A stretch of DNA of 63,998 bases, the filler included, from Stramenopiles sp. TOSAG23-2 (Eukaryota): assembly GCA_900128395.1 (NCBI GenBank). It is 8 parts of 8 records of this genome, joined end to end, with 100 filler letters (N's around TTAATTAATTAA, not from the genome) between each part and the next. Parts side by side here need not be neighbours in the genome. Positions count along the whole stretch, not along the records: positions 56,186 to 63,998 come from LT650272.1; 7 more parts are not named here. One strand, written 5' to 3'. The position numbers and the translations under genes were made by a program. Every line of letters starts with the position of its first letter. The stretch's first letter is position 1. The notes below the pieces were generated by a model. That model made no database searches, was not told the origin of the DNA, and saw nothing but the letters and a program-made list of their open reading frames with translations. Shown piece by piece: positions 1 through 63,998 of this stretch.

Positions 1-266
1 ATGTACTTCAGAGATCTGGGAGATCTGGGAGGATCAGAGAGAAAAAATTCACATACTGATGTATTTATTTGAAATAATACTTCCGTAATTACTACTTTTT
101 GGTTTTTCACATAATACCTGGTATATATTTATATTATTATTGTAATTTCAATTGTTATTTTTTATAATAATAATATAGCGTGCAATACGTGCATACCAGC
201 ATACATCAGGTTAAGGATATTTTTTCTCTCTGATCCTCCCAGATCTCCCAGATCTCTGAAGTACAT
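1..266. mobile_element. MITE-like element with 48-bp terminal inverted repeats (left end at the window edge)
   Basis: 1..48 (atgtacttcagagatctgggagatctgggaggatcagagagaaaaaat) is the exact reverse complement of 219..266. There is an extra internal IR at 56..64/201..209, and the interior is non-coding and AT-rich. Confidence 0.75.
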
Positions 267-1409
267 ATTCGTATTATAAATATTATAGTCTATACATATC
301 GATACATACAGAGGCGATTAACATTTTATATTATACGATATCGTATACGAGTATATATACGTATATGTACATATTATATATATAATATAATGACAACTTC
401 GAACTGCTTGTTTCATTTTTTAATACAGATTACGACCACACACTAAAATAAAAAAGTTGCATTGGCGGTACGTTTCGTAGTACATTTACAGAGAGATTGT
501 TATAATTTTTGGGCTTTTTATTATTTTATATTAAAAAAATCGCTCCTCCTTATTTTACCTGCTATGTGCTGCCTAGCTCTTATTAGGAGGAGCTGGGAAA
601 CCCAGAAAGCCTATTTATAAATAAAAAGTTGCAAAAACGTTTTACATTTTAAAATAATTTTGCCAATTGATAGTAAAAATGGTATACTAGTGGAGCCTAA
701 GTTTAAAAAGGTATTTTCAATGTTTTTCCTTTGTTTTCATGTAATGAAATGAAAAATCCATCATCATAACAATGAAATTGAAGAATTTAGATTGAAAATG
801 ATGAAATTGTAATACGAGACTCGTATGAAATTTGATGAAAAATACGAGTATGCGATTTCTAATGCTGGGCCTGCCTGGCCTGGAATGATAAATAAAAAAA
901 TATGTCATATATATGATATATACTGGTATACTGTATGAAATTTATTTTTAAAAAAATGAAAAACAATATTCTAATATTCCACACGGAACGTTTCTCCTTT
1001 ATAAATACTTTTAAAACAACACATCTGCACCCACCCAGAGCAATCAAAAATGTTTAAATCTCTGCTATTAGTAAAATGCTACAAGTATTTCAATACATAC
1101 ATCATATTATATTGTTGTATCATTTATATGAAATATAGAAAAAATTGTTGGTCCATTTTGTTAGTAAAAAGACATGTATGTAAATGATAGTGTGCGTGTA
1201 TGCATATATGTTATATATATATAGTAGATATACAAATGTAAGAAAATTCTACAACTCTAAAATATTGGAAAATTGAATTTGTAAAGCAGCATTTAAAGTT
1301 TTTTCTAGATTGATTTACCACGTGAAAAAATTGATCAGCAGCACGGGAAAGCCGCGAAACAGAGTGTATCGTGGATGAAGAAGAGAATGAAAATTTGATG
1401 TGTCGTATA

Positions 1410-4157
1410 TTATGATCCAAACTTACCCAAATTTTGCAATTCTTTCGTTTTTTGTGATTTCTTCTTCCTGCTTTTTTTATTATTGTTATTAGAACTTCCA
1501 TTTTGTGACAACCATTGCGATTTTGGCTGTTTTGGAATGTGATTCTTGCTGCTGGCCCATTTCAATTGTGCCGTCGCTTTTGGTTTTTGTTTTTCAGACG
1601 CGGGTAATCCTGGCCAACTTCCATTTGACGTATTTTTCACTTTGACAAATTTACTCTCATTACTCTTATGTGCAGCTTGTTTCTTTTGTTGTTGAAATAC
1701 AAGATTAGTAGATTCGTTAAATACATTTAACAACGGTCTTCGTAATTGCTCATTTGGCAACGTTTCCAACAACAATGGAAAAAATTGTTTTAAATCATCT
1801 GATCGAAACATGCGTTTGACAGTCATGAAATATTCACGTGCAGTAATTGCTTGCGCAACATATTTCCTACAAAGCGTTTGAAAAGATTGAAACTTTCTAT
1901 CATCTCCATCCAACGCACGTTTGACAAGGGTCACAAGGTCTAGCCCACCGGAGGCTTTTCTACCAATATTATTAGTATTGTTACTGTTGTTAAATGGTGG
2001 AGTTCTTGTCCTTATTGGCGGTGTAACAGTTCGCATTGGTGGCGTTGGCCCACGTTTTACATTATTATTACCCGTATTACTTCTATTGTTACTCATCATC
2101 ATCACAGATGATGGTATCATATTTCGTCGTGGCTTCTGCTGCTGTTGTTGCTGCAAATTGATCTTTTTACCCCTTTTCACGCCACATGCTGCACATTTTG
2201 TTTTCCAACTTGGGTTAATTAACGTACACGATATACAAGACCACTCTGGTCCATTGTTTACTAACGGGTCTTCCTCTTTTCGCAATGGAATCGCTCCTTC
2301 AGGCATTTCTATTGAACGGTTTTGCGTAGTATTTTTTTTCTTCGGCCCAAGTAAATTTCTTAAATTATTTTTTTTCTTATTATTTCGACTTTTCGGTAAA
2401 GAAGGAAAATCTGCTTTCAATGCCTTTAAATTCACTTGCGGCGCGGGTGGTGCTTGTTGTTGTTGCGCATTACTACTACCGCTCTTTGTAGAATTTCCAT
2501 TATAATAACCATTTGCAACAGTTACCCTGCCAAATGTCCTACTTAATTGTGCAGCAAGCCCGTGTACGTTGTTGTTGTTGTTATTATCATTACTACCTCC
2601 AAGTGTTGGAAAATCTTCTTGTGAGTTAATATTTCTACCAATAGCTCCATGCCACAATTGATTTTGTCCTGTTGTATTATTGCTATCTATTCGTTCACCG
2701 GCAATATTATAATTAAAGTCACCACCCTCATCATCTTCGTGTGTATAATTACTATTGTTATTATTCTCCCGACGTTTGTCCTCATCGACATTAGTATGAC
2801 TTTTATATTTAATATTTAAATCAATTTTTCGCTCAAATTTAACATGTGGATGCTCAGCAGCCATGTGTGCTTTCAACGCTAATTCAGTAGTAAATGCAAC
2901 AAAACGCTTTTCTAAGCACGATTCTTGCTCACATATAAAATGATCTCGCCGAAAATGATCTTCCAATTCCTTATAATTACGTTTGTATTGATTTTTCTTC
3001 CCAAGTTGATCGCATACATGGCATTTAAAATGTTTCTCATGTAAATGTTTGAACAACTCATCATCACCGTAAAATTTAGTACGACAAAAATGACAATGTG
3101 GATGCCCATTAAAACCTTCTTTTGGATTACCTTTACGTATATGTATATCTAATTGCTTTTTAGTATATCGTGGTAATTCTGAAACAAATTTTTGCTTTGC
3201 GTTGACACAAATACCACAAATTTTCAATTGATGCGTCGCTTGTAAATGCACAGTTAAGTCTTTCAAATTATCAAATGAAACATTTGTACAGTTTCCACTA
3301 TTACATGTAAAACCACGTAGTTTTCTCTGTGTGTCTTTCAAATGCTTGTCACCATGGAAAAATGCACCTGATTCTTTATCCAACTTGAGCTCATTAAAGC
3401 AATAATTACCACCGATTGATTCGGAAAAACTCTCCCACGTGCGCGACATATCACCTGTTATAACTACCCGATTTTGTTTTGATTTACAATAAAAGCACGA
3501 ACGATTTCCTAACAAAACACGCGATCTCAAAGAACATTTACTACATACTTCTTTATGATTACATGGGCCAAGTGAAACATACTTTAATTTATCTGTACAA
3601 ACGATGCAAGTTGGCGCATCATCATCTTCCTCTGAGTCGATTACATCAGGAACATATGCCATCGCTTTCTTCATCTTCATCTTCATTTTTTTATTAATAT
3701 TGACTGGTTCTTTGGTCTTCATTTTATCTTTATTATTACTGGACTGTGTTGTTTTTTTTTTTACTTTCTTTTTATTATTAGTAACATTAAAAGTACCAGT
3801 CTTTTTCTTGAAAGTTTGATTATTATTATTATTATTATTATTGTTATTATTTACATCGTCGTTTCTTGATTCTTTCTTATAATTAGTAGCCTTTTTCTTC
3901 GTTTCATTTGTTTTCATATTATCATTAACATTATTGGATTTATAATTCTTATTTACTGTAAAGGTTGGTGCATTAATATTAAAGCTCGATTTTGTTTCTT
4001 TATTGTCATTCTTCGTCTTCTTCATCTGCTTTTGGTCATCATCTTCTATATTATTCGTTCGTTGAGCTGGAACAGCAGTAACATTAGTTGCTTTCGCTTC
4101 TTCTCGCTCCTTTTGCACTTTCGCCTTATTCCTTTTCCGTTGTTTCCTGGACGCCAT
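1410..4157 (-). CDS. ZNF598: ZNF598/Hel2-like RING E3 ubiquitin ligase (ribosome quality control)
   Basis: RING (CIVC...CNHKEVCSKCSLR...CFYC), C2H2 array with the GFNGHPHCHFC...LFKHLHEKHFKCHVCD signature, FPTL/FPSL motifs, RanBP2-type zinc finger and C-terminal helical domain. Start placed at ATG 4157 (MASRKQRK); the ORF track extends to 4277. Confidence 0.9.
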   Translation of the reverse strand: MASRKQRKRNKAKVQKEREEAKATNVTAVPAQRTNNIEDDDQKQMKKTKNDNKETKSSFNINAPTFTVNKNYKSNNVNDNMKTNETKKKATNYKKESRNDDVNNNNNNNNNNNQTFKKKTGTFNVTNNKKKVKKKTTQSSNNKDKMKTKEPVNINKKMKMKMKKAMAYVPDVIDSEEDDDAPTCIVCTDKLKYVSLGPCNHKEVCSKCSLRSRVLLGNRSCFYCKSKQNRVVITGDMSRTWESFSESIGGNYCFNELKLDKESGAFFHGDKHLKDTQRKLRGFTCNSGNCTNVSFDNLKDLTVHLQATHQLKICGICVNAKQKFVSELPRYTKKQLDIHIRKGNPKEGFNGHPHCHFCRTKFYGDDELFKHLHEKHFKCHVCDQLGKKNQYKRNYKELEDHFRRDHFICEQESCLEKRFVAFTTELALKAHMAAEHPHVKFERKIDLNIKYKSHTNVDEDKRRENNNNSNYTHEDDEGGDFNYNIAGERIDSNNTTGQNQLWHGAIGRNINSQEDFPTLGGSNDNNNNNNVHGLAAQLSRTFGRVTVANGYYNGNSTKSGSSNAQQQQAPPAPQVNLKALKADFPSLPKSRNNKKKNNLRNLLGPKKKNTTQNRSIEMPEGAIPLRKEEDPLVNNGPEWSCISCTLINPSWKTKCAACGVKRGKKINLQQQQQQKPRRNMIPSSVMMMSNNRSNTGNNNVKRGPTPPMRTVTPPIRTRTPPFNNSNNTNNIGRKASGGLDLVTLVKRALDGDDRKFQSFQTLCRKYVAQAITAREYFMTVKRMFRSDDLKQFFPLLLETLPNEQLRRPLLNVFNESTNLVFQQQKKQAAHKSNESKFVKVKNTSNGSWPGLPASEKQKPKATAQLKWASSKNHIPKQPKSQWLSQNGSSNNNNKKSRKKKSQKTKELQNLGKFGS

Positions 4158-4897
4158 GTTTGATCGCCTCGTTCTTAACTCTTTTCTCTGCGTACTTTCA
4201 CACAATTTATTCTCTCTTCTCCATCCATTGTCCTTCATACACTTCAGTATGACATTTTGCACATACATGTATGCCACACTGTTCCATCGAATGGCTTCAA
4301 AAAAATGATGAATATTTTATTAGGGGGGATTACTTTAAGGGAAAACGTAGATTTGGACATTGAAGATCTATAGTGTCCAGAGTAGGACTACTTATTTATA
4401 TTAAATTGAAAAGAACAAAGAAAATGATGAAGAATTTCTGGTGGCTGGTGGGCACCATTCGTACTTAAATACATTAAAATATAGGTATAATAGATATTTG
4501 ATAGCAGACATTCTATTTTAATTTGCATTTCTATAATAGTCTAATTTTGTTGTCATTTTTATTTTATCCTCGCCCGGGCTGGCGGGCTCGTAGCTCGACG
4601 ACAGCGTTTTCTGTCCTTCCAGCCTTCCTCCTGTATGGCAATTCTTCTTCCTCTAATTATTATAATAATAGCTGGATAGTAGTAATAGTATTATCAAAAG
4701 AAGTCTATGGTATTAAATATTCATATATCGATATATATATATATATTAATATACAGTATGTACTGGCGTATGGAGAAAGAAAGGAAAGGAAATAGATAGT
4801 AAAGACAAAATAAATAACCCCTGAAAGACAACAAACGTTTCGAAAAAGTAAATAAAAATAAAAAACACCACTAAAAAAACACCCGCAAAAAAATATC

Positions 4898-5428
4898 ATG
4901 ATGAAATTAAACTCCTCTTCTTCTTGGATTATTATCTATGTATTATTATTTTTTGTAACAAGTACTATTAAAGCACACGAATTTACAAAATGTGACCCCC
5001 CTGTAGAGGATCAACTAAAAGTAAACGCGGTCGCTTTCAGTCCAGACCCTGTTGAACCTGGAAAACCTCTCGTAGTAAAAATCTCTGGAGGTCCAACTGA
5101 TGTCGAAGTGACTGGTGGAAAAGCAACATTATCCGTATTACTCTTTGGAACGAAAGTGATCAACATCGATTTTGATGTCTGTACAGAATTTGGTGTAAAA
5201 TGTCCTGTTGCAAAGGGAGAGAATTGGAATGGTGCTATAACTTATGACATACCGTCTGAAATTCCTTCTGGAATTACTGCAACAGCTCAAGTTGACATTA
5301 AAGATGCCGCTGGTAATGATTTATCATGTTTTCAAATGGATGTAAAAACAGGAAGTGATAACGATGTTTCATATTTTTCACAAGTAATACGCCGTTTACG
5401 TGCAATATCTTCAGCCCTTTTATGGTAA
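4898..5428 (+). CDS. ML-domain (MD-2/NPC2-like) lipid/sterol-binding secreted or lysosomal protein
   Basis: Signal peptide, then FTKC...SPDPVEPGKPL...FDVCTEFGVKCPVAKG...IPSEIPSG...LSCF, typical of PG/PI-transfer/NPC2 ML domains. Confidence 0.85.
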   Translation: MMKLNSSSSWIIIYVLLFFVTSTIKAHEFTKCDPPVEDQLKVNAVAFSPDPVEPGKPLVVKISGGPTDVEVTGGKATLSVLLFGTKVINIDFDVCTEFGVKCPVAKGENWNGAITYDIPSEIPSGITATAQVDIKDAAGNDLSCFQMDVKTGSDNDVSYFSQVIRRLRAISSALLW

Positions 5429-5669
5429 AAAGAAAAAATTGGATGGGGTTGTGCTGAAAAAAGTGTACAAAAATCTCTATTTTTGATGGAACCTGAAAAA
5501 ATTTTACCTAGTACTACACAAAAAATGTGAATTTTTTTTTCTTTATAACGAATGTTCGTATATTTTATAGTACGGTAGATAAATGAAAGTGTGCGTGTGT
5601 GTGGTATTTTCATAAAAAAATATTTAAATATTTTTTTTAAATATTAAAAAAATTTATCGGGTATCTAAA

Positions 5670-7391
5670 CTACTTTTTCACAGCAGCTGGTTTAATATTT
5701 GCATTCCCATCATCATCCTCGTCATTATTTGCATTGCCAAAATCATCTTCAACATCCAATGAAAACATTTTATCATTACCATCATCTACTATTCCACTAC
5801 CATTAAAGTTAGTATTTCCCATTTCCAAACCAATTTCAACATCTTCTTCACCATCATCATCATCTAAACGTAATTGTAATTGATGTGCTAAACGTGAACT
5901 AGATTCCGAGGGACCCCATGTCCATCCAATCGTCATCACTGCGCATAAATAAATAGCATACCAAACAGCAAACCATACCCACTCCATTTGCCATGGCCAT
6001 ATAATAATTTGTAATCTAGCAATAAACAACAAAACTGTTGTTCCAGACCATACTAAAATAAATCCAGCTAAAATTTTTGATAATTTTGTCATCATTTTAT
6101 GCTTAAACGTTTGCCCTTGTGCAACTAATAATGCCATTGTTTTCGTCAATGCATAATAAATCCATAAAATAATGAAAATATTTAACAATACCGGTGGCAA
6201 TGCCCACAATGCACTTGCTGGATCTGAATTTTCATCCAATACAGTCAATACATGTATTTTATCATTCAAGGAAAATCCAAAATATAAAATGTGTACTACT
6301 GCAATTTTAATTTTCACATTTTGTTCTAATGTTGGTTTCGACACACCTAATCCTAAGCAAACTACTAATAATATTACACGTGCTAATGTATTTTTAATTT
6401 CATCTACTACCATTGCAACTAAATATGCAGCGCCACAAATTGGATAACACAAAGGTTCACCTGTATCATTTCCGCTAATAAACGCATTTAAATATAAAAT
6501 GGAACCAACTAATGTAATTAATATTAATACCAAGGTCATATAATGTAACCCGATTAATTCCGCACGATGCTTCAATGCTAATATAAGATATGCAAGTAGA
6601 AATATACTAACACATATAGTGTATACAACGAAGAATGGAATTAAACCATATAAATGTGCTGAAAAATATCCATATGGATTGATGAATTTTAAGTTTGTTT
6701 CCATAATCCAACGTCCATCTAATTCATCCGTCGTCGTCGTAGTTGTTGATGATTTGATCTCACCATCTTCCCCAAATTCAACATTATCTAGTCCATCTGG
6801 ACATATTCTATACAATACACGAACTTGCGATGTTACAATAACATTCATAGAAATTTCATCCATTTCAATAATTGTATGTCCACCAACTGATTGTGCTTTA
6901 AAATAATACGTTGCACGAGTTTCTGGATCTTTCTCTGCTGGTGTCATTGGTATCGTGCCAGTAGCATTGCTGAAAGCAGTAGTTGGATCGCCACATAATC
7001 GATTTAAACCTGGAGGATTTGTATCGTGATATACTGTCACTGCTAAATAAATTTGACTGGTACGTTTTGATTCAATAGGTGCAGCAGTCTTTGTATCTAC
7101 AAATTTAATAAATGCTGGCCCACCACTAACTTGTGGGGTATATTTATTCGCACCAAATGGTGCATCTTTTTTTGAAAACATTCCTACTTCCCCAAATGAA
7201 ACGACGCAAGTTGTTTGCACACACTGCCCAGATGGACAATCACTATTTGAATCACATTTACGTGGCGTTAAGTCAATACCGGTTAATGTATATTTATATG
7301 AATGTACCGTAGTGGTGAACATAAATAGCAATAATATAACATAAGAAGAGAAAAAGGAAGATGCTGATAATATGCGTTGTTGATAATTCAT
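5670..7391 (-). CDS. TMEM87/GPR107-like (GOST, lung 7TM receptor family) membrane protein
   Basis: Signal peptide and luminal domain, then NPYGY motif, seven hydrophobic segments, LLVVCLGLGVSKPTL motif, W-x-P-S before an acidic tail. Start placed at ATG 7391. Confidence 0.85.
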   Translation of the reverse strand: MNYQQRILSASSFFSSYVILLLFMFTTTVHSYKYTLTGIDLTPRKCDSNSDCPSGQCVQTTCVVSFGEVGMFSKKDAPFGANKYTPQVSGGPAFIKFVDTKTAAPIESKRTSQIYLAVTVYHDTNPPGLNRLCGDPTTAFSNATGTIPMTPAEKDPETRATYYFKAQSVGGHTIIEMDEISMNVIVTSQVRVLYRICPDGLDNVEFGEDGEIKSSTTTTTTDELDGRWIMETNLKFINPYGYFSAHLYGLIPFFVVYTICVSIFLLAYLILALKHRAELIGLHYMTLVLILITLVGSILYLNAFISGNDTGEPLCYPICGAAYLVAMVVDEIKNTLARVILLVVCLGLGVSKPTLEQNVKIKIAVVHILYFGFSLNDKIHVLTVLDENSDPASALWALPPVLLNIFIILWIYYALTKTMALLVAQGQTFKHKMMTKLSKILAGFILVWSGTTVLLFIARLQIIIWPWQMEWVWFAVWYAIYLCAVMTIGWTWGPSESSSRLAHQLQLRLDDDDGEEDVEIGLEMGNTNFNGSGIVDDGNDKMFSLDVEDDFGNANNDEDDDGNANIKPAAVKK

Positions 7392-7955
7392 ACTAATAAC
7401 GGTTTCTTCTTCTTTAATATTAACACTCTTTTTTTTTTTTAATATACTGTATATGAAGTACAAGTATTAATTCCAACTCTTTAATTATTCCCCAAGTGTG
7501 CTCAGAGCAAATCAAAAAATACAATTATCTAATTTGTATAACTATATATATTTGTGCATATGTTTATTCATTTATTAATTATTATTTGGAAATGTGAAAA
7601 ATGTTGAAATATAAAGGTGAAAAATTACATGGAAATACTATTAATAATATTGAAAAATTGTGATCGCACTATTATAGAACTATATTATCTCGTGTAGAAA
7701 AGATTCTTCGAACCAAAATCATAAGGATTTTGGGAGGTTTGCATCGACAAAAAATTAAAAAAATTTACGAGAGTGGCGTAGAATCTATTTAAGGTATATG
7801 TATATTGATGATAATTGTGTTCTCTCTAGATAAATAATAATACTAACTGAATCAATATTATGTCATTTTACAAATAATAATCGGATATTTGTATGTTAAC
7901 AATATCAATAATCGGCATATTTTGATCCAATTTGAACCCTACTCTTCAACTCTAA

Positions 7956-8055
7956 NNNNNNNNNNNNNNNNNNNNNNNNNNNNNNNNNNNNNNNNNNNNT
8001 TAATTAATTAANNNNNNNNNNNNNNNNNNNNNNNNNNNNNNNNNNNNNNNNNNNN
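7956..8055. other. Artificial contig spacer
   Basis: N44-TTAATTAATTAA-N44; the linker gives stops in all six frames. Confidence 0.97.
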
Positions 8056-8545
8056 CGAGTAGGTTTCTATCCTTCCTGCACTCGTTGAACGGGCTGGACG
8101 TCGGGTTCACCCGAAAGCGATGAGGCTGTCAAAGTGAAAGATCCTGTTGTGAACAACAACAGAATATAATATCAAAAGTATAAAATCATATCTTGATATT
8201 GGCTCAGTCACTGTATTCTTTTGAGAGAGTAGCAACTGTCATGGGTAGTGTACTCGTAGAAATATGAAAAATTAAAATACAACGCGTAATAATATTTTTT
8301 TTAATTTATATGATAAAGGGAAGTAAAATTATTATAACTTAGATTTTAATCATCATTATTATGATAAAGTGATCAAAACCGCGGCTTTCTGCCACAACCG
8401 TGCACTTCAAGATCTTTATCCAAATAGTTATCGGTTGTTGTCCACAACAGGATCTTTCACTTTGACAGCCTCACCGCTATCGAATGAACCTGACGTCCAG
8501 CGCGTTCAACGTACCGAACATGAAGGAAGGATAGAAACCTACTCG
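8056..8545. mobile_element. Foldback/MITE-like element with ~105-bp imperfect inverted repeats
   Basis: 8056..8160 (cgagtaggtttctatccttcc...gaggctgtcaaagtgaaagatcctgttgtg) pairs with 8434..8545 (cacaacaggatctttcactttgacagcctca...ggaaggatagaaacctactcg). The left end is cut by the contig edge. Confidence 0.7.
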
Positions 8546-8700
8546 TGCTTGTGGAGTATTAGTTTGCAGGAACGTGCATTAGAGCTTCACTATAGTAGGA
8601 TAGAATATTATATGTTATTCTCTTGTGATTGAGTATTGGGCATATTATTAGAATTATTTACCACGGGAAGTAAAATTATTATGATACACTAGTATGTTAT

Positions 8701-9148
8701 ATGACCCGGTTTATCTGAGCTGAGAGAGAGCTTTTCTGGCCGTATTGTCAAATAACATAGTATTAATATATAGGTAAATAATTTTTAAAAAAATTAAGAA
8801 AAACATGTATAAATATGATGGGAATGTGTGAAAATGCATGAAATTGTAATTTATTTGTGATGGATTACTTAAATAGATGTACAACTTCACCATTGTGTAA
8901 TTTTCACTTTCTGTTGATTAAAAAAAATATTCTTTAAATATGTGTATAAAATCACTATCGTGCCCTTGCACCCTTATAAAAATGCTCAACAATTTCAAGA
9001 AAATTCATGATTTTCGTAGAATAAATAGGAATTATAGTGCACGTAGTTTGATAGTAAAATATGTGTACCTGTAATTTGCACTTATTAGTATGTACTAAAA
9101 TTTTATTTGAAAACTGGAAGCTCTCTCAGCTCAGATAAACCGGGTCAT
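8701..9148. mobile_element. MITE with 28-bp perfect TIRs
   Basis: atgacccggtttatctgagctgagagag (8701..8728) is the reverse complement of 9121..9148. The imperfect extension reads TA-CAGT on the right end, as in Tc1/mariner-type ends. Confidence 0.75.
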
Positions 9149-9808
9149 CTGCATACTGTAATATATTATATATAATTTTCTCTTACTCATAATACGAACG
9201 TATTATATAAATTTCTTTTACTCCCGTAACTTAAAATCTCAAATCAAGAGTGATTTAAGTACACATTTAATCCAGTTATTACATAATATTTATAGTAAAT
9301 TGTTTATAATATTCAAAAGAATCTTCATCCGTCTGTGAGTTGGAGTTATATGTAGAGAAGCTGCTTCTTCATAAGGTTGTAAATCACGAGCTTTAATCAA
9401 TCGGTATTTTTTTGTATCATTATCCAACTTAACTTTCAATTTTGTATATATCTATATAACTTACATTTTAACCCCACCATTTTTTTAAATTAAATTTGAT
9501 ATAATTTTTATGATATGTCATATGATAGTACGCGAAATGTGCCATTATTTCTAAAATTATTAAAAGCCGCAGTTTTAATAAGTTTAGCTTGTAGATCTCT
9601 ACAAGTTTCGCTGACTCATTATGCTTTAAGCCAGTCCTCTTTTCTTTCGGTAGCATAACAATTTTTGAATTTAATGTTTGCCATTTGTATATATATATAT
9701 ATATATACCAGGGATCTCATATGATGTAAACATTATATATATCATATAATTATATCCACGTATGATAGCATAGTATGATATAATGTTTATTTTTTGGAGA
9801 GCAGGAAT

Positions 9809-11338
9809 TCATTTTAAACTTAATCGTAAAAATGCAGTGCCATGATATGGAACATATTTTGCAGTGTAACTATCAACAAACGTACCAATAAACTTTTGCT
9901 CCCAAATATCGTATACATGAACTGGTCCAAATAAATCTACATCTGCAAAATTTACAGTAATATCTGCGGTTGTTCTATTTGACGGAGGTATGGGTATTGC
10001 GGCTTTACGGGTGTAACCAACGTAAGCATTGTCTTTTGTAATGCCACAATTTGCATTATTTTTAAAGTAACCATTACCATCAGTAGATCCATAGCTAAAA
10101 CCTGCACAATCGATGTTTTCACAACATTCTTTTTGGACTTCTTTGACCGTTTTGCCTTCAAATACACCAATGTTTCCTTTTGACCCACCACATGCTTCAT
10201 AGTAGCCACCCGTTGTTTTAATCCACGCCACACCGTTGCTACACGTTGAATTATCAAATGGGGGTTCAATTTCTTTAGCAATGTCTTTGTTGTATAATGC
10301 AACAGCAACATCACCATTTTCAAGATTTCTTGCCCAAATTTGTGTCGATTCATTAGCTGCTTTCGTTAAACGCAGCCCCATTTGCCCTAACCCATCTTGG
10401 TTTATAGCAATGGCATCCTTATTTAATAGTATATTTTTACTTCTAGAGGGTACTTTTCGCAAATCATTGCCCATGATTAAAGGGGCGGCTGAAATAGACC
10501 AAATTGCCATTTGCGTACGTTCTTCAGCTTCAGATATACAACCTGAACCAATTAAAAGCATATCCATATCATGCCAATGGCCAGGACCAGCATACGGTAC
10601 GAGCGAGCTGCCATAATCCCCCCAATGATCAATAATGGAGGAAAGGGATTGCCAATTGCATTGAATATCATGCCAATTCCGCCATAAATTACAACCATCC
10701 ATAATGAACTCATTAAAAGGCTGTATTGATTCGTTTCCCCCATTGATATATGCAGGCCAAGAGCATGAATAAACAATATTTCGACCACTCGCTTCAAGCG
10801 CTTCACCCATTGCTTTATATCCACCCTTATAATAGCTTTTAGGACCACATCCATCCACTTTCAAATAGTCTACTCCCCATGAAGCAAATGTTTCAGCATC
10901 AATTTTTTCATGATCTGGTGCTGAGGCTGGATATCCACCGCATGTTGTAGGCGATTCTGCAGTGTACAAACCAAAAGTAGCGCCTTTGCCATGCATGTAA
11001 TCACCAAGAGCTTTAAGGCCAGATGGAAAACGTGTTGAATTAGGTTGCAACCTACCAGTTTTTGGATCCCGTGGTGGATTTTTTTCTTCCCAACAATCAT
11101 CCATATGAATTCCTGTATACCCAGCTTCGATATATTTGTTTTCAACCAATGCATCCGTTTGTTCCTTATACAATTTTTCAGATATACAATTATCTGGATC
11201 TGATTGGCAATCCACATCACACCTAAATAGCTCCCACGACATCCAACCCATAGGTGGTGTTTTAGCCAATGAATTTCTTCCATGTACACATACTATAAAA
11301 TATAATATAAAGCATATCGTTATTATTACAGACGACAT
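9809..11338 (-). CDS. NAGA: GH27 alpha-N-acetylgalactosaminidase (alpha-galactosidase family), secreted or lysosomal
   Basis: Signal peptide, LAKTPPMGWMSW, DDCW, nucleophile YLKVDGC and acid/base WRNWHDI. YSCSWPAY matches the NAGA-type motif rather than the GLA-type CEWPLY. Confidence 0.9.
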   Translation of the reverse strand: MSSVIITICFILYFIVCVHGRNSLAKTPPMGWMSWELFRCDVDCQSDPDNCISEKLYKEQTDALVENKYIEAGYTGIHMDDCWEEKNPPRDPKTGRLQPNSTRFPSGLKALGDYMHGKGATFGLYTAESPTTCGGYPASAPDHEKIDAETFASWGVDYLKVDGCGPKSYYKGGYKAMGEALEASGRNIVYSCSWPAYINGGNESIQPFNEFIMDGCNLWRNWHDIQCNWQSLSSIIDHWGDYGSSLVPYAGPGHWHDMDMLLIGSGCISEAEERTQMAIWSISAAPLIMGNDLRKVPSRSKNILLNKDAIAINQDGLGQMGLRLTKAANESTQIWARNLENGDVAVALYNKDIAKEIEPPFDNSTCSNGVAWIKTTGGYYEACGGSKGNIGVFEGKTVKEVQKECCENIDCAGFSYGSTDGNGYFKNNANCGITKDNAYVGYTRKAAIPIPPSNRTTADITVNFADVDLFGPVHVYDIWEQKFIGTFVDSYTAKYVPYHGTAFLRLSLK

Positions 11339-11593
11339 TTATTTTCCAAATATACATGCAATCAAGCCCAGCAAATAAGGATTAATGCTACTAGTAGCAA
11401 ATATGGATTATTTTATTTGTTTTGCCTATGTCAATATATTCATGTCAGGCAACTTAACTCGAAGAAGATGTATTATAAGAGGCGAGAGAGGTCGACTTAA
11501 AAGGTATTAATACAATGTATGGTGTATGTAGAGTAGCATGTAATAGCATTACTAATGGTGTGTATATGCTAGCAAATTGTAGTGAGAGCTATA

Positions 11594-11654
11594 TCTAACT
11601 CTACTGATGTGGCCCTATTATTCTAACTCTACTGATGTGGCCCTATTATTCTAA
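11594..11654. repeat. 28-bp tandem repeat, about 2 copies
   Basis: tctaactctactgatgtggccctattat occurs twice in the NAGA/cactin divergent intergenic region. Confidence 0.7.
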
Positions 11655-11879
11655 TTATAGCCAACTCATCACACATGTTGTCCTTCCTATAGAAAAAATA
11701 TATATGTATAACTACAAGTAGAATAATCAGTAGGATATTGGCTCTTATACTGATGTGGCTTAGTTTATCCCCATAAGTATATTATTATACAATACATATA
11801 TGTATATATATACAATCCGTGTTCTAAATATTTTTCTTTCCTCCTTGGAAGGTCAGTCACATAAAGAAACGACCCAATA

Positions 11880-13928
11880 ATGGCAACATTTAAAGAACAT
11901 GATATGCCACTACTACCATCAACGTCATCATCTTCCTCTTCTTCTTCTCAGTCTTCGGATTTAGAACAGGAAATTCAAGGCGAACTAAATAAATATAATA
12001 ATAATAATAATACATTGACTGAGAAACAGAAGAAAAAAAAAAGAAAGGAGAAGGAGAAGTTGAAAAAGAACCAAAAAAAGCGTTCAAGAAAGGAGAGAAA
12101 AAAAATGAAGAAGAAGCAGAAAAAAGAGGCGAAGAAGAAAGATAAAGAAGAAAAGAAAAAGAAACGCAAACGTTCAAAAATGGTATCAAAAAATAACAAT
12201 AATAATGGTGGTGAAGACTTCACGGAAGAACGTAGAAAACGAAGAAAAGGCAGTGAAACACATCGAAGCGAAGCAAATGTTTTTGGGTACTCTAATCACA
12301 AAAACCCGTTTAATGATCCCAATTTAAATAAACCATTTGTATGGGGGAAAAAGGATGGTGCAAAAATATTATCAAAAAAAGAATTGCATGAACATCGACT
12401 TGCTGTTGTTGAGGAAGTTGAAAAAGTGAAACGTAGGCGCGAGGAAAGGGAACGAGAACGTGAAGAGCGAGAAAAAGCAATGGAGAAAGCACGTAGAGAA
12501 CGCGAAAGGGAACAAAATGGAAACAATATGGATAATGAGGAGAAATTTCACGCAAATATTTTACGAGAGAAATCATTTAGACGTGTCAATGCTGGATTAC
12601 CTAATATTGTCGATTTGTTTGTTAATAATATAATAAAATTACAAAAATTAAGTGTAAATGTGGAAGAATATAAAATTGATATCAAAGCAAAGAATATTGA
12701 ACATTGTATATTTGAACTATATATGCAACCACCAATTGATATCATAAAAAAGATCCAACCAGATGAGTTATTTGATTTATATTTTAAATTAGAAGATCTG
12801 GAAAGATCAGAATCAACCGATTCATATCGTACATTTTATTATGCCATTAAATGTTTAATATATAAACGTGCAATTGAATTAGGAATATCAATATATGATG
12901 AGCAACAAAATGATGGGATCTCATCATTACATGATAACGCTAGTACCGATATCCATGAATCTGTAACTGCTAGTGTGACGGCACTACTAGATAATAAGCG
13001 AAAAACAGAATTGCTAAAATTACGTGCTGAGATGATAGGTGTTAGTGACATTGCAACTAATAATAACGATAATAATAATAATAATGGTGATATAAATGAT
13101 GGTTTTAAAACAGAAGTTTTGAAACAAATTGAAACACGATTAAATATTATTGATGTTACTAAAATACATAAAGAAATTATCAATTCTCATCAAAAACTAA
13201 TGAATGAATATATACAACTGTATACAGAGCGAAATTTAAGTGAACATAGCGGTGAAATCAATCACGCTGTACTAAATAAAATAGTTCAAACACAACTATC
13301 TATATATCCATTGTCAATGACTGATGAAAATGGCATGCCGATGAATAACAATAGCCAACAAACGAATGGTAATAGTTTATACGATGGGAGTGGATCTAAC
13401 ATGATGAATGGCTCAAATGCAGATCCTAATATTACAAATAATAAATTTGAAGAGGCTATGACCATTTTAAGACAAGAAGCAGAACTAGAGAAAGAAGATA
13501 CTGGCTTTGGTGCTGCTGTAGAAGTTTTAATAACGAATCACCAAGGGTTGCCTTGGGCAGAAAAATATGCACCTCGAAAACCGAAATATTTCAATCGTGT
13601 ACGTTCTGGATTTGATTGGAGTGGGTACAATCGTACGCATTACGACACTGACAACCCACCACCAAAAATAGTTCAAGGATATAAATTTAATATATTTTAT
13701 CCTGATTTAATTAATCCAAAGATAACACCTACCTATCGCTTGGCACCTGCCAATGATCAAGATTTTTGTATTATTCATTTTTCCGCTGGTCCACCATACG
13801 AAGATATTGCATTTCGTATTGTAAATAAAGAATGGGCTAAAGGCAAAAGGCGTGGTTTTAGATGTACATTTGATCGTGGAATCTTGCAATTGCATTTTAA
13901 TTTTACGCGAACGAGGTATAGAAGGTAA
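11880..13928 (+). CDS. CACTIN: Cactin (spliceosome-associated)
   Basis: FGYSNHKNPFNDPNLNKPFVWGKK motif, coiled coil, and the C-terminal cactin domain (PRKPKYFNRVRSGFDW...YNRTHYDTDNPPPKIVQGYKFNIFYPDL...RYRR). Confidence 0.95.
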   Translation: MATFKEHDMPLLPSTSSSSSSSSQSSDLEQEIQGELNKYNNNNNTLTEKQKKKKRKEKEKLKKNQKKRSRKERKKMKKKQKKEAKKKDKEEKKKKRKRSKMVSKNNNNNGGEDFTEERRKRRKGSETHRSEANVFGYSNHKNPFNDPNLNKPFVWGKKDGAKILSKKELHEHRLAVVEEVEKVKRRREEREREREEREKAMEKARREREREQNGNNMDNEEKFHANILREKSFRRVNAGLPNIVDLFVNNIIKLQKLSVNVEEYKIDIKAKNIEHCIFELYMQPPIDIIKKIQPDELFDLYFKLEDLERSESTDSYRTFYYAIKCLIYKRAIELGISIYDEQQNDGISSLHDNASTDIHESVTASVTALLDNKRKTELLKLRAEMIGVSDIATNNNDNNNNNGDINDGFKTEVLKQIETRLNIIDVTKIHKEIINSHQKLMNEYIQLYTERNLSEHSGEINHAVLNKIVQTQLSIYPLSMTDENGMPMNNNSQQTNGNSLYDGSGSNMMNGSNADPNITNNKFEEAMTILRQEAELEKEDTGFGAAVEVLITNHQGLPWAEKYAPRKPKYFNRVRSGFDWSGYNRTHYDTDNPPPKIVQGYKFNIFYPDLINPKITPTYRLAPANDQDFCIIHFSAGPPYEDIAFRIVNKEWAKGKRRGFRCTFDRGILQLHFNFTRTRYRR

Positions 13929-14822
13929 ACAGCTATGTTATTTAATTACTGGCGCTTTCTAATTTCAGCAAAATTTACAAATACGAAATGCAGCAATGAT
14001 GGCTAATATTGTCTTTTGTACGGTTAAAATCCGTGATGAGAAGAATGTATAGTGGGGGTATATCAATACGATTTAAATATAATATCATATTTAGTATGAT
14101 AAATATTGATTTATATCATATAATATATATCTCATATAGGAAAAACGAGGAATCTTTAAAAAAAAACATGGGTCATAAAAATTTAATATTACAGTATTTA
14201 AGCTAGAGAGCGTCGTGTGTTCCGACTATATTTAAGCTTAATTTTACACAAAAAGGCGAACAATTTGGATTTCCTTTTTTACAATGTAATAATGGTTTTA
14301 ATACAATAATACGCACATTCCGAACTAGCAAGTGCCATACCTGTGCTGTGTCCCTGCTAATTACGCCAGAATAAAGTACAATAATTTAGTATATTGATTC
14401 AAGTATGTCGCCTATCAAACACGGCTCATAATCAAAAATTTTGAGTTATATCAATGCTATACTGTACTATTTGGAATAATTATAGTCTAATAATAACAAT
14501 CGCTAACAACAACAACAACATCAGGGAGAACAATATACGACTATAATAATTAATAACAACAATATAATAATAATAAATAATGACGACTATAATAATTAAT
14601 AACAACAAAATAATAATAATAAATAATAAAACATGATGTAGTATAATAAAATAAAATCTATATATTAACATACCAAGAAAACATATCGAATATTATATTT
14701 AGATACTTACAAACATCCTTGAATGACCATGCAACGTAGGAGCAACAGGGGTGTTAATTAAATCAGCATCAAATCAACTTTGCGCTGTTTCTCAAACAAC
14801 ATACATCGTAACATCTAATATT

Positions 14823-15716
14823 ATGGTTACATTTACATATACACATGAAGAAGAAAAACATCATCAAACTGTCGTTGTAAAAAATATCATATTTCATTCT
14901 AGTATTGTATTTTTATTTGCATATTTTGCTAATAAAATGGCAATATCTAATCTATACGACTATCAGTTAAATACAAATTCATCAAAAGTTATATTTTCAT
15001 TTTTGATGATGTTCCAAATATCGTATGCGTGGTATGTCTTACTAACATCGATGAAAGATAAAGTACAGGATGGTAATTACCATTGCAAAGAAATGGTAGG
15101 GCACTTTTGTTTTTTAACACATATAACATTTTCTGTATTGACTACTTATACAACTTTTAACTTTACGATACATTTTGCTAGATACGTTGGTATAAATGCG
15201 CCCATAATTGATGGAACTGGGTACATGTTAAATTGCATATGTCTACCAGTCAATACTTTAGGATTAACCGTTACGTTTTTATTTCTAAAATTGTGCTTTT
15301 TTGAAGAAAACTGGAGAATAATGATGAAGATAATAGAAAAACGCATTCCGACTATTTTGAACAGTCAATTGGTAACACATTTAATACCATTGGTCCACGC
15401 AACGTTTGACATGTTCATCTTTCGAGATTGTAAAGCTGTGTTAAAGCTTACCGGTTCTGTTTATACATTGATGAAAATATTTGGAATAATTGGTATTACG
15501 TTTGAAATTTACCTTGAGACACTTTGTTATTTCAATGGTGGTTTCTATCCTTACCCTGTTTTGTATAAATTGAATACACTTCAAAAAAAAATAATATTCG
15601 TTATTGTTGTTTGGCTTTTTACATCCTTCCTAGCTCTACATGTAGCTGAGCTGGCTGGCCCAGCTAGCCAGCCGGGCCAGCTGGGCCAGCTACGTAGCTC
15701 AGCTTTTATATTTTAG
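14823..15716 (+). CDS. FAR-17a/AIG1/ADTRP-like multipass membrane protein
   Basis: GHFCFLTH resembles the catalytic Thr motif; also THLIPL (His) and GGFYPYPVL, with about 6-7 TM segments. First ATG at 14823. The C-terminus overlaps a GC-rich hairpin. Confidence 0.6.
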   Translation: MVTFTYTHEEEKHHQTVVVKNIIFHSSIVFLFAYFANKMAISNLYDYQLNTNSSKVIFSFLMMFQISYAWYVLLTSMKDKVQDGNYHCKEMVGHFCFLTHITFSVLTTYTTFNFTIHFARYVGINAPIIDGTGYMLNCICLPVNTLGLTVTFLFLKLCFFEENWRIMMKIIEKRIPTILNSQLVTHLIPLVHATFDMFIFRDCKAVLKLTGSVYTLMKIFGIIGITFEIYLETLCYFNGGFYPYPVLYKLNTLQKKIIFVIVVWLFTSFLALHVAELAGPASQPGQLGQLRSSAFIF

Positions 15717-16009
15717 CATGTGTGGTTCTCACGTGAAGCACGTAATTAAGGGGGAGACACCATTACACGTATAGTGTGTCGTAAAAAAATTATTACCTTT
15801 GCTAATCAGCTACTAATAGCAAATAGCCGCCAGGCACTGGGCCAGCCCGGCCAGCCTAGAAGCACATATATAAGGCCACAGGCTTTCTCTGGACACCAGA
15901 GGCATTTCCTGGTCCAAATCTACTAATACGTTTTCCACAGGCCAGCAGGCTGGCAGGCTCTGGCAGGCCAAAAAACTTTTATGAAGAAACTGGCAAAACA
16001 ATTTTTAAA

Positions 16010-16109
16010 NNNNNNNNNNNNNNNNNNNNNNNNNNNNNNNNNNNNNNNNNNNNTTAATTAATTAANNNNNNNNNNNNNNNNNNNNNNNNNNNNNNNNNNN
16101 NNNNNNNNN
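16010..16109. other. Artificial contig spacer
   Basis: N44-TTAATTAATTAA-N44. Confidence 0.97.
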
Positions 16110-16237
16110 TGAAATATATAGTTTTTAAAAAATATGAAAAAAAATTTGGCAAAACCCCAAAAAATATACCATAAAAATCAGGGAAATATGTAATTTTTTT
16201 GAAAAAACAGGTAAAAAAAGAGAAAAAAGCGTAATTT

Positions 16238-16410
16238 AACGGAGAAAACTTTTGTGATATTTGTAAAGTTGTAATACTATTTCCACTCTAAACGGAGAAA
16301 ACTGAGATATAGACAAAATTATTTTTGAAGAAGAAATAAAAAAAAACAATTTTACTCATTTCATCTTTATAGTTTGGTCACTGTTATATCTCCGCTTTCT
16401 CCGTTTCATA
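16238..16410. repeat. Dispersed hairpin-forming repeat, copy 1
   Basis: gtaatactatttccactctaaacggagaaaactgagatatagac... is shared with 18700..18870. Internal IR: aaacggagaaaactgagatata (16290) pairs with tatatctccgctttctccgttt (to 16406). Confidence 0.7.
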
Positions 16411-16464
16411 GATATATATCTATTAATAAACAATATAAAAAATAATTATTATAACTTTATATAA

Positions 16465-16677
16465 ATGGGTAAAATAAAACAAATAGTAATAGAGGAAATG
16501 AATAAAACACCTCCTTTACAATATTTACAAGAGCATTTAGACTCAGCGATTCAACAGAGAGATAAATTATTTTTTGAAAATGAAAAATTAAAGGAAAAGC
16601 TAAGAAAACAAAAAGGAACAACAGCAGTTTATAAACATCTTTATCAGTTGCAGTTGATGAAAAATACCAAATATTAA
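16465..16677 (+). CDS. Small coiled-coil hypothetical protein
   Basis: 70-aa ATG-started ORF, Lys/Glu-rich; its 3' end overlaps the convergent ORF. Confidence 0.4.
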   Translation: MGKIKQIVIEEMNKTPPLQYLQEHLDSAIQQRDKLFFENEKLKEKLRKQKGTTAVYKHLYQLQLMKNTKY

Positions 16678-16949
16678 TTATGCACACTATTCACAACCTT
16701 CTGACCTTCTTTAAACGATAATTTAGCCATTTTACAAAATTCAATAAAGACTTTGTTAGTAATATGTAGGCTATTATCACTACATTCAAATAAACATTTT
16801 AACAATTCGCTAAATTTTTTAAATGTTTTATATTTCCCATCAGAGTTTTGATATTTTTTGAAATATTGCATGTTGTTTTCCTCCTTCTCTTTTGATATAG
16901 CTTTAGCGTATAGCTTATCAATGTGATGTTGTTGTGTTTTTTCACTCAT
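16674..16949 (-). CDS. Small hypothetical protein
   Basis: Basic ORF (MSEKTQQHH... from ATG 16949; the track extends to 17060). No recognised family. Confidence 0.35.
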   Translation of the reverse strand: MSEKTQQHHIDKLYAKAISKEKEENNMQYFKKYQNSDGKYKTFKKFSELLKCLFECSDNSLHITNKVFIEFCKMAKLSFKEGQKVVNSVHN

Positions 16950-17278
16950 ATATATATCAACAATAAAAAAATCTACCTTGAGAACGTCAAGGTACATTGG
17001 TAAATATAAAATTGAATTAATTGTTATCATGTTAAAATAATTTAAATATGAGCTTGACACGAGTTAGCCGAAAATTTTAGTAATATATTGATTATCTTGG
17101 AATATACGAAATATTGCCAAAATCCTGGAACACACCATCCAATATATCAATATTTTCCACATATATATGGATAGTTATATATACATACATGTATATGCTG
17201 TATAACTTACATGTGGCTGGGAAACAAAAGAAACACTTCTAAACTCATATTATAGAAATTCAAAGGTAGCCAATATCG

Positions 17279-18502
17279 ATGGATATGCCAAAGAAAGAGA
17301 TTCAAACAATAGCGACGACAAAAAAAGCAGGTAATACTTTGAGTAATATCACAACATTATTAATTATATTTTTACTATTTTTTTCAGGACTTTGGTTGTA
17401 TTCTTTAACATCATCAACTTTAATACCAAAACGTCATGACATGATGGATCATCAACAACATGGTTTGAAAAAACGTGCACGTACAAAGTGTAATGCAATT
17501 AAACCATGTGATTGCTATCAGCGTAAGAAATCCTGTTTATGTGCAAAGGGATCAGATATTGGTGAGGGATGTGTTGAAACAGCATGTTCGTGGATTGTAA
17601 ATGATCAAAAGAAACATACCGGACAATGTAGAGAATGTTCACCAAGAGATTGTGAAGCTTGCATGACAAATGAAAAATGTAGGGTTGCTGGTCATAACAA
17701 TAGTTTTTGCAAATGGATGGAAGACACTGAAGGAGGTAACTCAACATGTCAATCCGTTTGTTCTATTTACAATTGTAATCTATGCAATACATATGAACGT
17801 TGTCATACAAAATCGACATGTGCATGGGATGGGAAACAATGCCATGCAAAATGTAGTGATCATAACTGTCATGGATGCGATACGCGTAAGGCATGTGAAA
17901 ATACTGCACATGAATGTCTTTGGGACGAAAAAAGTGAATTTTGTACAATGCCTGGGCTTGTATCAAGTGTAAAAAATGGATTTGGGTGTTGGACAGTTGA
18001 TACAATTCGTTTATGTCAAAAAGCAGTATCAACCTCCGGTGAAAAATGCAAATGGAGCACCGATGACAATACATGTACTGGCGAAAATAGTGAGTTGATA
18101 AGTCCATATCATGGAAATGTCTATAATGTTGATGATATGCAATTCGAAAGAATAGATCGTGTAGCAGGGAATTTGATGTTAGAATCAACGAGTAGTAATT
18201 CTTTTAACAATATTGGTAATGAAGTCAATCTTGCAATTCAATATTATAAATGGAGTAGTCTTCAAGTGGTATATGGCGATTTGTACATTCGCCACAACAA
18301 AGATCTGAAGGAATTATCCATAAGTGAGATGACATTTATACATGGGAACGTTTATTTAGAGGACAATCCTAAACTAGCAATAATAAATTATAATGAAAAC
18401 TTGATCATACATGGCTGTGTGGAAATAACTGAATGTCCAAATTTGACAGCAGAAACTATTAATTTTTTCTTTTTAGCACAAGATAAAAAATTGTGCAAGT
18501 AG
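17279..18502 (+). CDS. Type II membrane Cys-rich protein with a C-terminal receptor-L-domain-like beta-solenoid
   Basis: N-terminal TM segment, about 5 C-x2-C...C-x-W repeats (PSI-like), then GDLYIRHNKDL / GNVYLEDNPKL / GCVEITECPNL repeats. Confidence 0.6.
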   Translation: MDMPKKEIQTIATTKKAGNTLSNITTLLIIFLLFFSGLWLYSLTSSTLIPKRHDMMDHQQHGLKKRARTKCNAIKPCDCYQRKKSCLCAKGSDIGEGCVETACSWIVNDQKKHTGQCRECSPRDCEACMTNEKCRVAGHNNSFCKWMEDTEGGNSTCQSVCSIYNCNLCNTYERCHTKSTCAWDGKQCHAKCSDHNCHGCDTRKACENTAHECLWDEKSEFCTMPGLVSSVKNGFGCWTVDTIRLCQKAVSTSGEKCKWSTDDNTCTGENSELISPYHGNVYNVDDMQFERIDRVAGNLMLESTSSNSFNNIGNEVNLAIQYYKWSSLQVVYGDLYIRHNKDLKELSISEMTFIHGNVYLEDNPKLAIINYNENLIIHGCVEITECPNLTAETINFFFLAQDKKLCK

Positions 18503-18699
18503 TGAAAAATACACGTGTAATGATAATATATATAATATATTATGCATATAATCATTTGTATTTATGTATAAGTATAAACTTTTTTGTGGTTGAAAACGAA
18601 GTGGAAAAAGGCAGTAGTGTAAGTATAAAAAGGTGTAGTGGATAAAGGCTATATAAAAGGTGTAATTAGCCCGTTATCAAGAGCGGATTTTATTAAAAG

Positions 18700-18870
18700 G
18701 GCGGAGAAAACTATTGGAATTTTCATTAATTCGTAATACTATTTCCATTCTAAACGGAGAAAACTGAGATATAGACAGAATTATTTTGGAAGAATAAAAT
18801 AAAAAAAAAATTATTTTTAAAAAACATTCATTATAGTTTTGTTTGCTCTATATCTCCGTAATCTCCGTAA
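18700..18870. repeat. Dispersed hairpin-forming repeat, copy 2
   Basis: Diverged direct copy of 16238..16410 with the same internal inverted repeat. Confidence 0.7.
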
Positions 18871-19011
18871 ATATCTGGCTTTATCCAGTTGCTATTTTAA
18901 AAAATAATGATTAGACTTTATCCAGTCACTATTTTTTCGTCAAAAAACAGCCGATTTGCCTAATTTTATCATACTTTTTCTTATAATTATTCGATCCATT
19001 GTAAATAAAAA

Positions 19012-19323
19012 TTAACTATTTTTTTTAGTGTTCGCTTTTTTAAGCTTTTCTTTAAGCTTTTCTTCAATCTTTTTAAGCTCTTTTTTAATCTCTTTAATTT
19101 CTTTAATTTCATTACTAATTTTATCCTTGTTGCAACATAAACAATTGCATGTCTTCTGTAAAATGTAATAACCCCAATAAAAAACCAATAGAGGAGCCCC
19201 ATGTGAGCCAATATATTCCATATGTGGTTTTTTATAAAGTCTACCAACTACACCTATTACGAAGAGGATTATTAGTCCTAACCCTAACCCAACTAAAGCA
19301 CGCCAAAAGTCGTGTGTGTTCAT
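19012..19323 (-). CDS. Small 2-TM protein with a C-terminal coiled coil
   Basis: 103 aa; two hydrophobic segments, a CNCLCC cluster and EIK repeats. Confidence 0.5.
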   Translation of the reverse strand: MNTHDFWRALVGLGLGLIILFVIGVVGRLYKKPHMEYIGSHGAPLLVFYWGYYILQKTCNCLCCNKDKISNEIKEIKEIKKELKKIEEKLKEKLKKANTKKNS

Positions 19324-19405
19324 TTTGATGTCTTTTTGTTTATTTTCTCAATTGCATTATATTGTTTATTTTTTATTCTAATATTTATGATAGCTCCAAA
19401 TTACC

Positions 19406-19740
19406 TATATATATAATAGTCCCTGGACAACCCGCGGTCAATTTTCGCCTGGGAAAATCCAAATATAAAACTTAAAAATCTCACTTGAAGAAACCCAAAA
19501 ATTCGTTAAAAAAATTGAAAGATTCCTTAAAAATATTAAGGTGTTAAGTAATTATAAACAAAAACGGGGGAATGGTGTTTGTATGCTAAAATGGTAATGA
19601 TAATTGCCTGTAAAAATAATTAATAGGTAAATATAATGGTAAAATTAACAGGTAAATAGGACTAATAAATGGAAGTTGGATGGGTTGGCGAAAATTGGCG
19701 AAAATTGACCGCGGGTTGTCCAGGGACTATTATATATATA
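19406..19740. mobile_element. MITE with perfect 44-bp inverted ends in a (TA)n context
   Basis: tatatatataatagtccctggacaacccgcggtcaattttcgcc (19406..19449) is the exact reverse complement of 19697..19740. The interior is AT-rich and non-coding. Confidence 0.85.
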
Positions 19741-19877
19741 CTAAATATACTAATACTAAATTCAATACTGATGTAACAACAACAACAACAACAATTAATA
19801 ACAATAATAATAAATCCACCATCACCACCATCATCATCAGTAGTAATAATAGTAATATTAGTAATAACGACAAACAG

Positions 19878-20804
19878 ATGTCTGGATTAGTAATACAAAC
19901 GATTAATAATAACAACAACAATAATAACACTCATGTACTTGCAGATAATAAACATTTAAAATGTGAATTAAGTGGAATAGTATTGGCATCGTTGCAAACA
20001 GACATTACGTTAGAAGATAGTCTATTAGAAGGATTGTTTTTTGGAAAACGTACGTTGATCATGGAAAATAAAGTCAGTGATTCACAAGTAGCGAAACAAA
20101 TTTCAAAAAAAAATATACGTATATGGAATTATATTGTTACAGGTAATAGTGGATATAGTTTTTATGATTTAAAAGGTAATATTGATGTAAATAAATTAAA
20201 TGAACTGGAACAAAAATACAATAAAAATATTGTAGGATGGTTTACAACAAGACCACAAGGTGATGGATCAAATAATAATAATAATATTATGCAACCATCA
20301 TTACGTGAATTTACTGTACAAAACAATTTATCAAAATACATTATAGAAAAAAAAGAAGAAACAAATAATACAAATGGTTCCAATCATTTAAATTCTTATG
20401 TCCCATCGATCTTTGCAATGTTTCAATCGTATATGGAAACTGGTAGCAATACACCAATGCATCATTTTAAATATAAATTTCATCATTCACTACCTCAAAC
20501 ACAAATTCAACCAATCTTAATTAAAATCATCACTAGTGAAATCGATACAAAGGAAGAATATACAAAATATACAACATCATCGACATTATCATCATGTTCA
20601 ACGGAATTATATGAACAAATGGAAACACATTTCAAGGTGAAGAATAATTCAAAAACAGAAACAGAAATTATCCTTGAACGTTTATTAAATGATTTAAATG
20701 TAATGTGTAATGATAATATTAATGAAAACGATGAAAAAGAATTGTTTCAATTATTAGATGAGATACAACATATTAAAAATGGTCCTATCGAAGAAACATT
20801 TTAA
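19878..20804 (+). CDS. Abraxas/ABRO1 (FAM175) MPN- domain protein, BRCA1-A/BRISC complex subunit
   Basis: EGLFFG...VSDSQ...SFYDLKGNID...IVGWF...QPSLRE pattern. Start placed at ATG 19878 because the upstream extension runs into the MITE TIR. Confidence 0.8.
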   Translation: MSGLVIQTINNNNNNNNTHVLADNKHLKCELSGIVLASLQTDITLEDSLLEGLFFGKRTLIMENKVSDSQVAKQISKKNIRIWNYIVTGNSGYSFYDLKGNIDVNKLNELEQKYNKNIVGWFTTRPQGDGSNNNNNIMQPSLREFTVQNNLSKYIIEKKEETNNTNGSNHLNSYVPSIFAMFQSYMETGSNTPMHHFKYKFHHSLPQTQIQPILIKIITSEIDTKEEYTKYTTSSTLSSCSTELYEQMETHFKVKNNSKTETEIILERLLNDLNVMCNDNINENDEKELFQLLDEIQHIKNGPIEETF

Positions 20805-21479
20805 TATCATAGAAGATACATTCGTATACGATGAAAGAATGGTTGCGATTGTATAAATGATTTTGTTGTTTACTGATGGGAGATGATAGTTGGCAAAGGA
20901 AGAAGCGAGTGGATGATGTAAGATTGATGCCACGATCAGTTATGTGTGTTGTTCATATCTCATATCTATAGTCAATTTCAATTTGTTTATTGTGATAAAT
21001 GCAAATGATATTATATGTAGAAGATACATTCGTACGATGAAAGAATGGTTGCGATTGTATAAATAGTTTTATTGTTTACTGATGGGAGATGATAGTTGGC
21101 AAAGGAAGAAGCGAGTGGATGATGTAAGATTGATGCCACGATCAGTTATGTGTGTTGTTCATATCTCATATATCTACAGCAGTAGAGTGGTAGTCTCTCT
21201 CTTCAGTCGAGAGAGTTTTGAGAGTCCATTTAAATTTTATATAATAAAATAAATGTAATATGATACAAGTCTTTTTTTAATTTAATATTAAATATAAAAT
21301 ATAAAATAATATATAATAATCTACAATAGTACAAGCATATTATTGGAACACAACGAATATTACTTAAACAGCGTATATATATATATATATAATATTCAAT
21401 ACATACGAGATAAGCGTTATACATATTTATTGGTTAACAATATATATACATAAGTATACACATATATCATAAATAGATA

Positions 21480-22774
21480 ATGTTTACCCCACAACAATTA
21501 GTATGGAATGGACAATTACCAGTAAGATTTGATTTAGCTAGTAATGAAGTGACGACATATCAAGCACCACGTCCACTGTTTGTAATGATACCACGTGTCT
21601 CGTATTTTCCATTGCTATTAGCACGCGTCGTTGAATATTTTGAAAAATATGCACCACCAATGCTTGGTGTCGGTAGTGATGATGCTCAAAGCCACAACAA
21701 TTAGTATGGAATGGACAATTACCAGTAAGATTTGATTTAGCTAGTAATGAAGTGACGACATATCAAGCACCACGTCCACTGTTTGTAATGATACCACGTG
21801 TCTCGTATTTTCCATTGCTGTTAGCACGTGTCGTTGAATATTTTGAAAAATATGCACCACCAATGCTTGGTGTCGGTAGGGATGATGCTCAAAGGAAACG
21901 TATACGAAATGTATGGTTTGAAAGTAATGGGATACCATTACGATGGCATTTACCTGTTGGTGTATTATATGATGTATTAATGAAACCAAAACAATGTCAA
22001 TTAGAAGAAGAAGAACATATGAATGATACTACAAATAATAACAATAACAACAATACAATCTTACCTTGGAAAATTGTTGTGCATTTTCAATCGTTTCCAG
22101 AACAACAAATTGTTCGATTTGATGGATTAGATTCCGTACGTTGGAATTTCATGAGTGATTTGAAACAAGCAATGTACGTACGTTTACGTTCATCAAAATC
22201 TGTATTAGATTTACCAAAACAAGAGCAAGAACAAATGTGGGAAGGTTTGAAAATAAATGATAGTTTAAAATTTTGGCAAATCAATAGTAAATTAATTGGT
22301 GGTAGTGGTAGTAATAATAATGATGAGATACAAATGGATGATTCCAAAAATGGTAATGATAATAAAAATAATACCAAATTGCAACGATTACCAATACGAA
22401 TACTTGTTGTAACAACTTTAAATAATAAAAAACAAAATGATAATAATTCACCTTTATCAATTAATAATGGTATGAATTCAAATGATGATTTTAATATATA
22501 TCAAAGACCTATTAATGCATATCAAACAACAAACGATGGGACAACATTAGATTTTACAAAACCAAATTGTATCGGCCATGCATTAATTGAATGTGTACCA
22601 AAATATTTAAATTACACATTAAATGATATTGTTAAAGAAAATGAAAATAATAAATTACGTTTTATAATACACGGTATTGAAGTATCACCATTTGATAATT
22701 TAATAAAAGCATGTGATATATTACCTCATGCGGATAATTTTTTATATTTAATCATAATAGATAATGTTGTTTAA
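21480..22774 (+). CDS. ATG5: Autophagy protein ATG5, split by a 203-bp tandem duplication
   Basis: VWNGQLPV...IPRVSYFPL, WFESNGIPLRWHLPVGVLYD, LPWKIVVHF, HGIE...HADNFLY. Removing one copy of 21489..21691/21692..21894 restores a single ORF. Confidence 0.9.
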
Positions 22775-22963
22775 TAAAATATGGTGGTGGTGGTGGGATG
22801 GTGGGCGAGAACACCATGTACATTTAATTCAGAAACATTTGTTACAAAAATATTTTTTTTTAAAATAAAATAAAACAAACTCTCGTCCTCCCTTTCTTCA
22901 TTCAAATTAGTCTTTCACACATTATATAGAGATGGATCATATCCCATATATATATAACACCAC

Positions 22964-24046
22964 TTATTGCTGTGGACTACCACGGCCAAATAAATGCAAT
23001 TCATTATCATTTTGAACATTTTCATATACATTTTTTGGTGATTGATCATTCAAATGCAAACGCTTTTCCTCCACGGATGCCCATTTCAACAAACGTTTTG
23101 CATCCGTTTTCCATTCATTAATATCATTCCCAATCGCAAATGGATTCTTTTTATCTTCATTAGTTGGTAATTTTTTTGGGACATTTAATTGATTTGGATC
23201 AGCCGGATCATGTATACGTATAGTGGTTGGATGAATATCTAATTTTTTAAAAAGTGTACCATTATAATTTGCTGGTACATGGCCAACTGGTGTACGTACA
23301 TCCTTGATTTCTTTTAATGTTCCAACTTCTTGTACAGTTGGCATGACAATAGGTGAATATGTAATTGGTAATTTGGATTCTTTATGCACCATAACGGAAC
23401 CACCTAATTCTGGTATATTTTGTGGTTCATATTCTGTTGAATCAAACGTTGCTTTTTTACCATCATTATTGGATGAAACTTTTAATGGAGGTTGTTTACT
23501 ACTAGTAGTAGAACTAGCTGGACCAACGACAACGGTTTCCGATGTGGAATTTGTATCATCCACTGCTATATCATTTAAAGCATCTTCTGCATCTTTGCTT
23601 TTCGTCAAAAATTGATCTTCCTGTGGTAGATCTTTGTTTAAATCATTTAATACTTTACTAGTATTTTTGGAAACTATTTCTTTTTCTTTCTTTTTTTCCA
23701 TTTCTTCTTTTTCACCGCTAGTAGATGAACTAGTTTCAGCACCAGTTGCACTACCACTTGCTGCTGTTACTGCATTCGTTGATTTTACTTCATCGTCATC
23801 ATCATCCTCTGTTGTTGCTGCTGATACAGTTGATGTTTTGTTCTTCTTTTGATTTTTACTACTACCTTTTTTCGATTTTGTCTTGTTATCTTTTTTTCCA
23901 GCACTATCGTCGTCAATAGTTGGTTTTGTCTTCTTGTTATTATCTTCTTCACCACTACCGTTAGTTGTTGTTTTTGATGCATTTTTACTATTAGTAGAAG
24001 TGGAAGGTGCACTACTACTATTGGATTTACTATTTGTATTTGCAGC
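22964..24046 (-). CDS. Hypothetical low-complexity protein, 5'-partial
   Basis: The frame is open from the contig edge at 24046 to the stop at 22964. Ser/Thr/Lys-rich with no recognised domain. Confidence 0.6.
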   Translation of the reverse strand, partial: AANTNSKSNSSSAPSTSTNSKNASKTTTNGSGEEDNNKKTKPTIDDDSAGKKDNKTKSKKGSSKNQKKNKTSTVSAATTEDDDDDEVKSTNAVTAASGSATGAETSSSTSGEKEEMEKKKEKEIVSKNTSKVLNDLNKDLPQEDQFLTKSKDAEDALNDIAVDDTNSTSETVVVGPASSTTSSKQPPLKVSSNNDGKKATFDSTEYEPQNIPELGGSVMVHKESKLPITYSPIVMPTVQEVGTLKEIKDVRTPVGHVPANYNGTLFKKLDIHPTTIRIHDPADPNQLNVPKKLPTNEDKKNPFAIGNDINEWKTDAKRLLKWASVEEKRLHLNDQSPKNVYENVQNDNELHLFGRGSPQQ

Positions 24047-24146
24047 NNNNNNNNNNNNNNNNNNNNNNNNNNNNNNNNNNNNNNNNNNNNTTAATTAATT
24101 AANNNNNNNNNNNNNNNNNNNNNNNNNNNNNNNNNNNNNNNNNNNN
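24047..24146. other. Artificial contig spacer
   Basis: N44-TTAATTAATTAA-N44. Confidence 0.97.
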
Positions 24147-24370
24147 TTGTGGAACGAAGCATATATATATATATATACACACACACGCGCGCGCTGCACT
24201 TTCATTATATATATATATATACATACATCCACGCTGCAACATCATTTACTGATATATTCTACCAACATATTTATATATATATAAATCCATTTACATTGTA
24301 TTCTAACAACACGATATATAATATTTTACCATACGCTTCGCTTCACAAACATTTTGTTCGTATTGTCCAG

Positions 24371-24992
24371 ACAATGGGTATGGTTTGTACCACATGATAT
24401 TCCAGGATTAGTACAATTATTTGGTAATAATGAAACATTTGTAAATACATTAAATGAATTTATTGGGGATAGTCGATCACCGAAAGATGGTGGAAAATGG
24501 AAATATGGAACGTTTCTAGCAAATGGTTGGTATTGGGCAGGTAATGAACCAGATTTATTAGCACCATGGCTTTTTCCATTTGCAGGTGCACAATATTTAA
24601 CAGCATATTGGACACGATATTTAGTAAATAATGTATATACAGCAAATGGAAAATCTGGTTTACCTGGTAATGATGATTATGGAACGATGTCATCATGGTT
24701 AATATGGGGCTTAATTGGATTTTATCCAATGGCTGGTACGGAACAATATATAGTTGGTTCACCATCGTTTAATAATATAACAATAAATAGAAAAGAAGAA
24801 TATGGTTTATCAAATATACATATTATTGCATATAATAATACATCGGTAGATAATGTATATGTGAAGAAATTGATTGTTAATGGTGAAATTAGAGAGGTAG
24901 GTGGGGATGAACCATTTATTTATTGGAATGATTTGAATAGAGTGAATGGGGAGGATGTGTGTTTGGAATTTTATATGAGCGATAGTATTTGA
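24371..24992 (+). CDS. GH92 alpha-1,2-mannosidase, last exon (5'-partial)
   Basis: QWVWFVPHD, YWAGNEPD, GLPGNDDYGTMSSW and GFYP motifs. Preceded by a CTAAC branch-like site (~24303) and a CAG acceptor ending at 24370. Confidence 0.85.
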
Positions 24993-25726
24993 GAGGGGAA
25001 GAGAGAGGGAGGAAATAGAGAAAGTATATATTATGTTTGCGTGGAAAGAGTATTATAATTCTATGTTTTTTATAATATTTTCTAAATGCAACACAAATGG
25101 GTTTCTTTTCTGCTGGCTGATCTTTAATAGACAGAAATATTAGTACCAATACAATATACTAAGGGCCAAGAACGACTCGCTGTTCGCTGTGTTATAGATA
25201 GGTAAAAATTGATTTATCAAAGTATGAAATTTATTACTTAAGATGATCTCTTCCAGTTACATAGGAAAAATATAAGTACTAATAGGTATCAAACTTACGT
25301 ATTATAAATATGTAAAAAAAAGTCTGTAGCATCACATCATCACATCAGTACTGTGGGAGTACTTCCATGATTGTTTGAATGTGATTGGATTATTATCTTA
25401 TTTGCATTATTAGTCGTTATTAATATTAGGCAAATATTAAATCAATGATGAATAGTGTTATTTTATTGAATTTATTGACGTCGTCGCGAATGAAATTTTT
25501 AATGAAAAAAATGAATAAAATTTTTTATTTTAATTAAAATTTATAATTTCTTAGTTCATACGTGAAGGATATACATCGCCTTTATATCAGATTGGTAGAT
25601 ATACAACACGTGTTTGTATGATTATTATTGCTATTATCTGTAATTGAATATAGATAGATAGATAAGTGATAAGCACTTGGTGTTTTGTGTGTGTGTGTGT
25701 GTAGGTATATTAATAGTAGTAGTACA

Positions 25727-28700
25727 ATGTCACGTCCACCACCAAAGCCAACACCACCATCTTCGGCATATATGCAAGCTGATGATGGAAAGAAACGTAA
25801 GAAAGACAGAGTGGATAAACCATTAGCAAGGCAGCCACCAAAACGCCCTGCTGGTACAAAACCATCGTACCAGCCAGAAGGGCTAGGTAGAAAACAAATT
25901 GGTGCTCCTGGTAAGCCGCCACCCAAGCATGATCCTCCTGTTGCTGCTTCTTCAGCACCAGGAATGCCACCTGTTCGTGTGAGGGAGAATATAAGTAAGA
26001 AGGAAAAGCCACCTTTGCCAATGGGGCCTCCACCAACAGAAGGTCAAAAGCAAGCACCAGCAGGTGTTGTACCACACTTCGCACAAGCAAAAGTGGCGAT
26101 GCAACAAGGTCATCTAGGTGCTCCTACTGATATGAGAATGGCACCTCCATCCCAACCACATCCAGTCCAACATCAACAAATGCAACAGCAACGACAACAA
26201 ATGCAACAACAAAGATTTGGTGATGCACCTTTACAACAACAACAACAACAACAACAACAATACATGCAACAACCTGGTGTAAAAGCGCCACCGTTGGGTC
26301 CACCTCCCACATCAGCAATGGTTTCACAACAACAGCATCAACATGGTCCTCCTTCTCAAATACCAATGCAAATGAAGCCACCGTCTATTGCGCCGCCAAC
26401 ATCTGCACCAACATCTTCGTTGCAGCCGCCAACAATGTTAACACCTCCAACACAAATGGCACCTCCATTATCAATACCACCATCTCGTCCAACAATGCAA
26501 TTACCTCGTGGACCAGCGCCTCCATCCATTGCACCGCCAAAACAAGGTCAACCAAATCTATTAGCACGTCGTGTTCCTGGATCAACAGTAACGGGACAAA
26601 GATTGCCGCCAAAAGGCATCCCTCCTCCGGCATCAAGAGCAGGTCCATCAAGAGGGCCGAAGCCGCCTGGTATTATGGCTCCATCACAACAACAACATAT
26701 AATGCCACCATCACAGCAACAACAGATAATGCCGCCATCACAACAACAACAAATAATGCCACCACAACAACAAAGGCAAATCATGCCACCAAGGCCTGGC
26801 GCTAGGCCACCATCATCAAAACGGCCACCCCCTAGTCAACAACGGCCGCCGCCATCCCAACGACCACCCGTATGTAATATTTCTATATATATATATATAT
26901 AAATATACATTCTGAATATTTCAATTTGAAGTTTCATTTACTAACCAAATCATATTAAATATATCCGTATAGCCATCATCCGCTCAACGGCCTGCCCCTC
27001 GAGGACCAAGGGGATCAGTTCAACGGCCACCAGTAAGTACAAAACACATATTAACCTTTGATTTTCAAATTTACTAACATGTTTTATTCATTTATTTTAT
27101 TTATTTACAAAGCCATCTGGATCGAGACCACCGGTAAGTTAAATCAAATTCCAAAAGTCTATAAAATAAATACTAACAATTATATCTTCATATTTAAAAA
27201 CAGCCATCATCCGCTCAAAGGCCTGCCCCTCGAGGACCAAGGGGATCAGTACAACGGCCACCAGTAAGTACAAAACACATATTAACCTTTGATTTTCAAA
27301 TTTACTAACATGTTTTATTCATTTATTTTATTTATTTACAAAGCCATCTGGATCGAGACCACCAGTAAGTTAAATCAAATTCCAAAAATCTATATAATAA
27401 ATACTAACAATTATATCTTCATATTTAAAAACAGCCATCATCCGCTCAAAGGCCTGCCCCTCGAGGACCAAGGGGATCAGCACAACGGCCACCAGTAAGT
27501 ACAAAACATATATAAACCTTTGATTTTCAAATTTACTAACATGTTTTATTCATTTATTTTATTTATTTACAAAGCCATCTGGATCTAGACCACCGGTAAG
27601 TTAAATCAAATTCCAAAAATCTATATAATAAATACTAACAATAATTTCATCATAATTAATAAATAAACTTATATATAGCCATCAAGCCAAGTTCCAAGAG
27701 GCCCAGGTCAAAAAAGAGCACCGCCTTCAGCAAGACCTCCCGCGCCAGGTCAACAAAGACGAATGCCACCATCTGCTAGACCAATCGCGCCAGGACAACA
27801 ACAAAGACGGGTGCCGCCACCTCAACAACAAGCTGGCCCAGTAAGTATTAAAAACATTAGATCAATATTATTATTTTTCTTGTTTATATCATACTAACCA
27901 ATATATTCACACATTGAAAATCATAAATGAAGCCGGGAAGAAAGCCTGTAAGTATATTAAACATACAATTAAACAAGATAATATATTGACAAACATCAAA
28001 ACTAACATGTTATTATTCAAGCCACCACAACAGCAAGGACGAGCACCGCCCCCTCAGCAACAAGGACGATCGCCGCCTCCTTTGCAACAAGGACGAGCAC
28101 CTGTAAGTAAACCATTATCATTTCAATATAATTTTCAAAATGAAACTCTAAAATATATAATTTAACATCAATTACTAACTGAGAAAAATTATTTAGCCAC
28201 CGCAAACTCAAGGTCGTCAACCACCACCACAATCAGTAAAGGGACGAGTTCCCCCACCGGGCAAAGCCCCTGGACGTGCGCCTGTAAGTATATACATACA
28301 TCTTATTTTCATTTAATTATATCATTTATCAAAAAATGAAAAATATTGTTACATATTTTTTTTTCATCCAATTAATACATTTTTAAAATATTAAAATTTA
28401 CTAACATAAAAAAACTGAAAATTATAAATTAAAAATTAAAAATTAGCCGCCTGGTATACCACCATCACGTGCTCCTCCACCTGGCCAAGATGATGATGAT
28501 ATGGATGGACCAGTACCACCAAAAGAAAAAGCACCAGGTCGACCAATCCCGCCTGGAAAACCACCACCGGCTCGTCCATTACCGCCAGGTGCTAAGAAGC
28601 CTGATGAAGATGTACCGAAACCTCCAGAGGAAGATGTTCCAATTGTAAGTTTTTATTTATAAAAATTGAAAAAAAATCAAACTAACATTTTTATATGATC

Positions 28701-31500
28701 AATTTAATAATAATAAAGGAGGAAGAAGACGATGCACCACCTCCTCCAATGGGTGCGCCACCACAAGACGACGATGGCGATGAAGAAGGGGCACCACCTC
28801 CGCCTCCTCCCCCAGATGAAGATGGTCCGCCGCCGTACGTAAAATAAATATAACTTTGTTCTTCACTGACTAAATCATGTTTGAAATTTCTTACTTCACT
28901 GAAAAATATTAACTAAAAATTTAATATAATTTACTAACATGTAAAAAAATTAAATATAAATATTTATAGACCACCACCGCCGCCGCCACCAGATAAGAAA
29001 GAGATACCGCCGTTAGCGGGAAGAATACGCGTGATATTGTTAGAGGCGAGAGATGTTACGGCCCACAACGCGCTAGGCATGAAGCAGCCAGGGACGAAAA
29101 TAGATCCCTACGTGAAGATGACGTTGGGGACCCATAAAAAGGCCCCAACGAAGAAATCGAAGGTGAAGAAGAAGCAGAAGAACGCTTTTAGCCTCGAAGA
29201 TGAACTCATCGAGTTCGACATAACAGACCCTGGTGTCTACATTAGTAAGAATGGTGACGATGATGAAATTGCATTGACCATCCAAGTATGGGATTCGAAC
29301 AGGTTCGCGGACGAACTGTTAGGTGAAATAACGATTTCAGTTCTGGATTTTATGGAGCAGGAATCAGAGGCATATGGTGTATTGAATGAGAATAAGTCGA
29401 TAGAATGGTGGCCTCTAACCTTCACAAGCAAGCAAGGTACACAACCTGCTGGTGAATTACGTTTACAAGTTGAATTCCTACCATCATGGGAAGGTATATT
29501 AGTGATCACTTGTTATGAAGGACGTAATTTGAAAAATATGGTAAGTGGAACTTTGAAAGAAATCTACTCTTTTGTACTTTTATAGAATATTATCTCTAAC
29601 ATAATATACACTTTGAATAATATACGACAAAAAAATATCACAGGAATTAATTGGAAAACAAGACCCATATTGTAAATTCACCCTCGGAAAAACCAAGGAA
29701 AAAACCAAGACGGTGAAAAAAGGCGGAACAAATCCATATTTTAACGAAGAAGAATGTGTATTTTGGATTGGTAAAGATTCATGGCCAAATCCATTAGTTT
29801 TTTCCTGTTTTGATGAAGATATCGGTAGTGATGATTTGATCGGTGGCCGTAGATTTAGTTTATTGCCACTTTTCACCCGTAAAGAACCAATGCATGATTG
29901 GTGGGAAATTACAAATAAAGGTAAAAAAACTGGTGAAGTTCAATTAAAATTAGAATTTTTCCCTGCTGGTCAATTACAAATAAATTGTCATGCTGGCCGT
30001 AATTTAATTGATACAGATACATTTGGACGTCAAGATCCATATGTAATATTCCGTATGAACACGCCATTAGTAAAATTAGAACGAAGAACTAAAACCGATA
30101 CGGATGGTGGTACAGAACCAGTTTGGGAAGAAATTAATCATATGCCAATTGCACATCAATATGAAATGATTATAGATGTGATGGATGAAGATATGATTGG
30201 CTCTGACGATAAAATTGGATCTGCCGCAATATCATTACTACCTGTATATAAAAATGGTTTTGCTGATCAATGGATACCAATTGGACGTAAAGATAAATGG
30301 GGAAAACGTATAAGTGCTGGTGAAATACATGTTGAATTTGATTTCGTTGGTAAACCAGGTGTTGCATATCCACAACGGCGTCCTGAAATTGATAGTTTTG
30401 ATGATTCCAACAGAAGAGATAGAGTGGCAGAAGCAAAAAAAGAAAAAGAAGAAGCGGAAAAAGCACATGATGAATTTCATGCTGAATTAGGTAGTGATAC
30501 ACGTGCAGATTCTACTGCAACTGGTAAAAAACCTGGTACAGGTAAAGCTGAAGATGCAATACCAGAAGAAGCAAAACCAACACGTCCACCTGGATCATCA
30601 ATGGAATTTACTGATCAAGAAATTAAAGATGCATTTAACTTTTTAGATCTTGATAAAAATGGTTTTATTGGTGCTGCTGAAATACGTCATATTTTAATTT
30701 GCATGGGAGAATTAATAACAGATGAAGAAGTCGATGAAATGATACGTATGGTTGATACAGATGGTGATGGACAAGTATCGTTTGCTGAATTTTTCTTATT
30801 GGTAGTGCATCCTGATCCTGGGGCACCCGACTTTAATCCTGAAAAATTAAAAGAATTAGCTGCACCACCACCACCAGATGGTTCGTCTAAAGTACAAGTA
30901 GCGGAAGCAAAAATGTCTGCAGCTGAACGTGGAAAATTAATGGCATTAAAACAAGAAAAGAAACGTTTATTAGCACAATTTGCAGAAGAAAATCGTGTAC
31001 GTGCATCATTCGTAAGAGATTGTTATGATCGATGGAGAAAATTATGTCAACAATCCAAAGAATTAGGTGATGATGAAGTTACTTTTGATGAATGGATACG
31101 ATGTGCACGTGTAGAACCAACTGGTGAAAATAAACAACTATTTCATTTATACGATGCTGCAGATGGTACAGCAGAAGGTAAAATTGATATGCGTGAATTT
31201 TTATTAGGTATTAATAATTTTAGTGGTGAATCAAGAGCACATAAAGTGACATTTACATTTAAATTATACGATGAAGATAATAATGGTTTTTTAGTTGAAG
31301 AAGAATTAGTAAAAATTTTACGTGCTACACACATGGCTACAGATGATAAACAAGTATTAAAAAAAGCAAAAACTATTTTACGACAAGTGGATAAAGATGG
31401 TGATGGTAAAGTATCACGTGAAGAATTTGCTGTAGTAGCAGAGAAATTCCCAAATATTTTATTTCCACGAATGCAAGCAAAGAAGAAGGAGGAGGATTAG
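25727..31500 (+). CDS. ~1490-aa protein with a Pro/Gln-rich N-terminus, three C2 domains and EF-hand (calmodulin/calcineurin-B-like) modules; 15 exons
   Basis: Exons read by hand: 25727-26869, 26973-27032, 27113-27133, 27204-27263, 27344-27364, 27435-27494, 27575-27595, 27679-27840, 27933-27947, 28022-28102, 28197-28283, 28447-28644, 28719-28834, 28970-29540, 29644-31500. Introns are GTA(A/T/C)GT...CTAAC...AG and the frame is continuous. C2 motifs (DPY, D-x-D...DD) and EF loops ([48 protein letters not shown]). Confidence 0.85.
26973..27660 (+). repeat. 231-bp exon-intron-exon-intron unit repeated three times
   Basis: Units start at 26973, 27204 and 27435 and differ by a few substitutions. 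Confidence 0.9.
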
Positions 31501-32070
31501 AGAGGATTTAGACATATTGGAAATTGAAAAAAACGAGGATTGGAACACGGTATATATGCATATGCCACGAATGCAAGCAAAGAAGAAGGAGGAGGATTAG
31601 AGAGGATTTAGACATATTGGAAATTGAAAAAAACGAGGATTGGAACACGGTATATATGCATATGAACGTAGAAACGTATGCCAGATGCCAGCTGGCCAGG
31701 TATGCATACTTCGAACTTCTCGCGAGTTTAAAATTGTTTAAAAATTTAAAATTTTAGTGCTCGTAAAATCGTAAATATTTTTTAGAGTACACTGAAAATA
31801 TATTTGAAAATATGAAATATTGAAATATTAATGTGAAAACTCAACTCTCCTAATACTCTCTTCTATTCGCTATTCGCGAACATTTGATAAAACAATAAAA
31901 ATTTTGTACACTTTTACACGCGCGGTGTTTACGGAAAACACTCTACGTAAATATTTATACGAGTACCGTGTATTATTAACGCACACATCTCTGATCTCTG
32001 CTCATATATCAATCACACATCAACTGGTCAAAATTTCCAACCTTGGATCTTGCCTTAATTTTTGATCCAA

Positions 32071-32170
32071 NNNNNNNNNNNNNNNNNNNNNNNNNNNNNN
32101 NNNNNNNNNNNNNNTTAATTAATTAANNNNNNNNNNNNNNNNNNNNNNNNNNNNNNNNNNNNNNNNNNNN
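32071..32170. other. Artificial contig spacer
   Basis: N44-TTAATTAATTAA-N44. Confidence 0.97.
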
Positions 32171-32178
32171 ATAGTTGA

Positions 32179-34161
32179 TGGAAATTTATATGTGCTAATA
32201 TTTGGTCCTGTGGATTCGCTGCTTCAATTGAAATCGAGCTAGGTAAAGCATTTATAACCAGCTCAGAAGAATATCGAGCAAGATATCGCGCATTGAAAAC
32301 CTATTTGGCACAAGAAAGGGAATTGCGTGATAAAGTTTTCTCTGGAAGATTACCAATTAATAAATTGGTGTTAATGAATGCGTTTGAATTAAGTAATGAA
32401 GAGCAACGGCGGGAAAGGAAAGAATTACGACGGAAAGCAAGTGAAATCAAAGAGAGTATTATAAATCCAACTTTGCCAAAAAATTCAATCATCGCTGCTA
32501 ATTCTCCAGTAGGAGGCAATCCTGAAATCATCTTACCTACAATATTTTCTCCAATGTTAGAGATTTCATCTGATGCCACTAATGGAAAAAATAGTTCTAA
32601 TGAAAAATCAACAATCCAACAGGCACAAGAAGAAGTTGGATCAGAGCACAGTAGAGAAATGAATGCCAGATTAGAAGCAATCCATCCATCTACCACTACA
32701 ACAACTACCACAACCGCTGCGTCCACCAAAGCTACTGCTGCAGATTACATGGATATAAGTGATGATGATGATGAAGGAATTAACAAGAAATCTATGTCTA
32801 CTAATTTTCAAAAGCAAAAGCCACCAATTTCAAAAAAAATCAACATTCAACAAGAAGAAGAAGTTTGGAAAGGTCAAATTGTCAAAGGCCATAATCCTGA
32901 GCATTATAAAGTAAATATGACTAATATCAAATTTTATCAAAGAAGCAGCGAATCCACAGGACCAAATATTAGCACATATAAATTTCCATCAACTATTGAA
33001 ATAAAAGGAAGAATTGGGCTTGACCAAGTAAATGCACAAATAGGAAAGTCGAAAAAATCGCGAAATGCTATATCAACATTTTTTGTTAAAAAAATAAATG
33101 ATGATAATGCACTTGATGAAATTAAAGCAGTGTTAAAGAAAGATAAACCGGCTGCATATATTAAAGTAAAGGATCAAATTTTATTCTTGATACTGACTGA
33201 ATTTTTAGATGATGGTGAAACAATTATAAATTATAAAGGCTTTATCCCAGAAGATTACCAAAACGATATGATTGGATTATTTTTTGCAACAAGTAATAGG
33301 CGACATCGCAGCAGCAGCAGTAGAAGCAATAGCCATAGCGTAAGTCAGCAGCGAGGAAGAAGTCGAAGCAACAGTCGTTCACATTCTCATTCAGCGTCTA
33401 TGAACCGTAACAATATGATGGGCAATGGAAGGCTAATGGCAGGTTCTATTGGCCCTGGTAAAAGTAGAGTGATGATGATGCAGCGAAACAATAGGGGATA
33501 TCAAAACCCTAGAGCTAATACTGGCACACCTGCATCTACAGCATCCGCATCAATGGGCAGTATAACAGATCTTGCAAATCTGGCAAATGCGATTAATCAA
33601 GCCAAGCAAGTGCCAGTAAATTCTGGGCATCAACAATTAATTAGGGATAATGCTCGCATGTGTGCACTAAATCCTAATCTGATGTTCCAATTACGAGCAC
33701 GAGCACAACAGGATAGAAATTATTTGTTTGCAGTACCAGGATCGCTTCATCATAAATATTTTTTACAATTAATACAAAACATTAAAAGTACTCAACCACC
33801 ACCACCAATTCACCAACGCCGTCCTAATAATACTATGGGTCGAGGATGGCAAATGCCGCCTGGAAACAACCGTTATCCACAACAACCACAACAATATGCT
33901 AGGGGCAATATACAACCAAGAGGCATGATGCCTGGTCCGCCAAGAACTGGTCCAACTGGAGCTATCCCACCAAGAGGAATGATGATAATGCAGCCAAGAG
34001 GTGGTCGTCAACCAAGACGTTTTCCGGGACGGGGGAGGATGAACCAAGCAAGAGGTGGGATGATGCCACCAAGGTCTCCTGGTAATGCTGCCCCACCAGG
34101 ACGTGGCAGAGGCCGTGGCAGAGGGGTAAATATGCCTGCTTGGATGACAAATGGAAGTTAG
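32179..34161 (+). CDS. PHF3/DIDO/Bye1-like TFIIS-M + SPOC protein with a SURP-like motif and RGG tail, 5'-partial
   Basis: YRARYRALKTYL...LRDKVFSGRLPINKLVLMNAFELSNEE (TFIIS central domain), VWKGQI...FPSTIEIKGRI (SPOC), an RS-rich stretch and a C-terminal RG-rich region ending NMPAWMT. The true start is not visible. Confidence 0.7.
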   Translation, partial: WKFICANIWSCGFAASIEIELGKAFITSSEEYRARYRALKTYLAQERELRDKVFSGRLPINKLVLMNAFELSNEEQRRERKELRRKASEIKESIINPTLPKNSIIAANSPVGGNPEIILPTIFSPMLEISSDATNGKNSSNEKSTIQQAQEEVGSEHSREMNARLEAIHPSTTTTTTTTAASTKATAADYMDISDDDDEGINKKSMSTNFQKQKPPISKKINIQQEEEVWKGQIVKGHNPEHYKVNMTNIKFYQRSSESTGPNISTYKFPSTIEIKGRIGLDQVNAQIGKSKKSRNAISTFFVKKINDDNALDEIKAVLKKDKPAAYIKVKDQILFLILTEFLDDGETIINYKGFIPEDYQNDMIGLFFATSNRRHRSSSSRSNSHSVSQQRGRSRSNSRSHSHSASMNRNNMMGNGRLMAGSIGPGKSRVMMMQRNNRGYQNPRANTGTPASTASASMGSITDLANLANAINQAKQVPVNSGHQQLIRDNARMCALNPNLMFQLRARAQQDRNYLFAVPGSLHHKYFLQLIQNIKSTQPPPPIHQRRPNNTMGRGWQMPPGNNRYPQQPQQYARGNIQPRGMMPGPPRTGPTGAIPPRGMMIMQPRGGRQPRRFPGRGRMNQARGGMMPPRSPGNAAPPGRGRGRGRGVNMPAWMTNGS

Positions 34162-34631
34162 TGTAGGAAGACGGGTTTATTAAAATAATATGCATATATG
34201 ATACATAAAAATGAATATTTTTGTACGATACAAAAAATATATCAGTACGTATATGCATCATATTTTTATATATATGATATATATTGGTTAAAATCTAACA
34301 TATTTTTATATAAAAGAGGGTGTTGTAAACTTTGTACTTCGTATTTTTTATAAAAATATTTTCCTTTTGATTTTACGTGTGCGTAGATTTTTCTATTATT
34401 TTTAAACTTTTAACTTCACTGCTGTCCACTGTCCACTACACAACACTTAAATGCTTTTTGCTACACTTCATGGGTTACTTTTTTTTGATGCGAAGTTCGT
34501 ACGAATAAAATACTGTGAGTGCGCGTGTTTTATATATAAACATGCACAAGCTTATAAACTTAGCCCCGCATTAATATCAGCTATTTAATTTTGTTGAATA
34601 TCAGACCGCAAAACTACATATCATACATTCC

Positions 34632-36238
34632 TTATGATTTTACAATATAATCAGCAACAATTTGTTTCGTCGTCTTTCGTTGTGGAAACCAAATAGTTCG
34701 ACAGCCTCTACAACATAAACAAAATGTTATAAAACCTTTTAATACACCAACAATTAATCCACAAACTCCAGAACCTTCGTTTACTTCCAAATGCAAATTT
34801 GAAACGGAGACTGATATTACACAAATATCAATATGACTATAATGTTTACAAAAGTCAGTGAATGGCATCCAAAATGTCCCAGGCTCATGAACGATTTTTT
34901 TCCCACGCAATGTATTTGCAACAGAATTCATCCAACTTGGATCTTCCAACGAGGAATATTTGCCCGTCCATTCTCCAGATCCCCATGGATTTCTCAATTT
35001 AATAATACTTTCACCATTGCATGTGGCAGCATCTAAAATAGTATATGCATGTCCGTGAACAATTCCTTGAGATGGTGCATCTTTATCCGTTTTCCCATCA
35101 TGCCTAGAACCAGCTGCAACTAGCATATTTGCTTTTAAGCATTTTTTCAACACAGAAAACATTTTATCTCGCTTTAACGTAGATAAACCATCTCTACCAC
35201 CACTCCATGATTCCCCAGTCTCATCTTCACTTAAATAAACAATAGAATCGTTTCCAGTGAAAGCAGTAAATGCATCAGCACAGAAACCACCTTCCAGTGC
35301 ATGGTAGTTACCAAGCATTTTTGCATATGCTTTTTCAAGCAATAGAACCCATAATTCATTACCGTGTGGATTTGAAAAATATGGCGCCCCATCGCTTCTT
35401 ACTGGAACACGATCATCAATAGTCAATGTTCTCCATCGATGGGAATGTTTATCAAACAAACGCACTTGATAACATGAAAATGCATCCGCTTCTCTTGTTA
35501 AAAATAATGATTTGATTTTATCTGAATTTTCCTCCGCAACACATGCAATAGCTGCTAGTAACCAACAATCACCTAAACTACCTTGACAAATATCACTCGG
35601 TTCAATTTTACCAGCAAATAATCTCATTTTTTCTTTTGAATGTTTCGCATTTCCAGTTTCAATATCTTTTCCTAAATTTCTTGCTCGTTTCCATTTAATA
35701 GTTGTTGCAAAAGGATCGTGGCATTCACACTTGATTTTAAAACAACAACAGCTTAAGTTGCATAAATTTGGTTTTTTTTTAATGATATCAACTTCCCCAA
35801 GAGATGCATCATTTGCAGGAAAGTTACAATCTCTATATCTGCATTTGCACACGTTTAATGCACAGCATATTGTACAAAATATTCTAGAGCAGCAGATCGT
35901 TATACATGGTATAATGTAAATTTTGAAAAAGTGCATCGTAACTAAAAACGGAGTCAATAGTATATCAATAATAGTAAAAAGAAAGCTACAAATGAACCTC
36001 GGACATCCACATACTTTAGGTTCTCCAGTCGTTTCTAACAAGCAAGCTTCAGAGCATACACAACCACAACATGTTATTAATGGATTATCCGCACTATATA
36101 GATTGATCATATAGTAATTTAAAAATAATTAATGTGTTAGTTTGAATAAGTTTATGGATTATTATACTGTAGTTATATATAAACTTACTGTGTCAATTTA
36201 TAATTGCTACTAGCACTAACTTTAGCAGACTTCGACAT
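34632..36238 (-). CDS. Calpain-family cysteine protease (CysPc) with Cys-rich hydrophobic termini; 2 exons
   Basis: Catalytic triad QGSLGDCWLL / HGHAYTI / LRNPWG. Exon 1 is 36238-36189 (MSKSAKV...), the intron 36188-36094 has GTAAGT, ACTAAC and TAG, and exon 2 is 36093-34632 in frame. Confidence 0.9.
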
Positions 36239-36824
36239 GTTTTTAATTTTCCAAATATAAATATTATTTTTTTCGTTCTATATCTATATCTAAAGTATAA
36301 TTACTACAATAAAAACTTCTTCTTTCTTTACATATATTAATATGACCAATATACGAATAAAGATGTCTTTATTTTTCTTGTGATATTGTGAAAATGGGAA
36401 AAGGGAATGTCTATACACCAATATTTGTTTACATTATTATTTTTTTATTGAAAATATTATTAAATAACGGTTGCCGGGTTCGGGGTTGTGAATAATAATT
36501 GTGTAACCATCTTCGATTTTTTCGCGTCAAATGACGACTCATAAATATAAATTATTCTAATTATACTTGAGGGAATAGCTCATCTGATTTCTCACAATAT
36601 CAAATACAAATTATTATTAAGGGAATTTAAAGTGGCTATGAATTTCATCTTTCTTCTTCTCGACGAAATAGCCTTCTCCTTATTTCCTCGTAAATTTAAA
36701 TTCCTAATCTCCATATCTCAATCTCCAATCCAGCAATCCTCCAATCTCCTCAAATTTTATATTTGATAGCAGTACTGTATACTAACAAGTATAAGAAAGG
36801 GAACATCAGTACTTCTTCGTCGTC

Positions 36825-36865
<41 letters not shown>

Positions 36866-36996
36866 TTTTTTGATGAGGAGATAAATTATTGAAATTATTA
36901 ATTAATAAACATTCTAGTATAATCGAAAGTGGTGGAAGGGTGGCAACGAGGGAATAAGAGAAACAAAAATATAGAGAGAGAATCATAGTAAAAAAC

Positions 36997-37339
36997 ATGT
37001 CGAGCTTACTACCATCGCCATCGCATTCGATGACCCTCCCCAAACCGTGGTCGTCCCACGTCTCCCGTTCCACAGGGAAAAAATACATATGGAACTCCGT
37101 TACCAACGAACGTTTATATAATGTGAATGGCTTGGATCCTTGTTGGGGATTTCTATGGGTTGGTCCTGCTGGTAATCAGAAAAAAATGTATAAAAATGTA
37201 ATTACAAACGTTCAAACATATGATTTTCCTAATAATGTTGGTACTTTTGGCAATCAGAAACCTATACAAAGACTTCAACCACAGCCATCATCATCATCAT
37301 CATCATTGAACAACAATAATAATACATTTGGTGCTAGAA

Positions 37340-37376
<37 letters not shown>

Positions 37377-39012
37377 CAATAATAATAATTATCAAAAAGT
37401 AGATCAGAATAAAAACATGCGTGTTGATACAACAACAACAACAACAACAACTAATGTAGGAAAAGCAAAGCCTACAATGGATGCTAAAGCAAATGCCGTG
37501 ATAGAAAACCAATTTCAAATTAAAGTAATATCATTTCCAACTTCAAAACCACACGCCAAAGAATACATGCTCACGTGGTATTACGATTGTCACGAACACG
37601 TGTTAAGAGAAATATTTACCTCTCATCCAGCACGGTGCGTCATTGAAATCGGTTCTTTCTATGGTGGTATGACCAAACAATTGCGTAAATTTGCTCCACA
37701 GGCACAAATTTTTGCAATAGATAAGTTTGATGTCGATTTTTTAGTCAATGAACAATCAGATCAATATTTAGCTTTAGAATTGGAGGCAATGGCGAAATAT
37801 CCAATGTTGGAAACATTTTTAAAAAATGTATGGGAGGGACAAGAACGAATCAATCCAGCGAATGGTTTGGTGGAAGGAATCACCCCAATTCAAGGAGATA
37901 GCATTGAATCCATAAAATTTTTACATTCATGTGGCGTGGTACCAGACGTCATCCTTGTGGATGGAGATCATACGTATGAATACGTATTGGCCACGCTGGA
38001 ATGTATTATTGAATTGTTTGGTGTCCCTGTAATATACCCTGAAAAACAGGACGATGAAGATAGTATTAGTAGTAAGAAAAAAGAGAAAGGTGATGTTATT
38101 TATAGTATTTTTGGATCTGGTTACGAAGAACGACAGGCGGGTGTAAAGCGTGCGGTGTTGGAAATATCAATGAAATATAACATGCCAACCTACATTGATT
38201 CCGAAAGTAGTTGGACATATACGCCTATAAACCGTAGAAATGATCGTCAAGTCAAATGGATTCATGATGTGGAAAATCAGGCGAGATTCAGACAGTTTAA
38301 TAAAGTTTTCCAGATATGTGGTCAAGCAGGGGATAAACTGACCATGTTAAAGTTTATTTTAAGTAAAGGCAATGCTTGTTACACAGTACGTGAATATGTA
38401 AATTATTTTGCTAGAAAAAGTCGTAAAACGTGGTTGATGATAGCCGTTGATAATGGCAACATTAATATAGTAAATAATTTAATAAATTTTTATGGCGCTG
38501 ATGTAAATCAAGCAAATGGGGAACGACTTACTCCTTGGTTGATGATAGCCGTTGATAATGGCAACATTAATATAGTAAATAATTTAATAAATTTTTATGG
38601 CGCTGATGTAAATCAAGCAAATGGGGAACGACTTACTCCTTTACATATAGCAGCATATAAGGGTCATAGAAACATAGCATTATTATTATTGAAAAATGGA
38701 GCAGATCGCTTGATGGAAAACAAATGGGGCGAGAAACCTGCTGAAACGGCACGTGGAAAAGGAAATGAGGAATTAGCTCAATTGATAGAAAAATATAATG
38801 AAGAAGCATGGAAGTATTTTAGTTCAACATTTCATTTGGCGCCAATAATTAAAGAAAAGCAAGAAGAGAAGAAGAAGGATGATGATGATGAGGATGAAGA
38901 GGGACAAGAAGAAGAAGAAGGCAATAGTAATAAAATGAAAAAGAAACAACCATCAATAAAGAAAAAGAAAAAGAAGTCATTGAAACGAAAACATGTTGAT
39001 GCATCACGATGA
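36997..39012 (+). CDS. WW-domain + class I SAM methyltransferase (Methyltransf_24-like) + ankyrin-repeat protein
   Basis: LPKPWSSHVSRSTGKKYIWNSVTN (WW-like), VIEIGSFYGG and DVILVDGDHTYE (methyltransferase), TPLHIAAYKGH (ankyrin), and a basic C-terminal NLS-like tract. Confidence 0.75.
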
Positions 39013-39099
39013 TGTCAAGGAGAGCACACGGGATTTATAGTAGGATGTTGAGAGCAGTTAAAAAAATAAAATTGTTATATAAAGCAAATTTAATGAAAT

Positions 39100-39546
39100 T
39101 CACAATACTTCATTTTTATTCCCAAAAACATTTCGTTTTTTCTTATTGTTACCACCACCACCTCCAAGCATTGGTTGTGCATGAAAATCATCTAGACTTA
39201 CTGTGTTTTGATATAACCGGTGACGAACATCGCCATCGTTATATGCATTTGCACCCTTGTTATTTTTTGAAAGTTTATCTTCATTTATCTTCAATAACCT
39301 TTCCTTACTAACTGGTCTTTTCGCCCAGGGTGATTTTGGCTTATCAATTGGATAATTGCTTATTTTCCTACCACCATTTCCAGAGGAAGATTTAATAACA
39401 TTTCCTTCTTCATCTAACATGCCATTTGAATAATATAATGGTACTGGTGCAAGATTGTGTAATTTGCTTTCACGAGAAGTAACTGGTTTATTGACTGGGG
39501 ACGATGGTGGCGAGACACCAGCCATACTACTTCCAGCCGTAGTCAA
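39100..39546 (-). CDS. Hypothetical protein or terminal exon
   Basis: 148-aa ORF with host-like composition. Its 5' end is obscured by the 131-bp duplication at 39519..39780. Confidence 0.45.
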   Translation of the reverse strand: MTTAGSSMAGVSPPSSPVNKPVTSRESKLHNLAPVPLYYSNGMLDEEGNVIKSSSGNGGRKISNYPIDKPKSPWAKRPVSKERLLKINEDKLSKNNKGANAYNDGDVRHRLYQNTVSLDDFHAQPMLGGGGGNNKKKRNVFGNKNEVL

Positions 39547-40088
39547 TGCACCTCTTGATATAGAATATTGATTGTCGTATCATATATATCATATAAAAAA
39601 TATTTATAATTTACGCGCATAATTTATTGTTTTAATTTACTCATGATAACAGCCATACTACTTCCAGCCGTAGTCAATGCACCTCTTGATATAGAATATT
39701 GATTGTCGTATCATATATATCATATAAAAAATATTTATAATTTACGCGCATAATTTATTGTTTTAATTTACTCATGATAATTCCTACTCTTCAAAAGAAT
39801 ACAATAACTGAAATAATCTATCTCACACTAGTGTGTTGATATTCCCACATAATATTATTATATTTTTACGAAATATTTTAATATTATTTTATTAATATAT
39901 CAATTTTTATAAAATCATATATATATATATCATATATTCATTTATTACCATCATTATATTAATTTTTTATATACTTCCGTATTTGGCAGCCAAAAAGATC
40001 AGACCAGCCATTTTTTACTGTTTTATTGATAGGGAAATAGCATTACGTAAATTTGTTTCCCAATAAAATTCCTTAAAATAATTAAAAT

Positions 40089-40188
40089 NNNNNNNNNNNN
40101 NNNNNNNNNNNNNNNNNNNNNNNNNNNNNNNNTTAATTAATTAANNNNNNNNNNNNNNNNNNNNNNNNNNNNNNNNNNNNNNNNNNNN
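40089..40188. other. Artificial contig spacer
   Basis: N44-TTAATTAATTAA-N44. Confidence 0.97.
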
Positions 40189-40351
40189 TTTTTCCCCTTC
40201 TTTTTCCTTTTCTTCTTTTTCTTCCTTAATTTGACTGTACACATAATACCAAACTCACCGGTGGGTCATATGTCATATGACAAATAATTTAACCATCCTT
40301 AATTTAAAATGTAAAAAAAATACACGACTTCATACTTCATAAATATGAATA

Positions 40352-43300
40352 TCAGTTTTTTGTAACACGAAATCCAGAACCTCTAAGTATAGATATTAAA
40401 TTCTTCTTCCTATATTCTTGTAATGAAGGATAAGTAAAATCATCCATTTTCTTTTTACAGCATTGAATAATATTTAAAATATTTTGGTTTGTCAAAGAAA
40501 AGATTCTTGAAAGTTCTTTCACCGCATATTTTCTTCTTAATTCAAATGATTGATAATGATCGTAATTTTCATCAATGCAAGGGTGGTTCCAAGTGTACGA
40601 TGTGTCAATTAAATCATTTAAACGCATGGATCTCGAGACGAAAATAAAAGGAATCCTATTTTGTACGAAAAAGTTTACTGTAGATATTTCAACTAAATTA
40701 TTCGCTGTTTCATTTATATAAATACCAATCAAAAATGCTGGAAGTTCTTCAAGATTAAGACTTTGCTTAATAATTCTGCCAGAATCACTTTCTCGCATGA
40801 CCATTTTAAAAATAAAGTTATTCATCATATTTCTTTCCAATAGTATATATTTATCTACACTATTTAATAAATGCGACAAATCATCTGACTTATGGGTTAG
40901 TGCAATGATAAGTATTGGGTCTGAATTTACTACTTCTTCCTGTTTAGCTAAACTTTTTTTTTCATAATTGGTCGTTATTTGAAAAAAATGAAAGGGAAAA
41001 TTAACAATATTTTTGCACCTATTTATTCCTCCAAGACTAATATATTGTACTTGTGAACTTGCAACTTTCAATAAAAACAGATGATAATCAATATTCTTTT
41101 TCAGATTTTCATTGCATATAAAATGATCCATATTAAAAAATGAAACGACGGATGCGTTCCCTCTCCTTACAATAAATTCGTTTAATTTTTTTCTTAAATA
41201 TAGAATTACACGAACGTTGCCATTTGGCTCTTTTTGTATGTTATATATATGTAATTCATACAATATATCAAACGGTAAATGGACCAACATCAAAACATTA
41301 CTTATACCAAATGTATTTGTGTACTTTGTTTTTAACATTAATTCCAATCGTTTACAATCTTTACCGTAGCATACTATACCATTCGTTTTATTTTCATCTC
41401 CAAAGTTATAAACATTGTTTAAATTTACAGTCTCAATTATCTCCCACTTTTGCTTAGTGTTGGGTAAGTTACAAGGTTCCAGATATAGCCCATCTTTATT
41501 ACCAGACATGCATTTTTCTTTTCCAAATTTCAGAAACATGAAAGAGGCAACAACTTCGATTGAAAACATCGTATGACTAAAACGATCGCATGAGGATATG
41601 TACAAAATATCGTTGTTATAAATGTTCTTGCGCGCACCTAAGCATTGTTTTGTAAGTACATTTTGCAATTGCGCATCTAACGAATCCCCAATACTTAAAA
41701 GTTTCCATAATTGATCTTCCCAGTCTGGATTACAATTAGATACACCAATACCATCATGGGCAACATCATGAAAAAAACACAAATTATCATTGTTTGACCA
41801 AATGTTGCGCAATAGGTTTTGCTTCTGAATGTCCTTTCTATTCAACATATTTACAATAGCGTTTTGACGGATTAAGCTGGAAAAATAACCAAAATGACTA
41901 TAGGAAAAGTATCTATTTTTTATTTCGTTGTTTAAAATGCTCTTTTCACGGAAAACGGTTTGATCGCCCGATAATGCATCTTTCATTTGCCCTGAAACAT
42001 CTATTCCTGAAAATTTATTAATAACAAATAGATTCCTACTACGAAATACAAGGGATACAACCGGTGGACCAATATAAATGGTAATGGATCGAAGCTTTAA
42101 TGCCAATTGCACGAAATGCAGTAACTCCCCGAATGTTTTATTTTCATCTTCTTCTATAATGATTGTCTTAAATTGTTGACATAACAAAATGAACGACTCG
42201 ACATAGGTACTCGCATTTACTTTTCTATGTATAATTTTGCGATTAGGATGAGATTGTGCAACCAGCCTAATTGTTGCTTGAAGATTAAATTTACCCTTCG
42301 ATGTATCTAATAGATACAGAATATCGTTAGATTGAGATGAAACATCGTTTTGCTTAAATGTTTTCCATTCTACCTCTAGCATTCTATTCCAATGAATATG
42401 AAACACATTAGGTAAGTATATATGTTTTGTGAAGCTTTCAAAATTAAACAATTTATCAGTACATTGTGTAATTACAACTCCAAATGGAGAAACTTCATTT
42501 GTACCGGTGTCTCTTATCCCACACTGTGTTAAATAGTGGTATACAACAAGCCCGGAAAAGTTTGTATATCTTTTTTCTTCACAGGCATGTAATACGCTTG
42601 AGAAGTGAATATTACTGAATGCATTATCGTTTTGTTTGCAGGATATGACAGAAATATCTTTCCCCCAAATTGTCCTTACGGTTGTTAACAGCCTCTTGAC
42701 ACACTCTTTGCAAATAAATACCTCGGCCATTTTCATCAATCTTGCATTTTCATTTACTTCGTATTTATGGCTTTGTAGCTTGGGAATTTTATGATACAAT
42801 TTCAATTTTGATTTTGCTATTTCGCAACTAGCATATGAATAAACTTTGCTGCTATAGCTGGCACACATTGAACACCTCACAGGCAAATTAACATTTCTAT
42901 TCTTATAGATCCTATTCTCTTCCATGTAGTCAAAAGATTGGTTAAGAATATTTACTTTTTGAAAAATCGCAACCTTTTTAGCGGTATGCAAGGCAATGCT
43001 TGCAATAAAATTTGCGGAAAGGTCTTTACTCTTAATTTTGTTTATCAAGGCATATTGTCCGATTTCCCATAAAAGATTTGTATCAATTCCATAAAAAGCT
43101 GGTGTAAATGCCTTCGCATGCATGGTTTCTAGTTGACAAATACTTTCTCCAATATTGTTGAGGGAAGGTTTATCTTCGATGCAACTCAACGGGTCACCCA
43201 AAATGCCATCTCTTAAACATGGCACAACAATATCGACATTGTATTTTGGCAAAACATATGCCATATCGTCCACTGATCCACCGTTTTCTAATGAAATATA

Positions 43301-43906
43301 TTGACTGCTATCAACAAAGAATACACAATTATAATCCTCATTAATTTTAGAATACCATTTCCGTTTCCCTTGATTCCTAAAGTAATAATATGCCTCAATA
43401 ATGCCAAGACCTGAACAATGGTTACATTCAATAACACGCACGTTTTGTCGTTGGTAAAGATATGATTCTGTTTCGAAAGATTTTGTATGCGCAAATACAA
43501 AATCAATATGCTCATAATCTTTCATAATTAATTTTTTAAACCAAGTAGATTTCACAGCATTGTCATTGAATGCCTTTACAATAAAAAGAATTTTACCGTG
43601 CTTATTAGCTTTTGTAAGCACGCGTTGTGGCAAAAATGGAGACATCGACAATTCCATATAGACATCTTCAATTTTGTTCCGAAGGAAGAAATTATCAAGA
43701 TGCTTATTGTAAAGGTAAATGTTTATAGATAGTAGACATAAAGACAATGAAAAAAGAACCACAATGCCGTAAAATACAACTGAAGTTGACGGTAGATTCT
43801 TTTTCTTTCTTAGTTGTTTTATGCACCGTTCATTACAATATCTAGGGCATTTTACATATTTGACAGCGTTGGAGGGTATTATCGATATAAACATGTTGAT
43901 TCTCAT
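40352..43906 (-). CDS. Multi-domain glycosyltransferase-like type II membrane protein with a ricin-B lectin domain (mirror copy)
   Basis: The protein is identical to 44377..47931. Confidence 0.55.
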   Translation of the reverse strand: MRINMFISIIPSNAVKYVKCPRYCNERCIKQLRKKKNLPSTSVVFYGIVVLFSLSLCLLSINIYLYNKHLDNFFLRNKIEDVYMELSMSPFLPQRVLTKANKHGKILFIVKAFNDNAVKSTWFKKLIMKDYEHIDFVFAHTKSFETESYLYQRQNVRVIECNHCSGLGIIEAYYYFRNQGKRKWYSKINEDYNCVFFVDSSQYISLENGGSVDDMAYVLPKYNVDIVVPCLRDGILGDPLSCIEDKPSLNNIGESICQLETMHAKAFTPAFYGIDTNLLWEIGQYALINKIKSKDLSANFIASIALHTAKKVAIFQKVNILNQSFDYMEENRIYKNRNVNLPVRCSMCASYSSKVYSYASCEIAKSKLKLYHKIPKLQSHKYEVNENARLMKMAEVFICKECVKRLLTTVRTIWGKDISVISCKQNDNAFSNIHFSSVLHACEEKRYTNFSGLVVYHYLTQCGIRDTGTNEVSPFGVVITQCTDKLFNFESFTKHIYLPNVFHIHWNRMLEVEWKTFKQNDVSSQSNDILYLLDTSKGKFNLQATIRLVAQSHPNRKIIHRKVNASTYVESFILLCQQFKTIIIEEDENKTFGELLHFVQLALKLRSITIYIGPPVVSLVFRSRNLFVINKFSGIDVSGQMKDALSGDQTVFREKSILNNEIKNRYFSYSHFGYFSSLIRQNAIVNMLNRKDIQKQNLLRNIWSNNDNLCFFHDVAHDGIGVSNCNPDWEDQLWKLLSIGDSLDAQLQNVLTKQCLGARKNIYNNDILYISSCDRFSHTMFSIEVVASFMFLKFGKEKCMSGNKDGLYLEPCNLPNTKQKWEIIETVNLNNVYNFGDENKTNGIVCYGKDCKRLELMLKTKYTNTFGISNVLMLVHLPFDILYELHIYNIQKEPNGNVRVILYLRKKLNEFIVRRGNASVVSFFNMDHFICNENLKKNIDYHLFLLKVASSQVQYISLGGINRCKNIVNFPFHFFQITTNYEKKSLAKQEEVVNSDPILIIALTHKSDDLSHLLNSVDKYILLERNMMNNFIFKMVMRESDSGRIIKQSLNLEELPAFLIGIYINETANNLVEISTVNFFVQNRIPFIFVSRSMRLNDLIDTSYTWNHPCIDENYDHYQSFELRRKYAVKELSRIFSLTNQNILNIIQCCKKKMDDFTYPSLQEYRKKNLISILRGSGFRVTKN

Positions 43907-44376
43907 AAAGCTTTGAATGGTTGGATGGCAATAAATGCTTTAGCAGATGCTAATTTAGATACTTTGTTGCTGTTAGTGGTTATGTTTGACGTTGTTGATC
44001 TTAGATTATATATTGTTGCTATTATTAGATTTATTATTATTGTGCCTATATTGTCAATGCTATTTGCCTTACATCCTATTGATGTACCTGCTATTTTCAC
44101 CTTACAACGATATTCAATGGTGTGTTCAAATTTGGTGCATATATGCACCAAATTTGAACACACCATTGAATATCGTTGTAAGGTGAAAATAGCAGGTACA
44201 TCAATAGGATGTAAGGCAAATAGCATTGACAATATAGGCACAATAATAATAAATCTAATAATAGCAACAATATATAATCTAAGATCAACAACGTCAAACA
44301 TAACCACTAACAGCAACAAAGTATCTAAATTAGCATCTGCTAAAGCATTTATTGCCATCCAACCATTCAAAGCTTT

Positions 44377-47300
44377 ATGAGAATCAACATGTTTATATCG
44401 ATAATACCCTCCAACGCTGTCAAATATGTAAAATGCCCTAGATATTGTAATGAACGGTGCATAAAACAACTAAGAAAGAAAAAGAATCTACCGTCAACTT
44501 CAGTTGTATTTTACGGCATTGTGGTTCTTTTTTCATTGTCTTTATGTCTACTATCTATAAACATTTACCTTTACAATAAGCATCTTGATAATTTCTTCCT
44601 TCGGAACAAAATTGAAGATGTCTATATGGAATTGTCGATGTCTCCATTTTTGCCACAACGCGTGCTTACAAAAGCTAATAAGCACGGTAAAATTCTTTTT
44701 ATTGTAAAGGCATTCAATGACAATGCTGTGAAATCTACTTGGTTTAAAAAATTAATTATGAAAGATTATGAGCATATTGATTTTGTATTTGCGCATACAA
44801 AATCTTTCGAAACAGAATCATATCTTTACCAACGACAAAACGTGCGTGTTATTGAATGTAACCATTGTTCAGGTCTTGGCATTATTGAGGCATATTATTA
44901 CTTTAGGAATCAAGGGAAACGGAAATGGTATTCTAAAATTAATGAGGATTATAATTGTGTATTCTTTGTTGATAGCAGTCAATATATTTCATTAGAAAAC
45001 GGTGGATCAGTGGACGATATGGCATATGTTTTGCCAAAATACAATGTCGATATTGTTGTGCCATGTTTAAGAGATGGCATTTTGGGTGACCCGTTGAGTT
45101 GCATCGAAGATAAACCTTCCCTCAACAATATTGGAGAAAGTATTTGTCAACTAGAAACCATGCATGCGAAGGCATTTACACCAGCTTTTTATGGAATTGA
45201 TACAAATCTTTTATGGGAAATCGGACAATATGCCTTGATAAACAAAATTAAGAGTAAAGACCTTTCCGCAAATTTTATTGCAAGCATTGCCTTGCATACC
45301 GCTAAAAAGGTTGCGATTTTTCAAAAAGTAAATATTCTTAACCAATCTTTTGACTACATGGAAGAGAATAGGATCTATAAGAATAGAAATGTTAATTTGC
45401 CTGTGAGGTGTTCAATGTGTGCCAGCTATAGCAGCAAAGTTTATTCATATGCTAGTTGCGAAATAGCAAAATCAAAATTGAAATTGTATCATAAAATTCC
45501 CAAGCTACAAAGCCATAAATACGAAGTAAATGAAAATGCAAGATTGATGAAAATGGCCGAGGTATTTATTTGCAAAGAGTGTGTCAAGAGGCTGTTAACA
45601 ACCGTAAGGACAATTTGGGGGAAAGATATTTCTGTCATATCCTGCAAACAAAACGATAATGCATTCAGTAATATTCACTTCTCAAGCGTATTACATGCCT
45701 GTGAAGAAAAAAGATATACAAACTTTTCCGGGCTTGTTGTATACCACTATTTAACACAGTGTGGGATAAGAGACACCGGTACAAATGAAGTTTCTCCATT
45801 TGGAGTTGTAATTACACAATGTACTGATAAATTGTTTAATTTTGAAAGCTTCACAAAACATATATACTTACCTAATGTGTTTCATATTCATTGGAATAGA
45901 ATGCTAGAGGTAGAATGGAAAACATTTAAGCAAAACGATGTTTCATCTCAATCTAACGATATTCTGTATCTATTAGATACATCGAAGGGTAAATTTAATC
46001 TTCAAGCAACAATTAGGCTGGTTGCACAATCTCATCCTAATCGCAAAATTATACATAGAAAAGTAAATGCGAGTACCTATGTCGAGTCGTTCATTTTGTT
46101 ATGTCAACAATTTAAGACAATCATTATAGAAGAAGATGAAAATAAAACATTCGGGGAGTTACTGCATTTCGTGCAATTGGCATTAAAGCTTCGATCCATT
46201 ACCATTTATATTGGTCCACCGGTTGTATCCCTTGTATTTCGTAGTAGGAATCTATTTGTTATTAATAAATTTTCAGGAATAGATGTTTCAGGGCAAATGA
46301 AAGATGCATTATCGGGCGATCAAACCGTTTTCCGTGAAAAGAGCATTTTAAACAACGAAATAAAAAATAGATACTTTTCCTATAGTCATTTTGGTTATTT
46401 TTCCAGCTTAATCCGTCAAAACGCTATTGTAAATATGTTGAATAGAAAGGACATTCAGAAGCAAAACCTATTGCGCAACATTTGGTCAAACAATGATAAT
46501 TTGTGTTTTTTTCATGATGTTGCCCATGATGGTATTGGTGTATCTAATTGTAATCCAGACTGGGAAGATCAATTATGGAAACTTTTAAGTATTGGGGATT
46601 CGTTAGATGCGCAATTGCAAAATGTACTTACAAAACAATGCTTAGGTGCGCGCAAGAACATTTATAACAACGATATTTTGTACATATCCTCATGCGATCG
46701 TTTTAGTCATACGATGTTTTCAATCGAAGTTGTTGCCTCTTTCATGTTTCTGAAATTTGGAAAAGAAAAATGCATGTCTGGTAATAAAGATGGGCTATAT
46801 CTGGAACCTTGTAACTTACCCAACACTAAGCAAAAGTGGGAGATAATTGAGACTGTAAATTTAAACAATGTTTATAACTTTGGAGATGAAAATAAAACGA
46901 ATGGTATAGTATGCTACGGTAAAGATTGTAAACGATTGGAATTAATGTTAAAAACAAAGTACACAAATACATTTGGTATAAGTAATGTTTTGATGTTGGT
47001 CCATTTACCGTTTGATATATTGTATGAATTACATATATATAACATACAAAAAGAGCCAAATGGCAACGTTCGTGTAATTCTATATTTAAGAAAAAAATTA
47101 AACGAATTTATTGTAAGGAGAGGGAACGCATCCGTCGTTTCATTTTTTAATATGGATCATTTTATATGCAATGAAAATCTGAAAAAGAATATTGATTATC
47201 ATCTGTTTTTATTGAAAGTTGCAAGTTCACAAGTACAATATATTAGTCTTGGAGGAATAAATAGGTGCAAAAATATTGTTAATTTTCCCTTTCATTTTTT

Positions 47301-47931
47301 TCAAATAACGACCAATTATGAAAAAAAAAGTTTAGCTAAACAGGAAGAAGTAGTAAATTCAGACCCAATACTTATCATTGCACTAACCCATAAGTCAGAT
47401 GATTTGTCGCATTTATTAAATAGTGTAGATAAATATATACTATTGGAAAGAAATATGATGAATAACTTTATTTTTAAAATGGTCATGCGAGAAAGTGATT
47501 CTGGCAGAATTATTAAGCAAAGTCTTAATCTTGAAGAACTTCCAGCATTTTTGATTGGTATTTATATAAATGAAACAGCGAATAATTTAGTTGAAATATC
47601 TACAGTAAACTTTTTCGTACAAAATAGGATTCCTTTTATTTTCGTCTCGAGATCCATGCGTTTAAATGATTTAATTGACACATCGTACACTTGGAACCAC
47701 CCTTGCATTGATGAAAATTACGATCATTATCAATCATTTGAATTAAGAAGAAAATATGCGGTGAAAGAACTTTCAAGAATCTTTTCTTTGACAAACCAAA
47801 ATATTTTAAATATTATTCAATGCTGTAAAAAGAAAATGGATGATTTTACTTATCCTTCATTACAAGAATATAGGAAGAAGAATTTAATATCTATACTTAG
47901 AGGTTCTGGATTTCGTGTTACAAAAAACTGA
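44377..47931 (+). CDS. Multi-domain glycosyltransferase-like type II membrane protein with a ricin-B lectin domain
   Basis: N-terminal TM segment; a DUF707/GT-A-like segment (YNCVFFVDSS...KYNVDIVVPCL); a degenerate GT10-like segment (QFKTIIIEE...ITIYIGPP); beta-trefoil repeats (CNPDWEDQLW, QCL, CNLPNTKQKW). Confidence 0.55.
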   Translation: MRINMFISIIPSNAVKYVKCPRYCNERCIKQLRKKKNLPSTSVVFYGIVVLFSLSLCLLSINIYLYNKHLDNFFLRNKIEDVYMELSMSPFLPQRVLTKANKHGKILFIVKAFNDNAVKSTWFKKLIMKDYEHIDFVFAHTKSFETESYLYQRQNVRVIECNHCSGLGIIEAYYYFRNQGKRKWYSKINEDYNCVFFVDSSQYISLENGGSVDDMAYVLPKYNVDIVVPCLRDGILGDPLSCIEDKPSLNNIGESICQLETMHAKAFTPAFYGIDTNLLWEIGQYALINKIKSKDLSANFIASIALHTAKKVAIFQKVNILNQSFDYMEENRIYKNRNVNLPVRCSMCASYSSKVYSYASCEIAKSKLKLYHKIPKLQSHKYEVNENARLMKMAEVFICKECVKRLLTTVRTIWGKDISVISCKQNDNAFSNIHFSSVLHACEEKRYTNFSGLVVYHYLTQCGIRDTGTNEVSPFGVVITQCTDKLFNFESFTKHIYLPNVFHIHWNRMLEVEWKTFKQNDVSSQSNDILYLLDTSKGKFNLQATIRLVAQSHPNRKIIHRKVNASTYVESFILLCQQFKTIIIEEDENKTFGELLHFVQLALKLRSITIYIGPPVVSLVFRSRNLFVINKFSGIDVSGQMKDALSGDQTVFREKSILNNEIKNRYFSYSHFGYFSSLIRQNAIVNMLNRKDIQKQNLLRNIWSNNDNLCFFHDVAHDGIGVSNCNPDWEDQLWKLLSIGDSLDAQLQNVLTKQCLGARKNIYNNDILYISSCDRFSHTMFSIEVVASFMFLKFGKEKCMSGNKDGLYLEPCNLPNTKQKWEIIETVNLNNVYNFGDENKTNGIVCYGKDCKRLELMLKTKYTNTFGISNVLMLVHLPFDILYELHIYNIQKEPNGNVRVILYLRKKLNEFIVRRGNASVVSFFNMDHFICNENLKKNIDYHLFLLKVASSQVQYISLGGINRCKNIVNFPFHFFQITTNYEKKSLAKQEEVVNSDPILIIALTHKSDDLSHLLNSVDKYILLERNMMNNFIFKMVMRESDSGRIIKQSLNLEELPAFLIGIYINETANNLVEISTVNFFVQNRIPFIFVSRSMRLNDLIDTSYTWNHPCIDENYDHYQSFELRRKYAVKELSRIFSLTNQNILNIIQCCKKKMDDFTYPSLQEYRKKNLISILRGSGFRVTKN

Positions 47932-48094
47932 TATTCATATTTATGAAGTATGAAGTCGTGTATTTTTTTTACATTTTAAATTAAGGATGGTTAAATTATT
48001 TGTCATATGACATATGACCCACCGGTGAGTTTGGTATTATGTGTACAGTCAAATTAAGGAAGAAAAAGAAGAAAAGGAAAAAGAAGGGGATATG

Positions 48095-48194
48095 NNNNNN
48101 NNNNNNNNNNNNNNNNNNNNNNNNNNNNNNNNNNNNNNTTAATTAATTAANNNNNNNNNNNNNNNNNNNNNNNNNNNNNNNNNNNNNNNNNNNN
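48095..48194. other. Artificial contig spacer
   Basis: N44-TTAATTAATTAA-N44. Confidence 0.97.
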
Positions 48195-49131
48195 GCAACT
48201 CAATCCTTTTCTTTTAATAATATATACAAATTTCCACTTTATTCTCCTGGATTCCGATTTTACTACAGATGTACTTTATAAGTCTATCCACTATTATCCT
48301 CACGATAAATAGTAAAAATGTTAAAACTAGCAACAAATATCCGTCTTTTATCCTCCTGGATTCGATTATATATAGTGTTATTGATATACTAATTAAGGTC
48401 CATCCACACGTGTTTTAAAAGTTTCTTTTTCCGGCCCTCACATTTTTATTTATTATTTTTTACGCAAAAATTAACAAAAAATTAACAAAAAAATTGTGTA
48501 TAAAATCACATTCTTCCATCGGAGAGAGATAGACGATCATATATTTGATTATACCAACCTCATATCAACACACGTCTTTTATCCTCCTGGATTCGATTAT
48601 ATATAGTGTTATTGATATACTAATTAAGGTCCATCCACACGTGTTTTAAAAGTTTCTTTTTCCGGCCCTCACATTTTTATTTATTATTTTTTACGCAAAA
48701 ATTAACAAAAAATTAACAAAAAAATTGTGTATAAAATCACATTCTTCCATCGGAGAGAGATAGACGATCATATATTTGATTATACCAACCTCATATCAAC
48801 ACACGTATATATATAATTATCTCTAATAATAACTCTGATTGGAATTTATATATATATATAGTTGAAAATATAAGTATATATATCATAGTAAAAAAAATTC
48901 AGACGATCATATATTTGATTATACCAACCTCATATCAACACACGTATATATATAATTATCTCTAATAATAACTCTGATTGGAATTTATATATATATATAG
49001 TTGAAAATATAAGTATATATATCATAGTAAAAAAAATTCACTCATTTTAAAAAAAAAAAAATAATTTAATTTAATTTAATTAATTAAACAATAAAAAATA
49101 GTAGCTAAGTAGTATCATTCACAACAACAAC

Positions 49132-51840
49132 ATGCCAAAGAAAAAAAATTCAAATTCGAAATCAAGTTCATCACCGAAAAAACAAAAAACATCTGCCACA
49201 AACAATAATAACAATGGTACGACAACAACAACCACAACAACAAATGGAACAAGTAATGGTAGTAATGGACCAAAATATTCATTAATGTCCTCCTCCACAC
49301 AACAACCAACAAATTCTACAGTTGCATCTGTATTTAAAACGTTGGAATATGGACCAGCTCCTGAATCACCAAGTGTTGCATATGCATGGTTGGATGATCA
49401 TGATAGGAAATTTTCCCATTTTATTGATAATAAATGGTATACACCAAATGGTGAACGTAATTATTATACTACAAAATCACCAGCTAGTGGGGAAACATTA
49501 GCTGATACCATACAAGGTAACCAGGAAGATGTGGATATGGCAGTTGCAGCAGCAAAAAAAGCACAAGTTAGTTGGGCAGCATTACCACCACATGCACGTG
49601 CAAGGCATTTATATTCATTAGCACGACATGTACAAAAACATGCACGATTAATTGCTGTTGTGGAAGCATTGGATAATGGTAAAACCATACGGGAAACACG
49701 TGATGCAGATGTTCCAATTGTTGCAAGATGGTTATATCATTATGCTGGATGGGCACAATTAGCACCAAAAGAAATGCAAGGTTGGCAACCAGTTGGTGTG
49801 ATTGGTGGTATTGTACCATGGAATTTTCCATTGATGTTATTAACATGGAAAGTTGCACCTGCATTAGCAATGGGAAATACAATTGTATTGAAACCTGCTA
49901 CGTATACACGTTTATCTGCATTATTATTTGCTGAAATATGCGCAGAAGCTGGTTTACCACCTGGTGTATTTAATGTGTTAACTGGAAGTGGACGTATGGG
50001 TAGTATGATCGCCGAACATCATGATATTGATAAAGTTGCATTTACTGGTAGTACTGCAATTGGTGCCTTGTTACGTAGAAATACGGCTGGTACGGGTAAA
50101 AAAATATCATTAGAACTTGGTGGTAAATCACCTGTAGTCGTATTTGATACAGCAGATTTAGATGCAGTAGTAGAAGGTATTGTAAATGCTGTATGGTTTA
50201 ATCAAGGTCAAGTATGTAGTGCAGGATCCAGATTATTAGTACAAGAACCAATTTATGATAAATTGGTGAAGAAAATTAAGGAACGAATGAAAACATTACG
50301 TTTAGGCCATTCACTTGATAAATGTTGTGATATGGGACCATTAGTAGATATGAATCAATGGAAAGATGTATCTGGTATGGTACAAGCTGCAAGAGAGGAA
50401 GGTGGTACCGTATACCAAGCATGCAATGGTGGAGAACCAAATGTACCAACCACATCAAATTTATTTTTTCCACCAACATTAATTACAAATGTAAATTCCA
50501 CATCGACCATTGTTCAAGAAGAAGTATTTGGACCAGTACTTTGTGTACAAGCATTTAGGACACCAAAAGAAGCAATTAAATTAGCAAATAATACACGTTA
50601 TGGTTTAGGTGCATCCGTTTGGACGGAACATGTATCATTAGCATTGGAAGTTGCATTGTCCATCAAAGCTGGTACGGTATGGATCAATGGACATAATATG
50701 TTTGATGCTGCAAGTGGTTTCGGTGGTTACAGAGAAAGTGGATTTGGACGGGATGGTGGTCGTGAAGGTTTATATGAATATGTTAAACCAGCATGGCAAA
50801 AACGTGTATATCCAAAATACGATGCAAATTCACCAGGTATTGAAGGATTTGGTAAACATACTCAAGCTAGACCAACTTTACCAAAACAAGCACCTAGTAA
50901 TGCACCAGGTACACCAGCAAAGAAAGGCACATCAAGTAATGGTAACAGCAGCACTAGCAGTAGCACGGATGTACCATGCATTGATCGTACCGTAAAACAA
51001 TTTTATGGTGGTAAACAAAAACGACCAGATGCAACATATGTACGACCAGTAATAAATCCTAAGAATGGAAATTATGTTGGTCAAGTTAGTGAAGGTAATC
51101 GTAAAGATGTACGAAATGCAGTTGAATGCGCATTCAAAGCTGCACCAGGTTGGGGCAAACGTGCTGCACATAATCGAGCACAAATTGTGTATTACATTGC
51201 AGAAAATTTAGAATTACGTTTTGATGAAATTGCTGATCGTATAGCACAACAAACTGGACGTACGGTAGAATCCGCCAAGGCAGAAGTTTCTACTTCTATT
51301 CGACGTTTATTTTATTGGGCTGCATATGCTGATAAATATGGTGGTGAAGTTCAAGAAACATCATTTTATGGCGCAACGGTGAAAGTCCATGAGCCTGTTG
51401 GCACTGTTGGTATCGTATGCCCAAATGAATATCCATTATTAGGTTTTATTTCCTTATTTGCACCAGCAGTTGTACGTGGTAATACAATTGTAATTATACC
51501 TAGTGAAACCGCGCCAATTAGTGCAACTGATTTATATCAAGTATTTGAAACTAGTGATGTACCTGCAGGTGTTGTGAATATTCTTACTGGGAATAAAAAT
51601 CATTTAACTAAATATTTAGTCGAACATCAAAACATAGAAGCAATGTGGTACTTTGGTGATACAGAAGGTTCCAGGTTTGTTGAATATACTAGTGCGGGTA
51701 ATATGAAACGTACGTGGGTGAATTATGGCGTTGAACGCAATTGGATGGACGATGAACAAGGTCAAGGTGTTGAATTTTTATATAATTCTACAGAATGTAA
51801 AAATATTTGGATGCCAATGGGTGAAGTGTTTGCTAATTAG
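49132..51840 (+). CDS. ALDH16: ALDH16-family aldehyde dehydrogenase (full ALDH plus an extra C-terminal Rossmann domain)
   Basis: YGPAPES, PWNFPLM, FTGSTAIG, SLELGGKSP, catalytic GQVCSAGSR, EEVFGPV, then DRT...YGGKQKRPD and a second NAD-like domain ending KNIWMPMGE. Confidence 0.92.
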   Translation: MPKKKNSNSKSSSSPKKQKTSATNNNNNGTTTTTTTTNGTSNGSNGPKYSLMSSSTQQPTNSTVASVFKTLEYGPAPESPSVAYAWLDDHDRKFSHFIDNKWYTPNGERNYYTTKSPASGETLADTIQGNQEDVDMAVAAAKKAQVSWAALPPHARARHLYSLARHVQKHARLIAVVEALDNGKTIRETRDADVPIVARWLYHYAGWAQLAPKEMQGWQPVGVIGGIVPWNFPLMLLTWKVAPALAMGNTIVLKPATYTRLSALLFAEICAEAGLPPGVFNVLTGSGRMGSMIAEHHDIDKVAFTGSTAIGALLRRNTAGTGKKISLELGGKSPVVVFDTADLDAVVEGIVNAVWFNQGQVCSAGSRLLVQEPIYDKLVKKIKERMKTLRLGHSLDKCCDMGPLVDMNQWKDVSGMVQAAREEGGTVYQACNGGEPNVPTTSNLFFPPTLITNVNSTSTIVQEEVFGPVLCVQAFRTPKEAIKLANNTRYGLGASVWTEHVSLALEVALSIKAGTVWINGHNMFDAASGFGGYRESGFGRDGGREGLYEYVKPAWQKRVYPKYDANSPGIEGFGKHTQARPTLPKQAPSNAPGTPAKKGTSSNGNSSTSSSTDVPCIDRTVKQFYGGKQKRPDATYVRPVINPKNGNYVGQVSEGNRKDVRNAVECAFKAAPGWGKRAAHNRAQIVYYIAENLELRFDEIADRIAQQTGRTVESAKAEVSTSIRRLFYWAAYADKYGGEVQETSFYGATVKVHEPVGTVGIVCPNEYPLLGFISLFAPAVVRGNTIVIIPSETAPISATDLYQVFETSDVPAGVVNILTGNKNHLTKYLVEHQNIEAMWYFGDTEGSRFVEYTSAGNMKRTWVNYGVERNWMDDEQGQGVEFLYNSTECKNIWMPMGEVFAN

Positions 51841-52250
51841 AGAGAGAGAGAGGATGGACGATGAACAAGGTCAAGGTGTTGAATTTTTATATAATTCTAC
51901 AGAATGTAAAAATATTTGGATGCCAATGGGTGAAGTGTTTGCTAATTAGAGAGAGAGAGAGAGATGCGGATATTTGTATAAAAAATACGTACGAAGTATT
52001 AGAAGGAAGGAAAATGTGTGTGGAGGGTGGGGGAGGCGGGGATGGCGGGGAAGGCAGACTATTAAAGAGAGAAAAAGGAAAAAAAGTGTAATTTGATAAA
52101 AATCTCGATTATTATTTTTTTATATTTACGAGTAGTACGAAGTGTATTATTGATAATTATCGACTCTAATAATATAATGATGGTTATAGATATATATTAT
52201 AATATCATAATATCGATATTTCCGTCATTTCTCTTATCCTCCTTCTTCCT

Positions 52251-52286
<36 letters not shown>

Positions 52287-52313
52287 TCACTCTTCACCAT
52301 TCACCGCCAACGC

Positions 52314-52368
52314 AGCGATATAAGATAAAGAGTGCGTTGGGCCAACGCACTCTTTATCTTATATCGCT
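52314..52368. repeat. Perfect hairpin with 27-bp arms and a 1-nt centre
   Basis: agcgatataagataaagagtgcgttgg-g-ccaacgcactctttatcttatatcgct. Confidence 0.9.
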
Positions 52369-52460
52369 ATTAATAGATATTACTCAATAAATCTTCTTCA
52401 AGCTCATGATAAGCCCCTCCACTACTACCATCAACATCATTAAGTTCTATTAATGAATTT

Positions 52461-55400
52461 TTACGATGTGATGATGTATGTGTATCTTTCCACATTGTTT
52501 TTAATGATTCTACTACCATCACCATCATTAAGTTCTATTAATGAATTTTTACGATGTGATGATGTATGTGTATCTTTCCACATTGTTTTTAATGATTTAT
52601 ATAATTTTCGCCATAAATGAAAATAAATACTTGAACCAATCAAAGAACCAAATATTAATGATAACATAATAAATGAAAATATCCACGACCATGTATTATT
52701 GCTATTATTTTTAATATACAATCGTAAAACTTCGCTGTAAAGTGTTGCAGTGAAGATTAAAACCATATTTGTCAATAGTAACCATTTTTCCATACGATTT
52801 TGAAATTGATATTTAAATGGTTTGATTTTTATATGCAAATAGAATGCAATAAAACAAATAATAAAAGCACAAATACCTATTATCATTCGATAGCAACTTG
52901 GAAATGTTTTAATATTGACTATTGATATAATTAGTAATATACTAATTTGTCTTGCCCAAATTAAAAATTGATAATATGGTGCATGCGTTGCGTATCGCTA
53001 ATCAATGTTAATTACATGATATATATAATCAACAATTATGTATGTAGAAGTAAAATAAAGTGTTAGTTGTAAACAAAAAACTTGTTGCATATGTTAAACA
53101 TAAACATAATTATATGATGACTTACCTTTGTTAAATAAATAAGACGTCTTTGCAATCGCATGGGTGGCATTTTCAAAGGTTGCAAGCAACTGTATAATTT
53201 ACCATCCCATTCACCTCCCATAACACGCATTTCACGATAAAATTTAAAAAATATATACGAAAAAACTGGAATAATAATGCATAAAAAAAGTAATTTTGAT
53301 ATTATTCCTTCCAACAAACGATTGTAATAATAAAGCAAAACCTTTGTAAATTTAATCGCTAAAAAAGACATTGTCATAGATAAAATATTATATACTTTAT
53401 CAACATATACATGTTTTTTTTCATCATTGAAGCAACATTTTGGCATACATTTAATTACGTTTGGAACAAAAAACAATATACAAAATGTAGCAAATATAAT
53501 AGTCCATATTACAACTGTAAAATTACCAGCATCTGGATTATTTGCACCACCAAATAAACATTGTAAATGAATCATATCTGGCAAATTTAATGTAAATGCA
53601 TTGAGGCTACGTTGTGCTTTTTGTACCTCTACTGGCCATGATAAATCCATATGACCAATAACTAGCATTGTCTGCCCATGTGAACTTATAATACTAATTG
53701 ATGCAATTGTACCACCAATTGCACCAGGATATTTTTCCGTATATTGTACCAATTTACGCAATGCAAAAAACATTATTGCTCCCATTACAATTAGTAATAT
53801 GATTATCATCCATATTGATTGTACCACCAATTGCACCAGGATATTTTTCCGTATATTGTACCAATTTACGCAGTGCAAAAAACATTATTGCTCCCATTAC
53901 AATTAGTAATATGATTATCATCCATATTGGAGTATCCGTGCAAGGTACACATGTTTGTAAATCTACGGATGGAAGTGAATTTTTAAACCCGGAACAATCC
54001 CCTGGGGGTATTCCTTCACAAGGTATTACCTTGCATAATTCTATTATTGGTTTTGGTGGCGGATAGTTAAAACTATTATATTGAATATTGAAATTATTGA
54101 TGTATTGTTGATAATCTGCAATTTTGATGGGTATGTCTCCAATAAGTATGTTTTTCGTTTTTAAAGCGTTTAATTGTAACTCTGTTGTTTTATTATTGTG
54201 CATATATACAATAATTTTGTGACCTTCATCTTTAGTTGTTGTGTATTTGCCATATATGTTACCATTACCTTGCATAATTCTATTATTGGTTTTGGTGGCG
54301 GATAGTTAAAACTATTATATTGAATATTGAAATTATTGATGTATTGTTGATAATCTGCAATTTTGATTGGTATGTCTCCAATAAGTATGTTTTTCGTTTT
54401 TAAAGCGTTTAATTGTAACTCTGTTGTTTTATTATTGTGCATATATACAATTATTTTGTTACCTTCATCTTTAGTTGTTGTGTATTTGCCATATATGTTA
54501 CCAGTTCGGAAGTCATTATGTGTTTCTCGTGTTTCAGTATTAAATGTTATTGTTGTTGCGCAAAGATTGGGAGATCCTGTACCAGTAAATAAACAATCTG
54601 TATAATCCACGTCGCATGTTTCTGGAAAATTAATAGGACAGGATTTGCATGATGTTTCCGATGTTTGGCCTTGTAAATCATTGAATTTGCCAACACCACA
54701 TTTTTTGCAAGCTATTTCGTTTGATTGCCCTTGTAAATTATTAAATTTACCAATGCCACAGTTATTGCAATTTGATTGGTCAACATTCGTATATTTACCA
54801 ACGCCACATGTCTTGCAAGCTTTTTCGTTTGATTGGCCTTGTAAATCATTGAATTTGCCAACACCACAGCTTGTGCAATTTGATTGGCCTTGTAATTTAT
54901 TAAATTTACCAACACCACATTTTTTGCAAGCTGTTTGGTATGTTTGACTTTTCAAAGGATTTAATTTCCCAATACCACATACTACGCAATCAAAGTTATT
55001 AGTTATTGAACATGCACATGCAACTCCAACATTATAATTATTATTGTTTGTTTCATGACATGTGCCAGTAAATGTTTTTTCCGTACATAAATTATTTGAA
55101 CATGTTTTCCATGTTGGTGTACCATAATCATAAATATTATTATTATTATTTGGATTGTTGAAATATGTATTTATTAATGATATGGTAAGTGATCCATATG
55201 TATATATTTCATCACCATTATTAGTTGCATCATTATTGATAAATGATGATTGACGGAGGGTGATGACTGTAGTGCTATCACCATTTATATAGAGGCCGCC
55301 TCCATTATAAGCATCATTATGTGATATGATTGTATTCTTCATTGTTACATCACTGTATTCTATATACATACCACCACCACCATCACCAGCTTGATTATTG

Positions 55401-56056
55401 TCTATCGTTGTATTGTATATGGTAGCAACAGCGCTATACATATAAATACCACCACCACCACCAATACCAGTAGCTTCATTATTATGAATAATACTATTAT
55501 ATATATGAATCGCATTCTTATTCGTACTACCATAAGCACCATATGCATATATTCCACCACCATTCAACCCCGCTTTATTATTAAATACAATAGATGAATA
55601 TAAATTTAATTCACCGCCGTATGTATAAATCAATATAGATCCACCATCACGATCAGGATCATCATTATAACTACTAACATCCCCACCAACTAATTTTATA
55701 TAACGTAATATTAATTTAGCATTTGCATTATTTAAATAAAAATGACGATGTTTACTCGCAGCAGTTATAATAATTAAATTATTCATATCCGTATTTATAC
55801 CATCAATTTCTAACGTATTCAATACAGAAACGTGATCACTACCTGATATGGTACAATCATTATTACGTTTAAACGTACCTTCATTTGTTGTAGCAGAACA
55901 ATCCCATTCCGTTTGTGAATTTATTGGTATTATTAAATTAAAAAGGAAACCAACAACGACAAATAATGCTACCAAAATCTTCTTTTTTGTAAATAATTTA
56001 TAAGATGATTGTTTTTTTATAATTGAAAATAATAAATTTGTTCTCATAATATTCAT
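52461..56056 (-). CDS. Large surface receptor-like protein: beta-helix (GGGI/FxxN, Pmp-like) repeats, GCC2/GCC3-type Cys repeats and a multi-TM C-terminus; fragmented by duplications
   Basis: Four ORF pieces are joined by removing tandem duplications (54025..54502, 53706..53929) and one intron (53125..52998; GTAAGT/ACTAAC/TAG). CGVGKFN repeats, and IKPFKYQFQNRME in the TM region. Confidence 0.7.
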
Positions 56057-56085
56057 GTTTGTTTTGTTGTCTTGCCTGGAATTTA

Positions 56086-56185
56086 NNNNNNNNNNNNNNN
56101 NNNNNNNNNNNNNNNNNNNNNNNNNNNNNTTAATTAATTAANNNNNNNNNNNNNNNNNNNNNNNNNNNNNNNNNNNNNNNNNNNN
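56086..56185. other. Artificial contig spacer
   Basis: N44-TTAATTAATTAA-N44. Confidence 0.97.
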
Positions 56186-56590
56186 AATTTTTCAAGTTAT
56201 TTGTCGTTTTCGTCATTTAAATAGTATATCATCAAAAAAACGTTTTTAAGGTTTGTTTGATGGAAATTTATTATATAGGATTGAATAGCATCAACAATTG
56301 GATTTGATTTGGTATACCTACTGTAAGTACGATTATATTTATTAGTCGTCACGTGAGGAGAGTTTAAAAGCATAAATGTCACTGTTATATTTTATTAAAA
56401 AAAAGGGGGTCCATGTATATACATATTTATAAATTGAAAATACATTGTGTCAAAGTGTCAAGAGTGTGAAAAGTGTGAAAAAGTGTGAACAGTATCAAGA
56501 GTGAAAGTATCAACAGAAGCGTGTTGTGAAAGTGAATTCTGCGAAAGTGCGTGAAAGAAAGAAAGGTATAGTCAAGATACCACCACATCG

Positions 56591-57010
56591 ATGCCAAATC
56601 AAGATACAACAACACTAGTTCCATCAAAAACATCAGTGCCAAGTCAAGATACCACCACATCAGTGCCAAGTAAAGATATGTCAGCAGCATCGATGCCAAA
56701 AGGAGAAGCATCGTCAGGAGAAGCATCGTCAGGAGAAGCATCGTCAAATGTAATGGGAGTTTTGCCCTTATTGGCAGGGTTCCTTGTTGGCATAGCTTTT
56801 ACTTTAACTGTGAGTTTTTGTTACAAGAAATTCTGTGGTAGTAGAAAGCGCATGGACTGGTGGAAAAAAAAAGGTTACAGAAACACTTGGGAAGATGATT
56901 CTAGGAGAAGAAGGCGCGAAAAAGGAAAAAGGAAAGATACGCTGATAGAAATGCAACAAAAGAATCCAATTTATAATTTAAACCCAGTTGATGCATCGCC
57001 AGGTGTTTAG
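56591..57010 (+). CDS. Single-pass membrane protein with a Ser/Thr-rich repeat stalk (possibly a terminal exon)
   Basis: QDTTT-x-VPS and GEASS repeats, one TM helix, and a basic cytoplasmic tail with NPIY. Confidence 0.45.
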   Translation: MPNQDTTTLVPSKTSVPSQDTTTSVPSKDMSAASMPKGEASSGEASSGEASSNVMGVLPLLAGFLVGIAFTLTVSFCYKKFCGSRKRMDWWKKKGYRNTWEDDSRRRRREKGKRKDTLIEMQQKNPIYNLNPVDASPGV

Positions 57011-57609
57011 AACTGGAAAAGTACAAAATTTGGTCATTTTTATTGATTTTTTAACATTTTCCTATCAAAACTACAAAAAATAGTATACTAATTATGTATC
57101 AATGGTTTAACAACTCCACCAATAATGTAAAATAAGTAATGTAATAATATCATAAGTAAACATGTAAATAATTTAATTTACGCATAATTTATTACATGTA
57201 AATATATATTCGTACTATATTATATTATATATACCATGTTACCCTTCTTATGAAGACTACAAGAGCGCTATTTAGAAAAAATCATCATTACCATCATTTT
57301 GACCATCTTTTCTCTCATCCTTCTTCTTATTTTAAATCCCATTTTTTTACCAAGTTTTTCATCAACTTTATTTAACAAAGTCATTTGATGATTTAGGGAA
57401 ATATACGTAATTTTTTTCTTAATCTTTTTTTTTATTATATAAAATCTAAAATTCTCGAATCTCTACTGGTCTACAAACATATCAATATCATATCATACGT
57501 CGTAATTATACGATCGTATATTTTTATAATATTATTATATAATATTGCACAATTTATATTAATAATTATTCATATATATATAATATACACAACTCTGGGA
57601 ACTCTCACT

Positions 57610-58473
57610 TCAATGCAAACTTCCAGCTGCCCCTTTCCCTTGAAGAAGAACCGAGCTAACGAACCATCCTACTAAATATGCCAATGCGGCAACACCACCA
57701 CCAAGAACAAACATTTCCATCCCTGCATTAAACCAATTTTGATTTGTAAATTTGGATTTTGTTACCCCCAGTCCAAATAAACATATGGAAGTCAATACAC
57801 AGGCTATGATAAACCTTTCATGAACATACAATTCGACTGAGTATAAGATGGCATATGCAAGGAGAGGAATAGTACCAAAAAGGACAAATGATGTGAACGT
57901 AACTGCACCATCAATCCATGGGTTGTCATCCTCATCTGGCACTTGAAGCTCCAACTCTTCTGCCATCATGACATTTATGAAAAAATCATCATACTTTGCC
58001 ATGATTTTTATGATTTGTTCCGCCTCTGCACGTGGTAATCCTTTTGCTTCATAAAGATCCACCATTTCCTCGATTTCTCCTTCTTTGTTATTTTCCAGTT
58101 CCCATTCTTCCCGACGTTTTTCTGCTAATATATATTCATTTTCTGCTTTAGAGGACAATGCATCACCGACGCCCATTGATATAGCATCTGCAATCACGGA
58201 AGAAAATCCTAAAATTAAAATAACATCAACCGATAAACCACCACCAGCGGCGCCGCTCACAACCGCAAATGTTGTGATTATGCCATCTAATCCTCCAAAG
58301 ACTAAAGATTTTATATGTCCCCCAACTTTGGAATGATCTTCATTATGACCAATTTTATTATCATGTGCTGCAATACTTAACTCAACGTCATTTTTTGCAT
58401 ATGCTTCCCTTGCATCTTTTAACGATCGCATTTCAAGCGTGTTATTTGATCCATTTCCAAATTCATGCGTCAT
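57610..58473 (-). CDS. VIT1: VIT1/CCC1 vacuolar Fe2+/Mn2+ transporter
   Basis: VFGGLDGIITTFAVV, ADAISMGVGD, an acidic metal-binding loop (EKRREEWELENNKEGEIEEM...MMAEEL) and SFVLFGTIPLL; five TM segments. Confidence 0.93.
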   Translation of the reverse strand: MTHEFGNGSNNTLEMRSLKDAREAYAKNDVELSIAAHDNKIGHNEDHSKVGGHIKSLVFGGLDGIITTFAVVSGAAGGGLSVDVILILGFSSVIADAISMGVGDALSSKAENEYILAEKRREEWELENNKEGEIEEMVDLYEAKGLPRAEAEQIIKIMAKYDDFFINVMMAEELELQVPDEDDNPWIDGAVTFTSFVLFGTIPLLAYAILYSVELYVHERFIIACVLTSICLFGLGVTKSKFTNQNWFNAGMEMFVLGGGVAALAYLVGWFVSSVLLQGKGAAGSLH

Positions 58474-59317
58474 TATGTATGCTATTATTTAAAATATTAT
58501 TTTGATTAACTTCGTCTGGATATTATTAAATAATAAAAAGTTTTTGTTTTGTTTTGTATGACGTGAATTTGTTTTATATTTTCTTCTTTGTTTACCCACT
58601 ACTGTATTGTTCCTACTACGATATTTAAAATGAAACACGTGTGGCATATCTATACACACACTCACGCACACACACGTTCATCAAACACATGTAAAAATAT
58701 AAATATATTTCAATAGTCTAATAATAAAATAATATTTTAGCCAGAAAAAATGTAGAAATATCACAGTTCTATTTGCATGCTACAGTAAATAGCCGCCAGC
58801 TGGCCAGCCTTAGGGTTAAAAAAATTCATTTATATATTCAGCTTCAGTTATTTGAAATTATTTCGTGCTTTCCTATCAAACGTGCCAACCTTTTAATTCG
58901 AATTTATCAATATTTGGATTCTCAGGAAACCCCGCTATGCTATTCGCATATACATTATGGCAGCGCGATTATAATTTGTATATTTTATTTTTTAAAATCG
59001 TAATTGAAAAATTGGTATACTAATTTGTACTTACATTAATATTTCAATTAAGTCAGAGTTTTATAGGAGTGTGAAAAAAATAATAATGTGGATAGAAGAA
59101 GAAATAAACTACTCGATAGAAGTCAAATTTAATATTATACTCAAACTATACTGTGCTGTATGTCATTGTTTTAGTATTGACATGTTGAATGTGTTGATAT
59201 AAATAACTAACGGGAATAACAACTGATAATAATTGTGTGTCTCTGTGTGTACCTGTGTGTGTGTGTGTGTGTGTGTGTGCGTGCGCGTTTCGATCTGCGT
59301 ACATATAAATAAGTATA

Positions 59318-62300
59318 ATGAGTAGCAATACAACCACCAATGATGAAAAAGGTATCATCCTGAATGAGGATAATACTAAAGTTAGCACTTCTACTAATGA
59401 TATTACCAACAAAGTATTTGATGAGGAAAAAACTACTATCACAAAAAACGATATAAATATTAAAATTAATGATAATAATAATGACGATGATGATGAGGAA
59501 AAGAAAGTTGAGGGACAATCAAAATCCAATCAAACAACTGAACATAAATTCATACCAAAATGTAATATTTTTGAATTTATACAACAAAATAAAACACGTA
59601 TATCAGTGGCTTTTATGTTTATAATTGGCCTTTCCATCTTGTTGGGGGTAGTTTTTGCTCCAAAACCTACTGTAAGAAAATATTATATTGCTGCGGAAGA
59701 TACACTATGGGATTATGCACCAGACAATCAAGATACATGTGCTGGTAGTACATTTGAATACCCAGCAACAAAATATACATCCAAACATTTCGGTAATTTA
59801 AATTATACTAAAAATTTTAATAACCGTATTGGGTTGAAATATATAAAAGCAAAATTTGTGGAATACACAGATGAGACCTTTACCACCCGAAAAAAACGTA
59901 GTGAAGAGTGGAAACATCTCGGTTTGCTTGGTCCAGTCATTCGTGCAGAAACTGGTGATCAAATACAAGTTGTCTTTCGTAACAATGCACGTTTTCCATT
60001 TTCCATCAGCCCAAATGATGGCCTTCAATTTACGAAATCTGGAGAAGGAAAAAATTACAATGATGGAACTTCATGGATCAAAGATTTAAAGGATAATGGA
60101 TTAAAACCATTTTCTTTACGGCAATCAACATGTCTTGGGTTTTCGACTTCACGTGGTGTACGTCCATGCCAACTGTATAAAGTATTGAATGGGGAGCAAT
60201 ATACCTATGTATGGAATGTAAATGAAGGGGCATTGCGAGGCACGAATGCATCTTCAGCTGCTTTTATGTATACATCAAGCCGTGACATGGAACATGATTT
60301 GAATGCTGGTTTAATGGGACCAATCATCATTACAAAGAAAGGATTTGCTGCAAACCCAAGTTCAAAGAATTTAAATCCCAATGATGTAGACAGAGAATTT
60401 GTAATGGTTTTCCATGCTGTGGATGAAAATCACTCACCATATTTAAGTGCAAATATATATGCAAATATAATAAAACCAACGATGGCTAAAAATGCTAAAC
60501 CAGGTTACATTTCATTTAGTTACTTAGATAAACCACGTGTACTACAAGCATTAGTAAATTATGCAACATCTGGGACATCGAAAATTTCATATACAAAAGC
60601 AACAGAACTTGTTGATGAATCAATTCAATCCCATAAGCCAGTTTATATTGTGGAGGGAAGGCCGATTCATATACGGTTTGATCAAGATTCCTTTAATCCA
60701 TTGCAATACGACGAGGCAAATGGTGGCCATGGCTCCGCAAAACGTGTTGTGCAAAAATTGATTGAAACTCTCATCGACAAGGAATCATCAAGTTTTCATG
60801 AATCAAATGTAATGCATGGTGTGAACGGGTATATATACTGTAACCAAAAAGGTTTAAAAATGTATGAAGGGGAAAAAGTTAGGTGGTATACTATTGTTGT
60901 AGGAAGTGCAATGGATATACATACACCACATTGGCATGGGAATACTGTGTTAGTTGAAGGGAAAAGATATGACGAGTTGGATTTGATTCCTGGTTTATCT
61001 CTCAGTGCTGATATGCATGCGACGAATAAAGGCAAATGGTTGTTTCATTGCCACGTTAATGATCATCTTCAAGCCGGTATGACTTCTCTTTATGAAGTTT
61101 CAAATCGTACTGCGATTACCAGTACCAGCAGCAGTGGTATAGAGAGAGAATATTTCATTGCTGCGGAAGAAGTTGATTGGGATTACCTCCCAGGTGGCAA
61201 AGATGAATGTGGTAGTTACATCAGTAGTAATAATGCAACTACAAATTGGGTGTTGGACAAATATTTTAACAATGTGAACTACGCTTCAATAGGTGGAAGA
61301 AAGGTTAAGAAAGTACGATATATTGAATATACAGATAACACTTTTTCTACGAAAAAAATTCAACCTGAACATTTTGGTATTTTGGGCCCTGTGATACGTG
61401 CAGTGGTAGGAGACAATATCAAAGTACACTTTAAAAACCGTGCCCGTTTCCCATTTTCGATTCATCCACACGGTGTATTTTATGGAAAAGATTCAGAAGG
61501 GGCAAATTACAACGATGGAACAACTTTTGTTGCAGATGGTGCGGTTGCACCAAATAAAACCTATACGTACATATGGACAGTCCCAGAAGACGCTGGTCCT
61601 GGTCCGAAAGATTTAAGCAGCAAGTTATGGATGTATCATAGCCACGTATCTGAAACGAATGATACTAATTCTGGGTTGATTGGGCCTATTGTTATTACGC
61701 GCAAAAATATGGCAACGTCACGACTTCGTCTATGGCCAAAAGATATTGACCAAGATGTTTTCCTTTTATTTAATGTTTTTGATGAGAAAAAAAGTAAATA
61801 TTTAAATATAAACGTGGATGAAAATGTAATGTATATCGATGGTACTGTTGAAGGAGCTGGAGGAACACAAAAAATTTCAAAAGCAAGTATGACCACAACA
61901 GCATGGCAATCTGCAATGAAAAATTTAAAACATGATCCCACGTTTCACAGGTACAGTATGAAACATACAATAAATGGTAGAGCTCTATGTACATTAAAGG
62001 GGCTTGATGGTTTTAAAAAAGGGGAGAAAATTCGTTGGAATATTTTTTCAATTGGTGACGAAATTGATCTTCATGTACCAACATGGAAAGGTCACAAAGT
62101 GGTTGACACATCATCTCAGATACGCAGCAATGCCTTACTTATTCCCAGTTCCATGAAAAGTGTTGATACTGTTATGAAACCAGGTAATTGGCCTTTGGTT
62201 GATTTCCCTGAAAATCATAATTTACTTGGTGCACGTGCATTGTTTAAAGTAAGTGGTACAGAGGAGATAGAGATGGTAACAAAGGAAGAGGCGAAAACCG

Positions 62301-63484
62301 TACGTTATTTCATAGCTGCAGATGAAGTAGAATGGGATTACGCGCCAGAAAAAAGAAATAATTGTAAAAAAGAAAGCGAGAGTGCATTTTCCGGAGAAGA
62401 AACAGTAGCAACAGAACAAGGTTATCAACGAATAGGCACGAAATATATTAAATCAATATATCGTGAGTATAAAAGTGAAAAATTTCAATTTTTACGTTGG
62501 GGAGCAAACTCTCGGTTTAACCCTGCATCAGCCCATCTTGGTTTGCTTGGCCCAGTTGTAAAAGCTGCTGTTGGGGAAACTATTGAAATTGTCTTTCGAA
62601 ATAATTTAAAAGCAGCTGTATCATTGGTTCCATTGAGTGGGCCACTTGTCCCGTTGAAAGAAGTAGAGGCTTTAAATGATAAACAACGTCAATTTGTTGC
62701 AGCAGGCGAACGAAGACGTTTGCATGGTGCGCACGGTGGCCCAGACAATTTTATGCATGAGGAACAAACGATTTATGATGGGGATCGTAAACCATTTGAA
62801 GTTTGCCCTGGTGGAGAAATTAAAATGACCATACCTGTTACAACAGATGCTGGGCCGTTACCAGATGAGGATAAGGATAGTGGTGATGGCGGTAGTAGTA
62901 GTAGTAATGAGCAGAGTACTGCAATTTATTTGTATGGATCCGATGTTGATTCAGTTCGTGATTTAAACTCTGGTCTTATTGGAACTATTTTGATATACAA
63001 TGAAAAACATGCTGGACGCAAAGACCAATTGCCAAAAGGAATTCATAGGGAAATGATTACTTTATTTACCACATTTGATGAAAACCTAAGTCGATATATT
63101 AAAATGAATGCATTAAAATATGCAAAAGAGGGCGAGACTATAAATTTTCTAGACCCAGATTTTAAAGAATCAAATCGTATGCGTAGTATTAATGGGTTTA
63201 TGTATTGCAATACGCCGTCTCCGGAAATAAAACAACATAAACGAGTAAGGTGGTACCAGATTGTTTTAGGTTCAAGCGATGCAGTTCATGTACCCACAAT
63301 ATCAGGATTAACTAGTGGCGCTGGTAGTGAAATGACTATAATAGGACCTGGTATGACCCATATAAAAGATTTTACAGCTGATAATTATGGAAAGTGGTTG
63401 TTGCACGATGCAGTGGTTGATCAAACAAGTCAAGGAATGTCAATGTTGGTGGATATTACGGAAGTGCTGCATTCAGGGGCGTGA
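59318..63484 (+). CDS. Six-domain ceruloplasmin/hephaestin/FOX1-like multicopper oxidase (putative ferroxidase), N-terminally anchored
   Basis: Three repeats of YYIAAE..WDY.P / HLGLLGPVIRA..GD, plus MCO ligand motifs HTPHWH, HCHVNDHLQAGM, HPH and HSH. One TM helix near residues 95-115. Confidence 0.9.
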   Translation: MSSNTTTNDEKGIILNEDNTKVSTSTNDITNKVFDEEKTTITKNDINIKINDNNNDDDDEEKKVEGQSKSNQTTEHKFIPKCNIFEFIQQNKTRISVAFMFIIGLSILLGVVFAPKPTVRKYYIAAEDTLWDYAPDNQDTCAGSTFEYPATKYTSKHFGNLNYTKNFNNRIGLKYIKAKFVEYTDETFTTRKKRSEEWKHLGLLGPVIRAETGDQIQVVFRNNARFPFSISPNDGLQFTKSGEGKNYNDGTSWIKDLKDNGLKPFSLRQSTCLGFSTSRGVRPCQLYKVLNGEQYTYVWNVNEGALRGTNASSAAFMYTSSRDMEHDLNAGLMGPIIITKKGFAANPSSKNLNPNDVDREFVMVFHAVDENHSPYLSANIYANIIKPTMAKNAKPGYISFSYLDKPRVLQALVNYATSGTSKISYTKATELVDESIQSHKPVYIVEGRPIHIRFDQDSFNPLQYDEANGGHGSAKRVVQKLIETLIDKESSSFHESNVMHGVNGYIYCNQKGLKMYEGEKVRWYTIVVGSAMDIHTPHWHGNTVLVEGKRYDELDLIPGLSLSADMHATNKGKWLFHCHVNDHLQAGMTSLYEVSNRTAITSTSSSGIEREYFIAAEEVDWDYLPGGKDECGSYISSNNATTNWVLDKYFNNVNYASIGGRKVKKVRYIEYTDNTFSTKKIQPEHFGILGPVIRAVVGDNIKVHFKNRARFPFSIHPHGVFYGKDSEGANYNDGTTFVADGAVAPNKTYTYIWTVPEDAGPGPKDLSSKLWMYHSHVSETNDTNSGLIGPIVITRKNMATSRLRLWPKDIDQDVFLLFNVFDEKKSKYLNINVDENVMYIDGTVEGAGGTQKISKASMTTTAWQSAMKNLKHDPTFHRYSMKHTINGRALCTLKGLDGFKKGEKIRWNIFSIGDEIDLHVPTWKGHKVVDTSSQIRSNALLIPSSMKSVDTVMKPGNWPLVDFPENHNLLGARALFKVSGTEEIEMVTKEEAKTVRYFIAADEVEWDYAPEKRNNCKKESESAFSGEETVATEQGYQRIGTKYIKSIYREYKSEKFQFLRWGANSRFNPASAHLGLLGPVVKAAVGETIEIVFRNNLKAAVSLVPLSGPLVPLKEVEALNDKQRQFVAAGERRRLHGAHGGPDNFMHEEQTIYDGDRKPFEVCPGGEIKMTIPVTTDAGPLPDEDKDSGDGGSSSSNEQSTAIYLYGSDVDSVRDLNSGLIGTILIYNEKHAGRKDQLPKGIHREMITLFTTFDENLSRYIKMNALKYAKEGETINFLDPDFKESNRMRSINGFMYCNTPSPEIKQHKRVRWYQIVLGSSDAVHVPTISGLTSGAGSEMTIIGPGMTHIKDFTADNYGKWLLHDAVVDQTSQGMSMLVDITEVLHSGA

Positions 63485-63559
63485 AAATGCATGTTTCTAA
63501 TATATTAATATTCATAATTTATTTACTTGAGTATGTAAATATTCAAATGCGCTGTAACT

Positions 63560-63862
63560 TTAAATTACTGCTTTACGTGTCATCTCTGCACCACCATTTT
63601 CCACTACTACCTTCACCTTTTCCGCGTGGATCCTATTTTTTCTCCTCTGCCCTCGTTTCCAACACTTCATGACGACTGACATACAGTATTTATCCCATCC
63701 TGCTTTGTCATACGATGGACACAGCACTAATATTAATGCTATTTCATGCTGTATTGCTCCATATTCCTTAGCAAATCTGGACCATTGATAAGTGCATACT
63801 GGTATACCTTCTGCCATATTTAACTGGGGACAACCACAAAAATTAGATATAAGTACTATCAC
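63560..63862 (-). CDS. Small hypothetical ORF
   Basis: 100-aa ORF convergent with the oxidase; no recognised family. Confidence 0.25.
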   Translation of the reverse strand: MIVLISNFCGCPQLNMAEGIPVCTYQWSRFAKEYGAIQHEIALILVLCPSYDKAGWDKYCMSVVMKCWKRGQRRKNRIHAEKVKVVVENGGAEMTRKAVI

Positions 63863-63998
63863 ATTCTAATATAGATAGATAGATCGTATAACAGGAAATT
63901 AGTCCATTGCTATATTAACAACAACCATATAAAAAAAAAATACAATTGTATTTATTAATTATATAATCACATATATACATATATATTTATATATAACA

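Follow-up and report, generated by a model that had tools for sequence, protein, structure and literature searches.

An array of fourteen introns in a predicted C2/EF-hand gene of a stramenopile, multiplied in part by duplication of exon-intron units

Fibrillar collagen genes have 54-bp exons that start and end on whole codons, and in titin PEVK-type arrays symmetric exons are used as cassette exons. Few recent intron gains are well documented, and there is still dispute about how they come about. In the parts of the literature that we draw on, introners are described as transposon-derived, multi-copy introns of aquatic protists (PMC9860276, PMC11282704), and indirect evidence for transposition of introns into the same transcript by reverse splicing is listed for Oikopleura and Mycosphaerella (PMC3443670, Table 1). 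In a further model, treated in sections of PMC3443670 and PMC4974935, an intron is gained when an exon segment that contains AGGT is duplicated in tandem in the genome.

We analyzed a stretch of 63,998 nucleotides (termed the window) containing a gene that is interrupted by 14 introns (Table 1). Reading of the sequence and scripted splicing gave a single frame of 1490 aa, from the ATG at 25727 to the stop codon ending at 31500, and this spliced frame is collinear with an uninterrupted ORF on L003, a contig of a sister species. The N-terminal half of the protein is Gln/Pro-rich and is followed by three C2 domains and EF-hand pairs according to Pfam (C2, E = 1.5e-11 and 1.2e-28; EF-hand_7, E = 2.5e-28), in agreement with the C2/EF-hand identity assigned in an earlier note on this DNA. 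Orthologues with C2 domains followed by EF-hand pairs, in conserved order, are found in stramenopiles (79 matches, the named ones including oomycetes, Hondaea, Aureococcus, and Chrysophaeum). Judged from its sequence, the gene product is a predicted Ca2+- and membrane-binding protein of the 3xC2 plus EF-hand type that is conserved in stramenopiles, and the organism of the window is a stramenopile, probably MAST-4-like.

Thirteen introns fall within 2.1 kb (26870-28969), as the earlier note had stated, and scripted splicing reproduced its further claims that introns 1-11 are phase 0 at CCN/CCN (the slash marking the intron) and that exons 2-12 measure 60, 21, 60, 21, 60, 21, 162, 15, 81, 87, and 198 nt. 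The fourteenth intron (29541-29643) lies beyond the span described there. All 14 introns start with GT and end with AG; their first letters read GT[A/T/C][A/T/C]GT throughout and GTAAGT in 12 of them. A CTAAC branch box is present in 14/14, located 13-41 nt before the AG that is used (ACTAAC in 13/14), and that AG is the first one after the box in all introns but one (13/14). The introns are 70-163 nt long, with a GC content of 12-24% as compared to 53-63% in exons. They are all ordinary U2-type GT-AG spliceosomal introns with strong, yeast-like signals (GTAAGT, TACTAAC, first AG).

Table 1 Features of the gene, in coordinates of the window.
Feature	Position	Strand	Description
Whole gene	25727..31500	+	15 exons, 14 introns, 1490 aa; spliced translation open from ATG to stop
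Exon 1	25727..26869	+	1143 nt, Pro/Gln-rich; no intron despite many Pro-Pro sites; parts covered by RNA contigs, strain variants
Intron 1	26870..26972	+	103 nt, GTATGT...TACTAAC...TAG, phase 0, CCC/CCA, (TA)n run inside
Tandem array, 3 x 231 bp	26971..27663	+	Exons 2-7 and introns 2-7; TRF period 231, 3.0 copies, 96% matches
Intron 2	27033-27112	+	Phase 0, Pro/Pro
Microexon 3	27113..27133	+	21 nt; copies at 27344-27364 and 27575-27595
Intron 3	27134-27203	+	Phase 0, Pro/Pro
Intron 4	27264-27343	+	Phase 0, Pro/Pro
Intron 5	27365-27434	+	Phase 0, Pro/Pro
Intron 6	27495-27574	+	Phase 0, Pro/Pro
Intron 7	27596-27678	+	Phase 0, Pro/Pro
Intron 8	27841..27932	+	92 nt, AAG acceptor, phase 0, CCA/CCG
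Microexon 9	27933..27947	+	15 nt, codes PGRKP
Intron 9	27948..28021	+	74 nt, AAG acceptor, phase 0, CCT/CCA
Intron 10	28103..28196	+	94 nt, phase 0, CCT/CCA
Intron 11	28284..28446	+	163 nt, 12% GC, 7-nt tandem repeat inside, phase 0, CCT/CCG
Intron 12	28645..28718	+	74 nt, AAG acceptor, phase 0, ATT/GAG, unique sequence
Intron 13	28835..28969	+	135 nt, GTACGT, phase 2, inside a Pro codon of the poly-Pro run preceding the first C2 domain
Exon 14	28970..29540	+	Codes the first C2 domain; Pfam C2 E = 1.5e-11
Intron 14	29541..29643	+	103 nt, TCTAAC box, phase 0, ATG/GAA, between C2 domains
Last exon	29644..31500	+	Two C2 domains and EF-hand pairs, stop codon at end; Pfam and alignment

Use of the predicted junctions was examined in assembled RNA contigs of mixed strains (92-100% alike) from four marine metatranscriptome runs, including X1, X3, X4, and X6, of four studies. 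The junctions of 8 of the 14 introns are visible in the four runs as joints or contiguous exon reads, namely those of the intron 3/5 type and of introns 8, 9, 10, 12, 13, and 14, together with donor-side junction sequence of the intron 2/4 type. On one side of a 21-nt microexon, a joint leads from 27132/3 to 27203/4 with a short side of 20 letters (X1, X6), and the 15-nt microexon is joined to both neighbours, since the loose end of an X1 contig consists of the end of exon 8, microexon 9, and the start of exon 10. Intron 10 is represented by a GT..AG joint from 28102 to 28197 (X1), introns 12 and 13 by joints in X1 and X6 (with loose ends at intron 12 in X3 and X4), and intron 14 by a joint in 4/4 runs. 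The junctions postulated earlier are consequently in use for eight introns, including both kinds of microexon, and none was reported for introns 1, 7, and 11 among the contigs of the four runs. Microexons of 15 and 21 nt are thereby shown to be spliced in an intron-poor protist.

Exons 2-12 are symmetric because all flanking introns are phase 0, and every skip of an exon would stay in frame as these lengths are multiples of 3. This property, along with the variable length of the N-terminal region among homologues, fits a scenario in which in-frame cassette exons are kept so that regulated skipping tunes the length of the Pro-rich linker. We consider such regulation very improbable: exon symmetry needs no selection, the sister species do without any of these introns, and no exon-skipping joint occurs in the contigs of the four RNA runs, assemblies of a kind that drops rare isoforms. 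Two apparent non-canonical "skips" (26791 to 27204 and 26546 to 26717) coincide with unaligned, strain-divergent sequence and not with exon boundaries. Intron definition, in which exon skipping is uncommon, is favoured where introns are short and their signals strong, and the introns described here are probably removed constitutively in this manner. Changes in linker length most likely take place at the DNA level, via the number of repeats, and not by exon skipping.

The tandem array holds 6 of the 11 Pro/Pro introns. In its 231-bp unit, a 60-nt exon and an 80-nt intron are followed by a 21-nt microexon and a 70-nt intron, the latter being 83 nt long in the last copy, and repeat search and alignment showed the three copies to be 98% and 94% identical. 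Introns 2-7 were multiplied by duplication of this exon-intron unit. The earlier proposal of intron multiplication by exon-intron duplication therefore holds for these introns, lacks the backing of sequence similarity for introns 1 and 8-11, and fails for introns 12-14. After masking of splice signals, no mutual similarity was detectable among introns 1 and 8-11; 6 of 78 pairs gave p<=0.05 where 3.9 were expected, and one of these six is the known pair of introns 3 and 7. Introns 1 and 8-11 do share an identical place in the repeat unit, from which we infer that they, too, may have originated by duplication. The dS to the nearest intron-free relative exceeds 1, with saturated synonymous sites, and any similarity among the older introns may simply have decayed.

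Introns 12-14 are located in unique sequence and therefore cannot be duplicates, so that duplication offers no explanation and one gene would have had to gain introns independently at least three times; reading of the sequence revealed no direct repeats at their junctions. In the repeat region, the type and number of units differ between L003 and the window and also between strains in the RNA contigs, as expected with frequent unequal crossing-over. Creation of introns by duplication of an exon segment with AGGT was considered as well and rejected, given the GC difference between introns (12-24%) and exons, and the repeat search found no exon-to-intron repeat family.

A motif scan of both strands yielded no more than 7 distinct candidate introns in the remaining 58 kb of the window versus 14 in the 5.8-kb gene (binomial p = 1.5e-10, or 3.8e-7 with the four duplicated copies removed). 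The description of an intron array in otherwise intron-poor surroundings is thus upheld for the 64-kb window, 68% of which is spanned by ORFs of at least 150 aa. Pro-Pro accounts for a fraction of 0.20 of the dipeptides in the array region and of 0.14 across the whole Pro-rich N-terminal part. With local proline content as the expectation, Pro/Pro at 11 of 11 introns has p about 2e-8, and 7 of 9 when only non-duplicated introns are counted has p about 3e-4, both if introns are independent. Local proline frequency, named earlier as a possible full explanation of the bias, is accordingly insufficient under independence, but the Pro/Pro introns are all found at boundaries of 27-nt (9-aa) PPxxxGRxP repeat units and hence are non-independent samples. 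The bias is probably explained by repeat-unit duplication. CCT precedes introns 9, 10, and 11, in contrast to the other Pro codons found at the four unit boundaries without introns in exons 10-11 (Fisher p = 0.029).

Taken as independent, the same p values would point to separate local insertions that prefer Pro/Pro, either through reverse splicing of excised introns into the transcript of the gene itself, with subsequent reverse transcription and recombination, or through an unrecognised introner-like element, duplication having added only the last four copies. The older introns are dissimilar to each other, as this alternative would have it, and no fewer than three gains (introns 12-14) took place away from repeats, in a window with few other candidates. 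Reverse splicing predicts precise insertion, and the equal number of Pro codons at occupied sites, at the empty sites of L003, and at intron-free unit boundaries is therefore counted in its favour. The portions of the literature used here describe introners as common in aquatic protists (PMC9860276) and reverse splicing into a gene's own mRNA as a proposed route (PMC3443670). We nevertheless hold separate insertion to be unlikely: neither the rest of the 64-kb window nor six loci contained a further copy of any intron, none of 25 listed inverted pairs (31 found) joined both ends of one intron as terminal inverted repeats would, and no target-site duplication of at least 3 bp was seen. Moreover, neither intron 12 nor intron 14 is placed at a Pro codon, arguing against a strict site requirement, no other intron candidate of the window and loci has a CCN/CCN junction, and the unit-boundary location undermines the independence on which the p values depend. 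A local de novo burst, e.g. by repeated reverse splicing into the own transcript, would involve at least 8-10 founder events since the sister-species split, all precise, free of target duplication, and Pro/Pro-preferring; such a burst is a doubtful prospect, although, if true, it would provide a naturally occurring case of intron gain that can be dated, proceeds without transposons, and shows a site preference of a new kind.

We compared orthologue exon structures, as the earlier note had proposed, and found the array to be absent from close relatives over the regions covered. On L003, which is truncated at the 5' end and is the only close comparator for introns 1-11, the positions of intron types 2/3 to 14 are all bridged by one 1062-aa ORF. 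No interruption occurs at the positions of introns 12-14 in P0001 and P0081 or at that of intron 14 in P0002, and L002 is without intron 14. Intron 12 is thereby absent from L003, P0001, and P0081, intron 13 from these three and from L004 and L006, and intron 14 from L002, L003, P0001, P0002, P0003, L004, L005, and L006. Among the distant homologues, L004 is a single 1237-aa ORF, and L005 and L006 have introns at other places. The only contig sharing introns 12-14 is L001, which belongs to the same species (dS 0.079) and has an intron 13 that is 94% identical to that of the window. L002 and L003 are genomic contigs, as both share a convergent neighbouring gene, in which the presence or absence of introns differs between the two. 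The absence of the array from close relatives, the most informative fact about it, had been missed by the earlier note.

In a tree rooted on L004, the window and L001 are nested together within intron-free relatives, and grouping of the intron-free close relatives into a single clade is rejected (AU test, p = 1.3e-5). Over the sites covered, the array is lineage-specific and appears to be derived, with gain as the suggested direction. The opposite direction requires that the introns predate the split of L002 and L003 and that the relatives lost all of them by recombination with spliced cDNA, leaving the ancestral intron-rich allele in the window species. Such recombination is how introns are usually lost from intron-poor lineages, and a single cDNA event can strip all introns, so that one or two wholesale losses would fit. 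Efficient loss is also implied by the 0.36-0.56 introns per gene given for two MAST-4 assemblies in the part of PMC5269757 that we use. The pairing of L002 with L003 as sisters (weakly supported, 72/67) needs only one loss for both, the intron difference in their neighbouring gene indicates active turnover, and P0089, which may be a cDNA, represents the window species' own protein in a 770-aa form free of intron 14. We rate wholesale loss as improbable all the same: the intron-free close relatives are not one clade, complete loss would have had to happen separately at least twice, and up to four times, besides an equal number of gains, not one of these introns occurs in the distant homologues L004, L005, and L006, and the latest event visible here is a multiplication, not a loss.

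On balance, we favour a recent gain of introns on the branch of the window species, in part spread by repeat-unit duplication and accompanied by constitutive splicing, as a history that is somewhat more probable than not. The gene would have been uninterrupted in the ancestor of the window species and the sister species, and the introns would have been gained on the branch leading to the former. A few founder introns may have been inserted at the proline repeat-unit boundary (R-x-P/P-P or R-P-P/P-S), after which unequal crossing-over in the fast-changing repeat would have copied exon-intron units. The last such event would be the triplication of the two-exon, two-intron unit, whose copies still have 94-98% identity. 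Copying of exon-intron units would be the reason why so many introns are phase 0 and Pro/Pro and why internal exons are multiples of three. Introns 12-14 would represent separate gains in unique sequence, and splicing by intron definition would also permit microexons of 15 and 21 nt.

Intron-free and intron-laden versions of one gene are thus available in sister species of an abundant, uncultured group of marine predators, with one multiplication step caught nearly fresh and no fewer than three additional gains located in unique sequence. How introns arise and spread in an intron-poor genome can now be tested directly with existing metagenomes and metatranscriptomes.

Among known systems, fibrillar collagen arrays resemble this one in a low-complexity repeat protein, one intron phase, splitting of the same codon pair, and exon lengths that are multiples of the repeat, with one unit duplication still visible here at 94-98% identity. 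Unlike in collagen, the array is young, lineage-specific, and absent from the sister species, it lies in an intron-poor protist, its exons include microexons of 15 and 21 nt, and unique sequence nearby has received three more introns. Titin PEVK likewise has a disordered spacer rich in proline whose coding sequence is divided among many short in-frame exons, but no alternative splicing was observed in the RNA contigs here, and the shortness of the introns and the strength of their signals speak for constitutive splicing. As far as the cited parts describe them, introners are alike in episodic recent gain, a marine unicellular eukaryote as host, and short, efficiently spliced new introns; they differ in having copies elsewhere, terminal inverted repeats, and target-site duplications, of which none (at least 3 bp for the last) was found in the available sequence, and the gains here are concentrated in one gene rather than spread over the genome. 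Transposition by reverse splicing, in the section of PMC3443670 used, likewise is precise, without target duplication, and provides several new introns per gene, each with complete splice signals; the Oikopleura and Mycosphaerella cases were recognised by similarity between donor and new intron, whereas only the tandem copies are similar here. The AGGT model, in the sections cited at the outset, has in common that a tandem duplication alters intron number, but there the new intron is duplicated exon sequence, whereas in the present gene pre-existing AT-rich introns were copied together with their exons.

Removal of 14 short AT-rich segments from the gene for the C2/EF-hand protein leaves a single frame of 1490 aa. 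The earlier note had counted 13 introns within 26870-28969, and all 13 are present in the spliced reading frame, with exons 2-12 of the claimed lengths (60, 21, 60, 21, 60, 21, 162, 15, 81, 87, and 198 nt); intron 14 lies just beyond that span. Introns 1-11 are in phase 0 and flanked on both sides by CCN, again as claimed, and the encoded protein indeed carries three C2 domains and EF-hand pairs, C-terminal to a 690-aa Gln/Pro-rich region. For the low-complexity exon 1, a search among longer proteins gave no relative: of 8000 candidates scored, none reached E ≤ 0.001, which is weak evidence.

Twelve of the 14 introns have the donor GTAAGT, the remaining donors being GTATGT and GTACGT. All 14 contain a CTAAC branch box (ACTAAC in 13), and 13 use the first AG 3' of it; the exception passes over an AG located 2 nt from the box. 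Introns 2, 4, 6, 8, 9, and 12 end in AAG, a 3' splice site that is disfavoured as a rule; introns 8, 9, and 12 are confirmed by RNA, and the use of AAG fits a "first AG after the branch box" rule. An in-frame stop is found in every intron. An Rfam scan of 26500-30000 returned no RNA family at E ≤ 1, giving no hint that the introns host snoRNAs. A (TA)n run occurs in intron 1 and a 7-nt repeat in intron 11, and introns seem to be enlarging by microsatellite expansion.

Features of the intron-rich gene, the window, and two homologous loci (L002 and L003 positions count along those contigs; a slash marks the intron position)
Feature	Position	Strand	Details
Gene, ATG to end of stop codon	25727-31500	+	15 exons
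(TA)n run, intron 1	26879-26909
AAAAATT repeat, intron 11	28410-28445		five copies
Intron 12			phase 0; ATT/GAG
Intron 13			phase 2; within Pro codon
Intron 14	29541-29643	+	phase 0; ATG/GAA
Tandem array	26971-27663		three copies of a 231-bp unit; copies 2 and 3 are 98% and 94% identical to the first
Alternative Gln/Pro repeats, exon 1	26546-26830
Alternative Gln/Pro repeats, repeat exons	27204-27263
Absent or thin RNA cover	27688-28035		four runs
Palindrome	40193-48090		7.9 kb, perfect (100%); 40193-44183 is the exact reverse complement of 44100-48090
L002, neighbouring gene	2478-4520		one 681-aa ORF
L003, neighbouring gene, two canonical introns	about 4499-4626 and 5104-5163	-	GTACGT...CCTAAC...CAG and GTAAGT...GCTAAC...CAG

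RNA contigs from four marine metatranscriptomes of four different studies (X1, X3, X4, and X6) were placed on 25600-30800; they match the window at 92-100% identity and evidently represent several strains, and minor isoforms are not visible in such assembled contigs. The predicted junctions are used: the contigs support introns of the 3/5 type, 8, 9, 10, 12, 13, and 14, plus the junction of the 60- and 21-nt exons. The joint of intron 14 occurs in all four runs, those of introns 12 and 13 in X1 and X6, and that of intron 10 in X1. X1 and X6 also contain a GT..AG joint for the 70-nt intron 3' of the 21-nt microexon, with a short side of 20 letters matched to the microexon length. One loose end in X1 runs uninterrupted from the end of exon 8 through the entire 15-nt microexon into exon 10, confirming introns 8 and 9, and a second loose end in X1 belongs to a variant repeat unit and carries the 60-nt/21-nt exon junction. 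For introns 1, 7, and 11 the contigs of the four runs gave no joint; the absent or thin cover over 27688-28035 carries no evidential weight. Two further, non-canonical joints (26546 to 26717 and 26791 to 27204) might have reflected additional introns or skipped exons, a reading that was rejected because they coincide with strain-divergent stretches and loose ends. In exon 1 and the repeat exons, the runs carry alternative Gln/Pro repeat versions, visible as replaced stretches and loose ends, indicating that the low-complexity region differs between co-occurring strains.

Genes are densely packed in the window and open frames are long: ORFs of at least 150 aa cover 68% of it, and ten of its longest ORFs each hold complete ordinary eukaryotic domains within one ORF. 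A motif scan of both strands gave 14 intron candidates in this gene versus at most 7 distinct ones elsewhere in the window, a clustering with a binomial p of 1.5e-10 (3.8e-7 with duplicated copies removed). In the array region 20% of codon boundaries are Pro-Pro, against 14% across the entire N-terminal region, so that Pro-Pro at 11 of 11 introns has p about 2e-8. Not all of these introns are independent, since introns 2-7 lie in three tandem copies. For the non-duplicated introns (7 of 9 at Pro-Pro) p is about 3e-4; local proline frequency, which the earlier note said would refute its reading if it fully explained the bias, is therefore insufficient alone, provided that the introns are independent events. 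A literature search found no description of introns at Pro-Pro junctions.

The repeated unit of the tandem array consists of the 60-nt exon, an 80-nt intron, the 21-nt microexon, and a 70-nt intron; introns 2-7 are therefore two introns tripled very recently. The remaining Pro-Pro introns all fall where short proline repeat units meet. The junction context is R-P-P/P-S for introns 1-7 and R-x-P/P-P, within the 9-aa unit PPxxxGRxP, for introns 9-11. CCT precedes introns 9, 10, and 11, whereas other Pro codons are used at the four boundaries between units in exons 10-11 that have no intron (Fisher p = 0.029). Against whole-sequence shuffles, similarity between introns reached z of 5.5 (intron 2 versus intron 9), a signal that was rejected as evidence of homology because it vanished with splice signals masked; after masking, 6 of 78 intron pairs reached p ≤ 0.05 versus 3.9 expected, one of them the known pair of introns 3 and 7. 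The multiplication by exon-intron duplication suggested earlier thus stands for introns 2-7; the older introns show no excess similarity, and for the older Pro-Pro introns duplication is plausible.

Relatives were recovered by protein and DNA searches; scans of the genome_contigs and viral_contigs collections with a query alignment returned none. A locus of the same species, L001, matches window positions 28552-32070 at 95.8% DNA identity (dS 0.079) and contains introns 12, 13, and 14. Past 32070 it ceases to match and carries different downstream genes (L001 3395-6261), so either the locus varies structurally or one of the two assemblies contains a chimeric join. The sister-species locus L002 (84.5% DNA identity, dS 1.16) begins at the equivalent of 29406 and is without intron 14. 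In a second sister-species locus, L003 (synonymous sites saturated, dN 0.046), the first 3186 nt of a 6-kb genomic contig are a single 1062-aa open frame. This frame is collinear with the spliced product of the window's gene, starting at the repeats that hold the 80- and 70-nt introns and running to the end, with no AT-rich interruption at any aligned intron site. Both sister loci share a convergent neighbouring gene, indicating genomic DNA rather than cDNA; this neighbour is one ORF in L002 and contains two introns in L003, so the sister species differ in intron presence in a second gene too. At the sites of introns 12-14 the homologues P0001 (longest contig 24.5 kb) and P0081 (29.6 kb) show no interruption, nor does P0002 (42.3 kb) at that of intron 14. 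The distant L004 is one ORF of 1237 aa, and the introns of the distant L005 and L006 differ in position from the window's. The comparison of orthologues proposed earlier therefore finds introns 12-14 shared by L001 and absent from L002, L003, P0001, P0081, and P0002 where covered.

A maximum-likelihood tree rooted on L004 gave (P0006,(P0002,(P0003,((P0001,P0005),((window,L001),(L002,L003)))))), with support of 100/98 for window plus L001 and likewise for the four-row clade, and an AU test rejected the grouping of all the intron-free close relatives in one clade (p = 1.3e-5). Intron gain on the branch leading to the window and L001 is the simplest reading; were the introns older and then lost in relatives, the same gains would be needed earlier together with at least two complete losses. 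Two proteins clustering with P0004, of the window's species, were also seen: P0093 is a 626-aa ORF reading through the intron 14 tail, and P0089 (770 aa, 2.5-kb contig) is continuous across the intron 14 site and is either cDNA or an intron-free allele. P0094, a 1130-aa EukProt gene model from an L003-like species, shares its N-terminus with the window's protein and is without about 300 aa of repeat region encoded by the L003 contig, the model or assembly having probably collapsed or spliced out the repeats.

Named homologues are stramenopiles (oomycetes, Hondaea, Aureococcus, and Chrysophaeum), and the 90% cluster of P0001 includes a EukProt protein named as MAST-4. GC content is about 28-40% per 2 kb in the window and 43.5% in L003. 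PMC5269757 reports 33.9% and 44.1% GC and 0.56 and 0.36 introns per gene for MAST-4 single-cell assemblies, with which the window and L003 agree; we infer that the organism is probably MAST-4-like. The MAST-4 population paper PMC13724720 does not discuss introns or GC content. Elsewhere in the window, a perfect palindrome encodes a pair of identical ORFs of 1195 aa, neither with a Pfam match; it resembles a chimera of assembly or amplification rather than a biological feature, in which case the window may stem from an amplified single-cell assembly.

Since sister species are without the introns, these are not required for the protein. The earlier idea that exon skipping sets the length of a Pro-rich linker is unlikely: linker length already varies in the DNA between species and strains, and short introns with strong signals, as here, are expected to be spliced constitutively by intron definition.

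Proposed routes of intron gain are listed in PMC3443670. For introners, we found no intron copy elsewhere in the window or in the six homologous loci, no terminal inverted repeats, and no target-site duplication, Pro codon number being equal at occupied and empty sites; blastn matches of intron 1 elsewhere in the window were (TA)n runs only. The AGGT tandem-duplication model does not fit, as the introns are not built from exon sequence (12-24% versus 53-63% GC). The best remaining reading is that a few founder introns were inserted precisely and then multiplied by unequal crossing-over within the proline repeat. Introns 12-14 sit in unique sequence, implying at least three further independent gains in this gene; they are the least explained part of the cluster and leave room for a rival, gene-local and possibly site-preferring, gain mechanism. 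In summary, the earlier observation holds and its interpretation is supported in part, for duplication but not for exon skipping; the introns form a young cluster specific to this lineage, which offers a natural experiment on intron gain.

What the first reader, a model, noticed from the sequence alone, without database searches (positions are those of the whole stretch)
57610..63484. Head-to-head VIT1 iron transporter and membrane-anchored six-domain multicopper oxidase: candidate iron-handling module
Seen: both genes lie on the same contig, diverge from an 844-bp intergenic region (58474..59317), and both are intact. Known: ferroxidases usually partner with FTR1-type permeases (yeast Fet3/Ftr1 and Fet5/Fth1, algal FOX1/FTR1) or ferroportin (hephaestin), whereas VIT1/CCC1 pumps Fe2+ into vacuoles. 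Inference: a co-regulated pair in which VIT1 imports Fe2+ into a vacuole or phagolysosome and a lumen-facing type II oxidase converts it to Fe3+ for storage or detoxification. I do not know of this pairing being described in protists.
Basis: partly seen in the sequence, partly recalled or inferred. Interest (0 to 1): 0.75.

Follow-up and report, generated by a model that had tools for sequence, protein, structure and literature searches.

The report
Iron transporter beside FOX1-like ferroxidase
An uncultured marine protist carries a vacuolar-type iron transporter gene head-to-head with a membrane-anchored, green-alga-like iron-oxidising copper enzyme; both genes look real and functional, but nothing yet shows that they work as a pair.

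Summary
There is an intact VIT1/CCC1 gene (57610-58473, minus) and an intact 1388-aa six-domain multicopper oxidase (59318-63484, plus), diverging from an 844-bp spacer.

The oxidase is not ceruloplasmin-type. Its only complete copper set lies in domain 2 (type-1 copper plus HCH) and domain 3 (two HxH). That is the layout already published for algal Fox1 and bacterial MnxG-type enzymes. In a tree it groups with FOX1-type proteins.

It belongs to an unnamed marine subclade with three features: one N-terminal membrane helix, a roughly 100-aa inserted domain with no structural match, and a single ceruloplasmin-like Fe(II) site at domain 2. The fourth ligand of that site comes from copper-less domain 4. 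A ferroxidase function is therefore well supported.

Functional coupling to VIT1 is not supported. None of 80 metagenome loci with VIT1 relatives holds the oxidase, but the two closest loci lack upstream DNA. The spacer length is ordinary for this window, and the window holds no other iron gene. Both genes occur in RNA libraries of two studies. The pairing remains an untested hypothesis.

The parts
57610..58473 (-). VIT1/CCC1-family Fe2+ (Mn2+) transporter gene, 287 aa, single exon
   Evidence: Pfam PF01988 at E 5.4e-65, full profile. EgVIT1 6iu3_A at E 5.7e-23. Five hydrophobic segments. D63-G64 and M100 align with EgVIT1 D43-G44 and M80 (alignment; residue roles from PMC7714665 passages). 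The Glu-rich loop E118/E122/E125/E133/E136 is invariant in 26 sequences. RNA-library contigs X15 57616-58210 and 58301-58649, and X17 57581-57991.
58474..59317 (.). 844-bp divergent spacer between the two start codons
   Evidence: No Rfam match above threshold (best is mir-297, 24.8 bits against a gathering score of 90) and no tRNA. An RNA contig reaches 58649, that is 176 nt upstream of the VIT1 ATG.
58654..58680 (.). Imperfect (CA)n tract, 181-207 nt upstream of the VIT1 ATG; it reads as (TG)n on the VIT1 sense strand
   Evidence: Inverted-repeat pairs I2 and I5 (85-91% complementary to the GT tract).
59234..59290 (.). (TG)n microsatellite, 28-84 nt upstream of the oxidase ATG
   Evidence: family D1. 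Only one other GT-rich tract exists in the 64-kb window (25678-25701). Public contigs break here.
59318..63484 (+). FOX1-related six-domain multicopper oxidase gene, 1388 aa, single exon
59318..59599 (+). Low-complexity acidic N-terminal tail (aa 1-94), presumed cytosolic
   Evidence: 13 K+R against 19 D+E. It differs by indels in the 99%-identical P0001 and is not conserved in relatives.
59600..59656 (+). Single transmembrane helix (aa 95-113), signal anchor
   Evidence: An N-terminal helix lies 6-15 aa before the first cupredoxin unit in 10 of 10 full-length relatives.
59675..61144 (+). Unit 1 (aa 120-609). Domain 1 has no copper ligands. Domain 2 carries H535, H538, H540, H577, C578, H579, H583, M588 and the Fe(II)-site residues E495, H500, D582.
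60464..60775 (+). Inserted alpha/beta domain of about 104 aa (aa 383-486) between domains 1 and 2, specific to this subclade
   Evidence: Unit 1 is 441-553 aa in the clade, against 327-370 aa in FOX1-type and ceruloplasmin-type proteins. AlphaFold model of aa 378-492: pLDDT 88.3, pTM 0.81. No Foldseek PDB match at E 0.001 or better (best 0.7). Best VIA Z is 4.0. No Pfam hit.
61145..62299 (+). Unit 2 (aa 610-994). Domain 3 carries H716, H718, H774, H776, the other half of the trinuclear cluster. Domain 4 has no Cys (D962) but keeps E915.
62300..63484 (+). Unit 3 (aa 995-1388 plus stop). Domains 5 and 6 have lost the copper ligands (D1364 in place of the type-1 Cys). There is no C-terminal membrane segment.

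Best explanation
These are two intact iron-handling genes of an uncultured marine protist; VIT1's nearest named relatives are heterotrophic stramenopiles.

Gene 1 is a VIT1/CCC1 antiporter that moves Fe2+ (possibly Mn2+) out of the cytosol into an acidic endomembrane compartment.

Gene 2 is a FOX1-related ferroxidase held in the membrane by one N-terminal helix, with all six cupredoxin domains on the non-cytosolic side. Fe2+ binds at one ceruloplasmin-type site (E495, H500, D582, plus E915 from domain 4) next to the only type-1 copper (C578, domain 2). The electron passes through the H577-C578-H579 triad to a trinuclear cluster between domains 2 and 3, where O2 is reduced.

Most likely the oxidase works as FOX1 does, oxidising Fe2+ at the cell surface or in the food-vacuole lumen for a permease encoded elsewhere. 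VIT1 would separately store or detoxify cytosolic iron.

Their head-to-head position is an ordinary gene junction. It may or may not give common iron-dependent control, and it is not evidence of a dedicated two-protein machine.

Shown: the gene identities, the ligand layout, the anchor and the presence of both genes in RNA libraries. Inferred: orientation in the membrane, substrate, cellular location and independence of the two genes.
For: Copper layout:
- The complete ligand set is found only in domains 2 and 3, in the window protein and all 10 relatives tabulated and in P0249.
- Ceruloplasmin, hephaestin and P0052 have it in domains 1 and 6.
- PMC3600357 (passages read) describes the domain 2/3 location for Chlamydomonas and Dunaliella Fox1 and for bacterial six-domain oxidases.

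Relationship to FOX1-type proteins:
- In the tree of 33 rows, the window clade (11 rows) joins the FOX1-type rows at SH-aLRT 99, apart from 13 ceruloplasmin-type rows.
- The FOX1-type rows (9) include Volvox 'multicopper ferroxidase' P0250, Ostreobium P0252 and Codosiga P0257, named.
- Volvox P0250 has the same kind of N-terminal anchor.

Fe(II) site:
- The residues equivalent to ceruloplasmin E935, H940 and D1025 are kept at domain 2 in 12 of 12 clade members.
- The bridging Glu (the E272/E971 equivalent) is kept in domain 4 in 11 of 12. The same Glu is lost in domains 2 and 6 of the window protein. Residue roles are from PMC3738974 passages.

Ordinary junction:
- Six divergent ORF junctions in the window have spacers of 470-886 bp.
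- No MCO lies beside VIT1 relatives in 80 loci.
- The genes downstream of the 78%-identical VIT1 in L001 differ from those in the window, so local gene order is fluid.
Against: - Two iron-homeostasis genes as direct divergent neighbours is unlikely by chance. My rough estimate is well under 1% for a given gene; this is an inference, not computed.
- No FTR1, the expected FOX1 partner, lies in the 64-kb window, and the rest of the genome could not be searched.
- Both genes carry a (TG)n-type tract on their own sense strand upstream of the ATG. Such tracts are rare in the window.
- Both genes occur in the same two RNA libraries.
- The synteny test was blind for close relatives.
Confidence: 0.5

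Rival explanations
1. Export-and-trap module, a refinement of the first reader's idea. VIT1 and the oxidase sit in the same vacuolar, acidocalcisome or phagolysosomal membrane and are driven from a shared bidirectional promoter. VIT1 delivers Fe2+ to the lumen, and the lumen-facing ferroxidase, held 6 residues from the membrane, oxidises it to Fe3+. Iron is then trapped (for example on polyphosphate), the gradient for VIT1 is kept, and Fenton chemistry is limited. In logic this matches ferroportin plus hephaestin, or the erythrin-VIT1 fusion MbfA.
For: - Direct head-to-head adjacency.
- The predicted topology puts the oxidase domains on the side to which VIT1 pumps (VIT1 topology from PMC7714665 passages).
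- A single, well-kept Fe(II) site.
- No FTR1 in the window.
- Mirrored (TG)n tracts upstream of both genes.
- Both genes in the RNA libraries X15 and X17.
- A precedent for VIT1 joined to a ferroxidase: the erythrin domain of some proteobacterial members (PMC7714665 passage).
- Vacuolar iron in yeast is Fe3+ on polyphosphate although Ccc1 is the importer (same paper).
Against: - There is no evidence of conserved adjacency: 0 of 80 loci, though the close relatives were uninformative.
- The spacer length is ordinary.
- The nearest characterised kin, FOX1, acts in uptake with FTR1. Uptake and storage genes are usually regulated in opposite directions; this is established knowledge for yeast and Chlamydomonas and is recalled here.
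- No sorting signal is conserved in the tail: it differs even in the 99%-identical P0001.
Confidence: 0.27
2. The oxidase is not a ferroxidase. It oxidises another substrate (Mn2+, Cu+, or phenolic or amine compounds), so the neighbourhood with VIT1 has no meaning for iron. For Mn2+, a manganese meaning would be possible, since CCC1 proteins can also carry Mn2+.
For: - The copper layout (cluster at domains 2/3, type-1 copper only in domain 2) is the one described for bacterial MnxG-type Mn oxidases (PMC3600357 passages).
- Multicopper oxidases are promiscuous (PMC3738974 abstract, listing).
- Yeast Ccc1 contributes to Mn homeostasis (PMC7714665 passage).
Against: - E495, H500, D582 and E915 reproduce the ceruloplasmin Fe(II) site. 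They are kept in 12 of 12 (E, H, D) and 11 of 12 (bridging E) clade members, while equivalent residues decay in the copper-less domains.
- Sequence similarity is far higher to ceruloplasmin (E 3.9e-187) than a remote MnxG relationship would suggest. No MnxG sequence was compared here.
Confidence: 0.12
3. The adjacency is an assembly artefact: the two genes are joined wrongly inside the AT-rich, microsatellite-bearing spacer.
For: - The same contig holds a perfect zero-spacer palindrome (arms 40089-44141 and 44142-48194, 100% complementary). That structure is typical of amplification or assembly fold-back.
- The likely source run is small (21 million letters).
- No listed independent contig bridges 58716-58924 or 59240-59292.
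Against: - Two independent metagenome runs have depth in all 30 bins of the stretch. Their contigs carry VIT1 plus 242 bp of spacer (to 58715), then 58925-59239, then 59293 into the oxidase, at 99-100% identity.
- The breaks fall at a 35-nt high-depth word and at the microsatellite, where short-word contigs are expected to break.
- 14 runs hold half or more of the words of the 5.9-kb stretch.
Confidence: 0.05

Closest known systems
FOX1-type six-domain multicopper ferroxidases of green algae (Chlamydomonas/Dunaliella Fox1; here represented by Volvox africanus 'multicopper ferroxidase' P0250)
   Same: - Six cupredoxin domains.
- Trinuclear-cluster histidines in domains 2 and 3 (PMC3600357 passages).
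- An N-terminal membrane anchor.
- Groups with them in the tree (SH-aLRT 99).
   Different: - FOX1-type rows keep type-1 Cys in domains 2, 4 and 6 (7 of 9 rows) and often have Fe-site residues at domains 4 and 6. The window protein has one type-1 site and one Fe site, both at domain 2.
- The window subclade has a roughly 100-aa inserted domain and a longer domain 1 (unit 1 is 490 aa against 327-370).
- FOX1's known partner is FTR1 (recalled); none is seen here.
Vertebrate ceruloplasmin / hephaestin
   Same: - Best solved-structure match (E 3.9e-187).
- Same fold and the same four-residue Fe(II) site chemistry.
- Hephaestin is also membrane-anchored and works on the far side of an Fe2+ exporter (ferroportin).
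   Different: - The trinuclear cluster lies between domains 1 and 6, with three type-1 sites.
- Hephaestin's anchor is C-terminal (P0080).
- The window protein fails the defining domain 1/6 layout.
EgVIT1 (PDB 6iu3) / yeast Ccc1 / Arabidopsis VIT1
   Same: - Full-length Pfam VIT1 match.
- Five membrane segments.
- D43-G44 and M80 equivalents.
- Glu-rich cytosolic metal-binding loop.
   Different: - EgVIT1 E72 aligns with Ser, and an invariant Asp (D96) sits one turn later at the G76 position (alignment).
- P48 is Thr.
- Transport was not tested.
MbfA-type erythrin-VIT1 fusions of proteobacteria
   Same: A VIT1-family transporter combined with a ferroxidase activity (PMC7714665 passage).
   Different: - There the ferroxidase is a di-iron ferritin-like domain fused on the cytosolic side.
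- Here it would be a separate copper enzyme on the far side. The window VIT1 has no such domain.
Fungal Fet3/Ftr1 (fetC/ftrA) ferroxidase-permease gene pairs
   Same: A ferroxidase gene and an iron transporter gene as divergent neighbours. That the fungal pairs share a promoter is recalled; one search gave only a search listing.
   Different: - The transporter there is an FTR1 permease that imports the Fe3+ made by a three-domain oxidase.
- VIT1 moves Fe2+ the other way, and the oxidase here has six domains.
Bacterial MnxG-type six-domain oxidases
   Same: Cluster at domains 2/3 and type-1 copper only in domain 2, as described in PMC3600357.
   Different: - They are bacterial Mn(II) oxidases that are only remotely similar to eukaryotic proteins, according to that paper.
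- No sequence comparison was made here.

Membership tests
VIT1/CCC1 (PF01988) | Profile match over the whole family model, above the curated cut-off | tested here: met
   219.6 bits against a cut-off of 28.1; profile positions 1-213 of 214.
VIT1/CCC1 (PF01988) | Five transmembrane segments, with a Glu-rich cytosolic metal-binding loop between TM2 and TM3 | tested here: met
   Five hydrophobic segments. E118, E122, E125, E133, E136 and E173 are invariant in 26 sequences. Architecture as described in PMC7714665.
VIT1/CCC1 (PF01988) | Pore residues equivalent to EgVIT1 D43 and M80 | tested here: met
   D63 and M100 in the alignment. M100 is invariant and D63 is nearly invariant (at least 90%).
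VIT1/CCC1 (PF01988) | Fe2+/H+ antiport into a vacuole | not testable with these tools
   Needs yeast ccc1 complementation or a liposome assay.
Ceruloplasmin/hephaestin-type six-domain MCO | Trinuclear cluster ligands in domains 1 and 6 | tested here: not met
   Domain 1 has S231/N233 and T319/S321. Domain 6 has H-T-S and H-D-A in place of HxxHxH and HCH.
Ceruloplasmin/hephaestin-type six-domain MCO | Type-1 copper sites in domains 2, 4 and 6 | tested here: not met
   Cys only at C578 (domain 2); D962 and D1364 sit at the equivalent positions.
FOX1-type six-domain MCO | Trinuclear cluster ligands in domains 2 and 3 | tested here: met
   H538, H540, H577, H579 (domain 2) and H716, H718, H774, H776 (domain 3). 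Definition from PMC3600357.
FOX1-type six-domain MCO | Groups with named FOX1-type sequences rather than with ceruloplasmin-type ones | tested here: met
   Quick maximum-likelihood tree of 33 rows that I selected; the split has SH-aLRT 99. The tree is unrooted and the careful search did not finish.
FOX1-type six-domain MCO | Additional type-1 sites in domains 4 and 6 | tested here: not met
   Lost in the window protein and in 10 of 11 other clade members. P0004 keeps a possible site in domain 6.
FOX1-type six-domain MCO | Works with an FTR1 permease | not testable with these tools
   No genome is held. No FTR1 among the 69 window ORFs scanned.
Multicopper ferroxidase (functional class) | Acidic/His Fe(II)-binding site next to the type-1 copper that feeds the cluster | tested here: met
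   E495, H500, D582 and E915 align with ceruloplasmin E935, H940, D1025 and the bridging Glu. This is by sequence alignment only; the geometry was not modelled.
Transporter-ferroxidase module (ferroportin/hephaestin-like or Fet3/Ftr1-like) | Conserved linkage, co-regulation or physical association of the two partners | tested here: inconclusive
   0 of 80 VIT1 loci hold the oxidase, but only distant relatives had upstream DNA. Contig data cannot rank expression.
MnxG-type bacterial MCO | Sequence relationship to MnxG | not tested
   Only the layout was compared with the description in PMC3600357.

The most novel reading that the evidence does not exclude
An uncultured marine phagotroph couples a VIT1 exporter to a dedicated, single-site, lumen-facing FOX1-derived ferroxidase in one endomembrane (storage vacuole or food vacuole), driven from a shared promoter. 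Fe2+ pumped out of the cytosol would be oxidised at once and trapped as Fe3+. This would be a protist counterpart of ferroportin-hephaestin and the first enzyme assigned to the Fe2+-to-Fe3+ step of vacuolar iron storage. The subclade-specific 100-aa domain, which has no match of E 0.001 or better (Foldseek) or Z 5 or more (VIA) among solved structures, could be the docking or polyphosphate/iron-handling element.
Probability: 0.22. Interest if true: 0.7.

Novelty: new variant of a known kind. Interest (0 to 1): 0.4.

Why it matters
If the pair is a real module, it would name an enzyme for a step that is left without an enzyme in the vacuolar iron-storage scheme. [quoted passage not shown] It would also bear on how abundant marine bacterivores hold and recycle iron.

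Even without coupling, the oxidase defines a widespread, unnamed marine subclade of FOX1-type enzymes reduced to one catalytic site. Copper-less domain 4 is kept partly to supply one Fe ligand. That is a clean natural experiment on how six-domain oxidases work.

As it stands, the gene pair is an interesting coincidence or hypothesis, not a demonstrated system.

Tried and rejected
- **Whole-genome search for FTR1 or VIT1.** No genome is held.
- **Earlier notes of this scan.** Searches by place, by words and by sequence found no look-alike stretch and no note on this pair.
- **Synteny via metagenome contigs.** I used a VIT1 alignment: 591 stretches matched a pattern, 193 were relatives, and 80 loci were kept. 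A tblastn of the oxidase against all 80 loci (343,841 bases) gave no hit at E 0.001 or better. L001 (78%) and L003 (71%) start inside VIT1, so they say nothing about the upstream side.
- **Search with the insert alone.** Residues 383-486 found only P0001 among 45 candidates. This is a limit of the word index, not evidence of rarity.
- **Protein atlas on the insert.** Best score 0.82, below the level that means anything.
- **Foldseek PDB and VIA wide search on the insert model.** Best E was 0.7 and best Z was 4.0 (3j1v_A, rmsd 3.0 over 61 residues). That is common-arrangement level only.
- **Rfam and tRNA scans of the spacer.** Nothing above threshold.
- **RNA contigs.**
  - Neither RNA run has listed pieces on 58960-59439, or on the first 1.6 kb of the oxidase apart from a low-complexity word.
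  - This lack of cover is not evidence of anything.
  - Depth from contigs cannot rank the two genes, so co-expression could not be tested.
- **Sorting motif in the oxidase tail.** The E10-to-L15 stretch resembles an acidic di-leucine signal but is absent from the 99%-identical P0001, so I dropped it.
- **Literature.** No paper describing a VIT1/CCC1-multicopper oxidase gene pair turned up in four searches. These search only the open library held here.
- **Complex prediction.** Not sent, because I do not claim that the proteins bind.

Full report
**Observation.** Under the standard code the window has an ATG-to-stop ORF at 57610..58473 on the minus strand (287 aa) and one at 59318..63484 on the plus strand (1388 aa). 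They are separated by 844 bp, 58474..59317.
- The small protein matches Pfam VIT1 over the whole model (E 5.4e-65) and the Eucalyptus VIT1 structure 6iu3 (E 5.7e-23).
- The large protein matches Cu-oxidase_3 and Cu-oxidase_2 and ceruloplasmin structures at E 3.9e-187 in four stretches.

**Organism and context.**
- No genome is held.
- The window is 28-40% G+C and encodes ordinary eukaryotic genes: ZNF598, GOST, alpha-galactosidase, cactin, ATG5, calpain and ALDH. At least one short intron is present, splitting ATG5.
- VIT1's closest named relatives are heterotrophic stramenopiles: Bicosoecida sp. at 64% and a EukProt entry labelled INCI at 62%. All closer hits are unnamed marine sequences.
- 20 of 24 listed public runs hold at least part of the 5.9-kb stretch, and 14 hold half or more of its words. 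The organism labels shown are mostly marine or seawater metagenome.

**The transporter.**
- Five hydrophobic segments.
- D63-G64 and M100 align with EgVIT1 D43-G44 and M80. A review names these as the pore-entrance residues (alignment; PMC7714665 passages).
- The glutamate-rich cytosolic loop is invariant in 26 aligned sequences.
- It looks like a working VIT1/CCC1 antiporter. By family knowledge that means Fe2+ (and possibly Mn2+) leaving the cytosol.

**The oxidase: copper layout.**
- A global alignment to ceruloplasmin divides it into three two-domain units beginning at residues 120, 610 and 995.
- I aligned all units of 14 proteins and read out the copper-ligand columns.
- Ceruloplasmin (P0081), hephaestin (P0080) and a protist protein (P0052) have the eight cluster histidines in domains 1 and 6, as expected.
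- The window protein and all 10 of its full-coverage relatives have them in two places:
  - domain 2: H535, H538/H540, H577-C578-H579, H583, M588;
  - domain 3: H716/H718, H774/H776.
- Domains 1, 4, 5 and 6 have lost the ligands, and no Cys remains at the type-1 position of domains 4 and 6.
- This layout is not new. PMC3600357 (passages read) reports the cluster between domains 2 and 3 for Chlamydomonas and Dunaliella Fox1 and for bacterial MnxG-type proteins, the latter with type-1 copper only in domain 2.

**The oxidase: relatives.**
- A search of 1.84 billion representatives gave 3998 hits at E 0.001 or better.
- Among hits of 900 aa or more, nine proteins of about 1000-1160 aa have their HCH motif at the domain-2 position.
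- Three of the nine carry names: Volvox africanus 'multicopper ferroxidase', Ostreobium and Codosiga.
- In a quick maximum-likelihood tree of 33 rows that I selected, three groups each form one side of a branch (SH-aLRT 98-100): ceruloplasmin-type (13 rows), FOX1-type (9) and the window clade (11).
- The window clade joins the FOX1-type rows at SH-aLRT 99. The tree is unrooted and the careful search did not finish.

**What is particular to the subclade.**
1. *N-terminal anchor.* There is a single N-terminal helix (aa 95-113) ending 6 residues before domain 1, and 10 of 10 full-length relatives have the same. Volvox P0250 also has an N-terminal anchor.
2. *Longer unit 1.* Unit 1 is 441-553 aa, against 327-370 aa elsewhere.
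   - Part of the excess is a domain of about 104 aa between domains 1 and 2 (aa 383-486).
   - It folds confidently as a small alpha/beta domain (pLDDT 88.3, pTM 0.81, 13-row alignment).
   - It has no Pfam hit, no Foldseek PDB match at E 0.001 or better and no VIA match above Z 4.0.
3. *One type-1 site.* Only one type-1 site remains, whereas most FOX1-type rows keep Cys in domains 2, 4 and 6. P0004 may keep a second site in domain 6.

**Is it a ferroxidase?**
- Ceruloplasmin's Fe(II) sites consist of E935, H940 and D1025 of domain 6 plus E272 from domain 2. The domain-4 site consists of E597, H602 and D684 plus E971 from domain 6 (PMC3738974 passages).
- By the pseudo-threefold rule, a site at domain 2 should take its fourth ligand from domain 4.
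- The window protein has E495, H500 and D582 in domain 2 and E915 in domain 4.
- The E/H/D triad is kept in 12 of 12 clade members and the domain-4 Glu in 11 of 12.
- The equivalent Glu is lost in domains 2 (A531) and 6 (S1320) of the window protein, where it would serve sites that no longer exist.
- This pattern supports Fe2+ as substrate. It rests on alignment; I could not measure distances in a model.

**Is the pair a module?**
- *Spacer length.* The spacer is ordinary: six divergent ORF junctions in the window have spacers of 470-886 bp.
- *Other iron genes.* The window holds no other iron gene among the 69 ORFs scanned.
- *Relatives.*
  - A metagenome scan with a VIT1 alignment returned 80 loci, and none encodes an oxidase relative.
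  - 19 of the 80 have at least 2 kb upstream of VIT1. All 19 are relatives at 51% identity or less.
  - The two closest loci (78% and 71%) are cut inside VIT1.
  - The genes downstream of the 78% relative differ from those in the window, so gene order changes quickly in this group.
- *Spacer repeats.* The spacer carries an imperfect (CA)n tract at 58654-58680 and a (TG)n tract at 59234-59290.
  - Each gene therefore has a TG-type tract on its own sense strand upstream of its ATG.
  - Only one other such tract exists in the window.
  - This is a weak hint at most.
- *RNA.* RNA-library contigs of two studies lie on VIT1 and on the 3' 2.5 kb of the oxidase at 99-100% identity. One extends 176 nt upstream of the VIT1 ATG. 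Contig depth cannot rank genes, so co-expression is untested.
- *Literature.* Four literature searches found no described VIT1-MCO pair. A VIT1 domain fused to a ferritin-like ferroxidase domain (MbfA type) is known in proteobacteria (PMC7714665 passage).

**Assembly caution.**
- The same contig contains a perfect palindrome with no spacer: 40089-44141 and 44142-48194, 100% complementary. It encodes two identical 1184-aa ORFs. This is the signature of an amplification or assembly fold-back.
- Independent metagenome contigs tile the spacer in three pieces. They break only at a 35-nt high-depth word (58921-58955) and at the microsatellite. I rate a false join as unlikely (0.05).

**Verdict.**
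- Both genes are real and probably functional.
- The oxidase is a new variant of the known FOX1 type and is very probably a ferroxidase.
- The proposed VIT1-to-oxidase module is mechanistically sensible, because the oxidase domains face the side to which VIT1 pumps, as with ferroportin and hephaestin. But it rests on adjacency alone. I give it about one chance in four.
- The default reading is two separate parts of the iron economy that happen to be neighbours (0.5).

Noticed in passing
window 40089-48194: A perfect inverted repeat with zero spacer (arms 40089-44141 and 44142-48194, 4053 nt each, 100% complementary). It gives two identical head-to-head 1184-aa ORFs with a weak ricin-B match. 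It is probably an amplification or assembly fold-back rather than biology, and it warns about contig joins in this assembly.
   Followed up: partly
window 58921-58955: A word of about 35 nt inside the spacer is matched by very abundant, otherwise unlike contigs in both metagenomes (depth about 1400-3300, against 6-16 for the flanks). There is no Rfam or tRNA match. Its origin is unknown, and it is where public contigs break.
   Followed up: partly
window 60464-60775 (oxidase aa 383-486): A confidently folded alpha/beta insert of about 104 aa between cupredoxin domains 1 and 2. It is conserved in the subclade and has no Pfam family and no convincing match among solved structures.
   Followed up: yes
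P0250 (Volvox), P0260, P0265, P0266; In several FOX1-type proteins the Fe-site triad E/H/D is missing at domain 2, the domain wired to the cluster, but is present at domains 4 and/or 6. In the window clade it is the reverse. This suggests different electron-entry routes within the FOX1 type.
   Followed up: no
P0241: A 2656-aa representative matched the query in 14 stretches (bit score 1235.6). It may be an oxidase of about twelve domains or a tandem gene-model fusion.
   Followed up: no
window 21477-21701 and 21752-22774: ATG5 is split. The first part of its UblA domain lies in a separate frame about 50 bp upstream, so this genome has short introns although most ORFs in the window are uninterrupted.
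   Followed up: no
L001 1038-3350 and 4152-5474: The 78%-identical VIT1 relative has different downstream neighbours (a 770-aa protein and a 440-aa membrane protein) from the window, where an Ephrin-receptor-like repeat protein lies at 54170-56056.
   Followed up: partly
window 56591-57010: A small ORF (139 aa) just downstream of VIT1 encodes a Ser/Thr/Pro-rich segment, one hydrophobic helix and a basic tail. It resembles a mucin-like type I membrane protein and has no Pfam family.
   Followed up: no
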